Shown here: positions 1-64,000 of the stretch, piece after piece
How positions within the stretch are numbered: the first letter of the stretch is position 1
How the letters are laid out: every line of letters starts with the position of its first letter
Source: Anaerolineae bacterium
Lineage (GTDB): Bacteria > Chloroflexota > Anaerolineae > JAAEKA01
DNA: 64,000 bases
Assembly (NCBI GenBank): GCA_049294015.1
Contig: JBAQCH010000024.1
Coordinates: 62,226 to 126,225 of the forward strand
Direction: 5' to 3'
Translations under genes and position numbers: made by a program
Notes under the pieces: model-generated
The model's input: the letters and a program-made list of their open reading frames with translations, nothing else
Told to the model about the DNA's origin: nothing
Databases searched by the model: none

Positions 1-2070
1 ATGGGCCTGATCTTCCTGCGCCACGCCTACAGCCGCTACCTGGGGGTCAGAGATGCGATCGTGGCCGGCCTGCCCAGCCGCGGCGGCGTGGCCCGCCCGC
101 TGACCAAGGAGGACTTCTCGCAGCGCAGCGCGATCTTCCTGCGGCCCGAGGCCCAGTTCGACCACCTGGTGGCGCTGACCGACCGCGACGACCGGGCCCG
201 GGCCATCATCGCCGCGATGGAGTCCATCGAGGCCGACTACGAGAACCTGCGCGGCGTGCTGCCCAAGAGCGAGTACCAGGAGCTGGACAACCAGGTGCTG
301 GGCCAACTGCTGCGCACCCTCAATCCCGACGAGCTGAAGCGGGTTTCCGGCGACGTCTTCGGCCGCATCTACGAGTACTTCCTGACCCAGTTTGCCGACC
401 AGAAGGCCCACGACGGCGGCGAGTTCTTCACCCCTGTCTCTCTGGTCTCGCTGATCGCCAACGTGCTGGCGCCGCAGGGCGGGCGAGTGCTGGACCCGGC
501 CTGCGGCAGCGGCGGCATGTTCGTGCAGAGCGCCCGCTTCGTGGAGCGCCAGCACGGCAACCCGGTGGAGAAGCTGACCTTCTACGGCCTGGAGAAGAAC
601 AGCACCACCATCCGCCTGGCCAAGATGAACCTGGCCGTGCATGGGCTGGAGGGGGACATCCAGCAGGCCATTACCTACTACGAGGACCCGCACGAGCTGC
701 TGGGCAAGGCCGATTTCGTCATGGCCAATCCCCCCTTCAACGTGGACGAGATCGACGCCGACAAGGTCAAGCGCGACCCGCGCCTGCCCTTTGGCCTGCC
801 GGGCGCCAACAAGAAGGGCAAGGTCTCCAACGGCAACTACATCTGGATCAGCTATTTCTACAGCTACCTGAACCAGCGGGGCCGGGCCGGCTTCGTCATG
901 TCCAGCCAGGCCTCCAGTGCGGGGCGGGACGAGGCCAGGGTGCGCCAGAAGCTGGTGGAGACGGGCGACGTGGACGTGATGATCGCGGTGCGCCCTAACT
1001 TCTTCTACACCCGCACCGTGCCCTGCGAGCTCTGGTTCCTCAACCGGGCCAAGTCGGCCGTGCCCTCATCCCCGGCCCTTCTCCCAGGGGGAGAAGGGAG
1101 TGTGGGCGGCGGCGCGCCGCTGAACCACAAGGGGTGCGTGCTGATGATCGACGCGCGCGCCATCTACCGCAAGGTGACGCGCAAGATCTACGACTTCAGC
1201 CCGGAGCAGGAGCAGAACCTGCTGGCGGTGGTCTGGCTGTACCGCGGGCAAAGCGATAAATACCTGGCGTTGGTGGCCAGCTACTGCCGGCGCACCCTGG
1301 ACGAGGCCGCGGCCTGTTTCCGCATGGCGGGCGAGAACGGCCAGCCGGTCGAGCCGCTGCCAGCCTTCGACGCCAGCCTGGCCGGCCTGCGGGCGGCGAT
1401 GCAACCCTTCCTGCACAGCCGAGCCGCTGATGGCCCGCAGGCCGGGCCGCAGCAGGAGCTGGCCGCCGCCGCGGCCCTCTTCCGCGCCGACGTGGACGCG
1501 TTCCGCGCCGCGCTGGCCGAACAGCAGGCGCTCTGGCAGGGCCAACAGACCAGCAACGGCGCGCTGCAAGCCGCCGTGGACAGGCTGGCGCCATTGGCCG
1601 AGATGAGCCGCGACCTGGTGCGGCAGAGTGACCTGCTGGTCAAGCTGGCCGCCCGGCTGATCGAAACGTGCGAGAAGGAATGCGAGGCCGGCGAGAGCGA
1701 CCTGTGGCCAAACCGGGAGATCAACCGGCTGCGCAGAGCCGCCGACGAGGCCCGTCAGGCCGCGGTGGAGCAACTCAAGCAGGTGCGCACCATCTGGCGG
1801 CAGGCCCACTGGCTGGTCGAGCGCTTCCCCGACGCCGAGCTGCGCGACGTGCCGGGGCTGGTCAAGCTGGTGGACGTGCAGGAGATCGCGGCCAACGACT
1901 GGAGCCTGACCCCCGGCCGCTACGTGGGCGTGGCCCCGGCCGAGGAGGACGAGGACTTCGACTTCGAGGAGGCGTTGCGCGAGATCCACGTGGAGCTGGA
2001 GGACCTGAACGCCGAGGCGGTGGAACTGGCGGCTACTATCCAGCGCAATTTCAAGGAGCTGGGAGTATGA
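1..2070 (+). CDS. hsdM: Type I restriction-modification DNA methyltransferase subunit HsdM; 5' end probably lies upstream of the window
   Basis: Translation contains HsdM N-domain-like LIFLRHAYSRYLG, AdoMet motif LDPACGSGGMF, catalytic NPPF (MANPPFNV) and a long helical C-terminal region. Conserved HsdM_N sequence sits at residue 1, so the true start is likely outside the window. Stop overlaps the next start as ATGA at 2067-2070. Confidence 0.9.
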   Translation: MGLIFLRHAYSRYLGVRDAIVAGLPSRGGVARPLTKEDFSQRSAIFLRPEAQFDHLVALTDRDDRARAIIAAMESIEADYENLRGVLPKSEYQELDNQVLGQLLRTLNPDELKRVSGDVFGRIYEYFLTQFADQKAHDGGEFFTPVSLVSLIANVLAPQGGRVLDPACGSGGMFVQSARFVERQHGNPVEKLTFYGLEKNSTTIRLAKMNLAVHGLEGDIQQAITYYEDPHELLGKADFVMANPPFNVDEIDADKVKRDPRLPFGLPGANKKGKVSNGNYIWISYFYSYLNQRGRAGFVMSSQASSAGRDEARVRQKLVETGDVDVMIAVRPNFFYTRTVPCELWFLNRAKSAVPSSPALLPGGEGSVGGGAPLNHKGCVLMIDARAIYRKVTRKIYDFSPEQEQNLLAVVWLYRGQSDKYLALVASYCRRTLDEAAACFRMAGENGQPVEPLPAFDASLAGLRAAMQPFLHSRAADGPQAGPQQELAAAAALFRADVDAFRAALAEQQALWQGQQTSNGALQAAVDRLAPLAEMSRDLVRQSDLLVKLAARLIETCEKECEAGESDLWPNREINRLRRAADEARQAAVEQLKQVRTIWRQAHWLVERFPDAELRDVPGLVKLVDVQEIAANDWSLTPGRYVGVAPAEEDEDFDFEEALREIHVELEDLNAEAVELAATIQRNFKELGV
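1063..1100 (+). repeat. ~38-bp palindromic element CCCTCATCCCCGGCCCTTCTCCC-AG-GGGGAGAAGGGAG inserted in-frame in hsdM (RPE-like)
   Basis: Perfect inverted repeat CCTTCTCCC/GGGAGAAGG. A near-identical copy (38/39) in opposite orientation lies inside hsdR at 13819-13857. Adds about 13 aa (SSPALLPGGEGSV) in-frame. Confidence 0.7.
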
Positions 2071-3092
2071 GCACCACAGAGTTATCCGTTCCAGATGATT
2101 ATGCAGTTCTGCTGGTCAAGGTCAAAGAACGGGTGCTTACTGCACAACTGCAGGCGTTCAGAGCGGTCAATACGGAGTTGATCGGCCTTTACTGGGATAT
2201 TGGGCGCATGATTGTGGAGAAGCAGGCTGGTGAGACTTGGGGCAAATCGGTCGTCCAACAACTGGCGGGGGATTTGCAGAATGAGTTCCCTGGCATCCGC
2301 GGTTTTTCCGCCTCCAATCTCTGGCGCATGAAGTCATTTTTTGAGACCTATGCAGCCTCGGAAAGACTCGCACAGCTTGTGCGAGAAATTGGCTGGGGCC
2401 ATAACTTGGTGATTCTAGCGCGCTGCAAAGATCCACTAGAGCGAGAATTCTACCTGCGCATGACCCGCAAGTTCGGCTGGTCGAGAAACGTGCTGGTCCA
2501 TCAGATTGAGAACCAGAGCTACGAGAAGACATTGCTTGGCCAGACCAACTTCGACAAAACGCTGTCGCCCGAACTGAGGGTGCAGGCAAGGCTAGCCGTC
2601 CGCGACGAGTACATCTTTGACTTTCTGGAACTGGACGAGCAGCACTCTGAGCGGGAGTTAGAACGAGCGCTGATTGGACGTATCGAGGAGTTTCTGCGCG
2701 CTTTGGGCGGAGTATTTGCTTTTGTGGGCAGCCAGTTCCGTCTGGAAGTTGACGATGAGGAGTTCTTCATTGATCTCCTGCTATACCATCGACGCCTGCG
2801 GGCGTTGGTGGCCATCGACCTCAAGATCGGCAAGTTCCAGCCGGAGTTCGTGGGCAAGATGCAGTTCTACTTAACGGCGCTGGACCGGCAGGTGCGCATG
2901 GAAGGCGAAAACCCCTCCATTGGTATCATTCTGTGCAAGGAAAAGAAGCGTACTATCGTCGAGTACGCCCTGTACGACGCCAGCAAGCCCATCGGCGTCG
3001 CCACCTATCGGGTTGTGCGCCAGTTGCCCAAAGACCTGCGCGGCCAGCTTCCCAGCCCGGAGGAGATCGCCAGACTCTTGGAGGAAGAGTGA
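2067..3092 (+). CDS. DUF1016/YhcG-family PD-(D/E)XK nuclease-like protein, inserted between hsdM and hsdS
   Basis: 341-aa product MSTTELSVPDDYAVLLVKVKERV...; N-terminal YhcG-like helical region and C-terminal nuclease-like core (EFFIDLLLYHRRLRALVAIDLKIGKF). ATG overlaps the hsdM stop (ATGA). Visibly lower GC than hsdM. Confidence 0.7.
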   Translation: MSTTELSVPDDYAVLLVKVKERVLTAQLQAFRAVNTELIGLYWDIGRMIVEKQAGETWGKSVVQQLAGDLQNEFPGIRGFSASNLWRMKSFFETYAASERLAQLVREIGWGHNLVILARCKDPLEREFYLRMTRKFGWSRNVLVHQIENQSYEKTLLGQTNFDKTLSPELRVQARLAVRDEYIFDFLELDEQHSERELERALIGRIEEFLRALGGVFAFVGSQFRLEVDDEEFFIDLLLYHRRLRALVAIDLKIGKFQPEFVGKMQFYLTALDRQVRMEGENPSIGIILCKEKKRTIVEYALYDASKPIGVATYRVVRQLPKDLRGQLPSPEEIARLLEEE

Positions 3093-3179
3093 TGGAGCAC
3101 CAAGGTGGAAGGGCAACAGGCACCAGACGGGCGCCTGGCGATGTTCCGGTATTCGGGCTTGGGCCTTCAGACATCTGCT

Positions 3180-3241
3180 GCACCGACGCGGTGGCGCTGG
3201 CCGCGACGATCAAGCGGAACTTCGAGGAGTTGGGGATATGA
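3180..3241 (+). pseudogene. Diverged duplicate of the hsdM 3' end (..DAVALAATIKRNFEELGI*), remnant at the cassette boundary
   Basis: Encodes AATIKRNFEELGI*, compared with the hsdM end AATIQRNFKELGV*; about 75% nt identity to 2017-2070. Its TGA overlaps the hsdS ATG (ATGA at 3238-3241). Confidence 0.6.
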
Positions 3242-4359
3242 GTTGGCAGCAGGCTCGACTCGCCGATATATCATCGATGAGAACGGGAAAGCTCGACTCA
3301 AATGCGGCCATTCCCGAGGGAGCGTATCCCTTTTTCACTTGCGCCCAGGAGACCTTGAGAATAGATGAACCTGCCTTTGACACAGAGGCGGTTCTACTGG
3401 GAGGAAACAACGCGGCAGGGATATTTCCCCTGAAGTACTACAACGGCCAGTTCAACGCTTACCAACGGACCTATGTGATCGAATCACTTGCACCAGATGT
3501 TCTGAATATCCGATATCTTTACTACGCTTTGCGTCCGGCTCTCGCACATTTTCAGTCTGCTTCTATCGGGGCCGCTACTCAGTATCTTACGAAGGGTATA
3601 CTGGACAATTTTCAAGTACCATTGCCCCCAGTTACTATTCAGAATCGCATCGTTATAATCCTCTCCGCCTACGACGACCTGATCGAGAACAACCGGCGGC
3701 GCATCCGCTTACTGGAGGAGGCGGCGCGGCTGCTCTACCGCGAGTGGTTCGTCCACCTGCGCTTCCCCGGTCACGAGCACGTGGCGGTGGTGGATGGCGT
3801 GCCAGAGGGGTGGGAGAGGAAGCGCCTAATCGAGGTTGCAGACATCAGGATGGGGCAAAGCCCGAAGTCCATCTACTACAATCAAGATGGTAACGGTCTT
3901 CCTTTTCATCAGGGAGTGAGCAACTTTGGCGGGAGATTCCCATCGCACGAAGTCTTCTGTACCATTTTAAGTCGGCTTGCAGAACCGGGCGACATTCTCT
4001 TTAGTGTACGGGCACCTGTTGGCAGGATCAACATTACACGCGACAAAATCGTGATTGGGCGCGGTTTGGCTGCAATTCGCTCCAACTGCGATCAGCAGAA
4101 TTTCCTTTTCTACGCATTGAAGAGCCATTTCTTCAAGGATGACATGATGGGCACTGGCGCGATTTTTGCCGCAATCACGAAGAATGACCTTCACGGCGTC
4201 CAACTGATGCATCCTCCGCTTCGACTCATCGAGATGTTTACGGAACATGCGCAACCGATTGATAGACAGATCGAGAATCTTCAACAGACAATCGATGGTC
4301 TTGTGAAAGCCCGCGACTTGCTCTTGCCGCGGTTGATGAATGGAGAGATCAGCGTATGA
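3238..4359 (+). CDS. hsdS: Type I RM specificity subunit HsdS (two low-GC target-recognition domains around a conserved central region)
   Basis: MSWQQARLADISS... start. Central conserved HsdS repeat region IVIILSAYDDLIENNRRRIRLLEEAARLLYREWFVHLRFPGHE and C-terminal conserved LVKARDLLLPRLMNGEISV. TRD segments are visibly AT-richer than the conserved core. Confidence 0.85.
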   Translation: MSWQQARLADISSMRTGKLDSNAAIPEGAYPFFTCAQETLRIDEPAFDTEAVLLGGNNAAGIFPLKYYNGQFNAYQRTYVIESLAPDVLNIRYLYYALRPALAHFQSASIGAATQYLTKGILDNFQVPLPPVTIQNRIVIILSAYDDLIENNRRRIRLLEEAARLLYREWFVHLRFPGHEHVAVVDGVPEGWERKRLIEVADIRMGQSPKSIYYNQDGNGLPFHQGVSNFGGRFPSHEVFCTILSRLAEPGDILFSVRAPVGRINITRDKIVIGRGLAAIRSNCDQQNFLFYALKSHFFKDDMMGTGAIFAAITKNDLHGVQLMHPPLRLIEMFTEHAQPIDRQIENLQQTIDGLVKARDLLLPRLMNGEISV

Positions 4360-7300
4360 ACTCTCCAAGAAGACAGCTCAGCAATTCGTTCTCAACTGGC
4401 GGTGGCGGCGGCCATTTCGAAGCACATCTACAGGCATCCTTTGTTGTTCTGATGCTTACCGGTGGACATGCACCTTGCCTGCCCTGTTGGCCAATCGTCA
4501 AGATCAAGCTGCAAGGAAGGATCGAAGGATTTGACACTGACGACCTGATCGTATTTGTTGAGAATGGCGATACTGGAGAAACACGGAAGCTCTTGGGACA
4601 GGTCAAGCATTCAGTTAGCATCACACAAAGCGACACCGTCTTTGGAGAAGTGATCCAGGCTGCTTGGAATGATTTCAACAATCCAACGGTCTTCACCCGC
4701 GGCAAGGATGTGATTGCGCTGATTACTGGTCCATTGAGCGCAACTGATACGCATAATGTGCAGTGGATATTGGGCCAAGCACGACACACAAGCGGAGTTG
4801 ACGAGTTCTACAGAAACGTCGAGCAAGCGAATTTTAGTCCGCCCAAGAGTGAGGAAAAGCTGGCAGCAATCCAGCATCACCTAAGGACCGCCAACAATGG
4901 CACCGCCGTTTCGCGAGAGGTTCTCTATGATTTCCTGAACCACTTCCATCTGTTAAGCTACGACTTAGGGACCGAGCATGGTGTTGTCTTGTCGTTGCTT
5001 CATTCACCTATCTCGCAGCGTAACCGAAATGCCCCGCAAATGCTTTGGTCGCGGGCTGTGGACATCGTACAAACCTGGAATCAAGATGCTGGAACGATCA
5101 CTCGGGAACGGCTTCCCGAGGATCTGGTGGACGCGTTTGAGCCTACCATCATAGCCCATATTCCCGAAGAGTTGACAACCAAAGATCTCGAAACTCAGAA
5201 AACTGACTGGGATCGGCATCAATACGCCTCCGATTTGGCTCTCGCAAATCTTGTTGGTGCATGGGATGAGAAAAGCGCCGCAGATATTGAAGCCTTGACC
5301 GGAGTAATTGGGATAGAGTATGCAACGTGGGTCAAGGAAGCACGAGAGATCTTACACCTTCCCGGTAGTCCTCTGTCACTCAAAAACGGCGAGTGGAAGG
5401 TTACTGAGCGGGCTGAACTGTGGTCTTCTCTGGGTTCGCGCGTTTTCGATCAACATCTTGACTCCTTCAAGGCTGCAGCTATTGCCGTGTTGAGGGAACG
5501 CGACCCGGCTTTTGATCTTTCACCTGAAGATCGCTTTGTGGCGAGTCTCCGAGGAAAAGCTCCCCATCACAGTTCAGTGCTCAGAATGGGCCTGGCTAAT
5601 GGATTAGCGATTCTGGGCAATCATGCGGGCGCATTAGCCAACTGTTCACGCGGAAAAGCAGAGGCCACCGTAATCTTGGCGATTCGGGAGATTTTCACTG
5701 ACGCTGATTGGAAGCTCTGGGCAAGCCTGAATAACCTTTTACCTGTCATGGCCGAAGCCGCACCCAATGAATTTCTCGATGCTGTGGAGAATGCTCTGCA
5801 GCAGTCACCTTGTCCCTTTGATGAACTCTTCGCTCAGGAAGAGAGTGGCATTATGGGGAGGAACTACCTGACCGGACTACTCTGGGCATTGGAAGGACTA
5901 GCATGGGATGAGCATTACCTTGTCAGAGTTTGTGTTATACTGGGGGAACTTGCCAGTCATGATCCTGGCGGCAACTGGACAAATCGCCCAATCAACTCTC
6001 TGATAACAATCCTTCTTCCATGGTATCCGCAGACTCTTGCACCAATCGAGAAGCGCCAAGTTGCAGTCAGGACGCTCTGCAAAGAGTCGCCAGGTATCGG
6101 TTGGAACTTGATCATTCAGTTGCTGCCTAATCAGCACCGGACATCCTCAGGTTCACATAGACCTTCATGGCGCAAGATAATTCCAGAAGACTGGGAAAGT
6201 GGTGTCTCAGGCCAAGAGTACTGGCAACAGGTGTTCTTCTATGCGGAGCTTGCTGTCTCGATGGCAGACTATGATGCTGCTAGACTCGCCGAACTCATCG
6301 AACACCTTGATAAGCTGCCAAGTTCAGCACTCGATCAACTTCTAGGGGTTCTGTCTTCGGACGCAATCTCAGGTCTTCCCGAAGAACAGCGGCTTCTGCT
6401 TTGGGATCAACTTACGAAGTGCATCATCAGACACAGGCGCTATTCCGAAGCAAAATGGGCATTTGACGACGATCGCATTTCTCAGATCGAGGCAGTGGCC
6501 AACGCCGTGGCACCAGAGAATCCTTTGATTCGATATCAGCCACTTTTTTCCGCTAATGACTTTGACCTCTACGAAGGACGAGATGATTGGCGGCAACAGC
6601 AAGAAAGACTGAACGAGCGGCGTCTGCATGCTATAGAGGAAATACTCAGAACCGGCGGAGTCGATGCAGTCATCGAACTTGCGAAATCGGTCATCTCCCC
6701 AATCCAGGTCGGATACATACTCGGAAGCATCGCTGATTCGATCATTGACTCTGAACTGCTTCCTAAGTATCTGGACTCGGAAACCAGTCAGATCATATCA
6801 TTCATCCGCGGCTATGTTTCAAGCCGGTTCACAGTGAATGGATGGCCTTGGGTGGATGGTCTGGATAGATCGACATGGAGCCTTGAACAGAATGCGATAT
6901 TCCTGAGTTGCTTGTCGTTCTCAAAGGACACTTGGGATCGAGCCGATCAATGGTTGGGTGAAGAACAAGGGGAGTATTGGTCGAGAACTAGTGCAGTTCC
7001 ATATGGAACTGACGAGGATTTGCATGCTGCCGTTGAGAAGTTGATCGACTACGGCAGACCTCAGGCTGCAATTCGCTGTTTGGACAGCATGCGTCATGAC
7101 AACCGACCGCTTGATGTCACGCAATGTATTCGAGTGCTACTAACCACCGTGTCTTCATCTGAACCTGTGGACTCGATGGCCAGGTATCATATTGTCGAGC
7201 TCATCAAATACCTTCAGAACAACTCTGAAGTGCCCTCGGATGATATCGCCAACATAGAATTGATATATCTTCCCCTACTGGATCATGACCAGGGAGTAGC

Positions 7301-7904
7301 GCCCAAACTGTTGGAGCTGCGTCTGGCCACCGATCCTTTATTCTTTTGTGAAGTACTGCAACTCATCTATCGTTCACGGAATGAGGGTGCACCTCGAACT
7401 GAGCCAACCGAGTTATCAAGGGCGATTGCGTCACACGGCTGGCAATTACTTCATCACTGGCAAACGGTGCCTGGAATACAAGAGGATGGTAGTTTCGATG
7501 AAGACCGATTTTCGGCTTGGCTTCGTCGCGTACAAGAGATTTGCACTGATTCGGGCCATATAGACGTTGCGCTCAGCACCATCGGCGAGGTTTTGATATA
7601 CTCTCCTGCCGATGCAACTGGTTTATGGATAAATCGTACGGTAGCGGAGGCGCTAAACGCGCGCGATGCAGAAGATATGCGAACTGGCTTTCGCATGGGA
7701 GTACTCAACTCTAGGGGTGTTCACTTGGTTGATCCCACTGGACAACCGGAACGAGAATTGGCGGAACAGTTCCGTCAGAAAGCAGACGATGTTGAAAACG
7801 TCGGTTTTCAGCGTTTCGCGGTCACGCTTAGGGATCTTGCCGAGAGATACGATCGCGAAGCCGAGCAAATAATCGCCGACCATCGTCAGGAAGCCGCTGA
7901 ATGA
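4356..7904 (+). CDS. Large uncharacterised protein (1182 aa), lower GC, mostly predicted helical; possible N-terminal PD-(D/E)XK-like nuclease motifs. Candidate novel defence component.
   Basis: Long uninterrupted ORF; start ATG overlaps the hsdS stop (ATGA). No Walker A, DEAD or HNH motif seen. N-terminal 90 aa contain HFEAHL ... FDTDDLIVFVENGDTGETRKLLGQVK, a possible E / D / (Q)xK arrangement. Remainder is Leu/Ala-rich with Trp/Asp periodicity, suggestive of alpha-solenoid repeats. Confidence 0.7.
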   Translation: MNSPRRQLSNSFSTGGGGGHFEAHLQASFVVLMLTGGHAPCLPCWPIVKIKLQGRIEGFDTDDLIVFVENGDTGETRKLLGQVKHSVSITQSDTVFGEVIQAAWNDFNNPTVFTRGKDVIALITGPLSATDTHNVQWILGQARHTSGVDEFYRNVEQANFSPPKSEEKLAAIQHHLRTANNGTAVSREVLYDFLNHFHLLSYDLGTEHGVVLSLLHSPISQRNRNAPQMLWSRAVDIVQTWNQDAGTITRERLPEDLVDAFEPTIIAHIPEELTTKDLETQKTDWDRHQYASDLALANLVGAWDEKSAADIEALTGVIGIEYATWVKEAREILHLPGSPLSLKNGEWKVTERAELWSSLGSRVFDQHLDSFKAAAIAVLRERDPAFDLSPEDRFVASLRGKAPHHSSVLRMGLANGLAILGNHAGALANCSRGKAEATVILAIREIFTDADWKLWASLNNLLPVMAEAAPNEFLDAVENALQQSPCPFDELFAQEESGIMGRNYLTGLLWALEGLAWDEHYLVRVCVILGELASHDPGGNWTNRPINSLITILLPWYPQTLAPIEKRQVAVRTLCKESPGIGWNLIIQLLPNQHRTSSGSHRPSWRKIIPEDWESGVSGQEYWQQVFFYAELAVSMADYDAARLAELIEHLDKLPSSALDQLLGVLSSDAISGLPEEQRLLLWDQLTKCIIRHRRYSEAKWAFDDDRISQIEAVANAVAPENPLIRYQPLFSANDFDLYEGRDDWRQQQERLNERRLHAIEEILRTGGVDAVIELAKSVISPIQVGYILGSIADSIIDSELLPKYLDSETSQIISFIRGYVSSRFTVNGWPWVDGLDRSTWSLEQNAIFLSCLSFSKDTWDRADQWLGEEQGEYWSRTSAVPYGTDEDLHAAVEKLIDYGRPQAAIRCLDSMRHDNRPLDVTQCIRVLLTTVSSSEPVDSMARYHIVELIKYLQNNSEVPSDDIANIELIYLPLLDHDQGVAPKLLELRLATDPLFFCEVLQLIYRSRNEGAPRTEPTELSRAIASHGWQLLHHWQTVPGIQEDGSFDEDRFSAWLRRVQEICTDSGHIDVALSTIGEVLIYSPADATGLWINRTVAEALNARDAEDMRTGFRMGVLNSRGVHLVDPTGQPERELAEQFRQKADDVENVGFQRFAVTLRDLAERYDREAEQIIADHRQEAAE

Positions 7905-8191
7905 CCCATAACTGCGACACCGAAGGCACCCTCGTCCAACAGACCACCACCGAGCATCTGCATCAGCACCTCGGATGGCGGGCGGTCTATGCCTACAACC
8001 GCGAGGACTTCGGAGCGGGCGGTCTGCTGGGGCGGGCATCGGACCAGGAGGTGGTACTGACGCGGCCGTTGCGTGCCAAGCTTGTCGAGCCGAACCATGA
8101 CTTGGCCGACGCGGCCTGCCAAGACCCTGCATTACGACTCAACAATGCCAAATACGGGCTTGAAACGATGAATGGAGAGATCAGCGCATGA
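7901..8191 (+). pseudogene. Remnant fusion of the hsdR 5' end (about 190 nt, ~80% identical to 12340-12530) and the hsdS 3' end (ETMNGEISA*); recombination scar between cargo 1 and cargo 2
   Basis: Encodes TEGTLVQQTTTEHLHQHLGWRAVYAYNREDFGAGGLLGRASDQEVVLTRPLRA (hsdR N-terminus is TEDTLVQQTTADYLEQQLGWRSVYAYNREDFGPDSLLGRASDREVVLTRPLRA) and ends with ..MNGEISA* (hsdS ends ..MNGEISV*). The 24-nt atgaatggagagatcagcg(t/c)atga is shared by 4336-4359 and 8167-8190. Confidence 0.6.
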
Positions 8192-10293
8192 AAGCCACCG
8201 AAGCCAACTTGCTGGATTTCCTTAAGAAGTCACCTCAGTTTGTAATCCCGATCTACCAACGCACGTATAGCTGGACCGAGCGCGAATGCCGCCAGCTTTG
8301 GGATGACATCCTGCGCACCGGCAGCAACGACGCCATCGCCGCCCATTTTGTCGGTTCTATCGTCTACATCGAGAAGGGTCTATATCAGGTCACAAGCCAG
8401 TCGCCGCTGTTGGTGATCGACGGCCAGCAACGACTGACGACCGTCATGTTGATCCTGGAAGTGCTGGCGCGCCACGTGGGAAACAGCGAGCCGGTCGATG
8501 GTTTCTCGGCCAGGAAACTCCGCAGCTACTACCTGCTTAACCCGCTGGAGGACGGTGAACGGCACTTCAAGCTGCTGCTTACGCAGACTGATAAGCAAAG
8601 TCTCCTGGCGATGGTGCAGCAGAAGCCTCAGCCCGTCGAGCCGTCGCTGCGCATCGCGGACAACTTCGCCTTCTTCGAAGAGCAGATCAAGGCCCTCGGG
8701 AAGAACCTGACACCGCTGTGCAAAGGGTTGGCAAAGCTCGTGATCGTCGACATCTCACTGAGCCGGGATCAGGACAACCCGCAGCTCATATTTGAGAGTA
8801 TGAACTCGACTGGCCGTGAGTTGAGCCAGGCCGACCTGATTCGCAATTTCATTTTGATGGGGCTGGAGCCAGCCCAACAGACGCAGCTTTACGAAGATCA
8901 CTGGCGGCCGATGGAGGTTGACTTCGGCCAGGAGGCCTACGGCACCCAGTTCGACAGCTTCATGCGTCATTACCTGACTTTGAAGACTGGCGATATCCCC
9001 AATGTCCGTGCCGTTTACGAGGCGTTCAAGTCTCACGCCCGCTCTCCAGAAGTTGTGGCAGCAGGCATCGAGGCCTTGGTTGAAGACATCCATCGCTATG
9101 CTGGCTACTATTGTGCGATGGCTTTGGACAAGGAATCCAGCAAGGAGTTGGCAGAAGCCTTCCGGGATCTGCGCGAGATGAAGGTCGATGTGGCGTATCC
9201 ATTCCTTCTGGAACTGTACCACGACTTTGCCGAGGGGGTGTTGCCTGAAGCCGATTTCCTCCAGGCCGTGCGGTTGGTGGAGGCTTACGTGTTCCGCCGG
9301 GCCGTGTGCGCAATTCCTACCAACTCTCTCAACAAGACCTTCGCCACGTTCAGACGCGCCCTCAAGAAAGAGCGCTACATTGAGAGTATCCAGGCGCATT
9401 TCCTCACATTGCCGTCCTATCGCCGTTTCCCCAACGATGAGGAGTTCAAGCGCGAGTTGTCCATTCGTGATCTCTACAATTTTCCCCGTCGTAGCTATTG
9501 GCTGCGACGCCTGGAGAATTTTGACCGGAAGGAGCGAGTGTCGGTGGGTGAATACACCATCGAACACATTCTTCCCCAGAACGAGAACCTTTCCGTCGCA
9601 TGGCGTCAGTCGCTCGGTCCAGAGTGGCGACGTATACAAGAAACCTGGCTGCACACACTGGGGAATCTCACATTGACGGGCTACAATGCCGAGTACAGCG
9701 ATCGACCGTTCCAGGAAAAACGAGATATGCCGGGCGGGTTCAAAGAGAGCCCACTGCGGCTCAATCAAGGACTTGGTGCACTGGACGCGTGGAACGAAGC
9801 TGCCATTCAGGCACGGGCGAAGCATCTTGCCGAAAAGGCCGTCAAGGTATGGGCAGCGCCCGCCCTATCGGACGCCGTGCTCGAGACCTACCAGTCAAAG
9901 GCCGAAAAGTCTGTTGGCTATAGCATCTCCGACCATCCACATGTGGCTGAAGGCGGGACCATGCAGGCCCTGTTTGAGCAACTCCGCAAGGAGATCCTGG
10001 CGCTGGACCCTTGCGTTTCCGAGGAGATTCTCAAGCTCTACATCGCCTACAAAGCTGAGACCAACTTCGTGGACATCGTGCCACAGAAGAGTCGCCTCCG
10101 CCTCTCTCTCAACATGCACTTTCACGAGTTGAACGACCCCAGGGAGATGGCCAAAGATGTGACCAATCTGGGCCGCTGGGGAAATGGCGACGTGGAGGTC
10201 GGCCTGAATCAACCGGAGGACATACCCTATGTCATGGGTTTGTTGCGTCAGGCCTTTGAGAAACAGATGGGCAACGGGATAGAGACGGAATGA
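8188..10293 (+). CDS. GmrSD-family fused DUF262 (ParB/Srx-like NTPase) plus DUF1524 (His-Me/HNH-like nuclease) protein; likely type IV modification-dependent restriction enzyme or BrxU/SspE-like effector
   Basis: N-terminal DUF262 hallmarks IPIYQRTYSWTERECRQLWDD and VIDGQQRLTT. C-terminal DUF1524-like region with EYTIEHILPQN. ATG overlaps the upstream remnant stop (ATGA). Confidence 0.85.
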   Translation: MKATEANLLDFLKKSPQFVIPIYQRTYSWTERECRQLWDDILRTGSNDAIAAHFVGSIVYIEKGLYQVTSQSPLLVIDGQQRLTTVMLILEVLARHVGNSEPVDGFSARKLRSYYLLNPLEDGERHFKLLLTQTDKQSLLAMVQQKPQPVEPSLRIADNFAFFEEQIKALGKNLTPLCKGLAKLVIVDISLSRDQDNPQLIFESMNSTGRELSQADLIRNFILMGLEPAQQTQLYEDHWRPMEVDFGQEAYGTQFDSFMRHYLTLKTGDIPNVRAVYEAFKSHARSPEVVAAGIEALVEDIHRYAGYYCAMALDKESSKELAEAFRDLREMKVDVAYPFLLELYHDFAEGVLPEADFLQAVRLVEAYVFRRAVCAIPTNSLNKTFATFRRALKKERYIESIQAHFLTLPSYRRFPNDEEFKRELSIRDLYNFPRRSYWLRRLENFDRKERVSVGEYTIEHILPQNENLSVAWRQSLGPEWRRIQETWLHTLGNLTLTGYNAEYSDRPFQEKRDMPGGFKESPLRLNQGLGALDAWNEAAIQARAKHLAEKAVKVWAAPALSDAVLETYQSKAEKSVGYSISDHPHVAEGGTMQALFEQLRKEILALDPCVSEEILKLYIAYKAETNFVDIVPQKSRLRLSLNMHFHELNDPREMAKDVTNLGRWGNGDVEVGLNQPEDIPYVMGLLRQAFEKQMGNGIETE

Positions 10294-10391
10294 GTTTCAC
10301 CGAAGACACCCTCGTCCAACAGACCACCGCCGACTACCTCGAACAGCAGCTCGGCTGGCGCTCGGTCTACGCCTGTAACGATGGAGAATAA
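10290..10391 (+). pseudogene. Near-identical duplicate of the hsdR 5' end (about 85 nt, ~97% identical to 12343-12428) ending in a degenerate junction (..VYACNDGE*)
   Basis: ttcaccgaagacaccctcgtccaacagaccaccgccgactacct.gaacagcagctcggctggcgctcggtctacgcct is shared with the hsdR start. ATG overlaps the GmrSD stop (ATGA at 10290-10293). Confidence 0.6.
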
Positions 10392-12033
10392 CAGCATGAG
10401 CATTGAAGGTCAGGATTGGGACCGCAAGTCGCTACGCTTCGTCGAAGGACGTTCCGCCAACTGGGACGAAGTCGCCAAAGACTGTGTGGCCTTTGCCAAT
10501 GCGCAGGGCGGCGGGTTGTTGATCGGTATCGAGGATGATGCATGGGCGCCGCCGGCGGGTCAGCGTATTGCGGACGAACTGATCGAACGTGTGCGCCGCC
10601 GGATCGGCGAGCTGACTGTGAATGTCACCTGCGCGGTGCAGCGAGAATTGTCCGCTGAAACCGGCGGCGAATTTCTGCGGGTGACTGTTTCTCGCTCTCA
10701 TGCCCCTGCATCTACCACCGATGGCCGCTACTACTTTCGCATTGCGGACGAGTCCAAACCCCTCGTGGGCGAACAAGTTCAACGCCTGCTCAACGAGCGC
10801 AACGCTCAGCCCTGGGAGACGCTGACGACTCTCAGCGTGCCGCGCGGCCAGACGGATCCGGCCAAGCTTGCGGCGTTCACTGCGGCTATTCGGGCATCCA
10901 GCCGGGTCAAGGCGTCGGTCAAGGAGAAGGGCGACGCGGAATTGCTGGATCACTACTACCTGGCCATCGATCGCCACCTGACCAACCTGGGCATTCTCTG
11001 TGTCGGACGCAGGCAGGATCGTGTTCAACTGGGCGCAGCGCCGGTGATTCAGTTCATCAAGTACGATCAGGATGATCGCAAGGTCAGCAAACTCTCCTGG
11101 GATGATCACTCTCTGACGCCGATGGAACTGGTGGAGGCAGTGTGGCGGGAGGTTCCGGATTTCCGCGAGACCTATGAACTGCCGGACGGCCTGTTTCGAC
11201 AATACCTGCCGGCCTATGACCAGCGGGTGGTACGGGAACTACTCGTCAACGCGTTGGTGCATCGACCATACACCCAACGGGGCGACATCTATCTGAATCT
11301 TTACCCGGATCGATTGCAGGTCGTCAATCCAGGATTACTACCTTTGGGTGTCACTCCTCAGACCATCCTGCACCAATCGGTGCGGCGAAACGATGAGATG
11401 GCGCGCGTGTTTCACGATCTGGGGCTGATGGAGCGTGAGGGCAGCGGGTATGATCTGCTTTACGAGGTCTTGACTTCGCAGGGACGAAAGCTGCCAGAAG
11501 TTCGTGAGGGAAGTGATCGGGTCGAAGTGGTCGTTTACCGGCGCGTAATCAAGCCCGTGGTGATTGATTTCCTGTCCAAGGCGGACGCTGCGTACCACCT
11601 AACGCAACGTGAACGAATAGCGCTGGGAATTCTGGTTCAATACGATGCTCTGACGATGCGAGAGCTAGCCAATCTCCTGGAGTTGCAGGACACATCGTCT
11701 GTGAATTTCTGGATCGAGAGGCTTCTGGAATGGAGAATTGTTAAGCAGGTTGGAAAAACAAGCGGGACCCGCTATTTTGTCGATCCCGATCTACTGGACA
11801 GGATGAACTTTCCAAGTAAGACAACCCTTGCTCGTATTGAGACTCATCGACTCCGTGCCCTGATTTTGGAGGATTTGCGAAGACATCCAGGTTCTTCCAC
11901 AAGTAAGATGCGTGAGCGCATTGGAGATGAGATCCCTATGCAACAAATTCGCAGGCAGCTCGCCATTCTGACAAAGGAAGGCCTAGTAGTGTTTCGAGGA
12001 GATAAACGCTGGCGTCGGTACTGGCCGACATGA
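10381..12033 (+). CDS. Schlafen-like AlbA_2 (divergent AAA) domain protein with HATPase_c_4-like middle region and C-terminal winged-helix; ATP-binding putative DNA-binding regulator or defence protein
   Basis: N-terminal AlbA_2 signature E..K.LRFVE...W.EVAKDCVAFANAQGGGLLIGIEDD. Middle RELLVNALVHRPY...GDIYLNLYPDRLQVVNPG matches the HATPase_c_4/RecG-C-like motif. C-terminal region is wHTH-like. 3' third is AT-richer. Confidence 0.75.
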   Translation: MENNSMSIEGQDWDRKSLRFVEGRSANWDEVAKDCVAFANAQGGGLLIGIEDDAWAPPAGQRIADELIERVRRRIGELTVNVTCAVQRELSAETGGEFLRVTVSRSHAPASTTDGRYYFRIADESKPLVGEQVQRLLNERNAQPWETLTTLSVPRGQTDPAKLAAFTAAIRASSRVKASVKEKGDAELLDHYYLAIDRHLTNLGILCVGRRQDRVQLGAAPVIQFIKYDQDDRKVSKLSWDDHSLTPMELVEAVWREVPDFRETYELPDGLFRQYLPAYDQRVVRELLVNALVHRPYTQRGDIYLNLYPDRLQVVNPGLLPLGVTPQTILHQSVRRNDEMARVFHDLGLMEREGSGYDLLYEVLTSQGRKLPEVREGSDRVEVVVYRRVIKPVVIDFLSKADAAYHLTQRERIALGILVQYDALTMRELANLLELQDTSSVNFWIERLLEWRIVKQVGKTSGTRYFVDPDLLDRMNFPSKTTLARIETHRLRALILEDLRRHPGSSTSKMRERIGDEIPMQQIRRQLAILTKEGLVVFRGDKRWRRYWPT

Positions 12034-12333
12034 TGTTCTATCGAACAAAAAGCACTGAATTCAATGCAAAAATGCTAACACTGTTACTTAAATGAGATTG
12101 TTGACTTCCGTAGCGCGATACATTGCTGATGCATTGCTTGTTTCGATTTCTATATATTGTATTCAATAAGTTATCTGATACTATATGTAGTGATTGTCAA
12201 AGACAAGTAAAGCCTAGAATCCCGATTCTCGCTGAAAATTCTATCTAACAAATCCTGTTGAGTTTTCGTGAATTGTCAATTAGCTGTTCGTTAGGCAGAC
12301 GTTTACAAGTGCGCAACATATGAGAAATGACCG
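12034..12333 (+). promoter_or_regulatory. 300-bp strongly AT-rich intergenic island directly upstream of hsdR; candidate promoter region (for example TTGTAT-16-TACTAT at 12157-12184) and probable 3' edge of the last inserted cassette
   Basis: AT-rich sequence (for example ctatatattgtattcaataagttatctgatactatatgtagtgattgtcaaag) contrasts with the GC-rich flanks. The promoter hexamers are a weak call because the AT richness produces many matches. Confidence 0.35.
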
Positions 12334-15300
12334 ATGAAGGCTGATCGATTCACCGAAGACACCCTCGTCCAACAGACCACCGCCGACTACCTGGAACAGC
12401 AGCTCGGCTGGCGCTCGGTCTACGCCTACAACCGCGAGGACTTCGGGCCGGACAGCCTGCTGGGCCGGGCGTCGGACCGGGAGGTGGTGCTGACGCGGCC
12501 GCTGCGCGCCGCGCTGGCCGCGCTCAACCCGGACCTGCCCGCCGCGGCCTACGACGACGCCGTGCGCCAGCTCGTCAGCGTGACAGCCACCCAGTCGCTG
12601 CTGGCAACGAACCGCGAGAAGTATACCCTGATCCGCGATGGCGTGCCGGTCAGTTTCCGCAACGCCAGGGGCGAGCTGGAGCGGCGCCGGCTGCGGGTGA
12701 TCGACTTCGCCGACCCGGCCGCCAACGACTTCCTCTGCGTGCGCGAGCTGTGGGTGCGGGGCGACCTCTACCGGCGGCGGGCCGACATCGTGGGCTTCGT
12801 CAACGGCCTGCCCCTGCTCTTCATGGAGCTGAAGAACGTCAGCCGGGACATCCGCGCCGCCTACGAACGCAACTTCAAGGACTACCTGGATACCGTGCCC
12901 CACCTGTTCCACCACAACGCGGTGGTGGTGCTGGCCAACGGCGTGGACGCCAAGCTCGGCTCGCTGACCAGTCGCTTCGAGCACTTCCACGAGTGGAAGC
13001 GGCTGGACGAGGACGAGCCGGGCGTGGTGGACATGGAAACCCTGCTCAAGGGCATCTGCCAGCCGGCCAACTTCCTGGACCTGGTGGAGAACTTCATCCT
13101 CTTCGACGACTCGGCCGGCGAGCCGAGGAAGATACTGGCCCGCAACCACCAGTTCCTGGGCGTCAACCGCGCCATCCGGGCTGTGGAGGAGCGCCGCCAG
13201 CGCCAGGGCAAGCTGGGCGTCTTCTGGCACACCCAAGGCGCGGGCAAGAGCTACTCCATGGTCTTCTTCACGCGCAAGGTGCATCGCAAGCTGGGCGGCA
13301 ACTTTACCTTCCTGGTGCTCACCGACCGGGAGGACCTGGACACGCAGATCTACAAAACCTTTGCCGGCTGCGGCGTGGTGGACAACGACCGCGATCCCTG
13401 CCGGGCGGCCGGCGGCCAGCATCTGAACCAACTGCTGACCCTGCACAAGGCGTACATCTTCTCGCTGATCCAGAAGTTCAACCGCGACGTGGAGCCGGAT
13501 CAGCCCTACAGCGAGCGGGAGGACATCATTGTCATCAGCGACGAGGCCCACCGCAGCCAGTACGGCAGCCTGGCGCTGAACCTGCGCAACGCGCTGCCCA
13601 ACGCCAGCTCGATCGGCTTCACCGGCACGCCCCTCTTCAAGAATGACGAGATCACCCGCCGCGTCTTCGGCGACTACGTTTCCACCTACGACTTCCAGCG
13701 CGCGGTGGCGGACAAGGCCACTGTGCCCCTTTACTACGACGCGCGCGGCGACAAGCTGGGCGTGGTTACCGACGACCTGAACGAGCGCATCGCCGAGAAG
13801 CTGGAGGAGATGGAAAACTCCCTTCTCCCCACGGGAGAAGGGCCGGGGATGAGGGGATTCGACATCGACGTCGCCCAGCGGCTGGAGCGCGAGCTGGAGC
13901 GGGACTATCACGTCATCACCGCCGGTAAGCGGCTGGATCAGATCGCCCAGGACTTCGTCGAGCACTATTCAACCTCTTGGGAGACCGGCAAGGCGATGCT
14001 GGTCTGCATCGACAAGGTGACCTGCGTGCGCATGCACAAGCTGGTCGGGTTCTACTGGGATCAGCGCATCAAGGCGCTGGAGCGAGCAGCGCCCGCGGCG
14101 ACCGACGAGCAGGACGAGCAATATCGCCGTCGCCAGATCGAATGGATGCGCGCGACCCGCATGGCTGTGGTGATCAGCGAGGAGCAGGGCGAGGTGGCTA
14201 GATTCCAGCAGTGGGGATTGGACATCACGCCCCATCGCCGCCTCCTCAAGGAGGGCATGGACCTGCCGGAGGCCATGCGCCAGCAGCCCCAGTACCGCGC
14301 CATGCAGCGCCTGGCCCTGGACGATGCCTTCAAGGCCGAGCAGCACCCCTTCCGCATCGCCATCGTCTGCGCCATGTGGCTGACCGGCTTCGACGTGCCC
14401 AGCCTGGCGACGCTCTACCTGGACAAGCCACTCAAGGCCCACACCCTGATGCAGGCCATCGCGCGCGCCAACCGGGTCAACGAGGGCAAGAACAACGGCC
14501 TCCTCGTGGACTACTGCGGCATCCTCAAGAACCTGCGCCAGGCCCTGGCCACCTTTGCCGGCGCAGGGGATGGCGGCCGCGACGGCGACGGCGGCGAGAT
14601 CGACCCGGCCCGCCCTGAGCAGGAGCTGCTGGCCGATCTGGCTGAGGCCGTCGCGCTGGTGCAGGCGTTTTTGGCCGAACGGGGAGCGTCGCTGGATGCC
14701 ATCATCAGCCAGGCAGGCTTCGCCCGCAACGCGGCCATCCTGGCGGCCAAGGAAGCGGCCAACCAGAACGACGCGACGCGCAAGCGCTTCGAGGTCATGT
14801 GCCGGGCGGTGTTCAGCAAGTTCAAGGCTTGTCTGACCCTGGCCGGCGTCAACGCCCACCGGCGCGACAAGAGCGCCATCGACATCGTCTACCAGAGCCT
14901 GCAAGCCGACCGCGCGCAGGCCGACATCAGCGCCATCACGCAGGAATTGCACGAGATCGTCGACCAGGCCATCGCGGTGTGGCGCAGCCCGACAGCCGCT
15001 GACCGGGCGCCGTACGACATCAGCCAGATCGATTTCGAGCGCCTGCGACGGGAGTTCGAACGCAGCCCCGCCCAACGCACCACTGTGCAGAATCTCAAGA
15101 CTGCCATCGAGCGCCGCCTCCAGCGCCTGCTGGCGCAGAACCCCCTGCGAGCTGACTTGCAGCGGCGCTACGAGGAGATCGTGGCCGACTACAACCGCGA
15201 GAAGGACCGCCTGACCATCGAGCAGACCTTTGAGGAATTGCTGCGCTTCGTGCAAGCCATGGACGAGGAGGAGACGCGCGCCGCACGCGAGGGATTGACC

Positions 15301-15627
15301 GAGGAAACGCTAGCCGTGTTCGACCTGCTCAAGAAGCCTGAGCTGGCGCCGCAGGAGATCGAGCGCATTAAGAGGGTGGCGGGCGACTTGCTGGCGACGC
15401 TCAAGGCCGACAAGCTGCGCGTCGAGCAGTGGCAGGACAAGGAGGCCACGCGCGACGCCGTGCGCCAGGCCATCCTCGATTTCCTGTGGAACGACAGCAC
15501 CGGCCTGCCGGTCGGCCGCTACAGCGAGCGTGATGTGCAGGCGCGCGCCGACGTGGTCTATCAGCACGTCTTCCGGGTCTATCCCAGGCTGCCCTCGCCC
15601 TATTACGAGCTGCGCATGGCCGCGTAA
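12334..15627 (+). CDS. hsdR: Type I restriction enzyme R subunit HsdR (SF2 helicase/nuclease)
   Basis: 1097 aa; Walker A GVFWHTQGAGKSYSMVFF, DEAH box VISDEAHRSQYG, helicase motifs; long helical C-terminus. High GC like hsdM. Confidence 0.9.
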   Translation: MKADRFTEDTLVQQTTADYLEQQLGWRSVYAYNREDFGPDSLLGRASDREVVLTRPLRAALAALNPDLPAAAYDDAVRQLVSVTATQSLLATNREKYTLIRDGVPVSFRNARGELERRRLRVIDFADPAANDFLCVRELWVRGDLYRRRADIVGFVNGLPLLFMELKNVSRDIRAAYERNFKDYLDTVPHLFHHNAVVVLANGVDAKLGSLTSRFEHFHEWKRLDEDEPGVVDMETLLKGICQPANFLDLVENFILFDDSAGEPRKILARNHQFLGVNRAIRAVEERRQRQGKLGVFWHTQGAGKSYSMVFFTRKVHRKLGGNFTFLVLTDREDLDTQIYKTFAGCGVVDNDRDPCRAAGGQHLNQLLTLHKAYIFSLIQKFNRDVEPDQPYSEREDIIVISDEAHRSQYGSLALNLRNALPNASSIGFTGTPLFKNDEITRRVFGDYVSTYDFQRAVADKATVPLYYDARGDKLGVVTDDLNERIAEKLEEMENSLLPTGEGPGMRGFDIDVAQRLERELERDYHVITAGKRLDQIAQDFVEHYSTSWETGKAMLVCIDKVTCVRMHKLVGFYWDQRIKALERAAPAATDEQDEQYRRRQIEWMRATRMAVVISEEQGEVARFQQWGLDITPHRRLLKEGMDLPEAMRQQPQYRAMQRLALDDAFKAEQHPFRIAIVCAMWLTGFDVPSLATLYLDKPLKAHTLMQAIARANRVNEGKNNGLLVDYCGILKNLRQALATFAGAGDGGRDGDGGEIDPARPEQELLADLAEAVALVQAFLAERGASLDAIISQAGFARNAAILAAKEAANQNDATRKRFEVMCRAVFSKFKACLTLAGVNAHRRDKSAIDIVYQSLQADRAQADISAITQELHEIVDQAIAVWRSPTAADRAPYDISQIDFERLRREFERSPAQRTTVQNLKTAIERRLQRLLAQNPLRADLQRRYEEIVADYNREKDRLTIEQTFEELLRFVQAMDEEETRAAREGLTEETLAVFDLLKKPELAPQEIERIKRVAGDLLATLKADKLRVEQWQDKEATRDAVRQAILDFLWNDSTGLPVGRYSERDVQARADVVYQHVFRVYPRLPSPYYELRMAA
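13819..13857 (-). repeat. Second copy of the ~38-bp CCCTCATCCCCGGCCCTTCTCCC..GGGAGAAGGGAG palindromic element, inverted orientation, in-frame inside hsdR
   Basis: The reverse complement of 13819-13857 matches 1063-1100 at 38/39 nt. Encodes SLLPTGEGPGMRG in HsdR. Confidence 0.7.
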
Positions 15628-15630
15628 CAG

Positions 15631-15666
15631 CCGTCCCCAGCATGTGGTCAACGGGGCGTTTTTGGG
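15631..15666 (+). terminator. Weak candidate rho-independent terminator after hsdR (short GC stem plus TTTTT)
   Basis: ccgtcccc-agcatgtggtcaac-ggggcg followed by ttttt right after the TAA stop; the stem is short and imperfect. Confidence 0.3.
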
Positions 15667-15700
15667 TTCTCGCACACAAAGACCGAGAATATACCCTCGC

Positions 15701-16324
15701 CTAGCCGATGCCGGCCACCACCGCCGCCAGCTCCGCCAGCACCATCGCTGTCGCGCCCCAGACTTTGTGGCCGGCGACCAGATAATAGGGGATCTGCCGC
15801 GTTGCGCCGCTGACGAACCATTCCTCCTGCGCGCAGTTGCTCTCGTCCAGAAAATGGCTGATGGGGACCTCCAGCAGCTCAGCCACCTCGTGGGGTTGGA
15901 GGCGAAACTCCGGCCGGCGGGGCAGATGGGCCACGTGGGGGTAGATGCGGAAATCGCTGGGGGGAATGTAGAGCGGCGTCAGGTCGCCCAGCAGGCGCAG
16001 GTCGGTCTCGCAGACGCCGATCTCCTCGCAGGCCTCGCGCAACGCCGCGTGCGCCGTGGATATGTCGTCGGGATCGATGCTGCCGCCCGGAAAGCTGATC
16101 TGGCCGCGGTGGCTGCCCACGGTGTCGGTGCGGCGGGTCAGCGCCAGATACAGCTCACCGTCTACGCCGCCGGGGTAGAGCAGCACCAACACGGCCCCTT
16201 CGCGCGGCCGGTGATCGGGCGTGGGCGGGTACAGCGGCCGCGGGTTGGGCGCCATGCGCACCATGGCGGCCAAGCCAGGCAGCGGCCGGCGCAGGGCAGC
16301 CTCGATCTGTTCAATCGTGACCAT
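15701..16324 (-). CDS. NUDIX hydrolase, CoA pyrophosphatase (NudL-like)
   Basis: Nudix box GGSIDPDDISTAHAALREACEEIGV; 207 aa. Confidence 0.8.
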   Translation of the reverse strand: MVTIEQIEAALRRPLPGLAAMVRMAPNPRPLYPPTPDHRPREGAVLVLLYPGGVDGELYLALTRRTDTVGSHRGQISFPGGSIDPDDISTAHAALREACEEIGVCETDLRLLGDLTPLYIPPSDFRIYPHVAHLPRRPEFRLQPHEVAELLEVPISHFLDESNCAQEEWFVSGATRQIPYYLVAGHKVWGATAMVLAELAAVVAGIG

Positions 16325-16374
16325 GATGTCGTCATTATAGCGCCACAGCCCAAAAAACTCAACCCAGCGCCCGT

Positions 16375-18543
16375 CTACCCCAGCACCATACGCACGTCCA
16401 CGGCCAGCGCACCCTGGCTGGCCGGATAGGCGAGCAATGGATTGACGTCGATTTCTTGAACTTCAGGGTGATCGAGGGCCAGGCAGGCCACGCGCTCGAT
16501 GACCTCAGCCACGGCATCGATGTCGGCCGGCGCCTGGCCGCGCAGACCCGCCAACAGCTTGCCGGCGTGCGTCTCGCCGATCATGGCCAGCGTCTCGGCC
16601 CGGCTGAAGGGCGCGACGCGGAAGGCCACGTCCTTGAGCAGCTCGACGTAGATGCCGCCCAACCCAAACATCAGCAGCGGGCCGAACTGCGGGTCGCGGC
16701 GCATCCCCACGATCAGCTCATGGCCGGGCAGCGCCATCTGCGTTACCAACACGCCTTCGATGCGAGCGTCGGACTGCCGCTCTTGGACGCGCGCCAGCAT
16801 GGCCGTGTACGCGGCCTGCACCGCCGCCTGGTCCGCCAGCTTGAGCGCGATGCCGCCCACCTCCGATTTGTGGAAGATGTCAGGCGAGACGATCTTCAAC
16901 GCCACGGGAAAGCCGATTTCCACCGCCAGCCGGCCGGCCTCATCGGCTGACCGCGCCAGCTCTGCCCGCGGCTGGGCAATGCCGTAGGCCGCCAGGATCG
17001 GCCGCGCCTCGGCCTCGCCAAGCTGAGCGGGACCAGGGGGAAGGGTGATCGGTGAACGGTGACCCTGGCTCGCCGGTTCTGAGGATAGGCGAGCGGTGAG
17101 CGGTGAGCGGTGAGCGGAGTCGGCTACCAATTTCCCAGTTTCCCAATTTCCCAATCTACCTCGTACCTCTGCATAGCGCCACAGCGCACCCAGCGCCCGC
17201 GCGGCCTGCTCCGGAAAGATGTAGCTGGCAATTTGGTGCTGGTGCAGCACGGCCATGGGCTGGCGCACTACCTCGTCGCCCATGAAACAGGCGACGACGG
17301 GCTTGTTTCTTTCAGATCCCGCCGCCCGCGCGATGGCCTCGGCCACGGCCACCGGATCGACCAGCGCTTGCGGCACCAGGATCGGCAGCACGGCGTCGAA
17401 GGCGTCGCTGGCCAGCAAGGCGGCCACGGCCTGCTCGTACTGCGCCGGCTCGGCCCCGCCCAGCATGTCCACCGGGTTGGCCAGTTGCGCCTCAGGATGG
17501 GTGAAGCCGGCCAACACCGCCTGCACAGATGCGGGCGTCGGCGGCATGAGCAGCCCCACTTGCTCGATGACATCGGCCGCCAGGCTGGCCGGCCCGCCCG
17601 CGTTGGTCACCACCGCCACCCGCGGCCCCCTCGGCAGCGGCCCGTAGGCCAGCGCCAGCGCGTGGTCGAACAGGTCCTCGACGGTGTCCACGCGCAGCAC
17701 GCCGGCCTGCTGGAAGGCCGCGTCGTAGGCCGCCATCTCGCCGGCCAGGCTGCCGGTGTGTGAAGAGACGGCGCGCGTGCCGGCCACCGTGCGGCCAGCC
17801 TTGATCACCAGGACCGGCTTGTGGGGGGTAATCTGCCGCGCCGCGTCGATGAAGCGCCGGCCGTCGCGGATGGCCTCGATGTAGGCCACGATCACCCGCG
17901 TGTTGGGGTCGTCGGCCAGGTCGAGCAGCAGGTCGGTCTCGCTGACGTCGGCGGCGTTGCCCAAGGTGGCGAAGCGGCTGAAGCCGATGCCCTTGCCGGC
18001 CGTCCATTCCAGGATGCCGCCGCAGATCGCGCCCGACTGGCTGACGAAGGCGATGGGGCCGGGCCGGGGCATGGTGCGGATGAAGGTGGTGTTGAGGCCG
18101 CTGTGCGCGTCCAACGTGCCGACGCAGTTGGGGCCGATCAGGCGCATGTTGTACTGGCCTGCAATGTGCAGCAGCGCTTGCTCCAGCGCCAGCCCCTCTG
18201 CGCCCACCTCGCGAAAGCCGCCGGAGATGATGATGGCCGCCTTGAGGCCGCGCCGGCCGCACGCTTCCAATACGCCCGGACAGGCTGCGGCCGGCGTCAT
18301 CAGCACGGCCAGCTCTACGGGGTCAGGCACGGCCTCGATGTCGGGATAGCAGGGCAGGCCCAGGATCTCGTGCGCGCGCGGGTTGACCGGATAGACTGCG
18401 CCCGTGAAGCCGTAGGTGAGACAGTTGCGCAGCACGCCGTGGCTGAGCTTGCGCGGGTCGGCTGACGCGCCGATGACGGCCACGCCGCTGGGGTTGAAGA
18501 AGGAGATAAGTGATGAGTGGGGCGCGGAGTTGGACATGCGCAA
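16375..18543 (-). CDS. Acetate--CoA ligase (ADP-forming) / NDP-forming acyl-CoA synthetase, fused alpha (CoA-binding plus ligase-CoA) and beta (ATP-grasp) domains
   Basis: N-terminal CoA-binding FFNPSGVAVIGASADPRK..GFTGAVYPVNP; C-terminal ATP-grasp start LGEAEARPILAAYGI. The inter-domain linker is encoded by a repeat element (see 17040-17170). Confidence 0.8.
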   Translation of the reverse strand: MRMSNSAPHSSLISFFNPSGVAVIGASADPRKLSHGVLRNCLTYGFTGAVYPVNPRAHEILGLPCYPDIEAVPDPVELAVLMTPAAACPGVLEACGRRGLKAAIIISGGFREVGAEGLALEQALLHIAGQYNMRLIGPNCVGTLDAHSGLNTTFIRTMPRPGPIAFVSQSGAICGGILEWTAGKGIGFSRFATLGNAADVSETDLLLDLADDPNTRVIVAYIEAIRDGRRFIDAARQITPHKPVLVIKAGRTVAGTRAVSSHTGSLAGEMAAYDAAFQQAGVLRVDTVEDLFDHALALAYGPLPRGPRVAVVTNAGGPASLAADVIEQVGLLMPPTPASVQAVLAGFTHPEAQLANPVDMLGGAEPAQYEQAVAALLASDAFDAVLPILVPQALVDPVAVAEAIARAAGSERNKPVVACFMGDEVVRQPMAVLHQHQIASYIFPEQAARALGALWRYAEVRGRLGNWETGKLVADSAHRSPLTARLSSEPASQGHRSPITLPPGPAQLGEAEARPILAAYGIAQPRAELARSADEAGRLAVEIGFPVALKIVSPDIFHKSEVGGIALKLADQAAVQAAYTAMLARVQERQSDARIEGVLVTQMALPGHELIVGMRRDPQFGPLLMFGLGGIYVELLKDVAFRVAPFSRAETLAMIGETHAGKLLAGLRGQAPADIDAVAEVIERVACLALDHPEVQEIDVNPLLAYPASQGALAVDVRMVLG
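17040..17170 (-). repeat. Heptamer/octamer tandem-repeat palindromic element (GGTGAGC x3, TTTCCCAA x3, CAATCTACC) lying in-frame inside the acetyl-CoA synthetase gene, where it encodes the inter-domain linker
   Basis: gagcggtgagcggtgagcggtgagcgg ... ttcccagtttcccaatttcccaatctacc; translated on the minus strand as GRLGNWETGKLVADSAHRSPLTARLSSEPASQGHRSPITLPPGP between the alpha-like and beta-like domains. Confidence 0.55.
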
Positions 18544-18766
18544 CCTCCTGGTGATAGATGTCCCGCCTATCGTATCACAGAAGTAACTATTCAGCCATAG
18601 GTGCCGGGCACTTGAATCTGCGCTTGCACGGATGCCCGCAACGCCGACTCAGGCCCACAAATCGATCGCAAGTGCCCGCCACCTGGATAGTTACTCACAG
18701 AACAGAGTGCAGAGACATGACAGGGGTCATATCTGGGCGAAATTTTCCGATCTGGCATCGGGCCTG

Positions 18767-20014
18767 TTAGCGATAGCGCAGCAACGTATGCGCATCGATC
18801 AGCCGGGCCAGCTCGGCGTCGAAGGGATGCCAGCCGGCCAGCCACGCGCCCCACAGGCTGACGGCCATGCCGAACAGGATCAGCCCTTTGACCGGCCACG
18901 TGCGCACCCGCAGCCCGGCCAGGGCCATGGCCAGGATCAGATAGGGCAGGAAATCGGCGGCGTAGCGGTAGCCGTACTGGACGAAGCCGGTGTTGGCGTA
19001 GAACAGCGCTGGCAGCAGGATCAGCCCGGCCGACAGCAGCGCGGCCTTGGCGCTGAGCGTCCAGCCGCGCAGCGTGGGCAGCAACAGCAGCGCCGGCGTG
19101 GTCAGCAGCAGGCTCATGCCTTCGGGGTTGAAGGCGACAAAGGGGACGATCGGCAGCAGCACCGGCAGGCTGAGGAGCAGGGCGTGCAGGTTGCGCTCCA
19201 GGTAGACCACGTCGAACAAGCCCCAGCGTGCGAAGGTCGGATCGGCGCGCCAGTCCAGGTATGGGTAGCCGAACTCGGCCGGCTGGCCGAAGCGCGCCCA
19301 GTTATACCAGGCTGCCAGCAACAGCACGGCGCCCAGGGCCAGGCTGAAGCGCAACAGCGCCCGCCGCGTGCCGGCAGTCAAACCTCGTTCCGTGCGCCAG
19401 ACCTCGGCCAGAATGAGCGGAAAGCCCAGCAGTGTGGCCCCGCGTGCCATGAAGGCGGCGCCCAAAGCCAGCCCTGCCCAGCCCGGATGGCGCCCACGAT
19501 AGGCAGCGACGAGGTAGAGGCAGGTGAAGAGCACGGCGACGATCTGGCCGGTGTAGTAGACATTGCTGGACGCGCTGAGGGCTGCAACTGGCGTGCCGAA
19601 GACTAACAGGCCCGCCAGCCAGACCCGCTCGCGCTGGCTGTGGCCGGTCTCCACCAGGTAGCGCGTCAGCGTCAGATAGAAGAGGGGCAAAATAGCGGCG
19701 GCCAGCAGCAGGTGCAGTACTCCGTGGTAAACGCCGCGGCCAAAAATGGCCACCACAGGAGCGTACAGCGCCGCGGCGGCCGGCGGATAGGGGACAAAGT
19801 AGCGCCCGCCGAATTCAGCCAAATCCAGGTACGGAGCAAGCTGGGGTGCGATGTCCAGCCGGCCGGCCAGCCAGGCCTCGGCCTGCGCTACGAACTCATT
19901 GGGCGGTCGCATAGCCAGCCGCGGCCCGGCCAGCAGGCCGAAGACCAGCAGGCTCAGTCCGTACAGCGCCAGCGCCATGCCCAGGTTAGGCCGCTTCACG
20001 CACGACTCTCGCAA
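18767..20014 (-). CDS. Polytopic membrane protein, putative GT-C fold glycosyltransferase (ArnT/PMT/DUF2079-like)
   Basis: 415 aa with about 10 hydrophobic segments and an aromatic-rich periplasmic loop; family assignment is weak. Confidence 0.45.
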   Translation of the reverse strand: MRESCVKRPNLGMALALYGLSLLVFGLLAGPRLAMRPPNEFVAQAEAWLAGRLDIAPQLAPYLDLAEFGGRYFVPYPPAAAALYAPVVAIFGRGVYHGVLHLLLAAAILPLFYLTLTRYLVETGHSQRERVWLAGLLVFGTPVAALSASSNVYYTGQIVAVLFTCLYLVAAYRGRHPGWAGLALGAAFMARGATLLGFPLILAEVWRTERGLTAGTRRALLRFSLALGAVLLLAAWYNWARFGQPAEFGYPYLDWRADPTFARWGLFDVVYLERNLHALLLSLPVLLPIVPFVAFNPEGMSLLLTTPALLLLPTLRGWTLSAKAALLSAGLILLPALFYANTGFVQYGYRYAADFLPYLILAMALAGLRVRTWPVKGLILFGMAVSLWGAWLAGWHPFDAELARLIDAHTLLRYR

Positions 20015-20132
20015 TCCGTTCCAGGTTCAACAAAAAGGCGCCCCCGCCTATTCGCCAAGCAACGGGGACGCCCTTTTCTCTCATATCGACCAAGTTCCTC
20101 TCAGTTCCTCTCAGTTCCTCTGCCCTGCGCCG

Positions 20133-20441
20133 CTAGAAGATACCCAGCTCTTCCTTGGCCCACTCGCTCATCATCTCCGGCGACCAGAAGGGCTGCCAAA
20201 CGATGTTGACGCTGATCTGGTTGGCCTCGGGGAAGGCGCGCTTGACGGTCTGCTTGACGTCGTAGATGATCTGCGGGCCGGCCGGGCAGCCAGGGCTGGT
20301 CAGCGTCATGTCGATGTCGATGGTGTCCTCGTCTACATCGACGCCGTAGATCAGGCCCAGGTCGACGATGTTCAGGCCGATTTCCGGGTCGATCACGCTG
20401 GCTCGAATGCGCTCGCGTACGTCGTTATCTGTGATTGCCAT
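20133..20441 (-). CDS. sufT: DUF59/MIP18-family Fe-S assembly protein (SufT-like)
   Basis: 102 aa; DUF59 hallmarks VIDPEIGLNIVDLGLIY and TLTSPGCP. Confidence 0.75.
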   Translation of the reverse strand: MAITDNDVRERIRASVIDPEIGLNIVDLGLIYGVDVDEDTIDIDMTLTSPGCPAGPQIIYDVKQTVKRAFPEANQISVNIVWQPFWSPEMMSEWAKEELGIF

Positions 20442-20456
20442 AGTGTTCTCCTGTCT

Positions 20457-20777
20457 TTACCAATCCACTGTCAAGAAGATCGCACTGCCCTGCACCGTCA
20501 CCGGGAAGGCCTCGATCGGCTCGAAGGCCGGCATAACCAGCGCCTTGCCGGTGCGGATGTCGAAGCGGCCGCCGTGGCGCGGGCACTCGATTTGATAGGC
20601 GTCGATCAGCTCGCCTTCGCCCAATGGGCCGCCATCGTGGCTGCAGATGTCCTCGACGGCATAGTACTGCTCGTTGTCGACGTTGAAGACGGCAATCTCG
20701 ATGCCGTCGATCTCGACCACCATCTTGCCCCCGGCCGCAATGTCCGTGGTTTCAGCAACTTTGACTAAACGCGACAT
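20457..20777 (-). CDS. Rieske [2Fe-2S] ferredoxin-like protein
   Basis: Rieske motifs CSHDGGPL ... CPRHGGRF; start refined to MSRLVKV. Confidence 0.7.
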   Translation of the reverse strand: MSRLVKVAETTDIAAGGKMVVEIDGIEIAVFNVDNEQYYAVEDICSHDGGPLGEGELIDAYQIECPRHGGRFDIRTGKALVMPAFEPIEAFPVTVQGSAIFLTVDW

Positions 20778-20814
20778 GGTTGTTTTGCAATGCCTTTCCG
20801 AAATGAGTTTATCG

Positions 20815-20900
20815 TCCGTAGCATGTAGCACGTAACACGTAACACGTAACTCGGAACCCGGAATGCACTCCGCATACACGCTCTGGGTTACGGATTACGC
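20815..20900 (+). repeat. GTAAC-type palindromic heptamer-repeat element (gtaacacgtaacacgtaactcgg...ccgg...gggttacggattacgc)
   Basis: Intergenic, between the Rieske gene and sufU; same family as 22996-23068 and 36793-36880. Confidence 0.55.
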
Positions 20901-21275
20901 ATCACTGTCCTCAACGCCCCACACGCCCGCCTTGAGCGCCTTCAACGGCAGCAGCGCGCATTTCAAACGCACCGGGCCGATCTCGATGCCCAGCAGGTCC
21001 AGGATATCGTCCTTGGTCCAGCTTTTCAGCTCGTCCAGCGACTTGCCGACGATCTCCTCGGTCATCATGGAGGCCGAGGCCTGGCTGATGGCGCAGCCGC
21101 GGCCGTCGAAGGCCGCGTCCACCACCACGCCATCCTCGATCTTCAGCTCCAGCGTGATCTCGTCGCCGCAAAAGGGGTTGTGGTCGAAGTGGCTGATGTC
21201 GGGGTTGTCCAGATGACCCTTGTGGCGCGGATATTTGTAGTGGTCGAGGATAGCCTCGCGGTAGAGTGCGTCCAT
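20895..21275 (-). CDS. sufU: SufU/IscU-like (NifU N-terminal family) Fe-S scaffold/sulfur acceptor
   Basis: MDALYREAILDHYKYPRHKG...NPFCGDEITL...DGRGCAISQASASMMTE; start refined within the longer ORF. Confidence 0.8.
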   Translation of the reverse strand: MDALYREAILDHYKYPRHKGHLDNPDISHFDHNPFCGDEITLELKIEDGVVVDAAFDGRGCAISQASASMMTEEIVGKSLDELKSWTKDDILDLLGIEIGPVRLKCALLPLKALKAGVWGVEDSDA

Positions 21276-21282
21276 AGTTCTC

Positions 21283-22506
21283 CTACATTCCCAACACCGA
21301 ATGCACTTTGTCCAGCGCCATGACCAGCCGGTCGATCTCGTCGAAGGTGTTGTAGAAGTAGAAGCTGGCGCGGGCGCTGGCCGGGATGCCGTAGAAGTCG
21401 TGGATCGGCTGGGCGCAGTGATGACCGGCGCGGATGGCGATGCCTTCGGCGTCCAGGATGGCCGCGGTGTCGTGCGGGTGGATCTCGCCCAGGGTGAAGG
21501 CCACTGCGCCGCCGCGCTGATCAGGGCCAGGCCCCAGGATGCGCAGCCCCTCGACGCGACCAAGCTGCTCCATGGCATAGCTCACCAGCTCGTGCTCGCG
21601 CTGCTGCACGAAGTCCATGCCCAGGCTGGTCAGGTAGTCCACCGCCGCGCCCAGGCCGATCACTTCGGCAATCGCTGGCGTGCCGGCCTCGAACTTCCAG
21701 GGCAGCGTGTTCCAGCGCGAGCCCTCCAGCCGAACCTCGCGGATCATATCGCCGCCGCCCATGAAGGGGGGCATGGTCTCCAGCAGCTCACGCCGGCCGT
21801 AGAGCACGCCGCTGCCGGTCGGCCCGCACATCTTGTGGCCTGAGAAGACCAGGAAGTCGCAGTTGAGCGCCTGCACGTCCACCGGCAGATGGGGCACGCT
21901 CTGCGCGCCGTCGACCAACGCCAGCGCGCCCACGCTGTGCGCCCGCGCCACCAGTTCCGCCGCCGGGTTGATGGTGCCCAGCACGTTGGACATGGCCACG
22001 AAGGCGAACAGCTTGGTGCGCTCGGTCAGGAGTTCATCCAGCAGGTCCAGGCGCAGCGTGCCTTGCGCATCCAGCGGCACGTACCGCAGCGTCGCGCCGG
22101 TGCGCGCAGCAATGATCTGCCAGGGCACGATGTTAGCGTGGTGCTCCATCTGCGTGATCAGCACCTCGTCGCCCGGCTTGAGCGCGTCCAGTCCCCAGCT
22201 ATAGGCCACCAGGTTGACGGCCTCGGTGGCGTTGCGGGTGAAGATCACCTGCTTGGAGCTGGGCGCGTTGATGAAGCGGGCGATGCGGCCGCGCGCGGTT
22301 TCATACAGCGCCGTCGCCTCCTCGCTCAGCGTGTGGACGCCGCGGTGGACGTTGGCGTTGCGCAGGTGGTAATAGTCGTCCATGGCCTGCAGGACCGCCA
22401 GCGGCTTCTGCGAGGTCGCCGCGTTGTCAAGATAGGCGAGGGGCTTGCCGTTGATCTCCCGCTGTAGAATGGGAAAGTCGGCGCGGATGGCTTCGATGCT
22501 TCTCAC
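21283..22506 (-). CDS. sufS: Cysteine desulfurase SufS (class V aminotransferase)
   Basis: 407 aa; ..YLDNAATSQKP.., PLP-Lys region and catalytic Cys loop typical of SufS. Confidence 0.9.
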   Translation of the reverse strand: MRSIEAIRADFPILQREINGKPLAYLDNAATSQKPLAVLQAMDDYYHLRNANVHRGVHTLSEEATALYETARGRIARFINAPSSKQVIFTRNATEAVNLVAYSWGLDALKPGDEVLITQMEHHANIVPWQIIAARTGATLRYVPLDAQGTLRLDLLDELLTERTKLFAFVAMSNVLGTINPAAELVARAHSVGALALVDGAQSVPHLPVDVQALNCDFLVFSGHKMCGPTGSGVLYGRRELLETMPPFMGGGDMIREVRLEGSRWNTLPWKFEAGTPAIAEVIGLGAAVDYLTSLGMDFVQQREHELVSYAMEQLGRVEGLRILGPGPDQRGGAVAFTLGEIHPHDTAAILDAEGIAIRAGHHCAQPIHDFYGIPASARASFYFYNTFDEIDRLVMALDKVHSVLGM

Positions 22507-22574
22507 AATAGGCGCTCACAGGAGACCTTCGAGGTTTTCGGCAACCTCGAAGGTCTGGGGCTAATCCAGACGTT

Positions 22575-22985
22575 CTAGGAAGGGTTGATCTTGTGACAGG
22601 CGTGCTTGACCGTATCAAAAGCCAGGGTAGCACAGCGCTGGCGGGCGCTGGCGATGTCAGGCCCAAGCCTGTCCAACAGGGGCTCCGCCGTAGCGGCGTC
22701 GATCTGGGCCAGGGTCAACCCATTTAGCATCTCCATGGCCATGGACGCGGCCGCCTGGCTGATGGTGCAGCCCTGGCCCTGGAAGGCCAGCGCTACCGGC
22801 CCGCCGTTGCCGGCGGCCCGCACGTAAACCGTCACCACGTCGCCGCAGGCCGGATTGTTGCCCGTGTGGACGACATCAGCCGGCTCCAACAAGCCGAAAT
22901 GGCGTGGATGCTCGAAGTGGTCGACGATCAGGTCGATGCGTTCTTGGCGGTCCATGGCGCTGCTCTGTTGCATTGAACGATGCAT
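22575..22985 (-). CDS. Second SufU/NifU-like Fe-S scaffold paralog (start may be an internal Met)
   Basis: ..VDHFEHPRHFG...NPACGDVVTV...QGQGCTISQAAASMAME; Cys triad conserved. Confidence 0.7.
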   Translation of the reverse strand: MHRSMQQSSAMDRQERIDLIVDHFEHPRHFGLLEPADVVHTGNNPACGDVVTVYVRAAGNGGPVALAFQGQGCTISQAAASMAMEMLNGLTLAQIDAATAEPLLDRLGPDIASARQRCATLAFDTVKHACHKINPS

Positions 22986-22995
22986 ACCGAGTCAT

Positions 22996-23068
22996 GTGTA
23001 ACGAGTAACCCGTAACCCGGAAGCGCGCACGCGCAATTCCGGGTTACGTTTTACTCGTTACTCGTTGC
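22996..23068 (+). repeat. GTAAC-type palindromic element (gtaacgagtaacccgtaacccgg-aagcgcgcacgcgcaatt-ccgggttacgttttactcgttactcg)
   Basis: Near-perfect inverted repeat, intergenic between the second sufU and the rhodanese gene. Confidence 0.55.
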
Positions 23069-23116
23069 GGCAGTTCAGCCGATTATCGCGCCTCTCTCAG
23101 CAGCGGGCAAATAGCG

Positions 23117-23962
23117 TCACTTCTCGATCGGCACGCCCACCAGGTTGCCCCACTCGGTCCAACTGCCGTCGTAGTTGCGCACGTTGGGGTAGCCCAGCAG
23201 GTAGGTCAGCACAAACCAGGTGTGGCTGGAGCGTTCGCCGATGCGGCAGTAGGCCACCACCGTATCGTCGGGCTTGAGGCCCTGCTCGGCTTCGTAGATG
23301 GCCCGCAGCTCGTCGGCGCTCTTGAAGGTCCCATCGGCGTTGGCCGCCCGCGCCCAAGGCACGTTCTTCGCGCCGGGGATGTGCCCGCCGCGCAGCGCGC
23401 CCTCCTGCGGGTAGTTGGGCATGTGCAGCAGCTCGCCGCTGTATTCAGCCGGCGAGCGCACATCCACCAGCGGCAGGCCGGCCTGCACGTGGGCCAGCAC
23501 CTGGTCGCGGTAGGCGCGAATCTTGTAGTCGGCGCGCGCCTGGGCCCGGTAGGCAGTCTTGGGATAGGTTGGCGTTACCTTGGTCATGGGCCGCCCCTCG
23601 GCCTCCCACTTCGCGCGGCCGCCATCCATCACCTTGGCGTGGGCGTGGCCGAAGAGTTGGAAGACCCAGAACGCGTAGGTGGCCCACCAATTGTTCTTGT
23701 CGCCGTAGAAGACCACCGTCGTGTCGTTACCGATGCCGTTGATGGCCATCAGCACCTCGAAATCCTGACGGGTCAGGTAGTCGCGGCGTACAGCGTCATT
23801 CAGGTCTTTTTGCCAGTCGATCTGCACGGCGCCGGGGATGTGGCCCAGGTCGTACAGCAGGATGTCTTCGTTGGACTCAACGATACGGATGGTGGGATCG
23901 TTCAGGTGGTCAGCGACCCACTGGGTAGAGACCAGGACATCAGGAATTGTATAGCCTTTCAT
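23117..23962 (-). CDS. Tandem-rhodanese thiosulfate/3-mercaptopyruvate sulfurtransferase
   Basis: Active-site [11 protein letters not shown]; two rhodanese domains; start refined to MKGYTIPDV. Confidence 0.8.
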
Positions 23963-24111
23963 AGCCAGGAAGAACCTCCTCATCAAGCGAATAAGAACAC
24001 CGGCCACAGATCATGCAGAACACACAGACGCACCATTTCCGGTCAATCCGTGCCATCCGCGCAATCTGTGGCCGGTGTTTGGTCATGCTATGCCTTGGCC
24101 AGAAGCGCAGG

Positions 24112-25446
24112 CTAGCCGCCGATAATCTTGCGAGCGATGCTTTGCTCCAGCTTGCGGCGCACGCCCTCCACGGGCACACGGTTGAGCACTTCCTCGAAGA
24201 AACCGGTGACGATCATCTGCTCGGCCTGATACTGGCTCAGGCCGCGCGCCATCAGGTAAAAGAGATACTCTGGCTCGATCTTGCTGACGGTGGCGCCGTG
24301 GGTGCAGCGCACGTCGTCGGCCTCGATCTCCAGGCCGGGGATGCTGTCGGCGCGAGCGCGTTTGTCCAGCACCAGGTTCTCGTTCTTCTGGTAGGCGTCG
24401 GTTTTCTGCGCGTGGGGCCAGACCTTGATGCTGCCGGAGTAAACCGAGCGCGAGCGGCCGCGCAGCGCGCCCTTGAACAGCAGGTCGCTGGTGCAGTGAT
24501 CGGCCATGTGGTTCTGCATGGTGTGATGGTCCAGGTGCTGCCGGCCGCTGGGGAAGTAGAAGCCCAACAGCTCGCCGTGCCCGCCCCGCTCCAGCAGTTG
24601 CATCTCCAGGTTGATCTTGCTCAGCCGGCTGCCCCACGAGCTGGTCATCCAGTTGATCTGAGCGTCGCGGCGCATCTGAGCCTGCTGGGTGCTGAAGTGC
24701 CAGGTATTGGTGTTCCAGTCCTGGCTGTGCAGGTAACGCACCACGGCGCCGGCTTGGGCGAAGATCTCGACGACGCCGCTGTGGAAGGCTGCGCCCTCGC
24801 CGTCGCTCACCATCTCGTCGACGTAGGTGACCTGCGAGTTCTCCTCAGCGATGATCAGCGTGTGGGCGAAGTCTGCCAGGCCGCCGCTGGCAGCCGTGAT
24901 GCCGTAGAGCGGCAGCTCGATCTGGACGTTGCGCGGCACATAGAGCACCGCGCCGCCCGTGACCAGGGCTGCGTGCAGGGCGGTGAACTTGTCGGCGTCC
25001 ACCGCCACGTTGTTGGTCATGAAGTAGCGCTGAATCAGCTCCGGATGCTGGCGGATGGCCGTGTTCAGGTCGGTGAAAAGCACACCCTTGGCGGTCAGTT
25101 CGCTGCTCAGCTCATGATAGCGCACAGCGCCGTTTTCTGTCACCAGCGCGCCGGCCGACTCAACCGACTCCATCTCTTCACGCAGGTAAGCGGGCAGGTC
25201 GGCGCGGTCGCCGCGCTCGGGCCCCGCGGCGTTGGGTAGACGAAAATCGTCGATACTGAGGCCGGTCAGCCGGGTACGACGCCACTCTTCCTCTTCGCCC
25301 GTGGGCCAGGCGATCTCTTCGTAAAAGCGCCACGCGCGCCGGCGCAGGTCCAGGAACCACTCCGGCTCGCGCCGCTGGGCCGAAAGCCCCTCGACGCCAG
25401 CCTGGTTCAAGCCAACTTCTGGCAATGTCATTGTTTTTACAGTCAT
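24112..25446 (-). CDS. sufD: Fe-S cluster assembly protein SufD
   Basis: SufB/D-family C-terminal beta-helix region; GGAG RBS 8 nt before the ATG at 25446. Confidence 0.85.
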   Translation of the reverse strand: MTVKTMTLPEVGLNQAGVEGLSAQRREPEWFLDLRRRAWRFYEEIAWPTGEEEEWRRTRLTGLSIDDFRLPNAAGPERGDRADLPAYLREEMESVESAGALVTENGAVRYHELSSELTAKGVLFTDLNTAIRQHPELIQRYFMTNNVAVDADKFTALHAALVTGGAVLYVPRNVQIELPLYGITAASGGLADFAHTLIIAEENSQVTYVDEMVSDGEGAAFHSGVVEIFAQAGAVVRYLHSQDWNTNTWHFSTQQAQMRRDAQINWMTSSWGSRLSKINLEMQLLERGGHGELLGFYFPSGRQHLDHHTMQNHMADHCTSDLLFKGALRGRSRSVYSGSIKVWPHAQKTDAYQKNENLVLDKRARADSIPGLEIEADDVRCTHGATVSKIEPEYLFYLMARGLSQYQAEQMIVTGFFEEVLNRVPVEGVRRKLEQSIARKIIGG

Positions 25447-25456
25447 TTTGATCTCC

Positions 25457-25570
25457 GGGAAGGAAACAGGTAGACAAGTAAACAAGTAGACAAGGGGCAG
25501 GTTGCAGATTTCGCTCGCTTCCTTGTCTTCCCATTCCGCCCCTTGTTTCCTTGTCTACCTGTCTACTTGT
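25457..25570 (+). repeat. GTAGACAAG-type palindromic heptamer-repeat element (caggtagacaagtaaacaagtagacaagg ... ccttgtctacctgtctacttgtctac)
   Basis: Long inverted repeat between sufD and sufB; related element at 38395-38528. Confidence 0.55.
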
Positions 25571-26986
25571 CTACCCAATACTGCCTTCCATCTGCAACTG
25601 GATCAGGCGGTTCATCTCGACGGCGTATTCCATCGGCAGCTCTTTGACCATTGGCTCGATGAAGCCGCTGACGATCATCGTCGCCGCCTCTTCCTCGCCC
25701 AGGCCGCGGCTCATCAGGTAGAAGATCTGCTCTTCATTGACCTTGCTGACGCTGGCCTCGTGGCCCACCTGCACGTCCTGCTCGTCGATCTCGATGTAGG
25801 GGTAGGTGTCAGAGCGGCTGTGGTCGTCCAGCAGCAGCGCATCGCACACTACCGTCGACTTGGAGCCGCTTGCGCCCTTGGCTACCTTGAGCAGGCCGCG
25901 GTAGGAAGCGCGGCCGCCGTTCTTGCTGATCGACTTGGAGATGATCTTGGAGGAGGTGTTGGGCGCGCCATGCACCACCTTGCCGCCCGCGTCCAGCGTC
26001 TGTCCGTGGCCGGCGAAGGCGATGGAGAGGATCTCGCCGTGGGCTCGCGGTCCCATCATGTAGACCGCCGGGTACTTCATCGTCACCTTCGAACCTAGAT
26101 TCGCGTCGATCCACTCCATGGTGGCGCCGGCCTCGGCGATGGCGCGCTTGGTGACCAGGTTGTAGACGTTGTTGGACCAGTTCTGGATCGTGCTGTAGCG
26201 GCAGCGGCCGCCTTCCTTGACGATGATCTCCACCACGGCGCTGTGCAGCGAATCCGAGGCGTAGATCGGCGCGGTGCAGCCTTCGACGTAGTGGACGCTG
26301 GCGCCCTCTTCGACGATGATCAGCGTGCGCTCGAACTGGCCCATGTTCTGGGCGTTGATGCGGAAGTACGCCTGCAAGGGGATATCCACGTGGACGCCCT
26401 TGGGCACGTAGACGTAGCTGCCGCCCGACCAGACAGCCGAATTCAGGGCAGCGAACTTGTTGTCTGACGGCGGGATGACGGAGCCAAAGTACTCCTTGAA
26501 GACATCCTCGTGCTCGCGCAGGCCGCTGTCGGTATCCAGGAAGATCACGCCCAGCTTGGTCCACTGCTCTTGCAGCGAATGATAGACCACCTCGGACTCG
26601 TACTGTGCGCCGACGCCGGCCAGGAAGCTGCGTTCGGCCTCGGGGATGCCCAGGCGGTCGAAGGTGTCCTTGATGCTATCCGGGATGTCGTCCCAGCTCT
26701 TGCCCTGCTTCTCGGTGGGCCTGAGGTAGTAGTAGATGTTGTCGAAGTCGATCTCGCTCAGGTCGGCGCCCCAGGTGGGCATCGGCTTCGACAGGAAGAT
26801 GTCCAGGGACCGATGGCGGAACTCGCGCATCCAGTCGGCCTCGTTCTTCATGTCGCACATCTGATCGATGACCTCGTGACTCAGACCCCGCTTCGATTTG
26901 AAAACGAACTCTTCCGGCTTGCTGAAGCCATATTGATACTCATCTTTTACGCCCGCAAGGGCTTCGCGGTCACTGGTAGTAGCCAT
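25571..26986 (-). CDS. sufB: Fe-S cluster assembly protein SufB
   Basis: 471 aa, [12 protein letters not shown]...; highly conserved SufB sequence throughout. Confidence 0.9.
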
Positions 26987-26994
26987 ACTGTTCT

Positions 26995-27177
26995 CCAGTT
27001 CGTACTCGGTAGTGGTAAATTGGTAGATTGGTGGATTGGTCGGTTGGCAGGGTTGGCGGGGTTGGCAGAGAGGTAGATTGGCAGAGTAGTCAAAGCAATC
27101 AGAAAAGCTGCATTTTGACTGACCCAACATGCCTCCGGCGTACCAATTTACCAATCTACCAATCTACCAGTTCCTTG
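26995..27177 (+). repeat. GGTAGATTGG / CCAATCTACC-type palindromic heptamer-repeat element
   Basis: ggtagattggtggattggtcggttggcagggttggcggggttggcagagaggtagattgg ... ccaatttaccaatctaccaatctacc; intergenic between sufB and sufC. Confidence 0.55.
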
Positions 27178-28008
27178 CTAAACCGCCACCAACTCGGCCT
27201 CGCCAAACTCGTCCTTGACCCACTGGTAGCCCTGGGACTCCAGTTGATGGGCCAGCTCCGCGCCGCCGCTGATGACCACGCGGCCGTTGTAGAAAACGTG
27301 GACGAAGTCGGGCTGGACGTAGTTGAGGATGCGCTGATAGTGGGTGATCAGCAGAATGCCCAGGCCGGGCCCGGCCAGCTTGTTGACGCCGTCGGAGACC
27401 ACGCGCAGCGCGTCGATGTCCAGGCCGCTGTCGGTCTCGTCCATGATCGCGATCTTGGGCTGAAGCATGGCCATCTGCAGGATCTCGGCCCGCTTCTTTT
27501 CGCCGCCGCTGAAGCCCTCGTTGAGGTAGCGCTTGGCGAAGCTGCGATCGACGTTATACTCATCCATCTTGTCCAGCAGCTCTTTGCGGAAGTCGCGCAT
27601 CGGCATCAGGTTGGAGCCGACGACGCCCGACTTGCTGCCGCCGTTGCTGGCCGCGGCCTGGTCGGTGTAGCCGCGCACGTTGCTGACCGCCGTGCGCAGG
27701 AAGTTGGCCATGCTGACGCCCGGCACAGCCACTGGATACTGGAAGGCCAGGAAAAGGCCGCGCCGCGCCCGCTCGTTGGGCTCCAGCTCCAGGATGCTTT
27801 CGCCGTCCAGCAGGATGTCGCCGCCGGTGACGGTGTAATGGGGATGGCCCATGATCGCGTAGGAGAGAGTGCTCTTGCCAGAGCCGTTGGGGCCCATCAG
27901 CGCATGCACTTCGCCCTGGCGGATTGTCAGATTGACGCCCTTCAGCACTTCTTTTTCGCCGTCGTTGACGGTTACGTGCAGGTCTCGGATCACTAGCTCG
28001 CTGGTCAT
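27178..28008 (-). CDS. sufC: Fe-S cluster assembly ATPase SufC
   Basis: Walker [13 protein letters not shown] signature LSGGEKKR, Walker [13 protein letters not shown]. Confidence 0.9.
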
Positions 28009-28110
28009 AATGCTTTCAGAAACTCCTTGGTGCGTTGTTTTGTCTTTGCGACAGCGGGCAGACATCTACTTGCTCAAGCTGGCTGCCCTCAGTTATCAGG
28101 GTCGATACGG

Positions 28111-28788
28111 CTACTGTGGACTGACGGCCGGCAGCGGCCCCGCAGAAGCCAACGGTCGGGTGTTGACCACGAAATGGCAGCTATGATGGCCATCCTGGAT
28201 ACAATCGCCCAGGGTTACGTCAGTTCCCAGGGCTTGCGAGAACGCGCTGCGCTCCATCTCACAGATATCGCGGTGTACCGAGGCGATCTCGTGGTAGGGA
28301 CAGTTGTACTCGCGCAAAATGATGACATCGTCGCCGTGTTCGAGGTCGACCCGGATGCCGCGCCGGTCCAACACGGTCGACAGTTCTCGCGTCCGGTCGC
28401 CCAGCGCCTGGCCCTTGATCTGGCGACGATACTGCACCGCCAGCTTGCTGCCCACCCGGTTGAGCAGGTAGCGCAGCTTGTCGGCGCCCTCAGTCTCCAT
28501 CAACTCGTGGATCAGGTCCAAGGCCAGCTCGTCGTTGTAGCAGGCAAACAGGCTGTGTGAGCGCTCGGTCAGTTGGTAGAGGTTGCGCGGCCGGCCGACG
28601 CCTTGCCGCTCCTTGGACATGGTCACCAGGCCATCGGCTGTCAGGCTGGCCAGTTGCTGGCGCACGGCCGTAGCCGTCACGCCACTGGCCTGCTCCAGCT
28701 CTTTGATGCTGGCCGGGCCGTTGCGCAGCAGAAACTCAAGAATCTGCCCTGCGGGTGTGGAAGTATCTTGGGAGCTCAAGCCGGTCAT
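28111..28788 (-). CDS. sufR: SufR-type transcriptional regulator (N-terminal wHTH, C-terminal Cys-rich Fe-S sensing region)
   Basis: wHTH ILEFLLRNGPASIKELEQASGVTATAVRQQL; C-terminal CPYHE...C..E...C...C motif. First gene of the suf operon. Confidence 0.7.
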   Translation of the reverse strand: MTGLSSQDTSTPAGQILEFLLRNGPASIKELEQASGVTATAVRQQLASLTADGLVTMSKERQGVGRPRNLYQLTERSHSLFACYNDELALDLIHELMETEGADKLRYLLNRVGSKLAVQYRRQIKGQALGDRTRELSTVLDRRGIRVDLEHGDDVIILREYNCPYHEIASVHRDICEMERSAFSQALGTDVTLGDCIQDGHHSCHFVVNTRPLASAGPLPAVSPQ

Positions 28789-28833
28789 ATCATTGCCTCG
28801 GTGTCAACCAATGTCAGTCAGTAAGTGAACGAG

Positions 28834-28863
28834 AGTATAACACCCCATCTTTGATTTTGTCAA
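28834..28863 (-). promoter_or_regulatory. Near-consensus sigma70-type promoter for the sufR operon (TTGACA-17/18-TATACT on the minus strand)
   Basis: Minus-strand read TTGACAaaatcaaagatggggtgTTATACT, about 45 nt upstream of the sufR ATG. Confidence 0.5.
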
Positions 28864-28907
28864 ATTATCATGCGAAAATTGCCGAAAGCTGTGCTGTCAT
28901 AGCCCAT

Positions 28908-28951
28908 GCCTAAAAAACAATCGCCGGATGCCCATTGGGCATCCGGCGATG
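28908..28951 (-). terminator. Rho-independent terminator of the upstream minus-strand gene (14-bp perfect stem atcgccggatgccc/gggcatccggcgat, 3-nt loop, T-run)
   Basis: Minus-strand read: stem-loop followed by TGTTTTTTA. Confidence 0.6.
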
Positions 28952-28970
28952 ATGTTTCTGCGATTTTCGG

Positions 28971-30443
28971 CTAGCGCGTCTTGAGTCGCTGCTGCCAGAC
29001 AGTCAGGCCGCCGACGAGAACTACCAGGCTCAGGGCAACTGCCCACCAGGTTAGCGAGCCGGCAGCAGGTCCTTCAGCGTCCAGGCTGCTGAGGCCAACG
29101 GCCGTCGGAGCCATACAGGTGACCGAGACGGGGCCATGCAGGCTGGTGACGCCGCCCAGCGACACGTCTTGCAGCCAGTAGTAGTACTCCACGTCTGACT
29201 GCGCAGTCGTATCTTGCCATTGATAGGAACCACCTTGGACGCTGCCAGGGTGCTGGGCCGGGATCAGGGCCGTGTTCAACTGGGTGTCCCAGCCGGTGGC
29301 GGACAGCCCGCGCAACAGGTTGTACCCTTGTGTATCGAACTCAGAGACGCTTGCCCAACTGATGGTGGGCGTCTGAGCCTCGCAGGCAGCCGAGAAGCTG
29401 CTGAGTGTAACACCCAAGGTGCCGAAAGGATTGATATAGTCTTCAACCTCGCCGTTGGTGACCAAGCCCAGAGGTGAGATCGGCGTGGCCGACGAGTTGT
29501 CGTACAGGCGCACGCGCGCCGCCAGTTGACCGCCGTTCCAGGTGGCAGGGGTGTTAAACACCAGATCGTATGAGGCGCCGGTGCCGCCGGTCAACGTGAA
29601 CTGGTAGCGTTCGCCGCCGCTGCTGAACAGATTGTTGTCAAAGGAGCCGCTGTTGTCCCAGTCCAGCCAGAAAGCCACGGTGCAGTCGTTGCCCGCGGTG
29701 CATTCTCCGGCGCCTGAGGCGTTGACGCTGACACGGATCTTACCGCCGTTGACGCCGACATACCAGGGGGCAAGGAAGGCTACGCCGTCCTCATCGTCGG
29801 TGTTGTTGGCATCGTCGCCCAGGGCGTCTGGACTTGGGAATCCGCCGGCCGTCGTCTCATCGGTCGGATTTGCCCAAGCATAGTCGACCGTGCTGCCCAG
29901 CCAGATAGCGACCTGTCCGCCTTGCGTCTTGGGAGATCCGGTTCCGGTCGGGTCCTGGATAGCGTGACGGGCGCCGTTACTGCTGAACAAGGTGCTGTAA
30001 GTGTCCGGCAGGTCGCCGCCGTCGATGCCCTTGTAGAGCAGGATTGGCGGTTCGGGAGCAACCAACTGGCAATTGCACTTGGAGGTTGTGCCCGGACCAG
30101 GGACGAGAGCCGTCACGCCGTTGCAGGTATACTGATTTTCGTTGTTGGCCCAGCTTAAGCAGGTGCTGATCGGGTCGACCACACCGTTGTTGTCTGCGTC
30201 GTTGCAGTAGATGGTTACGGCCTGCTGCAGCTTGTAGATTGCGCCGCCCGGGTTGCTGGTAGCCAGCGGATCACCCTGGTTTGCTTCGCCACAGAAGTCC
30301 CCGTCTTCGTTACTTGAACGGGCCAGTCCCTGCGGGATTGAGCGGATTGCCAGCAGCGTTGAGCGCTGCGACCGGCTGTAGCACGTCCTTGTAACAGGCA
30401 GAACCGACCTCGGCGTTGCCCGTGCCCGCCTGGCCACTCGCAA
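28971..30443 (-). CDS. Secreted GEVED-domain protein with C-terminal sorting-signal-like TM plus basic tail; body of a gene whose signal-peptide N-terminus is in another frame (30310-30771)
   Basis: GEVEDYINPF motif; Gly/Asn/Thr/Cys-rich; C-terminus ..TWWAVALSLVVLVGGLTVWQQRLKTR. The ORF's own N-terminus (MRVARRARA..) lacks a signal peptide. Confidence 0.6.
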   Translation of the reverse strand: MRVARRARATPRSVLPVTRTCYSRSQRSTLLAIRSIPQGLARSSNEDGDFCGEANQGDPLATSNPGGAIYKLQQAVTIYCNDADNNGVVDPISTCLSWANNENQYTCNGVTALVPGPGTTSKCNCQLVAPEPPILLYKGIDGGDLPDTYSTLFSSNGARHAIQDPTGTGSPKTQGGQVAIWLGSTVDYAWANPTDETTAGGFPSPDALGDDANNTDDEDGVAFLAPWYVGVNGGKIRVSVNASGAGECTAGNDCTVAFWLDWDNSGSFDNNLFSSGGERYQFTLTGGTGASYDLVFNTPATWNGGQLAARVRLYDNSSATPISPLGLVTNGEVEDYINPFGTLGVTLSSFSAACEAQTPTISWASVSEFDTQGYNLLRGLSATGWDTQLNTALIPAQHPGSVQGGSYQWQDTTAQSDVEYYYWLQDVSLGGVTSLHGPVSVTCMAPTAVGLSSLDAEGPAAGSLTWWAVALSLVVLVGGLTVWQQRLKTR

Positions 30444-30771
30444 TGTAGATGCCCATGTCGTAGCGAGAGCTGGCCCCGATCACCAGGTAGGTGGTGAACA
30501 CGGCCGTGGCCGTATCATTGGCAGTCAAGCAGGCCTCAGTGATGGTGGGCGAGATCTTGCTGATGCGCGTGTCGTTAGCGGTGCAGTTGGCTCCGCCCGG
30601 ATACCCAGCGTCATCGATGCAGAAATTGCCGGGACCTGCATACTGCGGGTTTGGATACTGCGCCGAGGCCGTCTGCGCGCTGACCAACAGCGCCGCCAGC
30701 AGGCCCATTGCCGCCAGAGTAGCCAAAATCAAGGATTTGGCTGAAATGTGTCGAACTGTAGTTGCTGTCAT
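30310..30771 (-). CDS. Signal-peptide-bearing N-terminal part of the GEVED secreted protein, frame-shifted relative to 28971-30443 (pseudogene, programmed frameshift or sequence error)
   Basis: MTATTVRHISAKSLILATLAAMGLLAALLVSAQTASAQ signal peptide. Composition matches the downstream ORF and the two ORFs overlap by 134 nt in different frames. Confidence 0.4.
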   Translation of the reverse strand: MTATTVRHISAKSLILATLAAMGLLAALLVSAQTASAQYPNPQYAGPGNFCIDDAGYPGGANCTANDTRISKISPTITEACLTANDTATAVFTTYLVIGASSRYDMGIYIASGQAGTGNAEVGSACYKDVLQPVAALNAAGNPLNPAGTGPFK

Positions 30772-30992
30772 CGTAGTCTCCTTCTCCTGAAGTAAGATCT
30801 AATCCTTGTGAGCCGCCGGTTGATTGGCAAATGAAGATGGATTGGTTTTCGGGAAGCCAGGCAACCTGCATGGCGCCAAGAACTACCGTTGTTGGTCAAG
30901 CAGACGCAGCAGGCAGTTTGACCAATGCGATAATTCCCGCGTCTACAGCATTGGGTTAGAAATCTCTCCAAGTATAAGGCAGATTACGCCAT

Positions 30993-31016
30993 CTGTCTGT
31001 CAGGAGACTTTGACAA
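30993..31016 (-). promoter_or_regulatory. Copy of conserved motif CTCCTGACAGACA (minus-strand sense AAGTCTCCTGACAGACAG) in the promoter spacer upstream of the GEVED gene
   Basis: Minus-strand read TTGTCAaagtctcctgacagacagatggcgTAATCT; the same core occurs at 31852-31877. Confidence 0.35.
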
Positions 31017-31121
31017 TCTGTATCTTGATTTGCGTCAGTTCGGCGCAATTAGGCGCCGAAGCAGCACATGGTGCTGCACTGCGCCTGACAGCCAGGCTAC
31101 TACGCGCTCAGGCTAGCGGCC

Positions 31122-31814
31122 CTAGGCTAACCCGTTTTCTTTGGCAAAGTGCCGCAGGCCGGGCACAGTGCTGACCCCGAATTTGGACATCAGGCGCCCT
31201 CGATAGGTGTCGACAGATTTGGGCGAGATCGCCAGTTGTTGGGCGATCTGAGCGCTGGTTTTGCCCTCCATAACCAGGTCGAACACCTGGCGCTCCCGCT
31301 GGCTCAAGAGTCGCAGTGGGCTGGTTCTTTTGGCGCCGTTGCGCAGACCCAGATAATCGTTCAACAGCGCGACCGATGCCTCCGCGCTGATGAAGGTGCC
31401 GCCCGCATGCACCGCTCGCACAGCGTCGCCCAACGTGTTGCCGGCCAAGGGACAGAAAATGACCCCGTTGGCGCCCGCTTCCAGCGCCTGATACAATAAG
31501 ACCGAGTCGGTCTGTGGCAATACCAGCACCGTGCGCAGCCTGATATGCATGCGGTGGATGCTGCGCAGCGCTTCCAGGTCAAAAGCACTGAGAAGTTCCA
31601 GAACCAGCACATCGGGCCTGAGATCGGGCAAATCCAGGTTGACAAGCTGCTCCTGTGGCATTGCTCCAACCGTTACAATATCTGATTGGTTGTCCAGCGC
31701 TGCGCGCAACGCTGCTCCCGTGACCGCTCGATCCACTATGAGCACCCTGATTGCTGCCACGTTGTGAACCTTCCTGACATCATGGGATATCACTGGCCCA
31801 CGCGATGGGTGCAA
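31122..31814 (-). CDS. LuxR/NarL-family regulator with atypical receiver domain (phospho-acceptor Asp replaced by Glu, acidic-pocket DD replaced by DR); start uncertain
   Basis: Receiver ..IRVLIVDRAV...PDVLVLELLSAF.. aligns to the neighbouring regulator IRVLIADDHA...PDVAVVDISMP; C-terminal LuxR HTH LSQRERQVFDLVMEGKTSAQIAQQLAISPKSVDTYRGRLMSKFGV. Confidence 0.75.
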   Translation of the reverse strand: MHPSRGPVISHDVRKVHNVAAIRVLIVDRAVTGAALRAALDNQSDIVTVGAMPQEQLVNLDLPDLRPDVLVLELLSAFDLEALRSIHRMHIRLRTVLVLPQTDSVLLYQALEAGANGVIFCPLAGNTLGDAVRAVHAGGTFISAEASVALLNDYLGLRNGAKRTSPLRLLSQRERQVFDLVMEGKTSAQIAQQLAISPKSVDTYRGRLMSKFGVSTVPGLRHFAKENGLA

Positions 31815-31851
31815 GGCCAGCTTACCTCCACTTTAGCATAAAACCGCTGCG

Positions 31852-31877
31852 CTTGTCTGTCAGGAGTCTTGGCGCAA
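31852..31877 (-). promoter_or_regulatory. Second copy of the CTCCTGACAGACA motif, upstream of the atypical LuxR regulator; a partial third copy at 31898-31912
   Basis: Minus-strand read TTGCGCcaagactcctgacagacaagcgcagcggttTTATGCT; partial copy gtgattgtcaggagc further upstream. Confidence 0.35.
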
Positions 31878-31928
31878 TTGACGTAAAATCCCCACAAGTG
31901 ATTGTCAGGAGCGGCGCCGGGCGCTGGC

Positions 31929-32591
31929 TTAGTTCAGCGGAGTCAACCCGTGCTGCACGGCGAACTTGACCAAGCCAGGCAGGTCTTTGATGCCCAGTTT
32001 GGCCATCAACCGGCTGCGGTAAGTCTCGATAGTCTTAGGGGACAAGGACAGGATCTCGGCAGCCTCGGCGCTGGATTTTCCCTCAACGACCATTTGTAGA
32101 ATCTGCCGCTCCCGCGCGCTCAACCGTTCCAAGGGGCTGGCCAAGGGCCCACGCTCGCGCTGCTGGACAAAATCCTCCACCAGCACCTGGGTCATCTCTT
32201 CGCTGAAATAGCGATGACCGGCATGGACCGCGCGAATTGCCTCGATCAGCATCTTCCCGGCCGAGCCTTTGAGCAGATAGCCGTGAGCGCCCGCTTGCAG
32301 CGAGCGGTAGAGATGTTCCGATGTGCCTTGCATGGAGAGAATAACGATGCGCGTTTGCGGGGAAATGGCGGCAATCTCGATGGCAGCGTCGATGCCGTTC
32401 AATTCCGGCATGGAGATATCGACGACGGCGACGTCGGGGAGGAGCTGGCGCACCATCTCCACGGCCTCGCGGCCATTGCCGGCGCCGCCAACGACCTCGA
32501 TGTCTGCATGAGCCGACAACATATGCGTCAAGGCATCGCGCAGCATGGCGTGGTCATCGGCAATCAAAACCCGGATCGGTGCATGGTTCAT
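31929..32591 (-). CDS. LuxR/NarL-family response regulator (canonical receiver)
   Basis: MNHAPIRVLIADDHAMLRD...VVDISMPELNG...; C-terminal LuxR HTH. Start overlaps the kinase gene end. Confidence 0.85.
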   Translation of the reverse strand: MNHAPIRVLIADDHAMLRDALTHMLSAHADIEVVGGAGNGREAVEMVRQLLPDVAVVDISMPELNGIDAAIEIAAISPQTRIVILSMQGTSEHLYRSLQAGAHGYLLKGSAGKMLIEAIRAVHAGHRYFSEEMTQVLVEDFVQQRERGPLASPLERLSARERQILQMVVEGKSSAEAAEILSLSPKTIETYRSRLMAKLGIKDLPGLVKFAVQHGLTPLN

Positions 32592-34528
32592 GGTGCAACC
32601 TCGACTACGACTGTGGCGCCCGCGCCGGGCTGGGAGGTCACGTGCAGCGTACCGCCTACTGCCAGGGCGCGCTCCTGCATGGTAAGAAACCCCCAATGCG
32701 GCTCATCGCTGGCCTGCCTGACTCTCCCAACAGCAAACCCGCGTCCGTTGTCGGCAATAGTCATGCGTATCCGTTCCTCCTGGCACTGCAAGCTGACGAC
32801 AACCTTGCTCGCCGCTGCATGCTTGGCCACGTTGTTCAAAGCCTCCTGGGCAATGCGAAACAGGGCAGTCTCGACTGCCGATGAACAGCGCATGGTTACG
32901 CCGCAGTCAATGACCTCAGTTGCCACGCCGGTGCGCTGGCAAAACTGTTGACCGTACCAGCGCAAGGCAGCCAGCAGGCCGTAGTCGTCCAGGACCGGTG
33001 GACGCAGCTCGGCCATCACCGTGCGCACCTGGCGGATCGCCTGCCCGACCAGATCGCTGGCGTCGTGCAACTGGCGCTGCACCGCCTGTGGCGCGTTGGA
33101 CGGCAGCACCTGTCCAATCAGATCGAGATTCAGGTTGATTACAGTCAGCGTCTGGCCGAGTTGGTCGTGCAGCTCGCGGGCCAGTTGTTGACGCTCCTGC
33201 TCTTGCATGTCAGCTAGCCGGCCGGCCAGGGCGCGCAGTTGGCTGCGTTGCACGTTGACAGCCCGAAACAACAAGGCGTTCTCGGTGGCAATCGCTGCAA
33301 TGCCGGAAAGCGCTTCGACCAACCCCGCATCGCCTTGGCTGAAGCGGCCAAGCTGTCTGTCGGTCACCTGCAACACGCCAAATGGCTTGCCCTGAGCGAC
33401 AAACGGCACACTGAGGGCGCTGCGCAGCTCCTGGCTGCCCGGCGTCGTCACATATGGGACAAACCTGGGATCCGTGCGGACATCATCCACCACGATGACT
33501 TCGCCGGTCGAAAAGGCGCACCCGACCAGGCCCTTGTCCGGCGCAATCCGCCACCCCTGCAAGGGCGCGCTCCCAGGCCCAGCCGCGCGCCAGCAAACCA
33601 ATTCACCCGTCGCCGTGTCCTCCAGCCAGACTGCAACGCTGGCTGCCTCAAATAAGGCGCTGATTTCCTCCAGCACTGCCGCCAACACCTGATGCAGATC
33701 CAGGCTGGCGACGAAATGCTGGCTGGCGCGGTTGAGTAGGGCCAACTCCTGATTGCGCCGGTGCAGCATCTCCTCGAACTGCTTGCGCTGGGTGATATCG
33801 CGCACGATCGCCTGAACCATCGGCTCGCCGTCCCAATCGAAGCTGCCGGCGTTGATCTCCACCGGAAACGTGCTGCCGTCGCGCCGCAGGAACCATGAAG
33901 TCAGGCGCTTCTGCGTTGTACTATCGCTGGCAGGATCAAGCGAAGAGCGGCAGTCGTCAAGACTGCCGGGCGCAATGAAGGTCTCGATGGGCAGGGCGCG
34001 TACCTGCGCATCGTCCTTCGCTCCCAACATGCGCAGCAACGCGGGGTTGGCCAGACGAATGCGGCCCTCACGATCCACTATGAAAATGCCGTCGGGCGAT
34101 AGCTCGATCAGCCGCTCGTAGCGGGCCTGCTCAGCCAGCAGCCGGCGGTAGCGATCCATGCGCGCCACGGCCCGCACGCGCGCCCTCAGTTCAGTGGGAT
34201 CGAACGGTTTGCTGATGAAGTCATCGGCGCCAGACTCCAGACCCGCAAGTCGCGACGCCCGGTCATCCAGGGCCGTGATCATGATGATCGGCACGGCGGC
34301 CAGGCGCGGCATGGCGCGCAGCGACCGGCAGACGGCGAAACCGTCCATATCGGGCATCATGACGTCGAGCAGGATCAGATCCGGGCCCAACGCCTGCGCC
34401 TTTTCCAGAGCCTCGCGTCCGCTGAAAGCAAACTCAAGGTGATAGCCATCAACGCTTAGCAGCGAAGCTATCAACTGGCTCATGGCGGGCAAATCGTCAA
34501 CGATCAGGATCGTGCTGGTCGGAGGCAT
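32588..34528 (-). CDS. Hybrid sensor histidine kinase: N-terminal receiver, PAS, GAF, HisKA_3 and HATPase
   Basis: Receiver ILIVDDLPAM...LILLDVMMPDMDG; PAS/GAF middle; H-box ARELHDQLGQTLTVINLNL (NarX-type HisKA_3); ATPase C-terminus. Confidence 0.85.
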   Translation of the reverse strand: MPPTSTILIVDDLPAMSQLIASLLSVDGYHLEFAFSGREALEKAQALGPDLILLDVMMPDMDGFAVCRSLRAMPRLAAVPIIMITALDDRASRLAGLESGADDFISKPFDPTELRARVRAVARMDRYRRLLAEQARYERLIELSPDGIFIVDREGRIRLANPALLRMLGAKDDAQVRALPIETFIAPGSLDDCRSSLDPASDSTTQKRLTSWFLRRDGSTFPVEINAGSFDWDGEPMVQAIVRDITQRKQFEEMLHRRNQELALLNRASQHFVASLDLHQVLAAVLEEISALFEAASVAVWLEDTATGELVCWRAAGPGSAPLQGWRIAPDKGLVGCAFSTGEVIVVDDVRTDPRFVPYVTTPGSQELRSALSVPFVAQGKPFGVLQVTDRQLGRFSQGDAGLVEALSGIAAIATENALLFRAVNVQRSQLRALAGRLADMQEQERQQLARELHDQLGQTLTVINLNLDLIGQVLPSNAPQAVQRQLHDASDLVGQAIRQVRTVMAELRPPVLDDYGLLAALRWYGQQFCQRTGVATEVIDCGVTMRCSSAVETALFRIAQEALNNVAKHAAASKVVVSLQCQEERIRMTIADNGRGFAVGRVRQASDEPHWGFLTMQERALAVGGTLHVTSQPGAGATVVVEVAP

Positions 34529-34582
34529 GCTCAGTCAACCTTAGGGTGGTGCAGCATTCTGGCAACAAAGCTGAGTCGGGTA

Positions 34583-34611
34583 ATTGTAGAGCAGACTGCT
34601 GGCAGTGTCAA
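34583..34611 (-). promoter_or_regulatory. Consensus-like sigma70 promoter for the kinase/regulator operon (TTGACA-17-TACAAT, minus strand)
   Basis: Minus-strand read TTGACActgccagcagtctgctcTACAAT. Confidence 0.5.
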
Positions 34612-34640
34612 ACAAACCACAATTACTCTCAGCCGTCCGC

Positions 34641-34669
34641 TTGTCTGGAAGCCATTGGCTGGGTACAAT
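34641..34669 (+). promoter_or_regulatory. Candidate promoter for the divergent dehydrogenase gene (TTGTCT-17-TACAAT)
   Basis: ttgtctggaagccattggctgggtacaat, about 80 nt upstream of the ATG at 34749. Confidence 0.4.
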
Positions 34670-34748
34670 ACCATCCCTGAGCGCGCCAGCCGGGGCGCAA
34701 AACGACGCCTCGCCGCGCCTTGGTCACATCACCAGAGGACAGATCAGA

Positions 34749-35654
34749 ATGGCAGATCGTATCGGCTTTATCGGATTGGGTATCATGGGCGCCGGCATGG
34801 CAGCAAACGTGCTGCGCGCCGGCTTCCCCCTGACGGTTTGGAATCGGACGCGCCCGAAAACGGAGCCGCTGGCCGCTGCTGGCGCATCAATCGCCGCCAC
34901 GCCCGCCGACCTGGCCGCAGGGAGCGACATCATCATCACCTGCGTCAGCGACACGCCCGATGTGGAGGCTGTGATTCTAGGTCCGCAAGGCGTGATCCAT
35001 GGCATACGTCCTGGCAGCCTGGTGATCGACATGAGCACCATCAGCCCGGCCGTAACCCGCCACATCGCCAGCGCATTGGCTGAGAGAGGCGTGGCCATGC
35101 TGGACGCCCCGGTCAGCGGGGGCAGCGAGGGCGCAGCGCGCGGCACGCTGAGCATCATGGTGGGCGGCGAGTCGGCGGCGCTGCAGCGGGCCATGCCGGT
35201 GCTGCAAGCCATGGGCCAACGCATCACCCACGTTGGGTCGCACGGCGCCGGCCAAACGGTCAAGCTGGTCAACCAGGTGATGGTGGTCGGCAACTGTCTG
35301 GCCATGGCTGAGGGCCTGCTGCTGGCTCAGGCCGGCGGTGTAGACTTGCAGAAGGCGCAGGAAGCCGTCAGCGGCGGCGCGGCCGGCAGTTGGATGCTCA
35401 GCAACCGCGGGCCGCAGATCCTGGCGCGCGACTGGCGGCCCGGCTTCACCATCGCCTTGCAGCAGAAGGATCTGCGCCTGGTGCTGGAGGCGGCCGACCA
35501 GCAGGGCGTGCCCCTGCCCGGCACCGCGCTGATCTTCCAGCTTTACCGCACGCTGGAGGCCAAGGGGCTGAGCGGCGACGGCAATCACGCGCTGGTCAAG
35601 GCGTTGGAAGCCCTGGCCGGCTTTGAAATCGAGAGCACACAAGCAACCGCATGA
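34749..35654 (+). CDS. NAD(P)-dependent 3-hydroxyisobutyrate/2-hydroxy-3-oxopropionate reductase family (HIBADH-like)
   Basis: MADRIGFIGLGIMGAGMAANVLRAGFPLTVWNRT Rossmann N-terminus; start refined within the longer ORF. Confidence 0.8.
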   Translation: MADRIGFIGLGIMGAGMAANVLRAGFPLTVWNRTRPKTEPLAAAGASIAATPADLAAGSDIIITCVSDTPDVEAVILGPQGVIHGIRPGSLVIDMSTISPAVTRHIASALAERGVAMLDAPVSGGSEGAARGTLSIMVGGESAALQRAMPVLQAMGQRITHVGSHGAGQTVKLVNQVMVVGNCLAMAEGLLLAQAGGVDLQKAQEAVSGGAAGSWMLSNRGPQILARDWRPGFTIALQQKDLRLVLEAADQQGVPLPGTALIFQLYRTLEAKGLSGDGNHALVKALEALAGFEIESTQATA

Positions 35655-36166
35655 ATCAGGCAAGCAACAGCTACGCGTTCTACCCGGCCGGTGGGCCGGC
35701 CCCCAATTTTTCGCTCACCACCATCAAGTCAGGCCGCCAGATCAGCCCTGCCAGCTGCCAGGGCGCTGTGCTGGGACTGGTCTTCCATGGCCGCGAGACC
35801 GTGCAGGCTATGGTCGAGATCAACACAGCGGTGCGGCCGATCTATCCTGATCCTAAGCCGGTGGTGCTGGTCAGCGTGCTCGATCTGAGCATCGTGCCCC
35901 GTTTGTTGCACGGCGCTGTCAAGCCGATGCTGGAACAGGCCTACGACCAGGCAGCGCGTGAGATTCCCAAGGGCTACGACCCGGCCGACTACGTCTTTCT
36001 ATTGCCCGACTGGAACGGCGCGGTAACCAAGGCATTTAAGGCCAAGGACACGGGCAAGATGGCGGCGGTGGTGGTCATCGACCCACAAGGCCAGGTGGTG
36101 GGCAGCTACCAGGGCCCTCAGCCCGGCCCGGCCACGCTCAGCCTGATCCAGCAGGCCCTGGCCTGA
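35651..36166 (+). CDS. Hypothetical protein (171 aa), possibly thioredoxin-like fold
   Basis: ORF translationally coupled to the upstream gene; no diagnostic motif recognised. Confidence 0.45.
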   Translation: MNQASNSYAFYPAGGPAPNFSLTTIKSGRQISPASCQGAVLGLVFHGRETVQAMVEINTAVRPIYPDPKPVVLVSVLDLSIVPRLLHGAVKPMLEQAYDQAAREIPKGYDPADYVFLLPDWNGAVTKAFKAKDTGKMAAVVVIDPQGQVVGSYQGPQPGPATLSLIQQALA

Positions 36167-36266
36167 TTTTGCGTCAACCATGATTTGAGGAGTTCGCATG
36201 CCTACATGCGAACCCGGCGTCTGGGGACGCCTACTCCTCAAATCATCGTTGACGCGACATTGGACC

Positions 36267-36752
36267 CTAGCTCTCGGCAATGGTGACCGAGGTCATCACA
36301 TCGCCTTGGCGGATGGCGTTGACCACGTTCATGCCGCTGGTCACTTTGCCAAAGACGGTGTGCTTGCCGTTCAGGTGCGGCTGCGGCGAATGCGTGATGA
36401 AGAACTGGCTGCCGTTGGTATTGGGGCCGGCGTTGGCCATCGAGATCACGCCCGTCTCATGCTTGAGGGGATTGTTGCGCACCTCGTCTTCGAAGCGGTA
36501 GCCGGGGCCGCCGCTGCCGGTGCCGGTGGGGTCGCCGCCCTGGATCATGAAGTCGCGGATCACCCGGTGGAAGGTGACGCCGTCGTAGAAGCCCTCGCCG
36601 GCCAGGAAGACGAAGTTGTTGACCGTTTTGGGCGCCTGCTGCGCATCCAGCGCGAGCACGATATCGCCCCGGTTGGTGGCGATGGTGGCGGTATACTGCT
36701 TCTTGGGGTCGATCTGCATCTCAGGAGGCGAGGTGTATTGTTTGCTGGTCAT
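36267..36752 (-). CDS. Cyclophilin-type peptidyl-prolyl cis-trans isomerase
   Basis: ..[25 protein letters not shown]...[24 protein letters not shown]. Confidence 0.9.
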
Positions 36753-36792
36753 GGTGATGTCCTTTCGTTGGTCGATGGGATGGTTCGGTACA

Positions 36793-36880
36793 GTGTAACA
36801 CGTAACACGTAACCCGTAACCCGGAGAGTCTGCGCATGGCGCACATTCCGGGTTACAGGGTTACGCATTACGAGTTACAG
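36793..36880 (+). repeat. GTAAC-type palindromic element (gtaacacgtaacacgtaacccgtaacccgg ... ccgggttacagggttacgcattacgagttac)
   Basis: Intergenic between the PPIase and carboxypeptidase genes. Confidence 0.55.
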
Positions 36881-38386
36881 CCCGTACAGCTCGCCATACT
36901 TGCCCTTCAGATAGGCGATGTAGGGATCGATGGTCAGCGGCGCGCCGGTCACCTGCTCCACCAGCAGCGGCGCAGTGAACTTGCTGCCGTGCTGGTAGAT
37001 GCGCTCGCGTAGCCAGCCGCGCAGGGTGTCGAACTGGCCCTGGGCGATCTGCTCGCCGATCTCTGGATGGGCCGCGTTGGCAGCCTGCCAGAAGGCCGCG
37101 CTCAGGATATTGCCCAGCGTATAGCCCTGGAAGCCGCCGCCGATCTGACTATAGTACCAGTGCATGTCCTGCAAGACGCCATCCCGGTCGTCGGGCACGT
37201 CTACGCCGAGGGCCTCGCGGTAGCTGGCGCGCCAAGCTTCGGGCAAGTCCTTGACGGCCAGTGTGCCCTCCAACAGGGCTAACTCCAGATCGAAGCGGAT
37301 GATGACGTGCAGGTTATAGGTCACCTCGTCGGCGTCGACGCGGACGAGGCTGGGCCGCACCTTGTTGATGGCGCGATAGAAGGCGTCGAGCGGTATTTCG
37401 CCCAACTGCTGCGGGAAGATGGCCTGAAGCTGCGGGTAGTAGTAGCTCCAGAAGGGCCGGCTGCGGCCGACCAGGTTCTCCCACAGCCGCGACTGGCTTT
37501 CATGCACACCGGCCGATGTCCCGCCGCCCAGCGGCGTGCCGCCGAAGGCTGGATTGATACCCTGCTCGTACATGGCATGGCCCGACTCGTGCATGGTCGA
37601 GAAGAGGCCGTCGCCCAGGTCGTCCTCGCGGAAGCGGGTGGTGATGCGCACGTCGCCCGGCCCGAACTTGATCATGAACGGGTGGTGGGTCTTGTCTTGC
37701 CGGCCGCGCTGGAAGTCGTAGCCGAAGCGCTTGACCACATCGACGCCGAAGTCCCACTGCTGTTGCTCAGGATAGTGGCGATAGAGGAACGAGTCGTCGG
37801 GCGCCGGCTGCGCCTGGATCGCCTCCACCAGCGGCGTGAGTTGTTCCCGCAGCGCGGCAAACAGCGGCCGCAGCATGGCCACGGTCATACCGTAGTCGGC
37901 TTCGTTGATCAGCGGGTCAGCGATGTGCCCGCCGGCCGGCCAGCCGAAATACTCAGCTGCGCGGCGGCTGAGCTCCAGCGTCTTTTCCAGCAGCGGCTGC
38001 ATGGCGGCGAAGTCATTCGCCGGTCGCGCCACGGTCCACGCCTGGTAGGAGCGCGCCGCGTGGCTCGACAGTTCAGCTACGAACGCGGGCGGCAGCTTGG
38101 TCGCCCGCTCGTATTCGCGGCGGGTGACGCGAACGAGGCTGGCTTCGTCGTTGTCGTAGGGCAGCGTTTCCTGGTAGGGCTGCAAGTCCTCCAGCAGCTG
38201 GCCCAGCGCGGGAGAGGTGAACTTTTCCTGAGCCAGCCGGCTGAGCGTGGCCAGTTGCTGGCCGCGCGTCTCGGCCCCGCCCGGCGGCATGTAGGTCGCC
38301 TGGTCCCAGTACAACAGCGCCGCGGCCCCATGCAGGTCATACACCTCCTGCAGTCGCGTCTTTAACTCGGTGAGTCTCTCTTGCAT
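36875..38386 (-). CDS. M32 family (Taq-like) metallocarboxypeptidase
   Basis: HESGHAMYEQG zinc motif; approximately 500 aa; start refined to MQERLTEL. Confidence 0.85.
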   Translation of the reverse strand: MQERLTELKTRLQEVYDLHGAAALLYWDQATYMPPGGAETRGQQLATLSRLAQEKFTSPALGQLLEDLQPYQETLPYDNDEASLVRVTRREYERATKLPPAFVAELSSHAARSYQAWTVARPANDFAAMQPLLEKTLELSRRAAEYFGWPAGGHIADPLINEADYGMTVAMLRPLFAALREQLTPLVEAIQAQPAPDDSFLYRHYPEQQQWDFGVDVVKRFGYDFQRGRQDKTHHPFMIKFGPGDVRITTRFREDDLGDGLFSTMHESGHAMYEQGINPAFGGTPLGGGTSAGVHESQSRLWENLVGRSRPFWSYYYPQLQAIFPQQLGEIPLDAFYRAINKVRPSLVRVDADEVTYNLHVIIRFDLELALLEGTLAVKDLPEAWRASYREALGVDVPDDRDGVLQDMHWYYSQIGGGFQGYTLGNILSAAFWQAANAAHPEIGEQIAQGQFDTLRGWLRERIYQHGSKFTAPLLVEQVTGAPLTIDPYIAYLKGKYGELYGL

Positions 38387-38394
38387 GCGTAGTC

Positions 38395-38528
38395 TCCTCA
38401 GGGTTGAGGTAGACAGGTAAACAAGCAGACAAGAAGACAAGGCCGGAACCTGTCCACCTCACCAATCTACCAATCTACCAATCTACCAATTACTTGTCTA
38501 CCAATCTACCAATTACTTGCCTACCTGT
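38395..38528 (+). repeat. Composite palindromic heptamer-repeat element (GTAGACA and CCAATCTACC units)
   Basis: gaggtagacaggtaaacaagcagacaagaagacaagg ... ccaatctaccaatctaccaatctaccaattacttgtctacc ... cctacctgtctacttgtctacttgtctacc. Confidence 0.55.
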
Positions 38529-39221
38529 CTACTTGTCTACTTGTCTACCTGCCTTCACCGTCCGCCGCGTCTGCCGCACAATGCGCACCCAGTTGCGCAT
38601 GTGCGTCCAGGGGTCGATGTGGCTGCCCTGGTCGCCGTAGATGGTGCGGATGGGCACCCCGTCCAGCACGTAGCCGCGCTGCACGCAGGTGACGATCATC
38701 TCGACCTCGAACTCGAAGCCGTGCTCCTGGCTGTCCAGCACGGCCTCGGCCATGCGCCGGCTGAGCAGCCGATAGCCCGACTGGTTGTCCTCGACCCGCT
38801 GGCCCAGCGCCCAGGAGAAGCTCCAGCGGCCCAGGGTGTTGGCCGCGCGGCGGCTCAGCGGCATCTGGCTGAAGTCGCGGCAACCGATCAGCAGGTCGGC
38901 GTGGGTTACAGCCTGCCGCGCCAGAAAGGCCGGAATCTCGGCCGGGTCGTGCTGGCCGTCGGCATCCAGCGTCAGCACAGAGTCATGGCCGTGGGCCAGC
39001 GCCCAACGCAGGCCGGCCCGCAGCGCCGCGCCCTTGCCCTGGTTGGGAATCTGGCGCAGCACCGTCGCGCCGGCAGCCTCGGCCAGCGCGGCCGTGTCGT
39101 CGCGCGAGCCGTCGTCCACCACCAGCGCTGGCAAGTGCTTGAGCGTGGCCGCGATCACCGGCGCGATGCGCTGCGCCTCGTTGTAGGCGGGGATCAGCGC
39201 CAACGGGTTGCAGTGCTCCAT
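38529..39221 (-). CDS. Family 2 glycosyltransferase (dolichol-phosphate mannosyltransferase-like)
   Basis: ..LIPAYNEAQRI...VVDDGSRDDT...LDADGQHDP.. Confidence 0.8.
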   Translation of the reverse strand: MEHCNPLALIPAYNEAQRIAPVIAATLKHLPALVVDDGSRDDTAALAEAAGATVLRQIPNQGKGAALRAGLRWALAHGHDSVLTLDADGQHDPAEIPAFLARQAVTHADLLIGCRDFSQMPLSRRAANTLGRWSFSWALGQRVEDNQSGYRLLSRRMAEAVLDSQEHGFEFEVEMIVTCVQRGYVLDGVPIRTIYGDQGSHIDPWTHMRNWVRIVRQTRRTVKAGRQVDK

Positions 39222-39224
39222 CGC

Positions 39225-39599
39225 TCAGCGCTTGGCCTTGGCGGGCGCTTTGATCTTCTGTAGGCCGTAGACATGCGACAGTGGCATGGCGCAGAACACC
39301 CCGGTATGCGGCTGGGAGAAATCGCCGGCTACCCGCTGCGCCGCCTGCGCCAGGGCTTCGACCTGGGCCTCACCCTCTACCACCGACAGGAAGGTGCGAT
39401 GGTGCTCTTCGCCGCCGCGCAGCAGGTCGCGCAGGGCGGGCATCAGGGGCATGTCATCGCGCAGCGACGCCCGCCGCACGCGGCCGATGCCGCTGCTTTC
39501 CAGGATCGTGATGCCTCTCGCGCCGGCCGTTTCCCAAGCGTCAAGCAATGCATCGCTCAAGTCGGGATCGTCGAGAACCAGCAAAACCAGGTAGGACAT
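39225..39599 (-). CDS. Small P-II-like (GlnB-fold) protein of unknown function, co-transcribed with a cation:proton antiporter
   Basis: 124 aa; MSYLVLLVLDDPDLSDALLDAWETAGARGITIL..; family assignment is weak. Confidence 0.4.
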   Translation of the reverse strand: MSYLVLLVLDDPDLSDALLDAWETAGARGITILESSGIGRVRRASLRDDMPLMPALRDLLRGGEEHHRTFLSVVEGEAQVEALAQAAQRVAGDFSQPHTGVFCAMPLSHVYGLQKIKAPAKAKR

Positions 39600-39602
39600 G
39601 GC

Positions 39603-42346
<2,744 letters not shown>

Positions 42347-42350
<4 letters not shown>

Positions 42351-42589
42351 GCGGGTACTAATTCCAGCGCATGGACACCCTCTTCTGCTAGCCAGGCAGC
42401 ATACTGCAATGCCTGGCTAATATCCTGTGGCTCCAAGTAAGGGTAATCCTCGATGATTTGCTGTACTGTCATCCCACTGGCAACAAGGTTGACGATCAGC
42501 GAGACCGTAATGCGCATACCGCGGATACATGCCCTGCCACCCATCACCTGCGGATCGAATGTGATTCTGTTGAATCCAAACATGCTCAA
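42347..42589 (-). CDS. DUF433-domain protein (putative antitoxin-like)
   Basis: ..GGRACIRGMRITVSLIV...QIIEDYPYLEPQDI.. DUF433 signature. Confidence 0.65.
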
Positions 42590-42742
42590 CTCCTGTCTTT
42601 CACCCGGAACTTCAAGTCGGTTGCTAGCTAGACTGCGCTAATCGGGTAGCACACATTGTAACACAGTTCTCCAAATGCACCATCTGGAAGGTTCGCGCTC
42701 GCCAGGCGGGTCTCCGAACCGAGCCAACCTAAGATTCGATTG

Positions 42743-43234
42743 CTAAACGCTTCCTAACAGCCACTGCGCCAACGAACGAATTTCGATGGTCATACCATCC
42801 TGTTGGATTGGCTCGGCATTGACCTCGGTCAGAATCAGCCCGCGTTCGAGTCCCAAAGCGCTCATGCCATCGCGTAGTACGCGTATTTTCCGCTCTCGAA
42901 CGCCGCTTTGATCAAGGTTCTGAGCAACCTGGACCAGCATGCGCTGCTCAGGCAGGTAGAAATCGACTTCGAAGCCACCAGGCGTTGTGTAATAGAAGAT
43001 CTCTTGCGTTTGGCGCCGCAACGCCAGGAAGATCACGTTTTAGAGTAAGCGCCCGCTGTTGGGCGAGAACGCGTGGGGCAGGGGCGCTGCGCGCGTTAGC
43101 TGCGCCAACTGATCGCGTGGAATGCCCGTGTCACGCTCCCAGAATCCCTGGGCCTGCTCCAGCAGCATGGCGCGAATCTGGTCTCTCGACCATCTGTTTC
43201 GCCAATAGTTTTCATTCATAATGAAATGATACAC
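42743..43234 (-). pseudogene. Truncated AAA+ ATPase of the DUF4143 family (N- and C-terminal fragments in the same frame, separated by a stop; ATPase core missing)
   Basis: The C-terminal fragment ..EIFYYTTPGGFEVDFYL.. matches the DUF4143 C-terminal motif; the total length of about 160 aa compares with roughly 400 aa expected. Confidence 0.45.
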
Positions 43235-43274
43235 CTAAATGATTTCATTGACAATGAAATCATTTAGGTGTATC
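43228..43274 (+). repeat. 47-bp perfect AT-rich palindrome (23-bp arms gatacacctaaatgatttcattg / caatgaaatcatttaggtgtatc, 1-nt centre)
   Basis: Read directly from the sequence; overlaps the stop of the permease gene and the start of the truncated ATPase. Confidence 0.8.
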
Positions 43275-45485
43275 GTCCTCAAGCGCATACAACGTGCTCC
43301 CGCTGACCACGTACAGCCGTCCGTCAGCCAGCGCGCCGCCTACCAGCGCGCCGCCTGGCTCGATGGCCAGTGTCCAGGTCGCCGAGGGCCGGTCCACCAG
43401 GTAGCCGCTGCACTCCAGGATGCCGCCGCGCTGTGTCCGGCCGTTGCTGCCGCAGGCGTAGACCGTGCCATCCCTGCCCAGCGCCACCAGCCGGCCGGTT
43501 CCGCCCGACCAGGGATAGTCCACCACATTCAGCGTGCTGCCGTCTGCCTCCGCCCACAGCAACTTGGCGAAATCAAAAGGGCTGCCGTAGAACACCCAGT
43601 AGCGGCCGCCGGGGGCGACGCCGGCCGCGGCCGGGACGCGCTGGCCCAGCGCCAGGTTCAACAGATCGATCTGCCCTTGCGGCTGAAGCTGCACCGCCTC
43701 GCCGTCGATGACGGCCGCTGCGAAGTTGTCCTGCCCGGCCAGATAGAGCTTTCCATCGGCGCCCACCAGGTAACGATCCAGGATGGCGTCGCTGGACTTG
43801 ATCAGGGTCCGGCCCGTAGCAGCATCCAGCACGATGTCCTCGAATAAGACGTAGCGGCCGTCGGGCGAAAGCAGCGGCTGCGGCGAGACGTAGCTGTAGG
43901 TCGGCAGGTTGACCCGCCAGGCCAGCTCGCCAGTGGGCCGCACCGCTACGAGGCTGCGCTCGGTGGCGAAATAGGCCACGCCGTTGGCGTCCACCACCGG
44001 GCTGGACAACGGCGCGGCGCCGGGATCAGCCCGCACCGCCCCGACCAGATTGGCCTCCGAATCCAGCACATAGAGCACCCCCTCGTCGTCCAGGACATAG
44101 ATGTAGCCCTCGGCGCTCAAGGCTGGCGCGCCAAACGGCTGGCCGGGCAACCTGGCCTTCCATAGCGCCGTTCCATCCGGGTTGACGGCGACCAAACGGC
44201 CATCCTTGGCCGTGACGTAGAGCGTGCCGTCGGCCGCGACCGCTGGTCCGCCGGCCCAGCCGCTCGCGTCCGCCAGTGTCCAGGCGACTTGCGGCTGGCG
44301 CGGCCCCTGGGTGTTGGCCCAGTAGGCGCCTTGGGCGTCATGGCGCGCAGCCGCCCACAGATGCCCGCCGGGCGTCGTGATGGCCGAGGCGGCTGACGGG
44401 ATGGCTGTGGCGCGCAGCAGGGCCGCCGTACTGCCGGCCAGCAGCAGCAAGAGCGCGCCCACACCCAGCGCCGTCGTCAAGCCGCCCCGTCCCATCGCCA
44501 GCCGCTCCAGCGCCATCTCGTTGAAGGCGCTGCTGGCGCGCTCGACGGTTGCGCCCAGCCGGCCTTGACGCCGCCGCGCGCGCGTCGGGTCAGCCTGGCG
44601 GCGCAGCCCCTCGCCTAGCACGTTGAAGGTTAGGACCAGCAGAAATACCACCGCGCCGGTCGTCAGCAGCAGCCAGGGGTGGCGCTGGGCGATGGCCGCG
44701 CCGCTGGCCAGCATCTGGCCCAACTCTGGCTGGCCTGCGGTGCGCACGGCCGTCCAGTCCCCCAATGGAATCCAGATAGCGTTGACGAAGTAGCCCAGAA
44801 AGCCCAGCCCGGCCGTCACCAGCAGCGCGGTGCTGATCTCCAGCGGCAGCAGAATCCATACCACCGGCAGCACGTGCGGCAGCACGTGCTTCACCACCGC
44901 GCCCGCGCCGGTGGCGCCCAGCGCATGCGCAGCCTCGATGTAGGGCTGGGTCTTGATCAGGCTGGTCCGGTCGTGCAGCACGCGCGCAGCCTCGGCCCAG
45001 CCGGTGAGGCATAGTCCCAGGACGAAAGCCCACACGCCCCACTGCGGACCAAAGGCGGCCACCAGACAGAGCGCCACCAGGAGCACCGGAATGGAGACGG
45101 CGATGGCGGTGATTCCTTCCAGCAGCCGGCTGACGCGGCCGGCGCCCCAGCCCGACGCTACGCCGATCGACAGGCCTAGCAGCAGCCGCACGGCCGCGGC
45201 CACCAGCACCAGGATCAGCGTGGGACGCAGGGCCCACAGGATCTGGCTGAGGGTGTCCCGTCCCAAAGGGTCCGCGCCCAGGGGATAGCCGGGCATCTGC
45301 CCCGGCCGGAAGGGCGGCTTGACGAAGGCCAGGGTTTCCGGGTGCTGGACGATGTAGACCGGCTTGACCGGGTCGTGCGGGGCGAACTGTGGGCCCAGCC
45401 AGGCCAGCAGGGTGATGAGCAGCAGCAGGGCCAGCCCAATCCACAGCGGCCAGTTGACCGGCGCTTTCCAGGCGCGCTCAGCCAT
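43260..45485 (-). CDS. ABC transporter permease (DppC/OppC-like) fused to a C-terminal extracytoplasmic PQQ-like beta-propeller domain
   Basis: N-terminal ~310 aa permease with EAA-like loop (..IEAAHALGATGAGAVVKHVLPHV..); then an extra TM and ~430 aa with repeated (D)G.LYV....G.L.A(V/L) beta-propeller blades. Confidence 0.75.
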   Translation of the reverse strand: MAERAWKAPVNWPLWIGLALLLLITLLAWLGPQFAPHDPVKPVYIVQHPETLAFVKPPFRPGQMPGYPLGADPLGRDTLSQILWALRPTLILVLVAAAVRLLLGLSIGVASGWGAGRVSRLLEGITAIAVSIPVLLVALCLVAAFGPQWGVWAFVLGLCLTGWAEAARVLHDRTSLIKTQPYIEAAHALGATGAGAVVKHVLPHVLPVVWILLPLEISTALLVTAGLGFLGYFVNAIWIPLGDWTAVRTAGQPELGQMLASGAAIAQRHPWLLLTTGAVVFLLVLTFNVLGEGLRRQADPTRARRRQGRLGATVERASSAFNEMALERLAMGRGGLTTALGVGALLLLLAGSTAALLRATAIPSAASAITTPGGHLWAAARHDAQGAYWANTQGPRQPQVAWTLADASGWAGGPAVAADGTLYVTAKDGRLVAVNPDGTALWKARLPGQPFGAPALSAEGYIYVLDDEGVLYVLDSEANLVGAVRADPGAAPLSSPVVDANGVAYFATERSLVAVRPTGELAWRVNLPTYSYVSPQPLLSPDGRYVLFEDIVLDAATGRTLIKSSDAILDRYLVGADGKLYLAGQDNFAAAVIDGEAVQLQPQGQIDLLNLALGQRVPAAAGVAPGGRYWVFYGSPFDFAKLLWAEADGSTLNVVDYPWSGGTGRLVALGRDGTVYACGSNGRTQRGGILECSGYLVDRPSATWTLAIEPGGALVGGALADGRLYVVSGSTLYALEDDTPK

Positions 45486-46467
45486 GGTCGCCTGCCTCTA
45501 GCGACATGCGCAGCCGCGGATCGACGGCGTACACTGCCAGCGAGCTGGCTAAGTCGGCTAACAGAAAGACCAGGCCGAAGAGGGTCAGCAGCGCGGCCAC
45601 CAGCTCAGGGTGCAGGAAGGTACGCGCGGCGCCGGTCAGGCCGCCGGCCGAGGCCACAGTGGGCGGCAAGAGCGTGCTGGCCAGCAGCTTGCCCAGCCCC
45701 GGCCAGCCAAACAGCCATTCCACCAGGATCAGCTCGCCCACCAACAGACGCAGCGCTGCTGCCGCCACCAGAATCACCGCCGGTAGAACGTTGCGCAGGG
45801 CATGTTTGCTGCGAATGGTGCGCAGGGGAATGCCCAGACTGCGCGCCGTCACCACGTGCTGCTTGCCCAGCTCGTCCACCAGGACGCCAGCCGTGGTCTG
45901 GGCGATCTGCATGGTCGGGCGGATGGACAGCGCCAGCACCGGCAGCAGCAGGTGCAGGTCGAGGCCGTAGCCGTTCAGCGGCAGCAGGAGACGGGCGTTC
46001 TCGCCCGCGCGCAGATAGAGGGCCAGCACCAGGGCGATGCCCACGGCGCCGATGAAGAAGCTGGGCGAGGCCAGCCCCAGCGAGGCCAGCGGCGGCAGCC
46101 ACGGCCTCAGCCCAGGCGGGTTGGCGCGCACCGCGGCCAGCCCCAACAGCAAGCCCACTGCCAAACTGAGCAGGAAGGCCACACCCGCCAGCGTCAGGCT
46201 GGCGCCGGCCGCCGCGGCGACGACCGTCTGCACCGGTTCGGCGCTGCCGCCCACCAGGGGCATCTGCCCCCAATCGCCGGTCAGCACGTGGCCCAGGTAG
46301 ACGCGGTACAGCGACAGGATCGGCACGGCGGCGTCCACGCCGCTGCCGAAGGGGTTCTGGGCTTGCTGCACGCGCTGCGCCAGCAGCGCGTAGCTGAACG
46401 CGACGAAGTTGATCGCCAACAGCGCGATGGGCAAGAGGAGCAGGCGGCGCACGATGAAGCGAGTCAT
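45478..46467 (-). CDS. ABC transporter permease (DppB/OppB-like)
   Basis: ..MTRFIVRRLLLLPIALLAINFVAF.. N-terminus and six TM segments; start chosen at the internal Met to avoid overlap. Confidence 0.8.
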   Translation of the reverse strand: MTRFIVRRLLLLPIALLAINFVAFSYALLAQRVQQAQNPFGSGVDAAVPILSLYRVYLGHVLTGDWGQMPLVGGSAEPVQTVVAAAAGASLTLAGVAFLLSLAVGLLLGLAAVRANPPGLRPWLPPLASLGLASPSFFIGAVGIALVLALYLRAGENARLLLPLNGYGLDLHLLLPVLALSIRPTMQIAQTTAGVLVDELGKQHVVTARSLGIPLRTIRSKHALRNVLPAVILVAAAALRLLVGELILVEWLFGWPGLGKLLASTLLPPTVASAGGLTGAARTFLHPELVAALLTLFGLVFLLADLASSLAVYAVDPRLRMSLEAGDHG

Positions 46468-46471
46468 AGCA

Positions 46472-47368
46472 TCACGCTCTGCCCAGCGCTGTGACAAACT
46501 CAGCAGGCATGGCTATCGCCGCGCTCGTCTGCATATCGACGCAGCCCCAGCGCGCATGGCTCTGCGCCAGCAGTTCCCCATCGGCCGCCCGCACGACGGT
46601 GGTGTGCCGCACAGCGCCTTCCTCGGTCAACTCTGACAGCCAGGTGGAAATGATCAATTCGTCCCCCGGTAGGGCCGGCTGGCGGTATTCGATGCGCAGT
46701 TGACGGGTGGCCAGGTCCAAGCCTTCGGCCGTCATGCGGCGGGCTGGCCAGCCGCACAGGCGAGCAGCCAGGCGGGCGGCGTCCTCGATGTAGTCGCCGT
46801 AGGACGCGTTGTTGACGTGGCCGACGCTGTCCAGGTCGCGCCATTGCACCGGCCGGCGCAGGGTGACGACACCGCTGGCTGGCGGCAGCGCGGCCGGGAA
46901 GCGTTCGCGCTCCTGCGCCTCGCCTGGCTGGCCAGCAGGGAAGAAGGCGGCGATCACCTCGTCGGGAATCGCGGCCGGCCGGCCTGTGTCCCGGTCGAGA
47001 AAGACCCAGTCGGTGTGGGCCCGGGCCACCAGCCGCTCCTCGCTTGGGCTGTTGTGAGCGTAGCCACTCAGGCCGCTCCCCCACAGCTCGTAGGCGCGTC
47101 GCGAGCGCACGCGGCGAAAGTCGGCCACCCACGTGCGCACGCGCACCTGGTCGCCGTAGCGCAGCGGCGCGATGAAGTCCACGGCGCTCTCGTGGATCAG
47201 CCAGATGCGCCGCATCGCCTGGTAGCGGTCGTCCCAGTAGCCGGCTGCGGCCGAGGCCTCGAACGCGGCCTCCTGCATGTAGCGCAGGTAGCAGGCGTCG
47301 CGCACGATCTGGTTGACGTCGCATTCGTGATAGTTGACGCGTTGGAGCAGTTCTGTGAGGAGGGGCAT
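46472..47368 (-). CDS. Tandem hotdog-fold acyl-CoA thioesterase (4HBT/YbgC-like, two domains)
   Basis: Two repeats of the ..HVNN..Y...E.A.. hotdog motif (CDVNQIVRDACYLRYMQEAAFE and DSVGHVNNASYGDYIEDAAR). Confidence 0.7.
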   Translation of the reverse strand: MPLLTELLQRVNYHECDVNQIVRDACYLRYMQEAAFEASAAAGYWDDRYQAMRRIWLIHESAVDFIAPLRYGDQVRVRTWVADFRRVRSRRAYELWGSGLSGYAHNSPSEERLVARAHTDWVFLDRDTGRPAAIPDEVIAAFFPAGQPGEAQERERFPAALPPASGVVTLRRPVQWRDLDSVGHVNNASYGDYIEDAARLAARLCGWPARRMTAEGLDLATRQLRIEYRQPALPGDELIISTWLSELTEEGAVRHTTVVRAADGELLAQSHARWGCVDMQTSAAIAMPAEFVTALGRA

Positions 47369-47447
47369 GGACTCCGCCTTAGTTGCCGGGCACTTGCACT
47401 GGCGCTGGTATGTAGAGGTCAGGCCTTCAAGTGTCCGGCAACTGTCA

Positions 47448-47801
47448 CTAGGCTTCGAAGCGCTGGATCTCCAGCAGGTAGCCGTTGGGGTCGCGCAGGA
47501 AACAGTGATAGATGTTGTATTTCGGGTTGAGCGCGGGCGGATGCTCGAAGATGACGCCCCGCTCGGCCAGCCGAGCGTGCCAGCCGTCTACGTCCTCGGT
47601 CACCAACGTGATGATGATCCCGGACGGCTGCTGGGGGGCATTGGCGCGCTGGCAGAAGCCCAGCAGGCCCTCCTGGCTGACCTGGTAGATGCGACAGTCG
47701 CCCTGGTCTACGGCCAGCGGCAGGCCCAGCACCTGCTCGTAGAAGCGGGCCGTGGCAGGGAGGTCAGCGGTGTAAAGAAAGGTGATCTGTTGGTCGAACA
47801 T
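47448..47801 (-). CDS. VOC/glyoxalase-bleomycin resistance family protein
   Basis: 117 aa; ..ATARFYEQVLGL...GYLLEI.. fold motif. Confidence 0.8.
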   Translation of the reverse strand: MFDQQITFLYTADLPATARFYEQVLGLPLAVDQGDCRIYQVSQEGLLGFCQRANAPQQPSGIIITLVTEDVDGWHARLAERGVIFEHPPALNPKYNIYHCFLRDPNGYLLEIQRFEA

Positions 47802-47864
47802 AGGTTGCTGCTGATCTTGCGCAGACCCTGCGGGTTTCCGAAATTCGCAGGGTCTTTCGGGATT

Positions 47865-49196
47865 TCAAGAAGCCAGCCCGGCCAGCCCGCGCGGCTCGCG
47901 CACCCAGCGGTGCAGCGCGACCAGGCCGGCCAGACAAAACAGTGCGCTGACGGCAAAGAGCGTATCGTAGCTGCGGGTGGCCAGCCAGGCGCCGATCAGC
48001 GGGCTGGCCATGCCCATCAGGCCCAGCGCAGTGTTGATCAGGCCGGTGTAGGTGGGGCGCAGGTCAGCCGGCGAGAACTCCAGCGTGATCATGGTGCCGG
48101 AAACCACGGCGGCGCCTGTGCCCAGGCCCAGCAGGACGAAGACGACGTAGTACCATGCCGGGGTTGGCGCCTGCCAGGCCAGCAGATAGGCGGCAGTCAG
48201 CAGCGCGCAGCTCAGCTCCAGCGGCAGCTTGTGGCCTTTGCGATCGGCCAAGAAGCCCGCGGCGGCATTGGCGACGGTCTGGCCGATCAACAGCGCCAGC
48301 GTGTACAGGCCGACAACGCCATCGGACACCTGCCAACGAGATACCGCCGCCACCGTCAGGAAACCGGCTCCCATGCCGCCCAGCACCAGCAGCAAACGGG
48401 CCAGGATGAAGCGGCGAAAGTTGCCATCGCTGCGCAAAATCTGTGGCAGTCCGGCCCAGAACTGGCTGTTGCTTTGCCGCGGAGCAGTCACCGCTTGCTC
48501 TGGCTCGCGGGCGAAGGCCAGGAAGGCCCAACTGAGGGTGATGAAGAAAGCTGCCAGCGTGAAGGTGGCCACGAAGTTGGTGGGGAAGACCAGCGTGGCC
48601 AGCAGCCAGGCGCTGAAGGTTGCGCCCAGCGCGCCTGTGCCATTGCCCACGAAGGTGGTGATGCCAAAAAAGCGGCCGCGGCGATCGACTGGAAAGATAC
48701 GGGCCACCAGGTCCTGCCAGGCTGTGGCCACGACGCCCGCGCCCACGGCATGGCCTGCGTAGCCCAGGAAGAAGAGCACCAGAGCCAGCGTTGGCGACTC
48801 GACTGCCAGCAGAGCAGCCAAAGGAAGCAGCCACAGCGGCAGCCGTTCGGTGAAGAAGCCCAGGTTGACCACGACGGGTTTGCGGCGCGGCAGGCGCTGG
48901 ACGGTGTTGGCGGTGAAGAGCTGCGGCAGGAACCAGCCGCTGTTGGCGATCACCGCGATCAAGCCAATGGCGAGCTGGCTGCTGGTCAGCTTGCTGACGA
49001 ACAGCGGCACGATGGTGGCGCTGGACATGAAGCTCAAGCCCAGCCAGAAAGTTGCGCCGTCCAGCAGGTTGAAGGCGAAGTTCCAGGGATAGTTGCGTTC
49101 GACCTCGCGGGCCACATCGAGCGCACTACGCGCGGGCGGGGCAGGGTCGGCGCGCAGCAGGCGGCGCATGGCGGATCGAACGTAGAGGTTGAACAT
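47865..49196 (-). CDS. MFS transporter
   Basis: 12 predicted TM segments; ..[10 protein letters not shown].. loop motif between TM2 and TM3. Confidence 0.75.
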
Positions 49197-49199
49197 AGG

Positions 49200-49320
49200 A
49201 TCGTGGAACGAGGGGCGGGCAGCGTGAAACGTAAAACGTGACCAGAGAGCAGTCTCGGTCACGTTTCACGGTTCACGCCGTACGGCGGACGCGTCTTGGG
49301 AAGCAGCGCGCAGAAGATCC
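49200..49320 (+). repeat. Palindromic element gtgaaacgtaaaacgtgacc-N13-ggtcacgtttcacggttcacg, sharing GTCACGTT/AACGTGAC half-sites with the REP at 58.6 kb
   Basis: Intergenic between the MFS transporter and FadD genes. Confidence 0.5.
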
Positions 49321-49322
49321 GT

Positions 49323-51017
49323 CTACTTGCTCTTTTCCAGTTCCTCTTTGACCAGCTCACGCCGCAGCACTTTACCGATGGTGCTCTTGGGCAGCTCGGA
49401 ACGGAACTCGACGTAGCGCGGCACCTTGTAGCCGGTCAACTTTTCCTTGCAGAAGTTCTGGATTTCGTCGGCTGTGGCCGCCACGCCAGGCTGCAGGACG
49501 ATCCAGGCCTTGACGGCCTCGGTGGTGCGCGCGTCGGGGATGCCAGCCACGGCAACTTCCATCACCTTGGGATGGGTGGCCAGTACTTCTTCCACCTCGC
49601 GCGGCCAGACCTGGAAGCCAGAGACTTTGACCACGTCCTTCTTGCGGTCGACGATGAAGATGTAGCCGTCCTCGTCCATGTAGCCCAGGTCGCCGGTGAA
49701 CAGCTCGCCGGCCTTGAGCATTTCGGCCGTGGCCTCGGGGCGCTGCCAGTAGCCGCGCATCAATTGCGGCGCCCGGATGACGATCTCGCCCACGTTGCCT
49801 TCGCCTAAGGGCATGTTTTTGCTGTCATCCGCCACATCGGCGATGCGTACGAAGACGTCGGGGACCGGCATACCGATGGAGCCAACCTTGTACTTGCCTT
49901 CGATAGGCGTACAACAGATCGCCATCATCGACTCGGTCAGGGCGTAGCCCTCGACGATGCGGCTGCCGGTCAGCTTCTCGAAGCTTTCCTTGGTGTCTTG
50001 CAGCAGCGCCGACGCGCCGGAGATGCACAGCTTGATCGAGGTCAGGTCAACCTTGCCCTCCTTGACCAGGGGGTGGTTGAGCATGGCGTTGAACATGGTG
50101 GGCACCGAGGGGAAGAAGGTGGCCTTGGTCTTCTCGATGGTCTTCATCACGTCGGGGATGTCGCGCGGGTTGGGCACCAGCGCCATGCCGCCCCGGGCGG
50201 TGAAGGCGGCCATCTGCACGCCGGCGTTGGCGAAGACGTGGAAGAGCGGCAGCGCGGTCAGGAAGACGTCGTCCCACTCGTGCAGGATGTTCTGGAACCA
50301 GGCGAAGATCTGCTTGCCCGACATCACCAGTCCTTCGTGCGAGCCTACGGCAGCCTTGGACAGACCCGTGGTGCCGCCGGTGAAGAGGATGATCGCGTTG
50401 TCGCTGGGAGTCACTGTCACGCTGGGCCGGCCGGAGCCCTTGTTCTGCTTCAGCAGATCCTTGAACCAGAAGTCGCCTGGCTGCAAGTCAATGCGATGGC
50501 CTTCTTTCTTCTCCTTGGCCAGGGTGAAGAGCAGGCGTATCACGAAAGGAAGATACTCCCTGACGCCGGCGGCAATGACACGCTTGACCTTGGTCTTGCT
50601 CTGCACGTTCTTGATCTTGTTGTAGAACGTGGTCATCGCTACGACCGTTTCGGCGCCGCACTCGTTGAGTGCGTGCTCCATCTCATACTCGGTGTAGAGG
50701 GGGTTGATGCAAGCCGCCACCGCGCCGGCTTTCCAAACACCGAACTCCGCAATGACAAATTGCGGAATGTTGGGCATCACCAGCGCGACGCGGTCGCCCT
50801 TCTTGATGCCCATCGCGATCAGCGCGTTGGCGAATTGATCGCTCAATCGGTCCAACTGGCTATAGCTGATCTTGGTGCCCTTGAAATACAGGGCCATGTG
50901 ATTGGGGCGCAAGCTGACTGTCTCGCGCACGACGTCGATCATGGTCTGTTGCAGGTAGGGCTGCAATGTGGCCGGCACGCCCTTGTCGTAGTTGTTCAAC
51001 CAGGGTTTGTTGTCCAT
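49323..51017 (-). CDS. Long-chain fatty acid--CoA ligase (AMP-binding, FadD-like)
   Basis: AMP-binding motifs ..LFTGGTTGLSKAAV.. and ..GELFTGDLGYMDEDGYIFIVDRKKD..; start refined to MDNKPWLNNYDKGVP. Confidence 0.85.
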   Translation of the reverse strand: MDNKPWLNNYDKGVPATLQPYLQQTMIDVVRETVSLRPNHMALYFKGTKISYSQLDRLSDQFANALIAMGIKKGDRVALVMPNIPQFVIAEFGVWKAGAVAACINPLYTEYEMEHALNECGAETVVAMTTFYNKIKNVQSKTKVKRVIAAGVREYLPFVIRLLFTLAKEKKEGHRIDLQPGDFWFKDLLKQNKGSGRPSVTVTPSDNAIILFTGGTTGLSKAAVGSHEGLVMSGKQIFAWFQNILHEWDDVFLTALPLFHVFANAGVQMAAFTARGGMALVPNPRDIPDVMKTIEKTKATFFPSVPTMFNAMLNHPLVKEGKVDLTSIKLCISGASALLQDTKESFEKLTGSRIVEGYALTESMMAICCTPIEGKYKVGSIGMPVPDVFVRIADVADDSKNMPLGEGNVGEIVIRAPQLMRGYWQRPEATAEMLKAGELFTGDLGYMDEDGYIFIVDRKKDVVKVSGFQVWPREVEEVLATHPKVMEVAVAGIPDARTTEAVKAWIVLQPGVAATADEIQNFCKEKLTGYKVPRYVEFRSELPKSTIGKVLRRELVKEELEKSK

Positions 51018-51249
51018 GAAACCGTTTTTTCCTCCTAAGCGCCAAGGCTGATTTGGTTGATTTGACACCCCTGAGTTGGTCAGAGATGCATGCGACGGTG
51101 AAATGGGCAGAGGGTAAGCCCGCGTTGCCAAGACAGCGACCAGCTGCGCAGCGTTCCTGCTCAACTATACCAGAACCAACAGCGGTTTGTCAATACTCAA
51201 CCTGAGATCGCGGTATTCGGGACATCGTCGATCGGCAGGCTCGCAGTGG

Positions 51250-52440
51250 CTATACGGACTTTCTGCGACCTGACACCTCCACCCAGACAGCGATCAGAAC
51301 TCCGACGATCAGTCCGGCTACGGCTGCGGTAGCCAACAGCCCTAACAAAGGTGCGCGCACGTGGGCTACGATGGGGTCCAGACTGCCCACAACGGTCAGC
51401 AGGCTGGGATCGGCGCGCTCTTGAAGCTGTAGCTCATTGACCTTGCGGAACATTATCTGATAGAGATCTCTGGCCTGGTTGCGCTCCCGGAAGATCAGCT
51501 CGAAATCGTACCAGTCGCTAGCCAATGTATCCCGGAGCTGGCTGGCCTCTTCTTCCAGCGCAGTGGCTGTGGCCTGCAAGGCGTTTTCTTCTTGGCTCAG
51601 CAGCTCCAGCAGCGCGGCTGGGGTGTCCAGGTTGGCGCGTGCGATCTCTGGGGAGATCAGCTCACGCTGGCTGAGCACCGGCCCTGCCAACAGTTCCCAC
51701 GGCAATTGCGTCAAATCGGTGTCGGCCGTCGCTTCTGCCAACTTGCCCCGCAGCAGGCGGATGTTCTGCAGATCCACCAGATAATCGGCTAAGATCTCGG
51801 TGACCTGATTGGTCTGCTGCAAGTTGATGCTGGGCTTCATGATCTCGTCAGGAATCGCGCTGTGGCTGTAGATGCCCGTGCGCGACCGGGTCTCAGCCAG
51901 CGCAGTCTCCATCTGCAACATGGTTGCCTCCAGGTCCTGAAGCTCTGCCTGGAAAACAGCCAGATCCTTGGCTGCCCCGTAGACATCGCGCGCCGAGGCG
52001 ATCAGCGCTTGGGTCCAGGCGCGCGCGTAGGCGGCGGCCCGCTCGGCGTCGTCAGCGGTGGCGGTGACGACGATGGTATTGCCGTCGCCTGCACGCACGG
52101 CCACGGCGCTGGTCAACGCTTGGGGTGTGATGGCCGGCTCCAACCCGGCCGCTTCCAACGTCTTGGCGGCGGCCTGGGCGATTTCATCGCTGCGCGCAAT
52201 CGCCAGTATCTCGCGCTGAAAATCGCGGCGCTGGTCGGTAATCGCGGTGATCTCGTTGGCAAAGCGCCACTGGTAACGCGGCGACTGCACCAGCAGGGTA
52301 TTGCTGGCTTCGTAAGGCCGGCCCTGAGCCAGGCCGATACCTGCGGCAACGACCAGAGCCAAGGCCATGCACAGCAGGATGATCCACCAGCGGCGGCGCA
52401 ACGCGGCCTTGAAAAGTGAGAAATCGATTTCGCTGGACAT
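51250..52440 (-). CDS. Polysaccharide chain-length determinant-like (Wzz/PCP/GumC-type) protein, two TM segments flanking a coiled-coil periplasmic domain
   Basis: N-terminal TM after a basic stretch (RRRWWIILLCMALALVVAAGI), long coiled-coil, C-terminal TM (LLATAAVAGLIVGVLIAVWV); no kinase domain. Confidence 0.5.
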   Translation of the reverse strand: MSSEIDFSLFKAALRRRWWIILLCMALALVVAAGIGLAQGRPYEASNTLLVQSPRYQWRFANEITAITDQRRDFQREILAIARSDEIAQAAAKTLEAAGLEPAITPQALTSAVAVRAGDGNTIVVTATADDAERAAAYARAWTQALIASARDVYGAAKDLAVFQAELQDLEATMLQMETALAETRSRTGIYSHSAIPDEIMKPSINLQQTNQVTEILADYLVDLQNIRLLRGKLAEATADTDLTQLPWELLAGPVLSQRELISPEIARANLDTPAALLELLSQEENALQATATALEEEASQLRDTLASDWYDFELIFRERNQARDLYQIMFRKVNELQLQERADPSLLTVVGSLDPIVAHVRAPLLGLLATAAVAGLIVGVLIAVWVEVSGRRKSV

Positions 52441-52638
52441 AGAATTCCTTCAGGACTTTCGCAAAACTCTGGTCGAGCAGGCCGCCGTATCGAGATCCAC
52501 CGGGGCGTATCGAGACTGGTTTAGCCTAAGTCCTGTCCTTCCTTGGGTTGACAGGGAGCGATTATAGCATAGAACAAGAGCAAGAGCAATGCTGTGATAC
52601 TTGCGGCCAGCCTAACAGTTGGCTTATACTAAGGACGA

Positions 52639-54051
52639 TTGTGTCTGGATACTGTTCCAACGTCCGGCGACAGACACAGCCAGCTCATCCTCATATCGGC
52701 CTGGAGTAACGGTTTGTTAGCCATTTTTGCGGTCATCACTGCGCTACTGCTGATCAACGCCCTCTACGTGGCTGCCGAGTTTGCCACCTTGAGCAGCCGG
52801 CGCTCGCGCCTGGCTCAGATGGCCGAAGAGGGCAACCGCCTGGCAGGCATGATCCTGCCCATTGTCGAAGAGCCGCGCCGCCTTGATACGTACATCGCAG
52901 CCTGCCAGTTAGGCATCACCTTGTCCAGCCTGGTGCTGGGCTTCTACGCCCAGGCCGCGCTGAGCAGCGTGGTGGCGCCCTGGCTGGAGCATTTGGGCAT
53001 CTCGTCGGGCGTGGCTGCGCTGTCCTTGTCGGCCACAGTGATTCTGCTGGTCCTGACCGGCTTTCAGGTGGTGATCGGCGAGCTGGTCCCCAAGAACATC
53101 GCCGTGCAGTATCCAGAGCGGCTGGCGCTGCTGACGGCTGTCCCGCTGCGCTGGTCCATGATCGTCTTTCGCCCTTTGATCTGGCTGTTCAACGGCAGCG
53201 GCCAGTTGATTCTCAAACTGCTGGGGGTGGAGCCAACCCGGGAGCACGTCCACATCCACACGGCTGACGAGATCGCCATCCTGGTGGAGGAGAGCGGCGC
53301 CGGCGGCGTGCTGGACAAGCAGGAGCGGCGCCTGATCGAAAACACCCTGTGGATGCGCCGCTCCAGCGTGCGGCAGATCATGGTGCCCCGCACGCGCGTG
53401 CTGGCCGCGCCGGTTGACACCCCGTGCGACCAGTTGTTCAGCCAGCTTGCCAGCTCCTACTTCTCGCGCCTGCCCCTCTACACTGGCAGCATCGACAACA
53501 TTGTCGGCATCGTGCATTTGAAGGATCTGCTGTGCCTGTACGCTCAGCCCGGCCGAGAGTGCGCCGACGCGCGCCAGGTGATGGCGCCGGCTCTGTTCAT
53601 CCCCGAATCGATGGCGGCCGACGAGGCCTTCGCCTTGTTGCAGACCAGGCGTTACCACGTCGCGGTCGTCCTGGATGAGTTCGGCGGCACCGCTGGCATT
53701 GTCACACTGGAGGACCTGATCGAAGAGATCTTCGGCGAGGTGCAGGACGAGTTCGACCAGGAAGTGCCGCTGTTTCGCGTCCTGCCCGGCAACCGGGTGT
53801 TGGTGCGCTGGGACTGGCTGATCGAAGACCTGAACGAGTTGCTCAATCTGCGCCTGCCCAGCGCAGAAGCCGATACCATCGGCGGCCTGGTACTGAACGA
53901 ACTGGCCCATGTGCCCGAAGTCGGCGAGATCGTCGAGGTGGCCGGCGTGCCGCTGCGGGTCGAGCGCGTCGAGGGCAAGGGCGTGGCCGCAGTCAGCCTG
54001 CCAGCCACGCCTGATCAGGTGGAGCGCATGCGCGAGGAGACCGCCTCATGA
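52639..54051 (+). CDS. CNNM/CorC/TlyC-family protein (DUF21 TM domain, CBS pair, CorC_HlyC)
   Basis: ..INALYVAAEFA.. DUF21 start, CBS pair, C-terminal transporter-associated domain. Confidence 0.8.
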   Translation: MCLDTVPTSGDRHSQLILISAWSNGLLAIFAVITALLLINALYVAAEFATLSSRRSRLAQMAEEGNRLAGMILPIVEEPRRLDTYIAACQLGITLSSLVLGFYAQAALSSVVAPWLEHLGISSGVAALSLSATVILLVLTGFQVVIGELVPKNIAVQYPERLALLTAVPLRWSMIVFRPLIWLFNGSGQLILKLLGVEPTREHVHIHTADEIAILVEESGAGGVLDKQERRLIENTLWMRRSSVRQIMVPRTRVLAAPVDTPCDQLFSQLASSYFSRLPLYTGSIDNIVGIVHLKDLLCLYAQPGRECADARQVMAPALFIPESMAADEAFALLQTRRYHVAVVLDEFGGTAGIVTLEDLIEEIFGEVQDEFDQEVPLFRVLPGNRVLVRWDWLIEDLNELLNLRLPSAEADTIGGLVLNELAHVPEVGEIVEVAGVPLRVERVEGKGVAAVSLPATPDQVERMREETAS

Positions 54052-55382
54052 GCGAGTATCTGGTTCCCCTCCTGATCATTAGCTTTCTGATCCTGCTCAA
54101 CGGACTGTTCGTGGCGGCGGAGTTCGCCATTATCGCTGCGCCGCGCACGATTCTGACCCAGGCGGCCGAGCGCGGTTCGAGCTCGGCCAGCAATGTGCTG
54201 CGCATTCTGGCCAATCCGGCGCAGCAGAACCGTTACCTGGCCACGGCCCAGATCGGCATTACCATTGCCAGTCTCGGCCTGGGCATGTACGGTGAGCACA
54301 CGGTGGCTGAGTGGCTGTACGGCCCGCTCAGCCGCATCACCCCGCTGGCCGAGCCGCTGGCGCACAGCGTTGCCACCGTCCTGGCCCTCGGCGTGTTGAC
54401 CTATCTGCACGTGGTGTTGGGCGAGATGGTGCCCAAGTCGCTGGCAATTCAATATGCTGACAGCTCGGTGCTGCGGCTGGATGCGCCGATGCGTGTCATG
54501 CGCAAGATCTTTGCGCCGGTCGTCCTGGTGCTCAACGGCATCGGCAACGGCGTCGTACGTTTGATGGGGATTCCGCCGGTCAACGCGCAGGCCCGTCTGT
54601 TCTCGGCTGAAGAGCTGGAGTACCTGATGGACGAGAGCGCGGAGGTCGGGTTGATGGAGCCAGCCGAGCAGCTCTTCATCGAAAACATCTTCGACCTGCG
54701 CCAGCGCACGGTGGGCCAGGTAATGACGCGGCGCAAGCAGGTCCTGGGCCTGCCCATTACCGCCGGCGAGCAGGAGACGTTGCGCTTCGTCTGTCAGGAG
54801 CGCCACTCGCGCTATCCCGTCTACGCCAAGGGGCTGGACGACATCGTCGGCGTGCTGCACGTCAAAACCCTGGCCCGCCAGCAGGCCAACCGCGACAGCC
54901 AGCCCTTCGACCTGCGCCAGCTCGCGCGGCCCGTGGCTTATGTGCCCGAATCACTGCCCCTCGATGAGATGTTGACCCGCTTTCGCCGTGATCGCCGCCA
55001 ACTGGCCATCGTGGTAGACGAATACGGCGGCACGGCTGGCCTGGTGACGCTGGAGGATATCATCGAAGAGGTGGTGGGCGAGATTCTGGACGAGTTCGAC
55101 CAGGAGATCGCGCCGCTGGAGCGGCTGAGCGAGAGCCTGCTGCGGGTGCGCGGCGACCTGCTGGTGGATGAGCTAAACCAACTCTGCGACCTGGCGCTGG
55201 CGCACCCCGAGGCCGACACCGTGGGCGGCCTGGTGATGGCAAGCCTGGGCCGCGTGGCCGCGCAAGGGGACAGCATCGCCGTCGACGGCGTGACGCTGGA
55301 GGTCGAGGCGGTGGAGGGACTGACGGTGCAGACGGTGTTGGTGCGCTTGCCAGCGGCGGAAAATGCTCACGATATAGGATGA
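54048..55382 (+). CDS. Second CNNM/CorC/TlyC-family paralog in tandem
   Basis: ..LNGLFVAAEFAIIAAPR..; same architecture; ATGA overlap with the upstream paralog. Confidence 0.8.
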   Translation: MSEYLVPLLIISFLILLNGLFVAAEFAIIAAPRTILTQAAERGSSSASNVLRILANPAQQNRYLATAQIGITIASLGLGMYGEHTVAEWLYGPLSRITPLAEPLAHSVATVLALGVLTYLHVVLGEMVPKSLAIQYADSSVLRLDAPMRVMRKIFAPVVLVLNGIGNGVVRLMGIPPVNAQARLFSAEELEYLMDESAEVGLMEPAEQLFIENIFDLRQRTVGQVMTRRKQVLGLPITAGEQETLRFVCQERHSRYPVYAKGLDDIVGVLHVKTLARQQANRDSQPFDLRQLARPVAYVPESLPLDEMLTRFRRDRRQLAIVVDEYGGTAGLVTLEDIIEEVVGEILDEFDQEIAPLERLSESLLRVRGDLLVDELNQLCDLALAHPEADTVGGLVMASLGRVAAQGDSIAVDGVTLEVEAVEGLTVQTVLVRLPAAENAHDIG

Positions 55383-55412
55383 TGTTGGGTGTGATTCGCG
55401 TGTTTTGGATCT

Positions 55413-55440
55413 TGACAAATGCCACCCCTGGGGTTACAAT
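55413..55440 (+). promoter_or_regulatory. Near-consensus sigma70 promoter for higBA (TTGACA-16-TACAAT)
   Basis: cttgacaaatgccacccctggggttacaat about 80 nt upstream of higB; GAGG RBS before the ATG. Confidence 0.5.
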
Positions 55441-55522
55441 CAGATTGTGACTGCAACCTCGGTTGTTGACAGCAAAGGATGGAGGACACAACCTATGAAG
55501 AACTACAAAGAGGTAGCATCCG

Positions 55523-55801
55523 ATGATTAGGTCGTTCCGTCACAAAGGTCTGGAAGAGTTCTTTTATGACGGAACAAAAAAGGGTATACAACCCAAGCAG
55601 GCCAATCGATTGGCAGACATTCTGGATGCGCTTGAGGCAGCTACATCAATCCAGGATGCTAACTTTCCAGGCTCTGGATTACATCTGTTGCAGCCCAGGA
55701 CCGAAAATAGATGGGCAGTGAAAGTCTCCGGAAACTGGAGAGTCACCTTCCGGTTCGAGAATGGAGACGTTCATCAGTTAGATTATGAGGATTATCATTG
55801 A
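55523..55801 (+). CDS. higB: HigB-like toxin (RelE/ParE superfamily, plasmid maintenance system killer)
   Basis: MIRSFRHKGLEEFFYDGTKKGIQPKQANRL...NWRVTFRFENGDVHQLDYEDYH. Confidence 0.8.
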   Translation: MIRSFRHKGLEEFFYDGTKKGIQPKQANRLADILDALEAATSIQDANFPGSGLHLLQPRTENRWAVKVSGNWRVTFRFENGDVHQLDYEDYH

Positions 55802-56121
55802 CTATGAGCACCAGGAATAGGCCGCCGGCGCATCCCGGCCGGATTCTGAAGAACCTTTATCTGTCGCCGTTGGGTGTAACGAACACGCAGTTGGCCGAGG
55901 CCCTGGGGGTTTCGCGCAAGGCGATTTCGGCCATCGTCAACGAGCGCAAGTCGGTCACTCCTGAGATGGCTCTCCGTTTTTCGCGCGCTTTTCCCAACAC
56001 TGCGCCGGAGTTCTGGCTGAACCTGCAGCGGACCTACGACCTTTGGCACGCAACTCAAAAATCACAAGATTGGCAGCAGGTGAGGTCATTGATGGGATCG
56101 TTGGCTGATGCGCCTGCTTAG
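55798..56121 (+). CDS. higA: HigA antitoxin (XRE-family HTH)
   Basis: ..HPGRILKNLYLSPLGVTNTQLAEALGVSRKAISAIVNERKSVTPEMALRFSRAF..; overlaps the higB stop. Confidence 0.8.
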   Translation: MTMSTRNRPPAHPGRILKNLYLSPLGVTNTQLAEALGVSRKAISAIVNERKSVTPEMALRFSRAFPNTAPEFWLNLQRTYDLWHATQKSQDWQQVRSLMGSLADAPA

Positions 56122-56344
56122 GTTCGAAAAGACACCAGGCGTTTCCGGCGGCGAGGCATGTCTCGTGGGGACGCGTATTCCTATTTGGATCTTGGAGGGC
56201 TATCGCCGGCTGGGATGGAGCGAGGCTGAGATTCTTGAAAACTATCCCACGCTGCGGGTTAGCGACCTGGCGCAAGCGTGGGCTTATGTCTCTGCCCATC
56301 GATTCGAGATTGATCAGGCTATACTTGCGAACGAAGAGGCTTGA
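56108..56344 (+). CDS. DUF433-domain protein (second copy in the window), no obvious partner
   Basis: ..GGEACLVGTRIPIWILEGYRRLGWSEAEILENYPTL.. DUF433 signature. Confidence 0.6.
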   Translation: MRLLRFEKTPGVSGGEACLVGTRIPIWILEGYRRLGWSEAEILENYPTLRVSDLAQAWAYVSAHRFEIDQAILANEEA

Positions 56345-56406
56345 TCCATGACCCTGTTGTAAGCCAACGAGAATTTTCCGCTCAAGGTTTTTCGTTCCCC
56401 AGGATA

Positions 56407-57225
56407 ATGTCAGCAACACCTTCTATCGTAGATCAGCATCATCTGAAGACGCTGCAATACAAAGATGCCGCCAACCTGACCGCGCGCAGCTCGCTGCACG
56501 AGCGCTTTAGCACCAACAAGACCGGCTGGTTCACCTGGGTGTTCGACCAACTGGCGGACTTGCCGGAGCAGAGTCGCGTCCTGGAGCTAGGCTGCGGGCC
56601 GGCCTGGCTGTGGCGGCACAATCGCGACCGCATACCGACGGGCTGGCGCGTGCTGCTCACCGACCTCTCGCCGGGGATGGTCGACCAAGCCCGCGCCAAT
56701 CTGTCGGACCAGAACGCAGCGCAGTTCGACTTCGACGTGATCGACGCGCAGGCGATCCCTTACGGCGACGCCAGCTTCGACGCCATCGTGGCCAACCACA
56801 TGCTCTACCACGTGCCTGACCGGCCGCGGGCGTTCTCCGAGATTCGTCGCGTGCTCAGACCGGGCGGCCAATTCTTCGCTGCTGCCAACGGCCAGGGTCA
56901 CATGGCCGAGTTGTGGGACATGGTCTTGCAAGCGGCCGGTGCAGGCCGCGGCGCCAACCGCTCGGATCTGCATTTCGGCCTGGAGAACGGCAGCGAACAG
57001 TTGACGCCCTGGTTCTCCAGCGTCGAGCGCCGTGATTACCCCGACGCATTGCTCGTCACGGAAGCTGAGCCGCTGATCGCCTACGCTGCCAGCAGCGAGC
57101 TGTGGGGGGTCCAGGGGGATACTGAAGCAACCAGATTGCTGGCCGAGCGCGTCCAGCAGCAGCTTGCCAACGAGGGCGTGATCCGGATTACCAAGAACTC
57201 AGGGATGCTCGTGGCGCACACATGA
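56407..57225 (+). CDS. Class I SAM-dependent methyltransferase
   Basis: Motif I VLELGCGPAWLW, ..MLYHVPD..; start uncertain (56341 or 56407). Confidence 0.7.
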   Translation: MSATPSIVDQHHLKTLQYKDAANLTARSSLHERFSTNKTGWFTWVFDQLADLPEQSRVLELGCGPAWLWRHNRDRIPTGWRVLLTDLSPGMVDQARANLSDQNAAQFDFDVIDAQAIPYGDASFDAIVANHMLYHVPDRPRAFSEIRRVLRPGGQFFAAANGQGHMAELWDMVLQAAGAGRGANRSDLHFGLENGSEQLTPWFSSVERRDYPDALLVTEAEPLIAYAASSELWGVQGDTEATRLLAERVQQQLANEGVIRITKNSGMLVAHT

Positions 57226-57968
57226 GGAACGAGACGAGAAGTAGCCTGGCGCGTTCCCGTTTGATTGCGCCGATGATCGCCTTGCTCTTGATTCTCTGCG
57301 GCGCGCTGCTGCTGGGTGGAGCGATCGTACGGCCACGTCTAGCCGCAGCAGCCGAGCGACTGCTGCGCCTGAGCGCCTGGTTCGCCGACCCCGCGGCCAA
57401 CCCGGAGTGGACGGTGCTGGCCGGCGTGCGCTGCCAGCCCGACGCGCCCATGCTGCTGCCCACGGCCGGCTACATCGGCTTCGGTTGGGACGACAGCTTC
57501 CGCCCCGGCCACCGCCACAGCGGCTACGACATCTTCAGCCCCGAACGAGCGGTCAACGTCACCCCGGTGATCGCGGCCCACGACGGCTACCTGACACGTG
57601 AGCCAGGCTGGCGCAGCGCAGTGATCATCCGCCACCCCGACTTCCCCGCCATCGTCCCCGGCGAGCAGATCTGGACCTACTACACCCACATGGCCTCGGC
57701 CGACGGCAGCCAGTCCTTCATCGCGCCGCAGTTCCCGGCCGGCTCACGCGAGCTATTCGTGCCGGCCGGCACGCTGCTGGGCTACCAGGGCAACTGGTCC
57801 GGCAACGTCGCCAGCCCCACCGGCATCCACCTGCACTTCTCCGTCGTCAAGTCCACTTCCGGGGGCAGCTACGCCGACGAGACCGACATCAGCAACACCT
57901 ACGATCCAGGTCCCTTTCTGGGCGTCACGCGCAACGCGGCCGGCGTGCTGGTCTGCGGCGCAGAATGA
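57222..57968 (+). CDS. M23-family metallopeptidase with N-terminal TM/signal
   Basis: HxxxD (HRHSGYDIF) and HxH (IHLHFSV) motifs. Confidence 0.75.
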   Translation: MRNETRSSLARSRLIAPMIALLLILCGALLLGGAIVRPRLAAAAERLLRLSAWFADPAANPEWTVLAGVRCQPDAPMLLPTAGYIGFGWDDSFRPGHRHSGYDIFSPERAVNVTPVIAAHDGYLTREPGWRSAVIIRHPDFPAIVPGEQIWTYYTHMASADGSQSFIAPQFPAGSRELFVPAGTLLGYQGNWSGNVASPTGIHLHFSVVKSTSGGSYADETDISNTYDPGPFLGVTRNAAGVLVCGAE

Positions 57969-57974
57969 TCCCTC

Positions 57975-58045
57975 GCCAATCGTCGCGTAGGTCCGGCTAC
58001 CAGCCGGACAGCACGCCTGTCACGTTGATAACGTGACCTACGCGC
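57975..58045 (+). repeat. REP-unit copy (ggtccggctaccagccggac + GTCACGTTGATAACGTGAC palindrome) on the 3' side of the RAYT gene
   Basis: Same unit as the array at 58590-59160. Confidence 0.65.
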
Positions 58046-58562
58046 AACAGTCTTCGCCAAACCCAATCAACGATTCGGGCAGGTTCCAACCCCACTCGTC
58101 AGGATAGACGCCTCTTGTCTTCCACTGCAGAAAGCTGCTGTGTTGCCAGTCTTCCGGCTTATTGACATAGCCATGCTTGACCGGGTTGTAGTGGATGTAG
58201 TGCAAATGGTTGGCGAAATCATCTTCGTCCCGGATGATGTGATCCCAATAGCGCTTCTGCCAAAACTTCATCGATCCTTGCACACCAATGGTTGTTTTGT
58301 ACGCCTTGGTGAAGTTTGGCTTGATCGAGTGCATGATTTGGGTGTTGGTGACACCATGCATCGGCTTGAACAACAGGTGAAAATGGTCGGGAAGGAAGAC
58401 GAAAGCCAGCATCGCGAAAGGATACAACCGCTGCGCTTCGTGTATGATCTCACGCAGAAGATCGAGGTGTTGGATGTTTCGAAACACAGGAACGCGTCCC
58501 TCAACTACTTGGGTGATGAAGACAATCGAGTCGGGTACGTAATAGCGGCGTATGTTGGTCAT
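58038..58562 (-). CDS. REP-associated tyrosine transposase (RAYT; IS200/IS605 TnpA-like HuH enzyme)
   Basis: HuH motif DHFHLLF, catalytic Tyr region ..RYWDHIIRDEDDFANHLHYIHYNPVKHG..; flanked on both sides by REP palindromes; start refined to MTNIRRYY. Confidence 0.8.
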   Translation of the reverse strand: MTNIRRYYVPDSIVFITQVVEGRVPVFRNIQHLDLLREIIHEAQRLYPFAMLAFVFLPDHFHLLFKPMHGVTNTQIMHSIKPNFTKAYKTTIGVQGSMKFWQKRYWDHIIRDEDDFANHLHYIHYNPVKHGYVNKPEDWQHSSFLQWKTRGVYPDEWGWNLPESLIGFGEDCCA

Positions 58563-58589
58563 TGGTATCCCTCCTTGGAAAACGTGTTG

Positions 58590-59160
58590 CGAACGCATGT
58601 CACGTTGATAACGTGACCTACGCCACATCCTTGGTAGGTCCGGCTACCAGCCGGACAGAGCGCCCGTCACGTTGATAACGTGACCTACGCGCATCGTTGG
58701 TAGGTCCGGCTACCAGCCGGACAGAGCGCCCGTCACGTTGATAACGTGACCTACGCCGCATCGTTGCGCAGGTCCGGCTACCAGCCGGACAGAGCGCCCG
58801 TCACGTTGATAACGTGACCTACGCGCATCGTTGGTAGGTCCGGCTACCAGCCGGACGGCACGCCTGTCACGTTGGTAACGTGACCTACGCCGCATCGTCG
58901 CGTAGGTCCGGCTACCAGCCGGACAGCACGCCTGTCACGTTGGTAACGTGACCTACGCCGCATCGTCGCGTAGGTCCGGCTACCAGCCGGACAGCACGCA
59001 TGTCACGTTGATAACGTGACCTACGCGCATTGTTGATAGGTCCGGCTATCAGCCAGACAGCACGCATGTCACGTTGATAACGTGACCTACGCGCATTGTT
59101 GGTAGGTCCGGCTACCAGCCGGACAGCACGCCTGTCACGTTGCTAACGTGACTACTGCTG
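58590..59160 (+). repeat. Tandem array of about 9 REP units of roughly 66 bp; each unit has palindrome GTCACGTT-GAT-AACGTGAC and a second hairpin TCCGGCT-ACC-AGCCGGA (REPIN/BIME-like)
   Basis: Directly visible periodicity of about 66 bp; units differ by a few substitutions (gataacg/ggtaacg/gctaacg). Confidence 0.85.
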
Positions 59161-59204
59161 ATTTTAGCATGAGTGTGCCATGACGACAAGGGCGCAAAAG
59201 CATC

Positions 59205-59245
59205 CACCCTCTTCCCGCCTGGTTGGAGGAAAGAGGGTGGATCAG
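59205..59245 (-). terminator. Rho-independent terminator of the NHL-repeat gene (stem atccaccctctt / aagagggtggat, then T-run on the minus strand)
   Basis: Minus-strand read: stem-loop followed by gcttttgcg. Confidence 0.55.
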
Positions 59246-59297
59246 ACCAAACTGCCGAGCGATACGGCGCAGGTCACGAGGCGCCGCGGCCCGACAC

Positions 59298-62200
59298 CTA
59301 CTGCGCTGGCGTAATGCGCACGTCGTCTACGTAGCGGGTCGAGGTGGTGTTCGCATCGCCGTTCCATAGATCAAGGGACGCCGACAGGCTGGTTGCCACA
59401 GCCAGTGCAGCTGCATCGCTAGGCACATGGCTGCCGATCATGGCGCCATTCAAATAGAAGCGCAGTTGTGCCGTCGTCGGGACGATTTCTATTCGGGCGA
59501 CATGCCAGGTATTATACGGCACCGAGACGCTGGCCGTTTGATATTCCATCCTCCAACCTGTTCCCTCTGGCACCAGGATCCCGCAACTAAAGTCTGCGTT
59601 CTGGTTGCCTTGGCTCCCGTTCAGACCACATAGTGCCGTCCAGCCGTGGTTGTTCACGAACGCATGCACTTTGAGTTGGACTGATGAGTGACCACCGAGA
59701 CGATCATCGCTGATTTTCATGCGCCCTGCGATGTACCACGTTTGTTGTGGCGAGCGCGGCAGTCGTTGCCGTGTCTGAAGTTGAGCACCGCTACCCTGGG
59801 GTGAAGGAGTCGTGCTCCAGAGCACCATGGCGCCGTTCTGCTGCGCAGCGTGGAAGGGAGTGTCGCCTTCCCATGACCACAATAACGGGTTCCAGGTCCC
59901 GTCATAGGCGGGATTGTCGAAGCTGTCGTAGATATCGGTCAAGGGATCGTAGCCCTTAACCGAGATCGGCAGGAAAGTCCGATACCAGGCGTTGACGTAG
60001 GCCGGTCGGGTCAGCGTGTGGCTGTCCATGCCGTCGCCCACCGTCAGCCGCACGGTGTAAGCGCCGGCCGCTGAGTATGTGTGCGTCGGGTTGGCGGCCG
60101 TGCTGCTCTGGCCGTCGCCGAAGTCCCACTGCGTGCTGGCGACGTCGCCGGCCGAGGCGTTGCTGAAGCTGACGGCCAGCGGCGGCCGGCCGGTGAGCGG
60201 CGTGGCGCTGAAGTCAGCGGTGACGGTCTTCTGCCAGATCTGGTTGCCGACGCCATCGGTAGACGTGCCGATGAAGAGTCGGTTGCCGAACACCACCACC
60301 GAATTGCCCCAGTTAGGGCCGGTGTTGTTGCCGTTGCCGAAGCCGGCCGGGGCATCCTGCTCCCATTGCTGACCGTTGGCCGAGCGCCAGACCTGCGTGC
60401 CCTCGCCAGATCGGTTGCTGGTCAGGGCATACATGCGACCGCGCAGCACTGGCAGCGCCATGATGCGGCGATTCCAGCCATCGCCAAAGCCGCCGGTCAT
60501 CATCTGGCTCCAGTCGCTGCCGTTGCAGACCGAGCAGCGCCAGAGTTGGGCCCCTGTGGTCCAGTTGGTGGTGCCGGCATAGAGCAAGCCACCAAAGGAC
60601 GCCAACGACGCAACCCCAGCGTTGTCGATGTCGCCAAAGCCACCGGCGTTGACCAGGGTCCAGGTTGTGCCGTTGCTGCTGCGCCAGACCTGCCCGCCAG
60701 CCGGCTCATTGAACGTGCCTGCGTACAACGCACCGTTGTGTTCCTGAAAGGTCATAGCGCCTTGATTACCTGCATCGCCCAGGCCCCCGATGACGACGCG
60801 CGTCCAACTGCCTGCATTGCCCGTGCTGCTGCGCCAGATTTCGCCGCCGGTTGCAGTGTTGAGCGTGCTGGCATAGAGCTGGCCGCCGAAGACCACCATC
60901 CGGAAAATCTCCAGGTTGTCCGTATCGCCAAAGCCGCCGTCGGCCACCAGCGACCAGTTGACGCCGTTGGCGCTGCGCCAGACCTGGCCGCCCAAGGTGT
61001 AGCCGTTGTTGCAGTCTGGGTCGCAGGCGTAGTGGCCCGTGCTGGCGTAGAGCTGGCCGTTGAACTCGACCAGATGATCGATCCAGTAGTTCTCACCGCC
61101 CAGGCCGTTGGTCACCACCGCGCTCCAGTCGCCGCCGGCGTTCTGCCGCCAGATCCAGGGCGCATTGTTGTGTGCGCCGCCCGCGTACAGTCGGCCGCCG
61201 AAGGCAGTCAAGCCGCCCAGGAACGACCAGCGCTCGCCAAAGCCGGTGACGTTGACCTGCTTCCAGCCCGGCACGCCCGGGCTGAACTTCTGCACACGGT
61301 GGTTGTCTCTCTCAGCCACGTAGACATTGCCCTCTTTGTCCACCGCCACGTCCACGGCGTCGCGCAGGCCGCCGCTGCTGCTGCTATACACGCCGCCGAT
61401 GGTGGCCAGATACGCGCCAGTGGCGTCGAACACCTGCACCCGGTCGTTCCAGGGATCGGCCACGTAGACGCGGCCGGCGGCGTCGACAGCCACATCCATA
61501 GGAACGATGTGGCCGTTGTCATTGCCAAACACCCCGGTTTCGCCGGCGAAAGTCGTGCAAGCGTAGTCGTTGGCTGACAGCAGGCACTTCTGCACGCGGT
61601 AATTGCTCACGTCAGCCACGTAGACCGCGCCGCTGGCGTCCACGGCCACGCCCCGCGGCCAGCTGAAGTGACGGTTGTCGCTGCCCTGCTCGTCCAGCAC
61701 ACCTAAGGTCATGCGATAGACCCAATGGCGGGTGTAGACCTGGATGCGCTGGTTGCCGTGGTCGACCACGAAGATGTCGCCGGTGGCCGGGCTGACGGCG
61801 ATGCCAACCGGACCCTCGAACTCGTGGTTGCCGACGCCCCACGCGCCAAAGGTGGCGTGATAGCTGCCGTCGGCGTTGAAGATCTGGATACGGTTGTTGG
61901 GCGTGTCGGGCACGTAGGCGCGACCGGCCGTGTCGACGGCGATGCTGCCCTCGGGTCCGGTCCACCACTGGCCGAAGTGGGCGTTATCGTCGCCGTAGAT
62001 GCCGGCTTCGCCCACGGTCCACTGCACCGCGCCGCTGGCATCCAGCTTGAGCAGCCGGTAGCCGCGGTTTTCAGTCACGTAGACGCTGCCATCCGCGCCC
62101 ACGCCGATGCCCCAAGGACTGTTCAAGTGCTGGCCGTCGGTCACGTAAGGCACGCCGCTGACGCCGGCAAAGACGCCCATAGGGCTGCCCGTGCTGCTGA

Positions 62201-63326
62201 ACTTGCGCACAGTAAAGTCGTCCCAAACGTTGATGTAGACGTTGCCAGCGCTGTCTGTGGCCACGTCTGACGGCCAGGCCAGCCCGTTGATCAGAATGCT
62301 GCAACTGCCGGTGGTGGTGCAGCGCTTGATGCGGCCGTTGCCGCTGTCGGCGATGTAGATGCTGTTGCCCGCAACATCCCGGCCCAGGCCATAGGCCCAG
62401 TTCAGTTGGTCATCTGCGCCGCCCGCCATACCCGTGCCGTGGAAGGTCGAACAGGTCCATGCGCCGCTGAAGGTGCAGCGCTGCACGCGGGAGTTCTCCA
62501 CGTCGGCCACGTAGAGCCGGTTGCTGCTGTCGATAGCGATCTCAGATGGATGGTTGAAGTGGCTGTTATCGCTGCCCGGTTGGCCGGTCACGCCGATGGT
62601 CGCCTGGTAGGTCAGGCTGGTGCCAGACACGGTGAACACCTGCACGCGATGGTTGTTGTCGTCAGCCACGAACAGCCGGCCTGTGCTGTCGAAGGCGATG
62701 CCGCGCGGCTGGTCGAAGCGGTTGTTGCCGCTGCCTGAGTTCCAGGGCTCATCGTCGGGATAGCGCAGAAGCAGGTTGCCGGCCGGGTCGAAGGCCTTGA
62801 CCGCGTGGCCGATGGTCACCCAGATGTTGCCGGCGGCGTCCGCTGTCACGCCCTTGGGCCAGGCCAGGAACCGGTCGTGGTGCCAGGGCTGCCCTGCCGC
62901 GCCGACGATCAGAGTGTTGGCGCCGCTGGCGTTGTAGCGCAGCAAGCGATGCCCCGACTCTTCGACCACGTAGAGCGAGTTGTTATTATCGATGAACAAG
63001 CCATTGGGATCGTTGAGGTGCTGCGCGTCGGCCAGGTAAGGGGTCTCGGTCTGGCCGAAGGTCTGCACGTGGCGAAAGCTCAGGCCTGGCTGGCCGATGG
63101 GCACGGCGGGACTGGCTGCCGCGTCCGGCTGGTCACCGGCAGGACGTTGCAGCCACGGCTGCGGCCCTTGCTGTGCTGGCTCTGGGGCTGGTCTGGCCGA
63201 TGGAACAGCCGGCCGGCTGCTGTCCGGCGGCTGCGGCCTTTGCGCGGCTGCGCTGAGCACGGAGCCGGCCAGCAGCGTCACGGCCAGCACAAGGCTGAAG
63301 AGGCGATTGAGATGTCTGCGTTGCAT
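59298..63326 (-). CDS. Secreted 1342-aa NHL-repeat beta-propeller protein with PKD domain and C-terminal concanavalin/LamG-like domain
   Basis: Signal peptide MQRRHLNRLFSLVLAVTLLAGSVLSAAAQ; more than 10 NHL-type repeats (..NHRVQVF.., ..NNRIQIF.., ..GNQRIQVY.., ..DNHRVQKF..); PKD domain ..TQWDFGDGQSSTAANPTHTYSAAGAYTVRLTV... The track ORF begins upstream at a GTG; the Met plus signal peptide is the preferred start. Confidence 0.8.
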   Translation of the reverse strand: MQRRHLNRLFSLVLAVTLLAGSVLSAAAQRPQPPDSSRPAVPSARPAPEPAQQGPQPWLQRPAGDQPDAAASPAVPIGQPGLSFRHVQTFGQTETPYLADAQHLNDPNGLFIDNNNSLYVVEESGHRLLRYNASGANTLIVGAAGQPWHHDRFLAWPKGVTADAAGNIWVTIGHAVKAFDPAGNLLLRYPDDEPWNSGSGNNRFDQPRGIAFDSTGRLFVADDNNHRVQVFTVSGTSLTYQATIGVTGQPGSDNSHFNHPSEIAIDSSNRLYVADVENSRVQRCTFSGAWTCSTFHGTGMAGGADDQLNWAYGLGRDVAGNSIYIADSGNGRIKRCTTTGSCSILINGLAWPSDVATDSAGNVYINVWDDFTVRKFSSTGSPMGVFAGVSGVPYVTDGQHLNSPWGIGVGADGSVYVTENRGYRLLKLDASGAVQWTVGEAGIYGDDNAHFGQWWTGPEGSIAVDTAGRAYVPDTPNNRIQIFNADGSYHATFGAWGVGNHEFEGPVGIAVSPATGDIFVVDHGNQRIQVYTRHWVYRMTLGVLDEQGSDNRHFSWPRGVAVDASGAVYVADVSNYRVQKCLLSANDYACTTFAGETGVFGNDNGHIVPMDVAVDAAGRVYVADPWNDRVQVFDATGAYLATIGGVYSSSSGGLRDAVDVAVDKEGNVYVAERDNHRVQKFSPGVPGWKQVNVTGFGERWSFLGGLTAFGGRLYAGGAHNNAPWIWRQNAGGDWSAVVTNGLGGENYWIDHLVEFNGQLYASTGHYACDPDCNNGYTLGGQVWRSANGVNWSLVADGGFGDTDNLEIFRMVVFGGQLYASTLNTATGGEIWRSSTGNAGSWTRVVIGGLGDAGNQGAMTFQEHNGALYAGTFNEPAGGQVWRSSNGTTWTLVNAGGFGDIDNAGVASLASFGGLLYAGTTNWTTGAQLWRCSVCNGSDWSQMMTGGFGDGWNRRIMALPVLRGRMYALTSNRSGEGTQVWRSANGQQWEQDAPAGFGNGNNTGPNWGNSVVVFGNRLFIGTSTDGVGNQIWQKTVTADFSATPLTGRPPLAVSFSNASAGDVASTQWDFGDGQSSTAANPTHTYSAAGAYTVRLTVGDGMDSHTLTRPAYVNAWYRTFLPISVKGYDPLTDIYDSFDNPAYDGTWNPLLWSWEGDTPFHAAQQNGAMVLWSTTPSPQGSGAQLQTRQRLPRSPQQTWYIAGRMKISDDRLGGHSSVQLKVHAFVNNHGWTALCGLNGSQGNQNADFSCGILVPEGTGWRMEYQTASVSVPYNTWHVARIEIVPTTAQLRFYLNGAMIGSHVPSDAAALAVATSLSASLDLWNGDANTTSTRYVDDVRITPAQ

Positions 63327-63671
63327 GGTACCCTCCGAGATGTGATGCGTCGATGGTGCGTTCAGAGGCGCCAGCGGCCAAAACCGCTGGCGCCCTGCTG
63401 ATACCCGGAGACTCCCCGGGTCTCCTGGCATAGAGGTAACTCGGCCAAGCCAAAGCTGGCCGAGGCATCTCTCGCTTTGTCCCCCGCGGATGGAGCCGCC
63501 GAGGCAACCCGGTCGGTCTGCAGGTATCAGCACGCTCACTGTACCATGCGGCCGCTACGAAATTGCTACCTGGCGGCCCGATTGTGAAAACTGGTGGCTG
63601 GGAGGCAGTGCAGCGTAGTCTGCAACTATTTTTGGCTGTCGCTCCGCAGCGGGTTGAGGGTGGGGAGACGA

Positions 63672-64000
63672 TTAGAGCGCTTCCATCTCAGCCTCAGCGT
63701 CGCGGCGTCTTTGCAGCAACATGCGCAGGCTGCTGGTGTTGCCCGAGCTGCGATGGCGCTCGATCAGCCAGGCAGTTGCTTCTTCATCCAGCGGCTCAGC
63801 CTGGTGAATGGTCTCCCAGAGATCGGCGGCGCGCGCTAGGTCTTGCTCAGCGCGCGCCAAGGCGCGCAGCCCGCTCAGCCAGCGCTGGCGCAGGCCCTCG
63901 CGCGCCGGCTCGAGCAGGGATGCGGGCAGGTACGATTCGTCGGGCAGCAGCCCTTGGGGAGCATAGAGCGCAACGGCTTGCTGCCAGCAGGCCAGGCCCT
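63672..64000 (-). CDS. C-terminal part of a BTAD/SARP-like TPR regulatory protein (gene continues beyond the window end)
   Basis: The reading frame is open to position 64000; ..LRALARAEQDLARAADLWETIHQAEPLDEEATAWLIERHRSSGNTSSLRMLLQRRRDAEAEMEAL* resembles a bacterial transcriptional activator domain. Confidence 0.4.
   Translation of the reverse strand, partial: GLACWQQAVALYAPQGLLPDESYLPASLLEPAREGLRQRWLSGLRALARAEQDLARAADLWETIHQAEPLDEEATAWLIERHRSSGNTSSLRMLLQRRRDAEAEMEAL

Follow-up and report, generated by a model that had tools for sequence, protein, structure and literature searches.

The 1182-residue protein described here is probably a stand-alone immune sensor-effector nuclease, a single polypeptide that follows a logic similar to that of DSR2. 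It is encoded on the plus strand at positions 4356–7904 (stop codon included) of the window, by which we mean the entire 64,000-nucleotide stretch of Anaerolineae DNA that was analysed. The open reading frame (ORF) is complete, with an ATG start and zero internal stops, and its product is 100% identical to MFZ2358081.1, the 'hypothetical protein' of an Anaerolineae MAG that is the source record. A total of 1778 database proteins match the ORF, the best 120 of them essentially full-length with 60–67% identity, and it is thus not a chance reading frame.

The gene lies intact in a cargo block of a Type I restriction-modification (R-M) operon, between hsdS and hsdR, as the first-pass annotation had placed it. 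The genes hsdM (1–2070) and YhcG/DUF1016 (2070–3092), both recognised by Pfam and PADLOC, precede the specificity subunit gene hsdS (~3238–4359, plus strand, with an inferred start; Pfam Methylase_S, PADLOC Specificity_I), which is directly upstream of the 1182-residue gene and overlaps it. Two recognisable defence genes are found downstream, again as first noted: a GmrSD-like gene (GmrSD_N + GmrSD_C + DUF5655, 8188–10293) and a Schlafen AlbA_2 + HATPase_c_4 + HTH gene (10381–12033), likewise identified by Pfam and PADLOC. The restriction subunit gene hsdR (12334–15627, plus strand; Pfam HSDR_N, SWI2_SNF2, ResIII and T1RH-like_C) forms the downstream edge of the block. The coupling to hsdS that had been read from the sequence is borne out, since the ATG at 4356–4358 shares an ATGA with the hsdS TGA at 4357–4359; a Shine-Dalgarno-like GGAGAG stands at 4342–4347, before the start. 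At the other end, the TGA (7902–7904) overlaps the ATG (7901) of the next ORF, again in the ATGA manner. The gene is indeed AT-richer than hsdM and hsdR, with a GC content of 0.49–0.52 versus 0.65–0.72 in hsdM, hsdR and beyond. This dip in GC spans the whole ~2000–12500 stretch, not the 1182-residue gene alone.

The overlapping ORF downstream (96 residues, 7901–8191, plus strand) is a remnant in which a duplicate of the 5′ end of hsdR precedes one of the 3′ end of hsdS. Its positions 7916–8125 are 82% identical to 12351–12558, with 64% amino acid identity to HsdR residues 1–80, and at 8167–8192 it repeats without change the 26 nucleotides at the 3′ end of hsdS (4335–4360, plus strand) that hold the GGAGAG and the ATGA overlap. 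Since it joins pieces of the two hsd genes, it was rejected as a partner gene. Scars of the same kind, derived from the hsd flanks, are found on the other cargo genes of the operon (YhcG, GmrSD, Schlafen-like), and the pattern provides a clean case of cargo genes stacking up within an hsd operon. An insertion mediated by a homing endonuclease was considered and rejected, because unrelated cargo carries the same scars and the effectors of sister proteins are not nucleases. The 1182-residue gene would be one of four cargo genes stacked in the operon, co-transcribed and translationally coupled with hsdS, and it may have been brought in by recombination via the conserved hsd flanks. Arrival by this route would make its position a defence-gene hotspot, implying no obligate partnership with the restriction enzyme.

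No match to the protein was obtained in Pfam, PADLOC 2.0, NCBIfam or the PDB sequences (phmmer), with only sub-threshold noise returned (TPR_LAA1_C, 17 bits; RlmH, 14 bits). The same was true of 39 diverse relatives; a Pfam search over 40 diverse members gave singletons only, none of them recurrent, and a family profile had no match in the PDB. A pattern search for Walker A, DEAD or other NTPase motifs in the protein was also negative. The protein is therefore as blank to family recognition as it had appeared from the letters, and homology to a housekeeping family, which the first-pass annotation had named as a finding that would count against its proposal, was not found.

Computationally, the N-terminal ~260 residues are recognised as a predicted Cap4-type PD-(D/E)xK DNA endonuclease domain. 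This type of effector domain is common to CBASS Cap4, Avs3, Lamassu LmuA and type I-B Hachiman HamA. The domain (Cap4/DUF4297-type, residues ~18–260; 4407–5135, plus strand) was poorly resolved in the full-length AF2 model (48 sequences), in which residues 1–280 are unconfident and the N-domain has a pLDDT of 25–50. A separate AF2 run was based on 129 sequences gathered by a homologue search seeded with divergent N-domains, and gave a pLDDT of 83 and a pTM of 0.76. The resulting core consists of a helix (20–35), three strands (46–51, 64–69 and 76–84), a second helix (94–107) and a further strand (119–124), followed by a helical lobe, and fits the αβββαβ core of restriction endonuclease-like folds with the helical lobe specific to Cap4. 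No match to Pfam Cap4_nuclease or to any other family was found for the domain at the sequence level (Pfam, NCBIfam), and the assignment thus rests on predicted structure and motif conservation.

Four putative active-site residues stay unchanged, or almost unchanged, in relatives as distant as ~33% identity. The glutamate E22 of the first helix (codon 4419–4421, plus strand) is invariant in alignments A1, A2 (the diverse set) and A3 and conserved at ≥90% in A4. The second residue of the D62-D63 pair (4539–4544, plus strand), a predicted metal-binding aspartate just N-terminal to the core strand 64–69, is invariant in A3 and invariant or ≥90% in A1, A2 and A4. The third core strand carries a QxK motif, Q82-V83-K84 (4599–4607, plus strand), of which Q82 is invariant in A1, A3 and A4 and ≥90% in A2, and K84 is ≥90% in A1, A2 and A4. 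The D…QxK arrangement is the Cap4 signature, represented by D45, Q58 and K60 in HamA-Cap4 and CBASS Cap4, and its mutation abolishes Hachiman defence (PMC11914072). The Q82 and K84 pair corresponds to Q58-x-K60 of HamA-Cap4. The PD-(D/E)XK-like core (E…D…QxK) first suspected from the letters thus gains support from the separate model and from the conservation of E22, D63, Q82 and K84.

Defence proteins often contain inactive PD-(D/E)xK domains, for example DUF1837 in type I-B to I-D Hachiman (PMC11914072), and together with the lack of a sequence match to any nuclease family this raises the alternative that the N-domain has decayed and is now only DNA-binding or structural, which would make the protein a scaffold or regulator instead of an effector. 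We regard this as very unlikely, given that the family-wide retention of E22, D63, Q82 and K84 down to such low identity is what would be expected of a functional active site, and that the N-domain sits where bona fide enzymatic effectors sit in the sister architectures.

A variable linker (residues ~261–290; 5136–5225, plus strand), delimited by the highest column entropy, the boundaries of database matches and low pLDDT, separates the N-domain from the remainder, and is both the junction at which alternative N-terminal domains are attached and the cut point of split forms. The conserved C-module opens with a small helix/strand unit (residues ~291–350; 5226–5405, plus strand; AF2 pLDDT 77–92) composed of helices 308–318 and 322–333 and strands 340–343 and 346–349, with G301, W303, D310, N344, G345 and W347 conserved; in the model it looks like a winged helix. 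It is followed by an all-helical, HEAT/ARM-like solenoid (residues ~351–1177; 5406–7886, plus strand), the presumed sensor or scaffold, in which conservation is highest at 451–570 and 1081–1140, and 600–960 is more variable. Past residue 290 the AF2 model is almost wholly helical save for three short strands at 302–349, and fold searches with the full model returned generic solenoids only, with no defence protein among the matches. By computation, residues ~290–1180 form a modelled rigid α-solenoid that contains no NTPase, in agreement with the α-helical scaffold of ~1000 residues first predicted.

The family comprises 6684 clusters at 50% identity from bacteria and archaea, with a length of ~1180 residues and almost no indels. 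Among the 150 best 50%-identity representatives, the Cap4-like N-domain is present in 108, the C-module occurs alone in 11, and the remaining 31 have other N-termini. The other N-termini found on the C-module are SIR2_2, TIR_2, DUF4062, PNP_UDP_1, DUF4145, Abi_C, SLFN_AlbA_2, Metallophos, GT4-conflict and FRG. The SIR2 of the members that bear it (P0320, P0340, P0367 and P0384) is of the type associated with pAgo (PADLOC E-value 1e-101), and P0338 (1114 residues) joins DUF4062 to a C-module that is 44% identical over residues 290–1172. Genuine two-gene split forms also exist, with an N-part of 303–321 residues and an overlapping C-part of 866–879 residues. On this computational evidence, the solenoid is a portable module joined in relatives to many immune effector domains. 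The N-domains joined to it include HEPN-like ones, and one N-domain of ~375 residues is unannotated. HTH_3 fusions of the C-module are found on plasmids, where they are annotated as regulators or antitoxins. The family is scattered unevenly over bacterial phyla and archaea, at 48–67% identity, which implies horizontal transfer. E. coli is among its hosts, with the homologue WP_044867624.1 (strain A28, locus AOY81_RS18595). No homologue was found in the phage GenBank set, and homologues in IMG/VR are rare (7 loci).

The annotation of the HTH-fused plasmid relatives, the fact that the gene always lies in DNA that is variable or mobile (islands, ICE, plasmids, prophage ends), and the contexts that include no recognisable defence genes would all suit a non-immune role, either as a maintenance or addiction nuclease of mobile elements or as an island DNA-processing enzyme with the solenoid as a scaffold for island-encoded partners. 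We consider such a role quite improbable: the SIR2, TIR, DUF4062, PNP, HEPN-like, Abi_C and Schlafen N-domains are canonical abortive-infection effectors and not maintenance functions, a conserved partner or antitoxin gene is absent, and R-M and BREX genes are the neighbours that recur most strongly.

The genomic context was surveyed in 85 related loci, obtained by a search seeded from alignment A1, with flanks of up to 10 kb as available. No fixed partner or conserved antitoxin gene was found beside the homologues. Within the flanks available (at most 10 kb), 18 of the 85 loci contain an hsd gene. The gene is directly 3′ of hsdS, often overlapping it, in nine loci (L031, L042, L043, L045, L053, L055, L058, L075 and L076), directly 5′ of hsdR in three (L045, L061 and L075), and between BREX pglX and pglZ in L033, L046 and L048. 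Other defence genes recur as neighbours: a Desulfosporosinus homologue has Wadjet on one side and a HEPN/MNT pair with Type I R-M on the other, and a homologue on a conjugative Shewanella plasmid adjoins Abi and Sie genes. Further homologues are found in an AlpA/DUF927 island and beside T4SS genes, and one in E. coli lies at the end of a lambdoid prophage, on the tail-fibre side. Some loci are set amid ordinary genes, such as those of a polysaccharide cluster. The check proposed in the first-pass annotation, whether homologues recur in hsd operons or other defence islands, thus came out in its favour, with copies in hsd operons, in BREX operons and beside other defence genes.

The order at the EcoprrI locus is hsdM-hsdS-prrC-hsdR, and the 1182-residue gene occupies the slot of prrC (hsdM-hsdS-X-hsdR). 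The protein could accordingly be read as a PrrC-like guard of methylation-based immunity, whose solenoid docks on HsdM/HsdS or BREX PglX with the nuclease silenced, until the complex is put out of action by a phage anti-restriction protein resembling Ocr, ArdA or Stp; the nuclease would then be freed and kill the cell. The ATGA overlaps on both sides of the gene, the recurrence of the hsdS-X and X-hsdR orders (nine and three loci) and the placement between pglX and pglZ in three loci of BREX, a second methylation-dependent system, fit this reading. Copies embedded in hsd or BREX operons are also scattered over the whole family tree, so the association is either old or repeatedly re-established, and the conservation of the solenoid suits a conserved host complex better than fast-evolving phage proteins. 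However, 67 of the 85 loci lack an hsd gene in the flank that was available (at most 10 kb), and the copies in E. coli, the Shewanella plasmid, Microbulbifer and Stenotrophomonas stand alone. The Hsd families also differ between loci, with even the closest locus (L076) only 67% identical to the window in HsdM/HsdR and 33% in HsdS. The YhcG, GmrSD and Schlafen-like cargo shares the hsd-flank scars, and recombinational hitch-hiking thus accounts for the position with no functional link. Guarding of this kind is therefore judged unlikely, and the suggestion in the first-pass annotation that the protein is a module of the hsd complex, for specificity or regulation, is not supported as a general role. 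In a variant to which we give an equally low probability, the whole family would act as a sentinel, its highly conserved rigid solenoid reading the state of the methyltransferase complexes of Type I R-M or BREX and firing the Cap4-type DNase when phage anti-restriction proteins attack them. This would account for the coupled hsdS/hsdR or pglX/pglZ placement in scattered lineages, and, if true, would be a guard logic like that of PrrC, assembled from wholly different components and spread over bacteria and archaea. Because the gene is found repeatedly within Type I R-M and BREX operons, whether embedded genes guard the host system or merely hitch-hike can be put to a direct test.

For the preferred reading of a stand-alone sensor-effector, we infer defence, nuclease activity, a trigger and oligomerisation for the nuclease-bearing members. 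The nuclease would be kept inactive in uninfected cells. On infection, the solenoid would bind a phage-derived trigger, most likely a protein, and the resulting conformational change or self-association would gather the nuclease domains as in Cap4, Avs3 and LmuA. The activated nuclease would then cut DNA without sequence specificity, so that phage replication is stopped and the infected cell is lost (abortive infection). The unusual conservation of the family, nearly free of indels over 1180 residues, speaks against a sensor role, as sensors in an arms race usually diverge more; the ordinary-gene contexts, the absence from the phage GenBank set and the rarity in IMG/VR likewise count against an immune function.

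If the reading as a sensor-effector holds, a widespread single-gene immune system has been missed by every defence-annotation resource used here, and an NTPase-free route is added to the control of Cap4-type nucleases. To our knowledge, their control has so far involved cyclic nucleotides, STAND ATPases, SMC-like proteins or helicases. Since the ~900-residue solenoid is portable and joined to at least a dozen effector types, identifying its trigger would account for many architectures in one stroke, and the module could serve as bait in a search for new effectors, for example the unannotated ~375-residue N-domain.

Several described systems were compared with the window protein. ARMADA was rejected, as it is a DISARM-related four-gene system, and so was Evangelion, since the text of the paper mentions neither HEAT repeats nor a solenoid nor a helical module at the C-terminus; the 'Component modularity networks' preprint does not mention such a family. 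PrrC and RloC share the co-transcribed slot between hsdS and hsdR. Some family members also occur away from R-M. PrrC is an ABC-ATPase fused to a tRNA-cleaving RNase, whereas the window protein lacks Walker A, has no PADLOC or Pfam match and is a predicted DNase. Upx (Gao 2020; PDB 9wuf) is likewise a single defence protein of ~1200 residues that combines PD-(D/E)xK chemistry with a large NTPase-free sensor, which recognises phage terminase (PMC13601566, PMC13099982). Its N-terminal sensor and C-terminal ExK nuclease, however, are in the reverse of the window order, and no PADLOC Upx match was obtained.

CBASS Cap4, Lamassu LmuA and HamA are controlled by a SAVED nucleotide sensor, the SMC-like LmuB and the helicase HamB, respectively, whereas the window protein has a fused solenoid and no partner gene. 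The Avs proteins and other antiviral STAND NTPases have the same layout as the window family, a variable N-terminal effector with a C-terminal repeat sensor. In Avs3 (AVAST type 3, SeAvs3, PDB 8dgc), however, a central STAND NTPase drives oligomerisation, while the 1182-residue protein has no P-loop, NTPase family match or α/β NTPase domain in its model, and the Avs sensors have no detectable sequence or fold kinship with the window solenoid.

Vulcan (NIR/DUF4062 + HEAT, E. roggenkampii WP_050009967.1) is a single protein for which defence has been shown, with the small phage protein lambdap79 as the trigger (bioRxiv 10.64898/2026.09.04.749371). Here too, the effector at the N-terminus is joined directly to HEAT repeats at the C-terminus, and the family member P0338 combines DUF4062 with the C-module. 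The effector of Vulcan is a NADase and not a nuclease, and DUF4062 is absent from the window protein (Pfam). The window family is possibly a nuclease sibling of Vulcan. The first-pass proposal of an undescribed anti-phage protein is supported in its anti-phage part, as judged from context and domains, whereas 'undescribed' may need softening, because the September 2026 preprint validates a DUF4062-HEAT single protein that may share the C-terminal module (bioRxiv 10.64898/2026.09.04.749371).

In DSR2, the HEAT-like solenoid attached to SIR2 detects the tail tube protein of the phage (PMC11850899, PMC11263360). A homology test of the helical C-terminal region of the window protein against the DSR2 MID/CTD found no homology. 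DSR2 has a SIR2 NADase at its N-terminus, whereas the window protein has a nuclease N-domain and SIR2 is confined to sister architectures. The likeness is one of design: in both, a single gene fuses an enzymatic effector straight to a HEAT-like α-solenoid with no NTPase.

The gene for the 1182-aa protein lies at 4356-7904 (+), starts with ATG and comprises 1182 codons without internal stops, within a Type I R-M operon that opens with hsdM (1-2070) and closes with hsdR (12334-15627). As the first-pass annotation had proposed, it is coupled to hsdS (~3238-4359), directly upstream: the hsdS stop and the ATG of the gene share ATGA, with GGAGAG ~10 nt 5' of the ATG. Its own stop overlaps the ATG of the next ORF in the same ATGA manner, and a 96-aa remnant ORF lies between it and a GmrSD-like gene with a DUF5655 tail (8188-10293, +). 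The two further defence genes noted downstream are this GmrSD-like gene and a Schlafen AlbA_2 gene with HATPase_c_4 and HTH domains (10381-12033), located before hsdR; a YhcG/DUF1016 PDDEXK gene (2070-3092, +; Pfam YhcG_C 1.6e-61, DUF1016_N 6e-47) between hsdM and hsdS brings the cargo to four genes. The gene is indeed AT-richer than its hosts (GC 0.49-0.52 vs 0.65-0.72 across hsdM, hsdR and what follows them), but the lower GC covers all of ~2000-12500 with its four cargo genes, which rules out a lone insertion. Window hsdM is probably truncated at the window edge, since the alignment with its orthologue in the related locus L076 begins at residue 37 of the latter, and that with the PADLOC model at position 37. 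At ~700 aa, the HsdM it encodes is unusually long. The GmrSD-like Type IV restriction gene has its additional DUF5655 at the C-terminus (residues 591-692), also matching the PADLOC candidate PDC-S18, and at another related locus (L031) three tandem YhcG/DUF1016-type genes stand ahead of hsdS.

Comparison of the protein with Pfam, PADLOC 2.0, NCBIfam and PDB sequences gave no match above noise, as did Pfam searches with 40 relatives (33-50% identity) and a family profile run against the PDB. No Walker A or DEAD-type motif was found in the protein, in line with the earlier remark that it lacks a recognisable NTPase or helicase motif. 'Hypothetical protein' is the label both on MFZ2358081.1, the source record from an Anaerolineae MAG, and on those named NCBI/RefSeq homologues that were encountered. 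A word-indexed search returned 1778 relatives, the best 120 of which, the source record excepted, are ~1180 aa long and 60-67% identical, with hosts in Chloroflexi, Proteobacteria, Planctomycetes, Firmicutes and others. An exhaustive search of 50%-identity representatives yielded 6684 clusters at E ≤ 1e-3 and 3086 at E ≤ 1e-30. Scanning a single genome of each species with two peptides identified 386 relatives, and Methanoperedens, Methanosarcinaceae, Methanocalculus, Saccharibacteria, cyanobacteria, Chlorobi and Paenibacillus are among the hosts of the 80 loci retained. Among complete E. coli genomes, 8 of 5426 carry a family member. Family alignments are nearly free of indels over the full length, with a sole highly variable stretch, the linker (residues ~271-300), and strongest conservation at residues 1-120, 451-570 and 1081-1140.

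A full-length AlphaFold run with 48 sequences was confident for the C-terminal part and not for the N-terminus, and residues 1-300 were remodelled with 129 sequences after divergent N-domain homologues had been collected (pLDDT up to 83.4, pTM 0.76). The model shows a classical restriction-endonuclease core: helix 20-35, strands 46-51, 64-69 and 76-84, helix 94-107 and strand 119-124. E22, D62/D63, Q82 and K84 are invariant or almost so across the family. The published Cap4 active-site signature is D...QxK (D45, Q58 and K60 in HamA-Cap4, and likewise in CBASS Cap4), mutation of which eliminates defence and cleavage (PMC11914072). On this computational evidence, the modelled N-domain adopts a Cap4-type nuclease fold with its catalytic signature intact. 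The E...D...QxK motif guessed in the first-pass annotation was thus correct, while the ~90-aa PD-(D/E)XK or Mrr-like core suggested there gives way to a domain of ~260 residues; the Mrr type is rejected in favour of Cap4 by the modelled core and D...QxK.

The remainder had been described as a helical repeat scaffold, and the AlphaFold model (pLDDT mostly 80-95 for residues ~290-1177) shows an alpha-solenoid over the C-terminal ~900 residues, unbroken beyond a helix/strand unit at 291-350 that seems to resemble a winged helix. Computationally, this C-module is portable, because different N-termini join it at the same linker, and this architecture is the decisive evidence. Among the best 150 cluster representatives, the Cap4-like N-domain is present in 108, the C-module stands alone in 11, and 31 carry another N-terminus. 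Pfam/PADLOC matches for these include SIR2_2 of the pAgo-associated type (PADLOC E 1e-101), TIR_2/bSEFIR, DUF4062, PNP_UDP_1, DUF4145 (HEPN-like), Abi_C, SLFN_AlbA_2, Metallophos (matching a CBASS effector model), GT4-conflict and FRG. The second commonest N-terminus, a ~375-aa domain in 13 of the 150 representatives (P0335 and 12 others), has no Pfam or PADLOC match and is, by its position, a candidate new immune effector domain. Three homologues (P0351, P0362 and P0380) have a ~180-aa N-terminal domain, likewise without annotation. Rhizobial and Shewanella plasmids hold more distant C-modules with an XRE-type HTH fusion. Such relatives (25-29% identity) on conjugative plasmids are ~1350-aa proteins with the HTH at the N-terminus (L092, 5639-9709; L094, 152-4264), one of them adjoining AbiEi/AbiEii; RefSeq labels these proteins 'transcriptional regulator' or 'HigA antitoxin'. 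In Stenotrophomonas and one metagenome the protein is truly split, an N-protein of 303-321 aa overlapping the C-protein of 866-879 aa that comes next; Buttiauxella has another split form. A conserved module on which known abortive-infection effectors replace one another is the hallmark of prokaryotic sensor-effector immune proteins; such exchange, together with the conserved active site, makes a non-immune or catalytically dead protein the less likely reading.

Neighbourhood comparison found no consistently adjacent gene. In 85 non-redundant loci with available flank of up to 10 kb, the genes that recur nearby are limited to HsdS (11 loci; immediately upstream in 9, usually overlapping), HsdM (11), HsdR (10; directly downstream in 3), Schlafen/HATPase_c_4 (5), RhuM (5) and a PglX-like methylase (4). 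Two loci (L045, L075) have the minimal order hsdM-hsdS-X-hsdR, X being the family member, with both X junctions overlapping, and L055 has hsdS-X-Schlafen-hsdR, like the window. The hsd-embedded copies are scattered over all major branches of a neighbour-joining tree. Three BREX type 1 operons (L033, L046 and L048, about 4700-16700 each) carry a pair of cargo genes: the family member, here 1180 aa, sits between pglX and pglZ, and a Schlafen AlbA_2/HATPase_c_4 gene lies immediately 5' of pglX. This Schlafen gene is preceded by a 1165-aa gene with a weak AAA_22 match only, possibly brxC, and at L033 an Eco57I/N6_Mtase methylase and BrxL were identified by Pfam. The same pair, Schlafen-like gene and family member, occurs in these BREX loci, the window operon and L055. 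Elsewhere the gene lies between Wadjet JetABCD and a HEPN/MNT pair with Type I R-M (Desulfosporosinus), in an AlpA/DUF927 island (Microbulbifer), in an island after guaA with SymE, Fic and hsdR (Alloalcanivorax), next to T4SS genes (Stenotrophomonas), beside Abi and superinfection-exclusion genes (a Shewanella conjugative plasmid), and at the tail-fibre end of a lambdoid prophage, adjoining IS3 (E. coli A28). Ordinary-looking contexts were also seen (one polysaccharide cluster, one metabolic neighbourhood); the family was absent from the deposited phage genomes searched and rare in IMG/VR (7 loci). Overall, the family is computationally enriched in R-M, BREX and mobile contexts, and the expected recurrence in hsd operons or defence islands is seen in the upstream HsdS and the BREX, Wadjet and Abi contexts.

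The conserved genomic slot, the coupling to hsd neighbours and the unusual sequence rigidity would suit a protein that guards Type I R-M or BREX in the manner of PrrC, the main rival reading. However, most family copies are far from any R-M: an hsd gene lies within the available flank in 18 of the 85 loci and in none of the other 67. Moreover, unrelated cargo genes bear the same scars, and we regard such a guard as unlikely. The window has three versions of the hsdR 5' end: the true start (12349-12558) and copies directly 3' of the 1182-aa gene (7916-8125, 82%) and of GmrSD (10296-10379, 96%). A second copy of the final 26 nt of hsdS (4335-4360) lies at 8167-8192, directly before the GmrSD start, and the HsdM C-terminal residues ('...ATIQRNFKELGV') recur after YhcG ('...ATIKRNFEELGI'), at ~3170-3241, just 5' of hsdS. 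Because these ends recur beside them, every cargo gene seems to bear pieces of its donor hsd junction. The simplest reading would be that the cargo was acquired serially, through homologous recombination among hsd operons already holding different inserts. At L076, which has the most similar hsdM/hsdR (67% identity), X likewise follows hsdS, but the downstream cargo differs (13925-20177: IS3-type transposase, HATPase_c_3 and Mrr_cat protein, DNA methylase, HIRAN-domain protein); this hsd lineage appears to be a defence-gene hotspot. A 39-nt hairpin-forming element, CCCTCATCCCCGGCCCTTCTCCCAGGGGGAGAAGGGAGT, occurs in frame inside hsdM (1063-1101, +) and as an inverted, 95% complementary copy inside hsdR (13817-13855, -), with no further copies in the window; it may represent an inserted miniature repeat or a site of inversion.

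Computationally, the protein combines an NTPase-free solenoid and modular effector exchange with the lack of a partner gene. We consider it reasonably probable that it is an infection-sensing protein that aborts infection. Infection would be detected by the solenoid through a cue that, as in DSR2 and Vulcan, is probably a phage protein; this would lift autoinhibition and/or drive self-association of the nuclease domain, as in Cap4, Avs3 and LmuA, and indiscriminate DNA cleavage would then abort the infection. The family is large, cross-domain and testable, with an E. coli representative and a possible link to R-M and BREX.

The 1182-aa protein would be a kind of single-protein effector-solenoid sensor. 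By its proposed working it equals Avs3 minus the STAND ATPase, but it cannot be assigned to Avs3, having no NTPase. It follows the logic of DSR2, with a nuclease replacing SIR2, although its helical part has no homology to that of DSR2, which excludes membership. Upx is an analogue with the reversed domain architecture. The Cap4-nuclease branch, the dominant architecture in the family, appears undescribed and unannotated. Among published systems, the nearest relative may be Vulcan, a validated DUF4062-HEAT single-protein NADase system (September 2026 preprint, bioRxiv 10.64898/2026.09.04.749371), and one family member (P0338) pairs DUF4062 with the C-module.

Follow-up and report, generated by a model that had tools for sequence, protein, structure and literature searches.

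A GmrSD-family gene and a Schlafen-like gene, probably two independent anti-phage modules, between hsdS and hsdR of an Anaerolineae Type I restriction–modification operon

The gene prrC lies in the hsdS-X-hsdR slot of the prr locus. Type I restriction–modification (R-M) operons with embedded genes of the GmrSD and Schlafen types are already in the literature, and PrrC is found almost exclusively embedded in Type I systems (Payne 2024, 10.1101/2024.01.29.577857). GmrSD-family genes lie between Type I hsd genes in the case of TgvAB (V. cholerae VPI-2) and RloF (Campylobacter jejuni), for which it is proposed that they complement Type I restriction by attacking modified phage DNA (PMC11411939). 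The idea that a type IV nuclease within a methylating Type I system provides layered immunity was stated for GmrSD relatives by Machnicka 2015 (PMC4619093, cited in PMC11411939), and again for TgvAB (PMC11411939) and in the preprint of Payne 2024 (10.1101/2024.01.29.577857); the same idea, put forward in a sequence-only reading of the locus described here, is therefore not new. For HEC-06, another member of the family, defence requires the DGQQR and EH residues. Prokaryotic Schlafens (pSlfn) were called mostly uncharacterised in that reading, which is outdated: they are tRNase defence effectors (PMC13056530, PMC13462974, bioRxiv 10.64898/2026.05.29.728809). Their Ex4(E/D)xK motif has been described, SLFN + GHKL + HTH is among their commonest architectures, and the HisKinase-HTH class makes up 19.2% of pSlfn (PMC13056530). 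For Schlatpase, ATP-driven tetramerisation and tRNA cleavage have been reported, as has a fusion to a Type I S subunit (bioRxiv 10.64898/2026.05.29.728809). Two HisKinase-type pSlfn have been assayed in E. coli, and neither protected against the phages of the panel (PMC13056530).

The locus analysed here lies in an Anaerolineae MAG, in a stretch of 64,000 nt (the window). Two cargo genes (8188–10293 and 10396–12033) form part of a Type I R-M operon, in which they come after hsdS and before hsdR. As had been read from the sequence, both are inside the Type I system: hsdM and hsdS are 5' of them, hsdR is 3', and all genes are on the + strand, which is the embedded arrangement of Payne et al. 2024. 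The operon begins with hsdM (1–2070; Pfam N6_Mtase E 3e-71 and HsdM_N; PADLOC MTase_I 764 bits), whose 5' end lies to the left of the window; the gene call in assembly L001 is 725 aa. It is followed by a DUF1016/YhcG PD-(D/E)xK nuclease cargo (2067–3092; 341-aa gene call; Pfam YhcG_C E 4e-61, DUF1016_N E 1e-46), which is the PADLOC candidate PDC-S02 (498 bits), and by hsdS (3238–4359; 373 aa; Pfam Methylase_S, PADLOC Specificity_I and the L001 gene call). The hsdS stop overlaps, as ATGA, the start of a 1182-aa cargo (4356–7904) to which no function is assigned and which has no match in Pfam, PADLOC or NCBIfam. It has 1778 homologues at 60–67% identity in several phyla, in defence islands and mobile elements. 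The gene hsdR (12334–15627; 1097 aa; Pfam HSDR_N, SWI2_SNF2, ResIII and T1RH-like_C; TIGR00348 461 bits) closes the operon, and the right flank consists of housekeeping genes. Stop/start overlaps of the ATGA type are present at junctions of the array. An AT-rich spacer (12034–12333; GC 0.357), nearly identical in the related locus L083, precedes hsdR. It probably carries the hsdR promoter; a sigma-70 consensus scan of the spacer gave no match, and no promoter or terminator consensus that would fix the transcription units was found. The composition of the cargo is foreign: GC3 is 0.50–0.72 in the cargo genes versus 0.93 in hsdM and 0.91 in hsdR, which are host-like.

The gene at 8188–10293 (+ strand) codes for a full-length GmrSD-family protein of 701 aa, identified by Pfam, PADLOC, its motifs and the DndI profile. 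Pfam scans agree with the DUF262/DUF1524 assignment previously made from motifs. GmrSD_N/DUF262 covers aa 10–222 (8215–8853; E 3.2e-34) and the GmrSD_C/DUF1524 His-Me finger aa 415–549 (9430–9834; E 6.2e-24); IPIYQRTYSW is at aa 20, DGQQRLTT at aa 78 and EHILPQN at aa 459. In 34 orthologues, YQR (aa 23–25), DGQQR (aa 78–82) and FESMN (aa 202–206) are invariant, as are E459, H460, G492-N493 and N500 of the His-Me finger. The linker between the two domains (aa 214–445) is all-helical in the AF2 model, with pLDDT per 10-residue block of 64–93 over aa 211–370 and 54–63 further on. On the basis of DUF262, helical linker and DUF1524, membership of the GmrSD family is confirmed. The protein also has an extra C-terminal DUF5655 (aa 591–692; 9958–10263; Pfam E 5.4e-14), absent from the sequence-only reading; the PADLOC model PDC-S18 matches this C-terminal domain.

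Several described proteins resemble it. Like HEC-06 and the GmrSD-like genes found in Hma and Type I R-M systems (10.1101/2024.01.29.577857), it is a single DUF262-linker-DUF1524 chain encoded in the same orientation within a methylase-containing system, and it shares the DGQQR and EH(I)xP motifs of HEC-06. It differs from HEC-06 in having DUF5655 and in scoring far higher on the PADLOC model 'Orf5' (661 bits) than on HEC-06 (216 bits, aa 7–556); mREase_IV gives 88 bits. TgvAB has a similar position but consists of two proteins (DUF262 alone and DUF262-DUF1524). The closest solved relatives by sequence profile are DndI (PDB 9JFL, E 3e-15) and SspE (6JIV, E 7e-7), which share the logic of a DUF262 NTPase joined to a nuclease; the fold agrees, although the AF2 model is poor (pLDDT 61.7) and the fold match is therefore weak evidence. 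Both match mainly the N-terminal half, at 14–16% identity in the Foldseek alignment, and both act with phosphorothioate modification genes, whereas none is seen near 8188–10293. Domain order and catalytic motifs are those of Eco94GmrSD and BrxU, with GmrSD_N and GmrSD_C above the Pfam gathering score; PDB searches with the sequence and with a profile retrieved neither protein, and a family profile did not bring up BrxU either.

The second gene (10396–12033, + strand) codes for a 545-aa protein composed of a Schlafen/AlbA_2 domain, a GHKL ATPase domain ('Schlatpase') and two wHTH domains, as indicated by Pfam, orthologues, AF2 and Foldseek. It had been read as an ORF at 10381–12033; the domains and the end stand, and the true start is probably the ATG at 10396, because the orthologues are 545 aa long. 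In the longer ORF, SLFN_AlbA_2 covers aa 9–128 (10405–10764; Pfam E 4.4e-10; 40.5 bits, cut-off 25.3), with the AlbA_2 core VAFANAQGGGLLIGIEDD at aa 36, and HATPase_c_4 (GHKL, PF13749) covers aa 302–384 (11284–11532; E 1.2e-16), so that both earlier domain assignments are borne out. The predicted wHTH turned out to be two, at about 11554–11757 and 11845–11988: matches to HVO_A0114 and HTH_20 (aa 392–459 and 489–536) are below the Pfam gathering score, and wHTH fold matches back both. The catalytic Ex4DxK is EGQDWDRK (E9, D14 and K16 in the numbering of the 550-aa ORF). Across the orthologues the E is invariant, the middle position is D or E, and the K is at least 90% conserved. Invariant GHKL residues (545-aa numbering) are E281/N285, N311-P312-G313 and G349-S350-G351, which we would assign as the N, G1 and G2 boxes, respectively. 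With the AF2 model (pLDDT 79.8), Foldseek retrieves SLFN13, 11, 14, 12 and 5 (probability 1.0, E 1e-4 to 5e-3), and also wHTH proteins. Fold, Ex4DxK and PF13749 confirm the prokaryotic Schlafen/Schlatpase class.

The protein has the SLFN/AlbA_2 domain with Ex4(E/D)xK, the PF13749 GHKL, the C-terminal HTH and the defence-island location of the pSlfn HisKinase-HTH class, and also shares with Schlatpases a reported connection to Type I S subunits; members of precisely this class are not known to defend, and both HisKinase fusions assayed were negative. There is a full-length structural match to DIP2311 of Corynebacterium diphtheriae (PDB 3LMM; Foldseek E 4e-25, sequence E 1e-13, 19% identity), a structural-genomics deposition without functional assignment. 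PrrC of the prr (EcoprrI) locus is similar solely in position and logic: a tRNA-cutting effector, here a predicted one, between hsdS and hsdR. The PrrC fold is unrelated (ABC-type ATPase + ACNase), and masking by the Type I complex is a feature of PrrC.

Both genes are intact, since the two proteins agree with their orthologues in length and invariant residues, and both are widely travelled, putative anti-phage genes. There are hsd genes within 10 kb of the GmrSD orthologue in at least 46 of 80 loci (at least 58%) and on both sides in at least 16 of 80, these counts being lower bounds. With the hsd query set used, no hsd gene was found in the other 34; the association with Type I systems is therefore facultative.

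Our interpretation is that 8188–12033 most likely represents two independent single-gene anti-phage modules stacked in the hsdS–hsdR cargo slot. The two genes had been described as co-inserted, and a single co-operating two-gene system would have some points in its favour: the order GmrSD, hsdR 5' fragment (hsdR'), AlbA_2 is repeated in L083 (92% and 94% identity) and in L020 (Geobacteraceae; 76% and 69%), an AlbA_2-like gene adjoins GmrSD in reverse order in L076, and DUF262-Slfn fusions that defend exist (EcoSlfn7, PMC13056530). However, the two genes are parted by a piece of the hsdR 5' end, and the junctions in the window and in L020 differ. An AlbA_2-type gene is present in just 2–5 of the 80 GmrSD loci, and GmrSD in 1 of 14 AlbA_2 loci. 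The hsdR'/AlbA_2 junction also follows three different upstream cargos (GmrSD, an AAA_13 gene and an AlbA_2-like gene). GmrSD orthologues are the single cargo of many other Type I loci, and AlbA_2 orthologues fill hsdS-X-hsdR alone in L086, L088 and L090–L094. The leftover gene fragments show that the GmrSD and Schlatpase genes came in separately; co-insertion is not supported, and we consider a joint system extremely improbable. The earlier interpretation as a whole is partly supported; the modification dependence that it put forward is hypothetical, and DndI and SspE act in another way.

We infer the enzymatic activities, substrates and operon structure of the two modules as follows. By analogy with GmrSD, BrxU, SspE, DndI and HEC-06, the DUF262 domain would bind and hydrolyse NTP and sense the state of the DNA, and would thereby govern the DUF1524 His-Me nuclease, which would nick or cut non-self DNA. 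ATP binding to the GHKL domain would lead to Schlatpase oligomerisation, as in RzAgo and RorSlfn5; the oligomers would form active Schlafen nuclease sites, cut tRNA and halt translation in infected cells, with the two wHTH domains as the likely nucleic-acid sensor. Both genes would come last in the hsdM-hsdS transcription unit, where stop and start codons overlap, and hsdR would follow after the AT-rich spacer.

Other functions can be considered for each protein. Instead of being a Type IV enzyme against hypermodified DNA, the GmrSD-like protein could sense the host self-mark (Type I m6A) and serve HsdM/HsdS as a second restriction arm, directed at unmarked DNA. Its closest solved relatives, DndI (profile match aa 8–303) and SspE, sense a mark of the host and restrict DNA that is unmodified, DndI restricting unmarked phage DNA and sparing phosphorothioate-marked self DNA, and BrxU was not found; the hsd linkage described above and the ATGA overlaps that couple the gene to hsdS 5' and hsdR 3' in single-cargo loci are consistent with this. 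We nevertheless regard it as distinctly unlikely: the DndI similarity is modest and limited to the N-terminal half, orthologues 70–80% identical vary in position and adjoin Type I families that are unrelated and differ in specificity, many have no detected hsd neighbour, and the family relative HEC-06 defends alone in RM-deleted E. coli. For Schlatpase, and possibly also the GmrSD-like protein, a PrrC-like guard function is conceivable, in which the Type I complex keeps the protein inactive and frees it as a tRNase once a phage anti-restriction protein disables the complex. It shares the slot of prrC, which an AAA_13 (PrrC/RloC-type) ATPase occupies in L084; where AlbA_2 is the single cargo, its start and the hsdS stop overlap, and both the S-subunit fusion and the failure of HisKinase-type pSlfn to defend alone (PMC13056530) would fit. 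Yet the GHKL domain is present in 58.6% of 103,533 prokaryotic SLFN-domain proteins and the SLFN-pAgo subgroup has no conserved genetic partner (bioRxiv 10.64898/2026.05.29.728809), and in the window two other cargos part the gene from hsdS, so that direct translational coupling to HsdS is lost; a guard role is therefore judged unlikely. The two C-terminal wHTH domains, and database names such as 'putative DNA binding domain-containing protein', might suggest that the protein is mainly a DNA-binding operon regulator and not a nuclease effector, but the conserved Ex4(E/D)xK and GHKL motifs would be needless for a regulator and the relatives are demonstrated tRNases, which makes this very improbable.

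The coupling of both genes to hsd scars, already noticed from the sequence, is borne out by alignments. The composite scar orf96 (7901–8191, + strand; tblastn and nucleotide alignments) joins a copy of the hsdR 5' end to the hsdS 3' end: 7918–8125 corresponds to hsdR codons 7–80 (208 nt, 82% to 12351–12558; tblastn E 4e-23, 67.6% aa), and 8167–8192 is the final 26 nt of hsdS (96% to 4335–4360). A second hsdR 5' end (10290–10379, + strand; codons about 1–33; tblastn and alignments) lies between the GmrSD and AlbA_2 genes. Its ATG and the stop of the GmrSD gene overlap as ATGA, and 10296–10379 (84 nt, hsdR codons 6–33) is 96% identical to 12349–12432 (E 5e-11). Just 5' of hsdS, 3185–3238 (+ strand) resembles the last 18 hsdM codons (tblastn HsdM aa 672–689, 72% identity, E 0.005), a match that is weak alone. 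An integron-like site-specific cassette system was rejected: the codons at which the hsdR' scars stop vary (about 29, 33, 36, 41, 69 and 85), and no integrase was found in or adjoining the locus. The array may have been built by recombination among related Type I loci, with one cargo in each, each join leaving an hsdR 5' fragment and one join also 26 nt from the end of hsdS; alternatives that would look alike include a deletion between Type I loci in tandem. Repeated stacking of hsdR scars is the sole mildly new element here. It is also seen in L031 (SIR2-HerA, hsdR', GmrSD) and L084 (AAA_13, hsdR', AlbA_2), and further in L083, L020, L076 and L102. The assemblies L001 and L002 both break at the repeat 10290–10379.

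Every gene in the region is encoded on the + strand. The hsdM gene of a Type I restriction–modification operon occupies positions 1–2070, its 5′ end lying to the left of the window. Between it and hsdS (3238–4359) is a gene for a DUF1016/YhcG nuclease (2067–3092; PADLOC candidate PDC-S02), followed by a short ORF of 49 codons (3092–3241) that terminates in a copied hsdM C-terminus (3185–3238). The slot between hsdS and hsdR (12334–15627) contains, in order, an ORF of 1182 aa without family match (4356–7904), a composite scar (orf96, 7901–8191), a GmrSD-like gene (8188–10293), an 84 nt copy of the hsdR 5′ end (10296–10379), an AlbA_2 gene (10381/10396–12033) and an AT-rich spacer of 300 nt (12034–12333), with a GC content of 0.357 compared with approximately 64 per cent for the genome. 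Housekeeping genes (NUDIX, acyl-CoA ligase and Fe–S assembly) form the right flank of hsdR. GC3 is 0.93 in hsdM and 0.91 in hsdR, as against 0.50–0.72 for the genes between them; this contrast, together with the low-GC spacer, fits import of the middle block. A sigma-70 scan revealed no promoter in 7700–12500 and terminators are no more frequent than in shuffled sequence, so that the boundaries of the operon remain inferred. Rfam gave no match anywhere in the whole window.

The sequence-only reading had assigned the 701 aa product of the GmrSD-like gene to the DUF262/DUF1524 architecture, and Pfam agrees, placing both domains where that reading had put them (GmrSD_N, E = 3e-34; GmrSD_C, E = 6e-24); the peptides that it quoted are found at aa 20, 78 and 459. 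A DUF5655 domain is also present (Pfam, E = 5e-14). The protein is full length and retains the invariant residues of its family: the DUF262 motifs YQR, DGQQR and FESMN and the EH, GN and N of the His-Me finger do not vary among 34 orthologues. PADLOC matches it to the models 'Orf5' (661 bits), for which no published source system could be traced, HEC-06 (216 bits) and mREase_IV (88 bits), and its C-terminal 130 aa to candidate PDC-S18. NCBIfam has no model for this protein or for the AlbA_2 protein. Among solved structures, a profile of the GmrSD family recovers DndI (9JFL; E = 3e-15, aa 8–303) and SspE (E = 7e-7), and not BrxU. The AF2 model, built from the 34 close orthologues, is poor (pLDDT 61.7), and its sole match in a PDB fold search is DndI, in agreement with the profile search; the fold of DUF5655 is therefore not identifiable, and a DUF5655 profile found nothing among PDB sequences (best E = 1.2). 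DndI restricts DNA without the host phosphorothioate mark. HEC-06 defends alone in RM-deleted Escherichia coli and requires its DGQQR and EH residues to do so (Payne et al. 2024). Given the kinship with DndI and SspE, and the behaviour of DndI and HEC-06, the label of modification-dependent Type IV enzyme is reasonable but unproven for this protein.

At E ≤ 1e-20 the GmrSD-like protein has over 8000 matches among database proteins, of which the best 120 show 78–100% identity. In data with one genome per species, copies at 70–88% identity were found at 80 loci, in hosts including Methanothrix, Methanosaeta, Methanomassiliicoccales, Saccharibacteria, Cyanobacteria, Akkermansia, Planctomycetota and many Proteobacteria. 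The combination of GmrSD and DUF5655 is thus maintained at 70–92% identity over many bacterial phyla and several archaea. There are hsd genes within 10 kb of at least 46 of the 80 copies, and on both sides of at least 16, both counts being lower bounds as the queries were the Hsd proteins of this window only. The direct neighbours are often HsdM, HsdS or HsdR from several different Type I families. At loci L070–L076, the GmrSD cargo is 71% identical to that of the window and HsdR only 42%, indicating that the gene moves between Type I systems. GmrSD with DUF5655 appears as an unusually mobile yet constrained defence gene, and its conservation far exceeds that of the surrounding Type I genes.

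The AlbA_2 assignment is likewise upheld by Pfam (SLFN_AlbA_2, E = 4e-10; HATPase_c_4, E = 1e-16), with the quoted peptide at aa 36, and the proposed winged helix–turn–helix (wHTH) corresponds to two sub-threshold Pfam HTH matches and to wHTH fold matches. Orthologues are 545 aa long and align from Met6, which makes ATG 10396 a likelier start than 10381. The protein is full length with the invariant residues of its family, and its N-terminal EGQDWDRK is the catalytic motif Ex4(E/D)xK found in prokaryotic Schlafens. An AF2 model of usable quality (pLDDT 79.8) matches DIP2311 (3LMM) from end to end (E = 4e-25); it also matches the N-domains of SLFN13, 11, 14, 12 and 5 (E = 1e-4 to 5e-3) and, in its C-terminal part, the wHTH proteins RPC62, ScpB and MarR. 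The architecture is that of the 'HisKinase-HTH' class, which makes up 19.2% of prokaryotic Schlafens (PMC13056530), and of the 'Schlatpase' supradomain (bioRxiv 10.64898/2026.05.29.728809). In the Schlatpases described there, the GHKL domain binds ATP, which leads to tetramerization and tRNA cleavage, and a fusion to a Type I S subunit has been reported (bioRxiv 10.64898/2026.05.29.728809). A tRNase role as defence effectors was shown for prokaryotic Schlafens in 2026 (PMC13056530; bioRxiv 10.64898/2026.05.29.728809). The SLFN + GHKL + HTH architecture, among the commonest of prokaryotic Schlafens, has no demonstrated phenotype yet. A metagenome scan for AlbA_2 yielded just 14 loci, all short. 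Orthologues (54–96% identity) are mostly the sole gene in the hsdS–hsdR slot (L086, L088, L090–L094 and L108), and at these single-cargo loci the start of the gene overlaps the hsdS stop. With this regular placement directly behind hsdS, the Type I partner may be relevant to the function of the protein.

The two genes had been read as co-inserted cargo. Co-occurrence counts rule against an obligate pair: of the 80 GmrSD loci, just L020, L076 and possibly another three have an AlbA_2/HATPase_c_4-type gene, and of the 14 AlbA_2 loci only L083 has GmrSD. This rarity, and the hsdR scar between the genes, speak for independent modules, and 'serially stacked cassettes' is a better reading than co-insertion. 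In close relatives, the stacked genes are inherited as a block.

The coupling of both genes to hsd scars, also proposed from the sequence, holds: copies of hsdR and hsdS precede GmrSD, and a copy of hsdR precedes AlbA_2. The ORF orf96 is chimeric, composed of hsdR codons 7–80 (82% nucleotide identity to the resident hsdR) and the last 26 nt of hsdS, which run directly into the GmrSD start exactly as intact hsdS does at L083 and L003. The GmrSD stop overlaps (ATGA) the start of a copy of hsdR codons 1–33, 96% identical to the resident gene, which ends 16 nt ahead of AlbA_2; short-read assemblies of the same organism break at this repeat. At L083, the order is hsdS, GmrSD, hsdR scar, AlbA_2, spacer and hsdR, and the GmrSD and AlbA_2 proteins are 92% and 94% identical to those of the window. 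Because L083 is without the 1182 aa gene, the window looks as if an L083-type locus had been joined to a second one composed of hsdS, that gene and hsdR. The identical junction of hsdR scar and AlbA_2 is found behind an AAA_13 ATPase gene at L084 and behind a gene ending in an AlbA_2-like domain at L102, which is the same site on the chromosome of a close relative (its HsdR is 99.7% identical). L020 (Geobacteraceae) has the gene order of the window with a different junction, and L031 (Methanosaeta) has the order hsdS, SIR2, HerA, hsdR scar, GmrSD and hsdR. GmrSD is flanked by hsdR 5′ repeats of 50 nt at L076 and 33 nt at L082. Single-cargo loci have no scars. The fragments of hsdR and hsdS constitute a readable record of the assembly of multi-cargo defence operons.

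Scar end points vary between codons ~29 and 85 and there is no recombinase gene at the locus; assembly was therefore not site-specific, and an integron-like mechanism is ruled out. As the simplest account of the array, we infer that related Type I loci recombined, either with the help of homology or illegitimately. A bolder proposal is that the hsdR fragments between cargos are not inert scars but working homology arms, and that the occupants of the slot (Schlatpase tRNase, GmrSD-like nuclease, PrrC/RloC-type ATPase and SIR2–HerA) are selected because they serve the Type I enzyme as a backup or guard. The hsdR fragments and the conserved hsdS 3′ end would then allow RecA-type recombination to swap, add or remove single defence genes between Type I loci that are related, no recombinase being required, and the Type I operon would be a recombinase-free cassette array. 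We regard this proposal as improbable. Across distant loci, nucleotide conservation at the 5′ end of hsdR does not exceed that of the remainder of the gene, which limits any homology-arm role to a single hsdR lineage at best.

Machnicka et al. 2015, as cited in PMC11411939, had already noted GmrSD homologues within Type I loci; RloF is an example, and TgvAB of Vibrio cholerae an experimental case (PMC11411939). Payne et al. 2024 generalize the embedding and put forward explicitly that modified and unmodified DNA are targeted in complementary fashion. Both genes belong to known, well-populated families and are arranged in a manner that is also known; the uncultured Anaerolineae genome contributes two more examples. 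In the searchable literature, which is incomplete and makes this a weak negative, no direct precedent was found for hsdR remnants or cassette exchange in Type I loci, and no paper in which hsdR 5′ fragments mark the joins between stacked cargos. The finding gains weight only if the scars are working recombination arms or the occupants are functionally tied to the Type I enzyme.

Other cargos occupy the slot at related loci: SIR2 and HerA (L031, 784–3942), the AAA_13 PrrC/RloC-type ATPase (L084, 2–1182; PDC-S06) and, behind an intact Schlatpase gene, a 153 aa AlbA_2 fragment with a Fic-like_C remnant (L108, 5935–6587). The spacer 12034–12333 is almost identical at L083 and unrelated at L086 and L020; it is possibly an hsdR promoter or regulatory region travelling with the AlbA_2 cassette, and contains no match to the sigma-70 consensus. 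The segment 2067–3241, whose short ORF ends in a copy of the last 18 HsdM residues (72%), seems to bear the stacking signature again, in a second operon slot.

Neither Pfam nor PADLOC nor NCBIfam gives a match for the 1182 aa ORF. There are 1778 homologues of approximately 1180 aa (60–67% identity), in Gammaproteobacteria, Planctomycetes, Syntrophus and Desulfosporosinus; they adjoin Wadjet-like JetABCD, MNT/HEPN, McrBC, RloB/AAA_15 or BrnTA genes, and some sit inside integrative elements. The ORF is likely to encode an undescribed single-gene defence protein.

In a Poriferihabitaceae MAG (L054), the GmrSD gene has two DUF5655-only copies downstream of it (13608–13964 and 14789–15070), which are 63% and 43% identical to the C-terminal domain in the window, the second being interrupted by a stop codon; DUF5655 can thus exist apart from GmrSD. 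In a Verrucomicrobia MAG (L026), tandem direct repeats of ~173 nt (8055–8504; 90–97% identical) directly follow the GmrSD gene, and a partial copy of 79 nt (85% identical) also precedes it.

A GC-rich palindromic element of 39 nt (CCCTCATCCCCGGCCCTTCTCCCAGGGGGAGAAGGGAGT) is inserted in frame in hsdM (1063–1101) and hsdR (13817–13855). The two copies, in opposite orientation and 95% complementary, are the only ones in 64 kb, where chance predicts 0. Orthologous hsd genes of other lineages lack the element, and the L108 orthologues align over ~27 (HsdM) and ~14 (HsdR) fewer residues. The element is reminiscent of other palindromic elements inserted in frame, for example the Rickettsia RPEs.

Follow-up and report, generated by a model that had tools for sequence, protein, structure and literature searches.

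In the 64-kb stretch of Chloroflexota DNA analysed here, referred to as the window, one open reading frame carries tandem repeats of 7 and 8 nt, in frame, at the junction of two enzyme domains. The question is how such repeats came to encode part of an enzyme. The initial annotation had proposed that a mobile palindromic element, of the family seen in the suf operon, either fused two once-separate genes or inserted into a short existing linker, and that it was exapted as a protein linker in either case. The reading that we favour, with a probability of about 0.7, is that of an ordinary fused enzyme whose tether is encoded by resident, fast-changing and tolerated 7- and 8-base repeat arrays, involving neither a fusion event nor an adaptive invention.

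Identity of the enzyme

The ORF at 16375–18543 (minus strand) was annotated as a fused alpha-beta ADP-forming acyl-CoA synthetase (ACD) on the basis of the ORF list, Pfam, PDB relatives and an identical product elsewhere. It encodes 722 aa from a TTG start, or 720 aa if the ATG two codons downstream is used. The Pfam domains CoA_binding_2, Succ_CoA_lig, Ligase_CoA_2 and ATP-grasp_5 (PF13380, PF13607, PF19045 and PF13549) were found in this order, all above their cut-offs. The alpha-like part (residues 1–460; 17164–18543, minus strand) was delimited by Pfam, with Ligase_CoA_2 ending at residue 464, by alignment of the alpha subunit 4xyl_A to residues 13–462 and by an AF2 pLDDT above 90. The beta-like ATP-grasp part (residues 507–722; 16375–17025, minus strand) was delimited by ATP-grasp_5 (residues 506–721, E = 2.9e-81) and by alignment of the beta subunit 4xyl_B to residues 505–721. 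The alignment with 8wzu_A, a fused 698-aa enzyme with a solved structure, covered residues 16–719 of the window protein.

Residues S261, H262, T263, G264, H558, K559 and S560 correspond to invariant columns in an alignment of 84 sequences and are all present in the window protein, which keeps the motifs S-H-T-G-S in the alpha part and H-K-S-E in the beta part; we take the residues of these motifs to be catalytic. The acetyl-CoA synthetase label of the initial annotation proved too specific, since acetate specificity is unsupported at every NCBIfam equivalog cut-off (TIGR02717, 522.6 versus 567.15; NF045494, 463 versus 1200; NF045493, 568.7 versus 1300). From its sequence the enzyme is assignable at the family level only, as a predicted fused alpha-beta ADP-forming (NDP-forming) acyl-CoA synthetase. 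Relative to the 4-hydroxybutyrate-CoA ligase 8wzu and the two-subunit ACD 4xyl, the domain set and order were identical and both halves could be aligned end to end, but the window linker is 46 aa long and repeat-encoded, against about 30 aa. Apart from the linker, nothing unusual is implied for the enzyme. The only conserved synteny around the ACD gene in relatives was the ACD-NUDIX pair, and linkage between ACD and the suf operon was not conserved.

Assemblies often contain errors at short tandem repeats, and the in-frame repeat could in principle have been produced by assembly or sequencing. An independent Logan assembly nevertheless encodes a 720-aa product (P0001) that is 100 % identical to the window protein, making a sequencing error unlikely, and homologous arrays occur in many independent MAGs. 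An artefact is thus very improbable.

Architecture of the linker and its repeats

The inter-domain linker, RGRLGNWETGKLVADSAHRSPLTARLSSEPASQGHRSPITLPPGPA, was placed at residues 461–506 (17026–17163, minus strand) from the gap between the Pfam domains, low pLDDT and low identity. The AF2 model had a mean pLDDT of 91.3, with both halves above 90 and values below 50 only at residues 1–8 and 472–494. Ser, Pro, Arg and Gly are abundant in the linker peptide, the first part of which was predicted to prolong the last helix of the alpha domain; residues 472–494 were predicted to be disordered. The encoded peptide is therefore predicted to lie outside the folded core, and the linker, which is also poorly conserved, would most likely serve only to hold two well-folded halves together, as a flexible and passive tether.

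All arrays lie on the minus strand with respect to coding. The octamer array (17125–17160), (CCAATTTC)x3.6 with CCAATCTACC at its end, was detected by TRF with a period of 8 and 3.6 copies; its coding strand reads GGTAGATT GGGAAATT GGGAAACT GGGAAATT GGTA and encodes GRLGNWETGKLV. It is separated from the first heptamer array by the spacer GCCGACTCC (coding strand; 17116–17124), which was recognized in a DNA alignment of linkers and is kept in the window, L033, L015 and L001, with one change in L030. Heptamer array A (17088–17115) consists on the plus strand of GGCGAGC followed by (GGTGAGC)x3 (TRF 3.9 copies, 100 % match), giving (GCTCACC)n on the coding strand and AHRSPLT in the protein. Heptamer array B (17044–17064) is a direct repeat with the plus-strand units GGTGATC GGTGAAC GGTGACC, or (GGTGAxC)x3, and encodes GHRSPIT. 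A further stretch of 30 nt (17064–17093; about ARLSSEPASQ) is specific to the window lineage: the eight other orthologous linkers all have a gap here, and the protein alignment shows an insertion of 10 aa. Within it lies a 7-bp inverted repeat, GCTCGCC at 17068–17074 with GGCGAGC at 17088–17094, which amounts to an inverted copy of one array unit and for which a stem was predicted in the fold.

All of these arrays are in frame and stop-free within the ORF, between Ligase_CoA_2 (to residue 464) and ATP-grasp_5 (from residue 506), and none of 100 dinucleotide-preserving shuffles matched the observed repeat counts. The three GGTGAGC units, the threefold second repeat, the absence of stops, the position between alpha-like and beta-like domains and the peptide had thus been read correctly at the outset. 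The description of the element as palindromic was not borne out for the linker copy, in which the repeat search found no complementary arms and the RNA fold was no better than that of shuffled sequence (z = 0.01, versus −3.1 to −10.3 for the intergenic elements overall). No internal promoter or terminator was found within the linker.

Homologues and the age of the arrays

Repeats located exactly at a domain junction, together with the existence of split alpha/beta archaeal enzymes (4xyl_A, 4xyl_B), could suggest that a repeat element landed between separate alpha and beta genes and fused them, as the initial annotation had offered as one option. Among the 120 best homologues, however, every full-length protein had the fused alpha-beta architecture, including Anaerolineae with repeat-free 30-aa linkers; the few shorter entries were fragments or frameshifted at the linker. 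Matches from Proteobacteria and a Nitrososphaerales archaeon aligned to both halves in one piece, from residues ~2–16 to ~704–722, which together with the fused 8wzu structure indicates that fusion predates the repeat-bearing lineage. The sole 'split' relative, L159 (protein P0064), is frameshifted at the linker into ORFs of 495 aa and 228 aa; because other genes are broken in the same assembly, this case was not counted as an example of separate subunits. Creation of the enzyme by a repeat-driven fusion is consequently scarcely credible.

The linkers of 62 more distant homologues were non-repetitive and about 30 aa long (median 30 aa), so that orthologues in lineages lacking the repeats do without the array linker. 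The median was 36 aa in the close clade. At 46 aa, the window linker exceeded those of its 23 closest relatives, owing to the extra 30 nt that include the inverted unit. Close orthologues, from Caldilineales-like Chloroflexota and about 76–88 % identical, carry the octamer array, GCCGACTCC and a heptamer array at the same site, with varying unit type and copy number. Identity to these orthologues was 19–63 % in the linker, compared with 77–91 % in the rest of the protein. Nine orthologous linkers could be aligned at the DNA level, the order of the arrays being clearest in five (window, L033, L030, L015 and L001). In this alignment the units were uniform within each orthologue and different between orthologues, with GCTCCCC (L015), ATTACCG (L033), TTCATCG (L030) or TCACGNT (L004 and L019) in the place of heptamer array A. 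Other sub-clades have other arrays in the same place, encoding RGSEV/REIRTV or REGKEGKEG. The linker variants were placed on a neighbour-joining tree computed without support values. Elements inserted at residue 411 in some orthologues had no copies in the window.

A segment that aligns with the linker of distant homologues is retained in L004 and L019 and missing from the window variant. The arrays thus appear to have largely replaced the ancestral linker, for a net gain of only about 6–16 aa (~16 aa in the window). The ~45-aa linker attributed to the element by the initial annotation is right as to length, but about 30 aa of such a linker already exist in repeat-free homologues. No array-free linker, or 'empty site', was found among the close relatives; we therefore infer the original insertion without having seen it, and the lack of any presence/absence difference argues that the event is old. 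The alternative of the initial annotation, insertion into a pre-existing linker, is supported in substance, with the qualification that the arrays largely replaced that linker and are old and clade-wide.

Relatives of the arrays in the window and in suf operons

The closest relative of the linker octamer array in the window is a palindrome in the sufC-sufB intercistronic spacer (27008–27170, minus strand), with arms (GGTAGATT)n and (ACCAATCT)n and an RNA fold z of −4.2. A second intergenic element (38405–38555, minus strand; z = −5.3) combines an (GTAGACAA)n/(TTGTCTAC)n palindrome with a solo (ACCAATCT)n array nested inside it. Of the nine exact occurrences of the 10-mer GGTAGATTGG in the window, one is in the linker and all others fall within these two elements (27022–27168 and 38462–38510). 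Elements of the same class with other units were found between sufB and sufD (25458–25576, minus strand; arms (CAAGTAGA)n; z = −6.2) and between a rhodanese gene and sufU (22996–23066, minus strand; arms (CGTAACN)n), the latter unit type recurring at 20817–20905 and 36793–36882; z values for this group of three were −7.6, −3.1 and −10.3. A search for known RNA families over 15–40 kb found none. The linker arrays therefore belong to a dispersed family with many extragenic copies as far as the octamer unit is concerned. For the GGTGAGC heptamer, no further copy was found elsewhere in the window, and the family relationship to the suf elements that had been claimed for the whole linker element stands for the octamer part alone. 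Gene conversion, and not common descent, could maintain some of the likeness between the arrays of the linker and the intergenic ones.

The suf operons of relatives were retrieved separately, via SufB homologues. The sufC-sufB spacers of L154–L156 contain the same array type as the window, with the GGGAAATT variant in L155; the sufB-sufD element is conserved in position in L154, L156 and L157, and the rhodanese-sufU element in L155–L157. Across genomes with 93–98 % SufB identity, the suf-operon elements differ in units and copy numbers, but their position, their array type and the complementarity of their arms are preserved. No such elements occur in Litorilinea.

These comparisons bear on two further explanations. 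Local slippage in place, with a merely convergent likeness to the intergenic repeats, for example through a polymerase bias towards slippage of 7–8 nt, would agree with the homogenization of units within each orthologue and with the over-representation of heptamers in bacteria, which has been attributed to slippage (PMC4692102). It accords poorly with the exact GGTAGATTGG in intergenic arrays and with the GGGAAATT variant even in the sufC-sufB spacer of L155; the array is moreover in frame in unrelated genes, and identical units would hardly arise by convergence at many loci. We regard convergence as unlikely overall. A recent, genome-specific transposition of a mobile palindromic (MITE- or REPIN-like) element into the linker would explain the unit shared with dispersed intergenic copies, the presence of the array on at least 120 metagenomic contigs and the private 30-nt addition with its inverted unit. 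Orthologues with as little as ~76 % identity, however, have the array architecture in the same place, the linker copy has neither terminal inverted repeats nor a hairpin, no target-site duplication is visible and the intergenic copies are positionally stable between genomes, which makes such a transposition quite unlikely. In the ACD gene as well as in the suf operon, arrays at orthologous sites behave as long-lived residents with internal turnover, and their mobility is at most putative.

Under the favoured reading of a tolerated resident array, the array class would be abundant in Caldilineales-like Chloroflexota and would normally take the form of hairpin-shaped intercistronic elements. In an ancestor of the lineage, arrays may have colonized the ancestral linker of ~30 aa and largely replaced it. 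They would then have stayed at the site with fast turnover through gain, loss and homogenization of units, probably by replication slippage or gene conversion. Two constraints are visible: the total length preserves the reading frame, and the arrays stay free of stop codons. The term exapted is apt only in the weak sense that the arrays are tolerated and translated, given that no part of the protein is less conserved than the linker.

Translated arrays elsewhere and maintenance of the frame

High GC content made a crude ORF-spanning screen of the 120 metagenomic array loci too noisy, and in-frame candidates were retained only where Pfam domains were present on both sides of the array. The further intragenic copies that were sought were found in frame on metagenomic contigs, in the GlyRS beta gene (L084) and in an HdrA-like oxidoreductase gene (L113), both of which contain full palindromes. 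The flanks of the array-linker loci L001, L012, L015, L016 and L019 also hold repeats of these classes; most other loci have none in the flanks that were sampled. In forward-oriented in-frame arrays, each third unit is GGGAWAYT or AGGAAATT in place of GGTAGATT, a substitution that removes the in-frame TAG of a pure GGTAGATT array.

Units that are not multiples of three could also form a slippage-prone switch: one 7- or 8-nt unit more or less would change the frame, so that the beta half is uncoupled or silenced and enzyme activity becomes phase-variable. Two relatives are indeed frameshifted exactly in the linker, namely P0064/L159 as described above and P0055, which is out of frame after HRSPFTVH. 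Given the other broken genes in the L159 assembly, the frameshifts may be errors; nearly all orthologues are in frame, arrays of three to four units slip rarely, and one would not readily expect a housekeeping-type enzyme to be encoded by a contingency gene. A switch of this kind is improbable. A broader proposal is that Caldilineales-like Chloroflexota carry undescribed palindromes with arms of tandem 7–8-nt arrays, long position-stable and with co-varying arms in intercistronic spacers and repeatedly translated in core enzymes (the ACD linker, GlyRS beta and the HdrA-like protein), the ACD linker being a domesticated half-element that is possibly switchable by frameshift. Taken as a whole this proposal is tentative, and we consider it rather doubtful.

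Comparison with known repeat systems

Small dispersed repeats lying in frame in conserved, apparently functional genes are known from Rickettsia palindromic elements (RPEs) and from REPs in ORFs, which likewise form surface peptides without breaking the fold and affect several unrelated genes. REPs have been described inside genes, with repeat clusters encoding 43–82 aa (PMC3733652), and in-frame MITE and RPE insertions have been reviewed (PMC10969869). As in those systems, the linker has an extragenic repeat family, lies in frame in an intact gene and outside the fold, and its repeats are absent from repeat-less orthologues; the hairpin is missing. An RPE is a unique palindrome of 100–150 bp, whereas the window linker consists of tandem 7–8-nt units that have lost, or never had, a complementary arm, and its arrays replace an inter-domain linker with fast turnover between orthologues where an RPE adds a loop. 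By analogy, the arrays resemble RPEs and in-gene REPs, in what would be a new phylum and a new type of element; within the literature covered, nothing specific was found on such repeats in Chloroflexi or Caldilinea. Rickettsia-type repeat DNA in genes would thereby extend to a free-living, high-GC phylum and to non-triplet tandem arrays.

The variants also provide a natural series of linkers, 27 to 95 aa long, in an enzyme of two domains. According to published work on ADP-forming acetyl-CoA synthetases, catalysis requires the two halves to communicate. Annotators should bear in mind that in Chloroflexota proteins, inter-domain and loop regions can derive from repeats and be hypervariable, and that such regions are prone to frameshift miscalls in long-read assemblies.

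Tandem 7-nt units found mostly between genes, as in the window, are also known from the cyanobacterial STRRs (Calothrix/Nostoc) and the GGGAATC repeats of Xanthomonas. The window arrays show this pattern, being mostly intergenic tandem 7–8-nt units with fixed position and variable length and sequence, but differ in unit sequence, in usually forming two complementary arms of 7-nt and 8-nt arrays that yield long hairpins, and in their Chloroflexota host. Translated copies were found here in enzymes, and we know of no such report for STRRs. In Xanthomonas, heptamer positions are shared by related genomes while length and sequence vary (PMC4692102).

Enterobacterial REP/BIME elements and REPINs are, like the elements of the window, multi-copy intercistronic hairpins in operons. 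Theirs is a single palindrome of 20–40 bp, whereas the arms in the window are tandem arrays of 30–150 nt. GTAG is the tag of one REP super-family (PMC3733652), and the units GGTAGATT and CAAGTAGA both contain GTAG.

Domain organization of the synthetase and layout of its linker

The ORF at 16375–18543 (minus strand, 722 aa) encodes a fused alpha-beta ADP-forming acyl-CoA synthetase (ACD) with the Pfam domains CoA_binding_2 (residues 21–143), Succ_CoA_lig (161–297), Ligase_CoA_2 (309–464) and ATP-grasp_5 (506–721). In comparison with solved structures, the alpha and beta subunits of a two-subunit archaeal enzyme (4xyl_A and 4xyl_B) aligned with residues 13–462 and 505–721 respectively, and the fused 698-aa 4-hydroxybutyrate-CoA ligase 8wzu gave one continuous match over residues 16–719. 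The Pfam and structural boundaries therefore place the inter-domain linker at residues 461–506 (46 residues; nt 17026–17163). The initial annotation was largely right in observing an in-frame, stop-free repeat within the ORF, between the alpha-like and beta-like parts. Its name, acetyl-CoA synthetase, was not established, since ACD reached none of the NCBIfam equivalog cut-offs for acetate-, 3-hydroxypropionate- and 4-hydroxybutyrate-specific enzymes; 'ADP-forming acyl-CoA synthetase family protein' is the safe designation. A sequence or assembly error at the locus is unlikely, given that a second, independent assembly has a 720-aa protein of identical sequence (P0001).

Read on the coding (minus) strand, the linker DNA consisted of an octamer array at 17125–17160 (GGTAGATT GGGAAATT GGGAAACT GGGAAATT GGTA), a spacer between the array types at 17116–17124 (GCCGACTCC), four heptamers at 17088–17115 ((GCTCACC)x3, then GCTCGCC), 30 nt at 17064–17093 that include a 7-bp inverted repeat and overlap the last of these four heptamers, and three further heptamers at 17044–17064 (GGTCACC GTTCACC GATCACC). 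The repeat counts observed were reached by no shuffled control. The description of the element as palindromic did not survive: no complementary arm was found in the intragenic copy, and its fold was no better than chance relative to shuffled sequence (z = 0.01). The linker copy is a pair of 'solo' arrays. No promoter-like or terminator-like sites were found within it, and no Rfam family matched the region.

Relationship to intergenic elements

The neighbouring minus-strand suf operon comprises sufC, sufB, sufD, a rhodanese gene, sufU, sufS, a Rieske gene and sufT. Elements with complementary arms made of tandem arrays of 7–8-nt units lay in the intercistronic spacers of this operon and in two further ones at ~36.8 and 38.5 kb, forming hairpins at 20817–20905, 22996–23066, 25458–25576, 27008–27170, 36793–36882 and 38405–38555, with three unit types (CGTAACN, CAAGTAGA and GGTAGATT). 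As RNA, the intergenic elements folded far above shuffled sequences (z −3.1 to −10.3); no Rfam match was found for these hairpins. The exact 10-mer GGTAGATTGG had nine copies in the window, one in the linker and the remainder confined to two elements, that between sufC and sufB and that at 38.4–38.55 kb. Because this 10-mer is shared, the octamer part of the linker is a member of the suf-element family as originally proposed, but the GGTGAGC heptamer, with no second copy within the 64-kb window, is not covered by that kinship. Solo arrays were common among the matches listed, with 59 of the 84 metagenomic array clusters that had sufficient flanking sequence showing one orientation and 25 showing both. 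At 38460–38515 a solo (ACCAATCT)n array lay nested within a (GTAGACAA)n/(TTGTCTAC)n palindrome, in its right half; an array of one type seems to have invaded another element or grown inside it.

The family was dispersed, with (GGTAGATT)2GG present in at least 120 metagenomic contigs (median GC 0.62 among the matches listed). Related repeat classes flanked the array-linker ACD loci L001, L012, L015, L016 and L019; most other sampled ACD flanks were without them. Orthologous suf operons were compared in four related loci (L154, L155, L156 and L157; 98, 96, 94 and 93% SufB identity respectively). In L154–L156 the sufC-sufB spacer held an element of GGTAGATT type and in L157 another unit, and these versions retained the hairpin fold (z −2.2 to −5.0). 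In the sufB-sufD spacer, L154, L156 and L157 had an element of CAAGTAGA type, and L155 an arm now of ~13 copies of GCAGGTT/GCAAGTT. CGTAAC-type arrays occupied the rhodanese-sufU spacer, most clearly in L155–L157. The suf spacer of Litorilinea aerophila (82% SufB identity) had no arrays and no fold (z = +1.1). Across the related genomes, unit type was mostly kept, copy number and unit variants shifted, and the arms remained complementary. The pattern is one of elements that stay in place for long periods, turn over rapidly within and have arms that co-vary. The earlier term 'mobile repeat' therefore fits the dispersal of the family but not its behaviour at the orthologous sites compared, where no hopping, no target-site duplication and, among the genes examined, no transposase was seen.

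Age and turnover of the linker

Both halves were present in every full-length protein among the best 120 homologues, the shorter entries being fragments or frameshifted at the linker. Proteobacteria loci and one Nitrososphaerales archaeon locus matched from residues ~2–16 to ~704–722. In 62 distant homologues (53–57% identity, mostly Anaerolineae), the linker, measured between the ...RYAxW and LGEAxxRP anchors, was non-repetitive and 26–41 aa long (median 30). Judged from these sequences, the ancestral state is a fused protein with a ~30-aa linker, and the suggestion that the element had fused two once-separate genes fails.

The closest orthologues (~76–88% identity; MAGs labelled Caldilineales, Anaerolineae or Chloroflexota) had linkers of 27–46 aa (median 36) whose peptides looked like translated repeats, e.g. 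GRLVDWEIG and HRSPITD. Nine orthologous linkers could be aligned as DNA. In the window, L033, L030, L015 and L001 the octamer array was followed by GCCGACTCC (with a single change in L030), then by the heptamer array and CCCTCCCCCCGGTCCCGC; the other four were divergent beyond the octamer array. The heptamer unit was uniform (homogenised) inside each orthologue and different among orthologues, being GCTCACC in the window, GCTCCCC in L015, ATTACCG in L033, TTCATCG in L030 and TCACGNT in L004 and L019. Expanded arrays gave a 95-aa linker in the relative P0028, and neighbouring sub-clades carried RGSEV/REIRTV, from (CAGAAGT)-like units, or a REGKEGKEG array at the same site. In L004 and L019 the ancestral linker survived in its C-terminal part (ELLAQAVAHGQT, alignable with distant homologues), and the window-type linker had LPPGPA at that place; most of the old linker has therefore given way to the arrays. 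The net gain was only 6–16 aa, well short of the ~45-aa insertion initially implied. A 30-nt addition (~ARLSSEPASQ), present in the window and in none of the eight orthologues compared, held one heptamer unit in inverted orientation. Linker identity to close orthologues was 19–63%, against 77–91% for the remainder of the protein, and the frame was kept in nine of nine recovered orthologous DNA sequences and in nearly all protein orthologues. These comparisons support linker arrays that are old, clade-wide and continually remodelled. Of the alternative originally offered, insertion into a pre-existing linker, the occupation of an older linker is supported, but as such a feature of the clade.

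The TCACGNT unit type also occurred in N-terminal extensions (HASRVTLHA) of other ACD orthologues, and a short (TCACGNT)x2.7 array lay at 49259–49277, at the 5' end of the minus-strand gene 47865–49262.

Reading frame and predicted effect on the protein

In the linker frame, pure (GGTAGATT)3 reads GGT AGA TTG GTA GAT TGG TAG, the last codon being a stop. In the window, L015, L030, L004 and L025 the unit at this position was GGGAAAYT or GGAAAATT, so that the codon becomes GAA or AAA. A 24-nt super-period with an altered third unit was likewise present where L084 and L113 carry their in-frame arrays. This is consistent with selection against stop codons; it falls short of proof because the GGGAAATT variant is also present in a non-coding spacer (L155).

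An AlphaFold2 model of ACD, run with an 84-sequence alignment, had a mean pLDDT of 91.3 and a pTM of 0.89, with pLDDT below 50 only at residues 1–8 and 472–494. The last alpha-domain helix (444–471) was predicted to extend into the octamer-encoded RGRLGNWETGKL. The linker most likely acts as a passive flexible tether. The non-triplet arrays may, with low probability, serve as a switch of the enzyme, given two relatives frameshifted at the linker: at L159:3001–5182 (protein P0064) ACD was annotated as separate alpha (495 aa) and beta (228 aa) ORFs broken exactly in the linker's (GAGGTCA)x3, and P0055 was likewise out of frame downstream of the linker. However, the L159 assembly had other broken genes, including fragmented ABC-transporter and rhodanese genes (L154), which makes errors the more likely cause in both; for L159 an assembly error is likely and a natural frameshift variant less so.

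Other in-frame copies and comparison with known repeats

Complete array palindromes belonging to the GGTAGATT family were found in frame at L084:3666–3875 and L113:12299–14047 (minus strand). The former, of ~53 aa ((GGTAAATC GGTGGATC AGGAAATT)x4 + (CCAATCTA)x4), lay in a glycyl-tRNA synthetase (alpha-beta fused protein) and interrupted the beta Pfam profile, with positions 1–285 before the element and 294–536 after it. The latter encoded ~92 aa between the FAD-binding and 4Fe-4S parts of an HdrA-like oxidoreductase (predicted −150 kcal/mol for a 330-nt stretch folded). Other plausible examples are L089 (PMT_2 glycosyltransferase) and L042 (GT1). ACD orthologues (L001:10001–12208, L015:3981–6149, L004 and L012) also had in-frame inserts near residue ~411, which mark a loop of the Ligase_CoA_2 domain as a second insertion hot spot. 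The insert was GSRYGADAYST xN (42-nt unit) in some and SSGRSPDRASP xN, with hairpin CTGGCCGGTCTCCTGACCGAGCCAG, in others; seven tandem copies of this hairpin lay outside the gene at L001:17670–17919. The window, L030 and L033 lacked the insert. Some orthologues had repeat-like N-terminal extensions.

Intergenic heptamer repeats, constant in position and variable in length among related genomes, have been described in Xanthomonas and Nostoc, and three tandem heptanucleotides in Calothrix (PMC4692102). The repeat-encoded ACD linker is a variation on an already known phenomenon. It differs from described repeats in element type (arms from 7–8-nt tandem arrays), in phylum (Chloroflexota), in that the DNA serves as an inter-domain linker replacing the ancestral one, and in the hypervariability of that linker across a clade. 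No description of such array repeats in Chloroflexota was found in the literature searched, which is no proof of absence.

Other repeats and gene neighbourhood

A tandem 66-nt unit (8.4 copies, 92% match; also scored with period 134) occupied 58593–59152 within a ~1.3 kb gap without a coding-like ORF. Each unit held two hairpin-like cores, GTCACGTTGATAACGTGAC and GTCCGGCTACCAGCCGGAC. A CRISPR array with variable spacers does not fit, as the copies match at 92%.

The ACD-NUDIX gene pair was conserved, and the adjoining DNA varied among relatives. Beyond the NUDIX gene, a 1097-aa ORF at 12334–15627 encodes a putative type I restriction enzyme R subunit, and AbiEi/AbiEii, Fic and DUF559 genes lay upstream of ACD in L030 and L031. 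This suggests that ACD is surrounded by a variable defence-gene neighbourhood.
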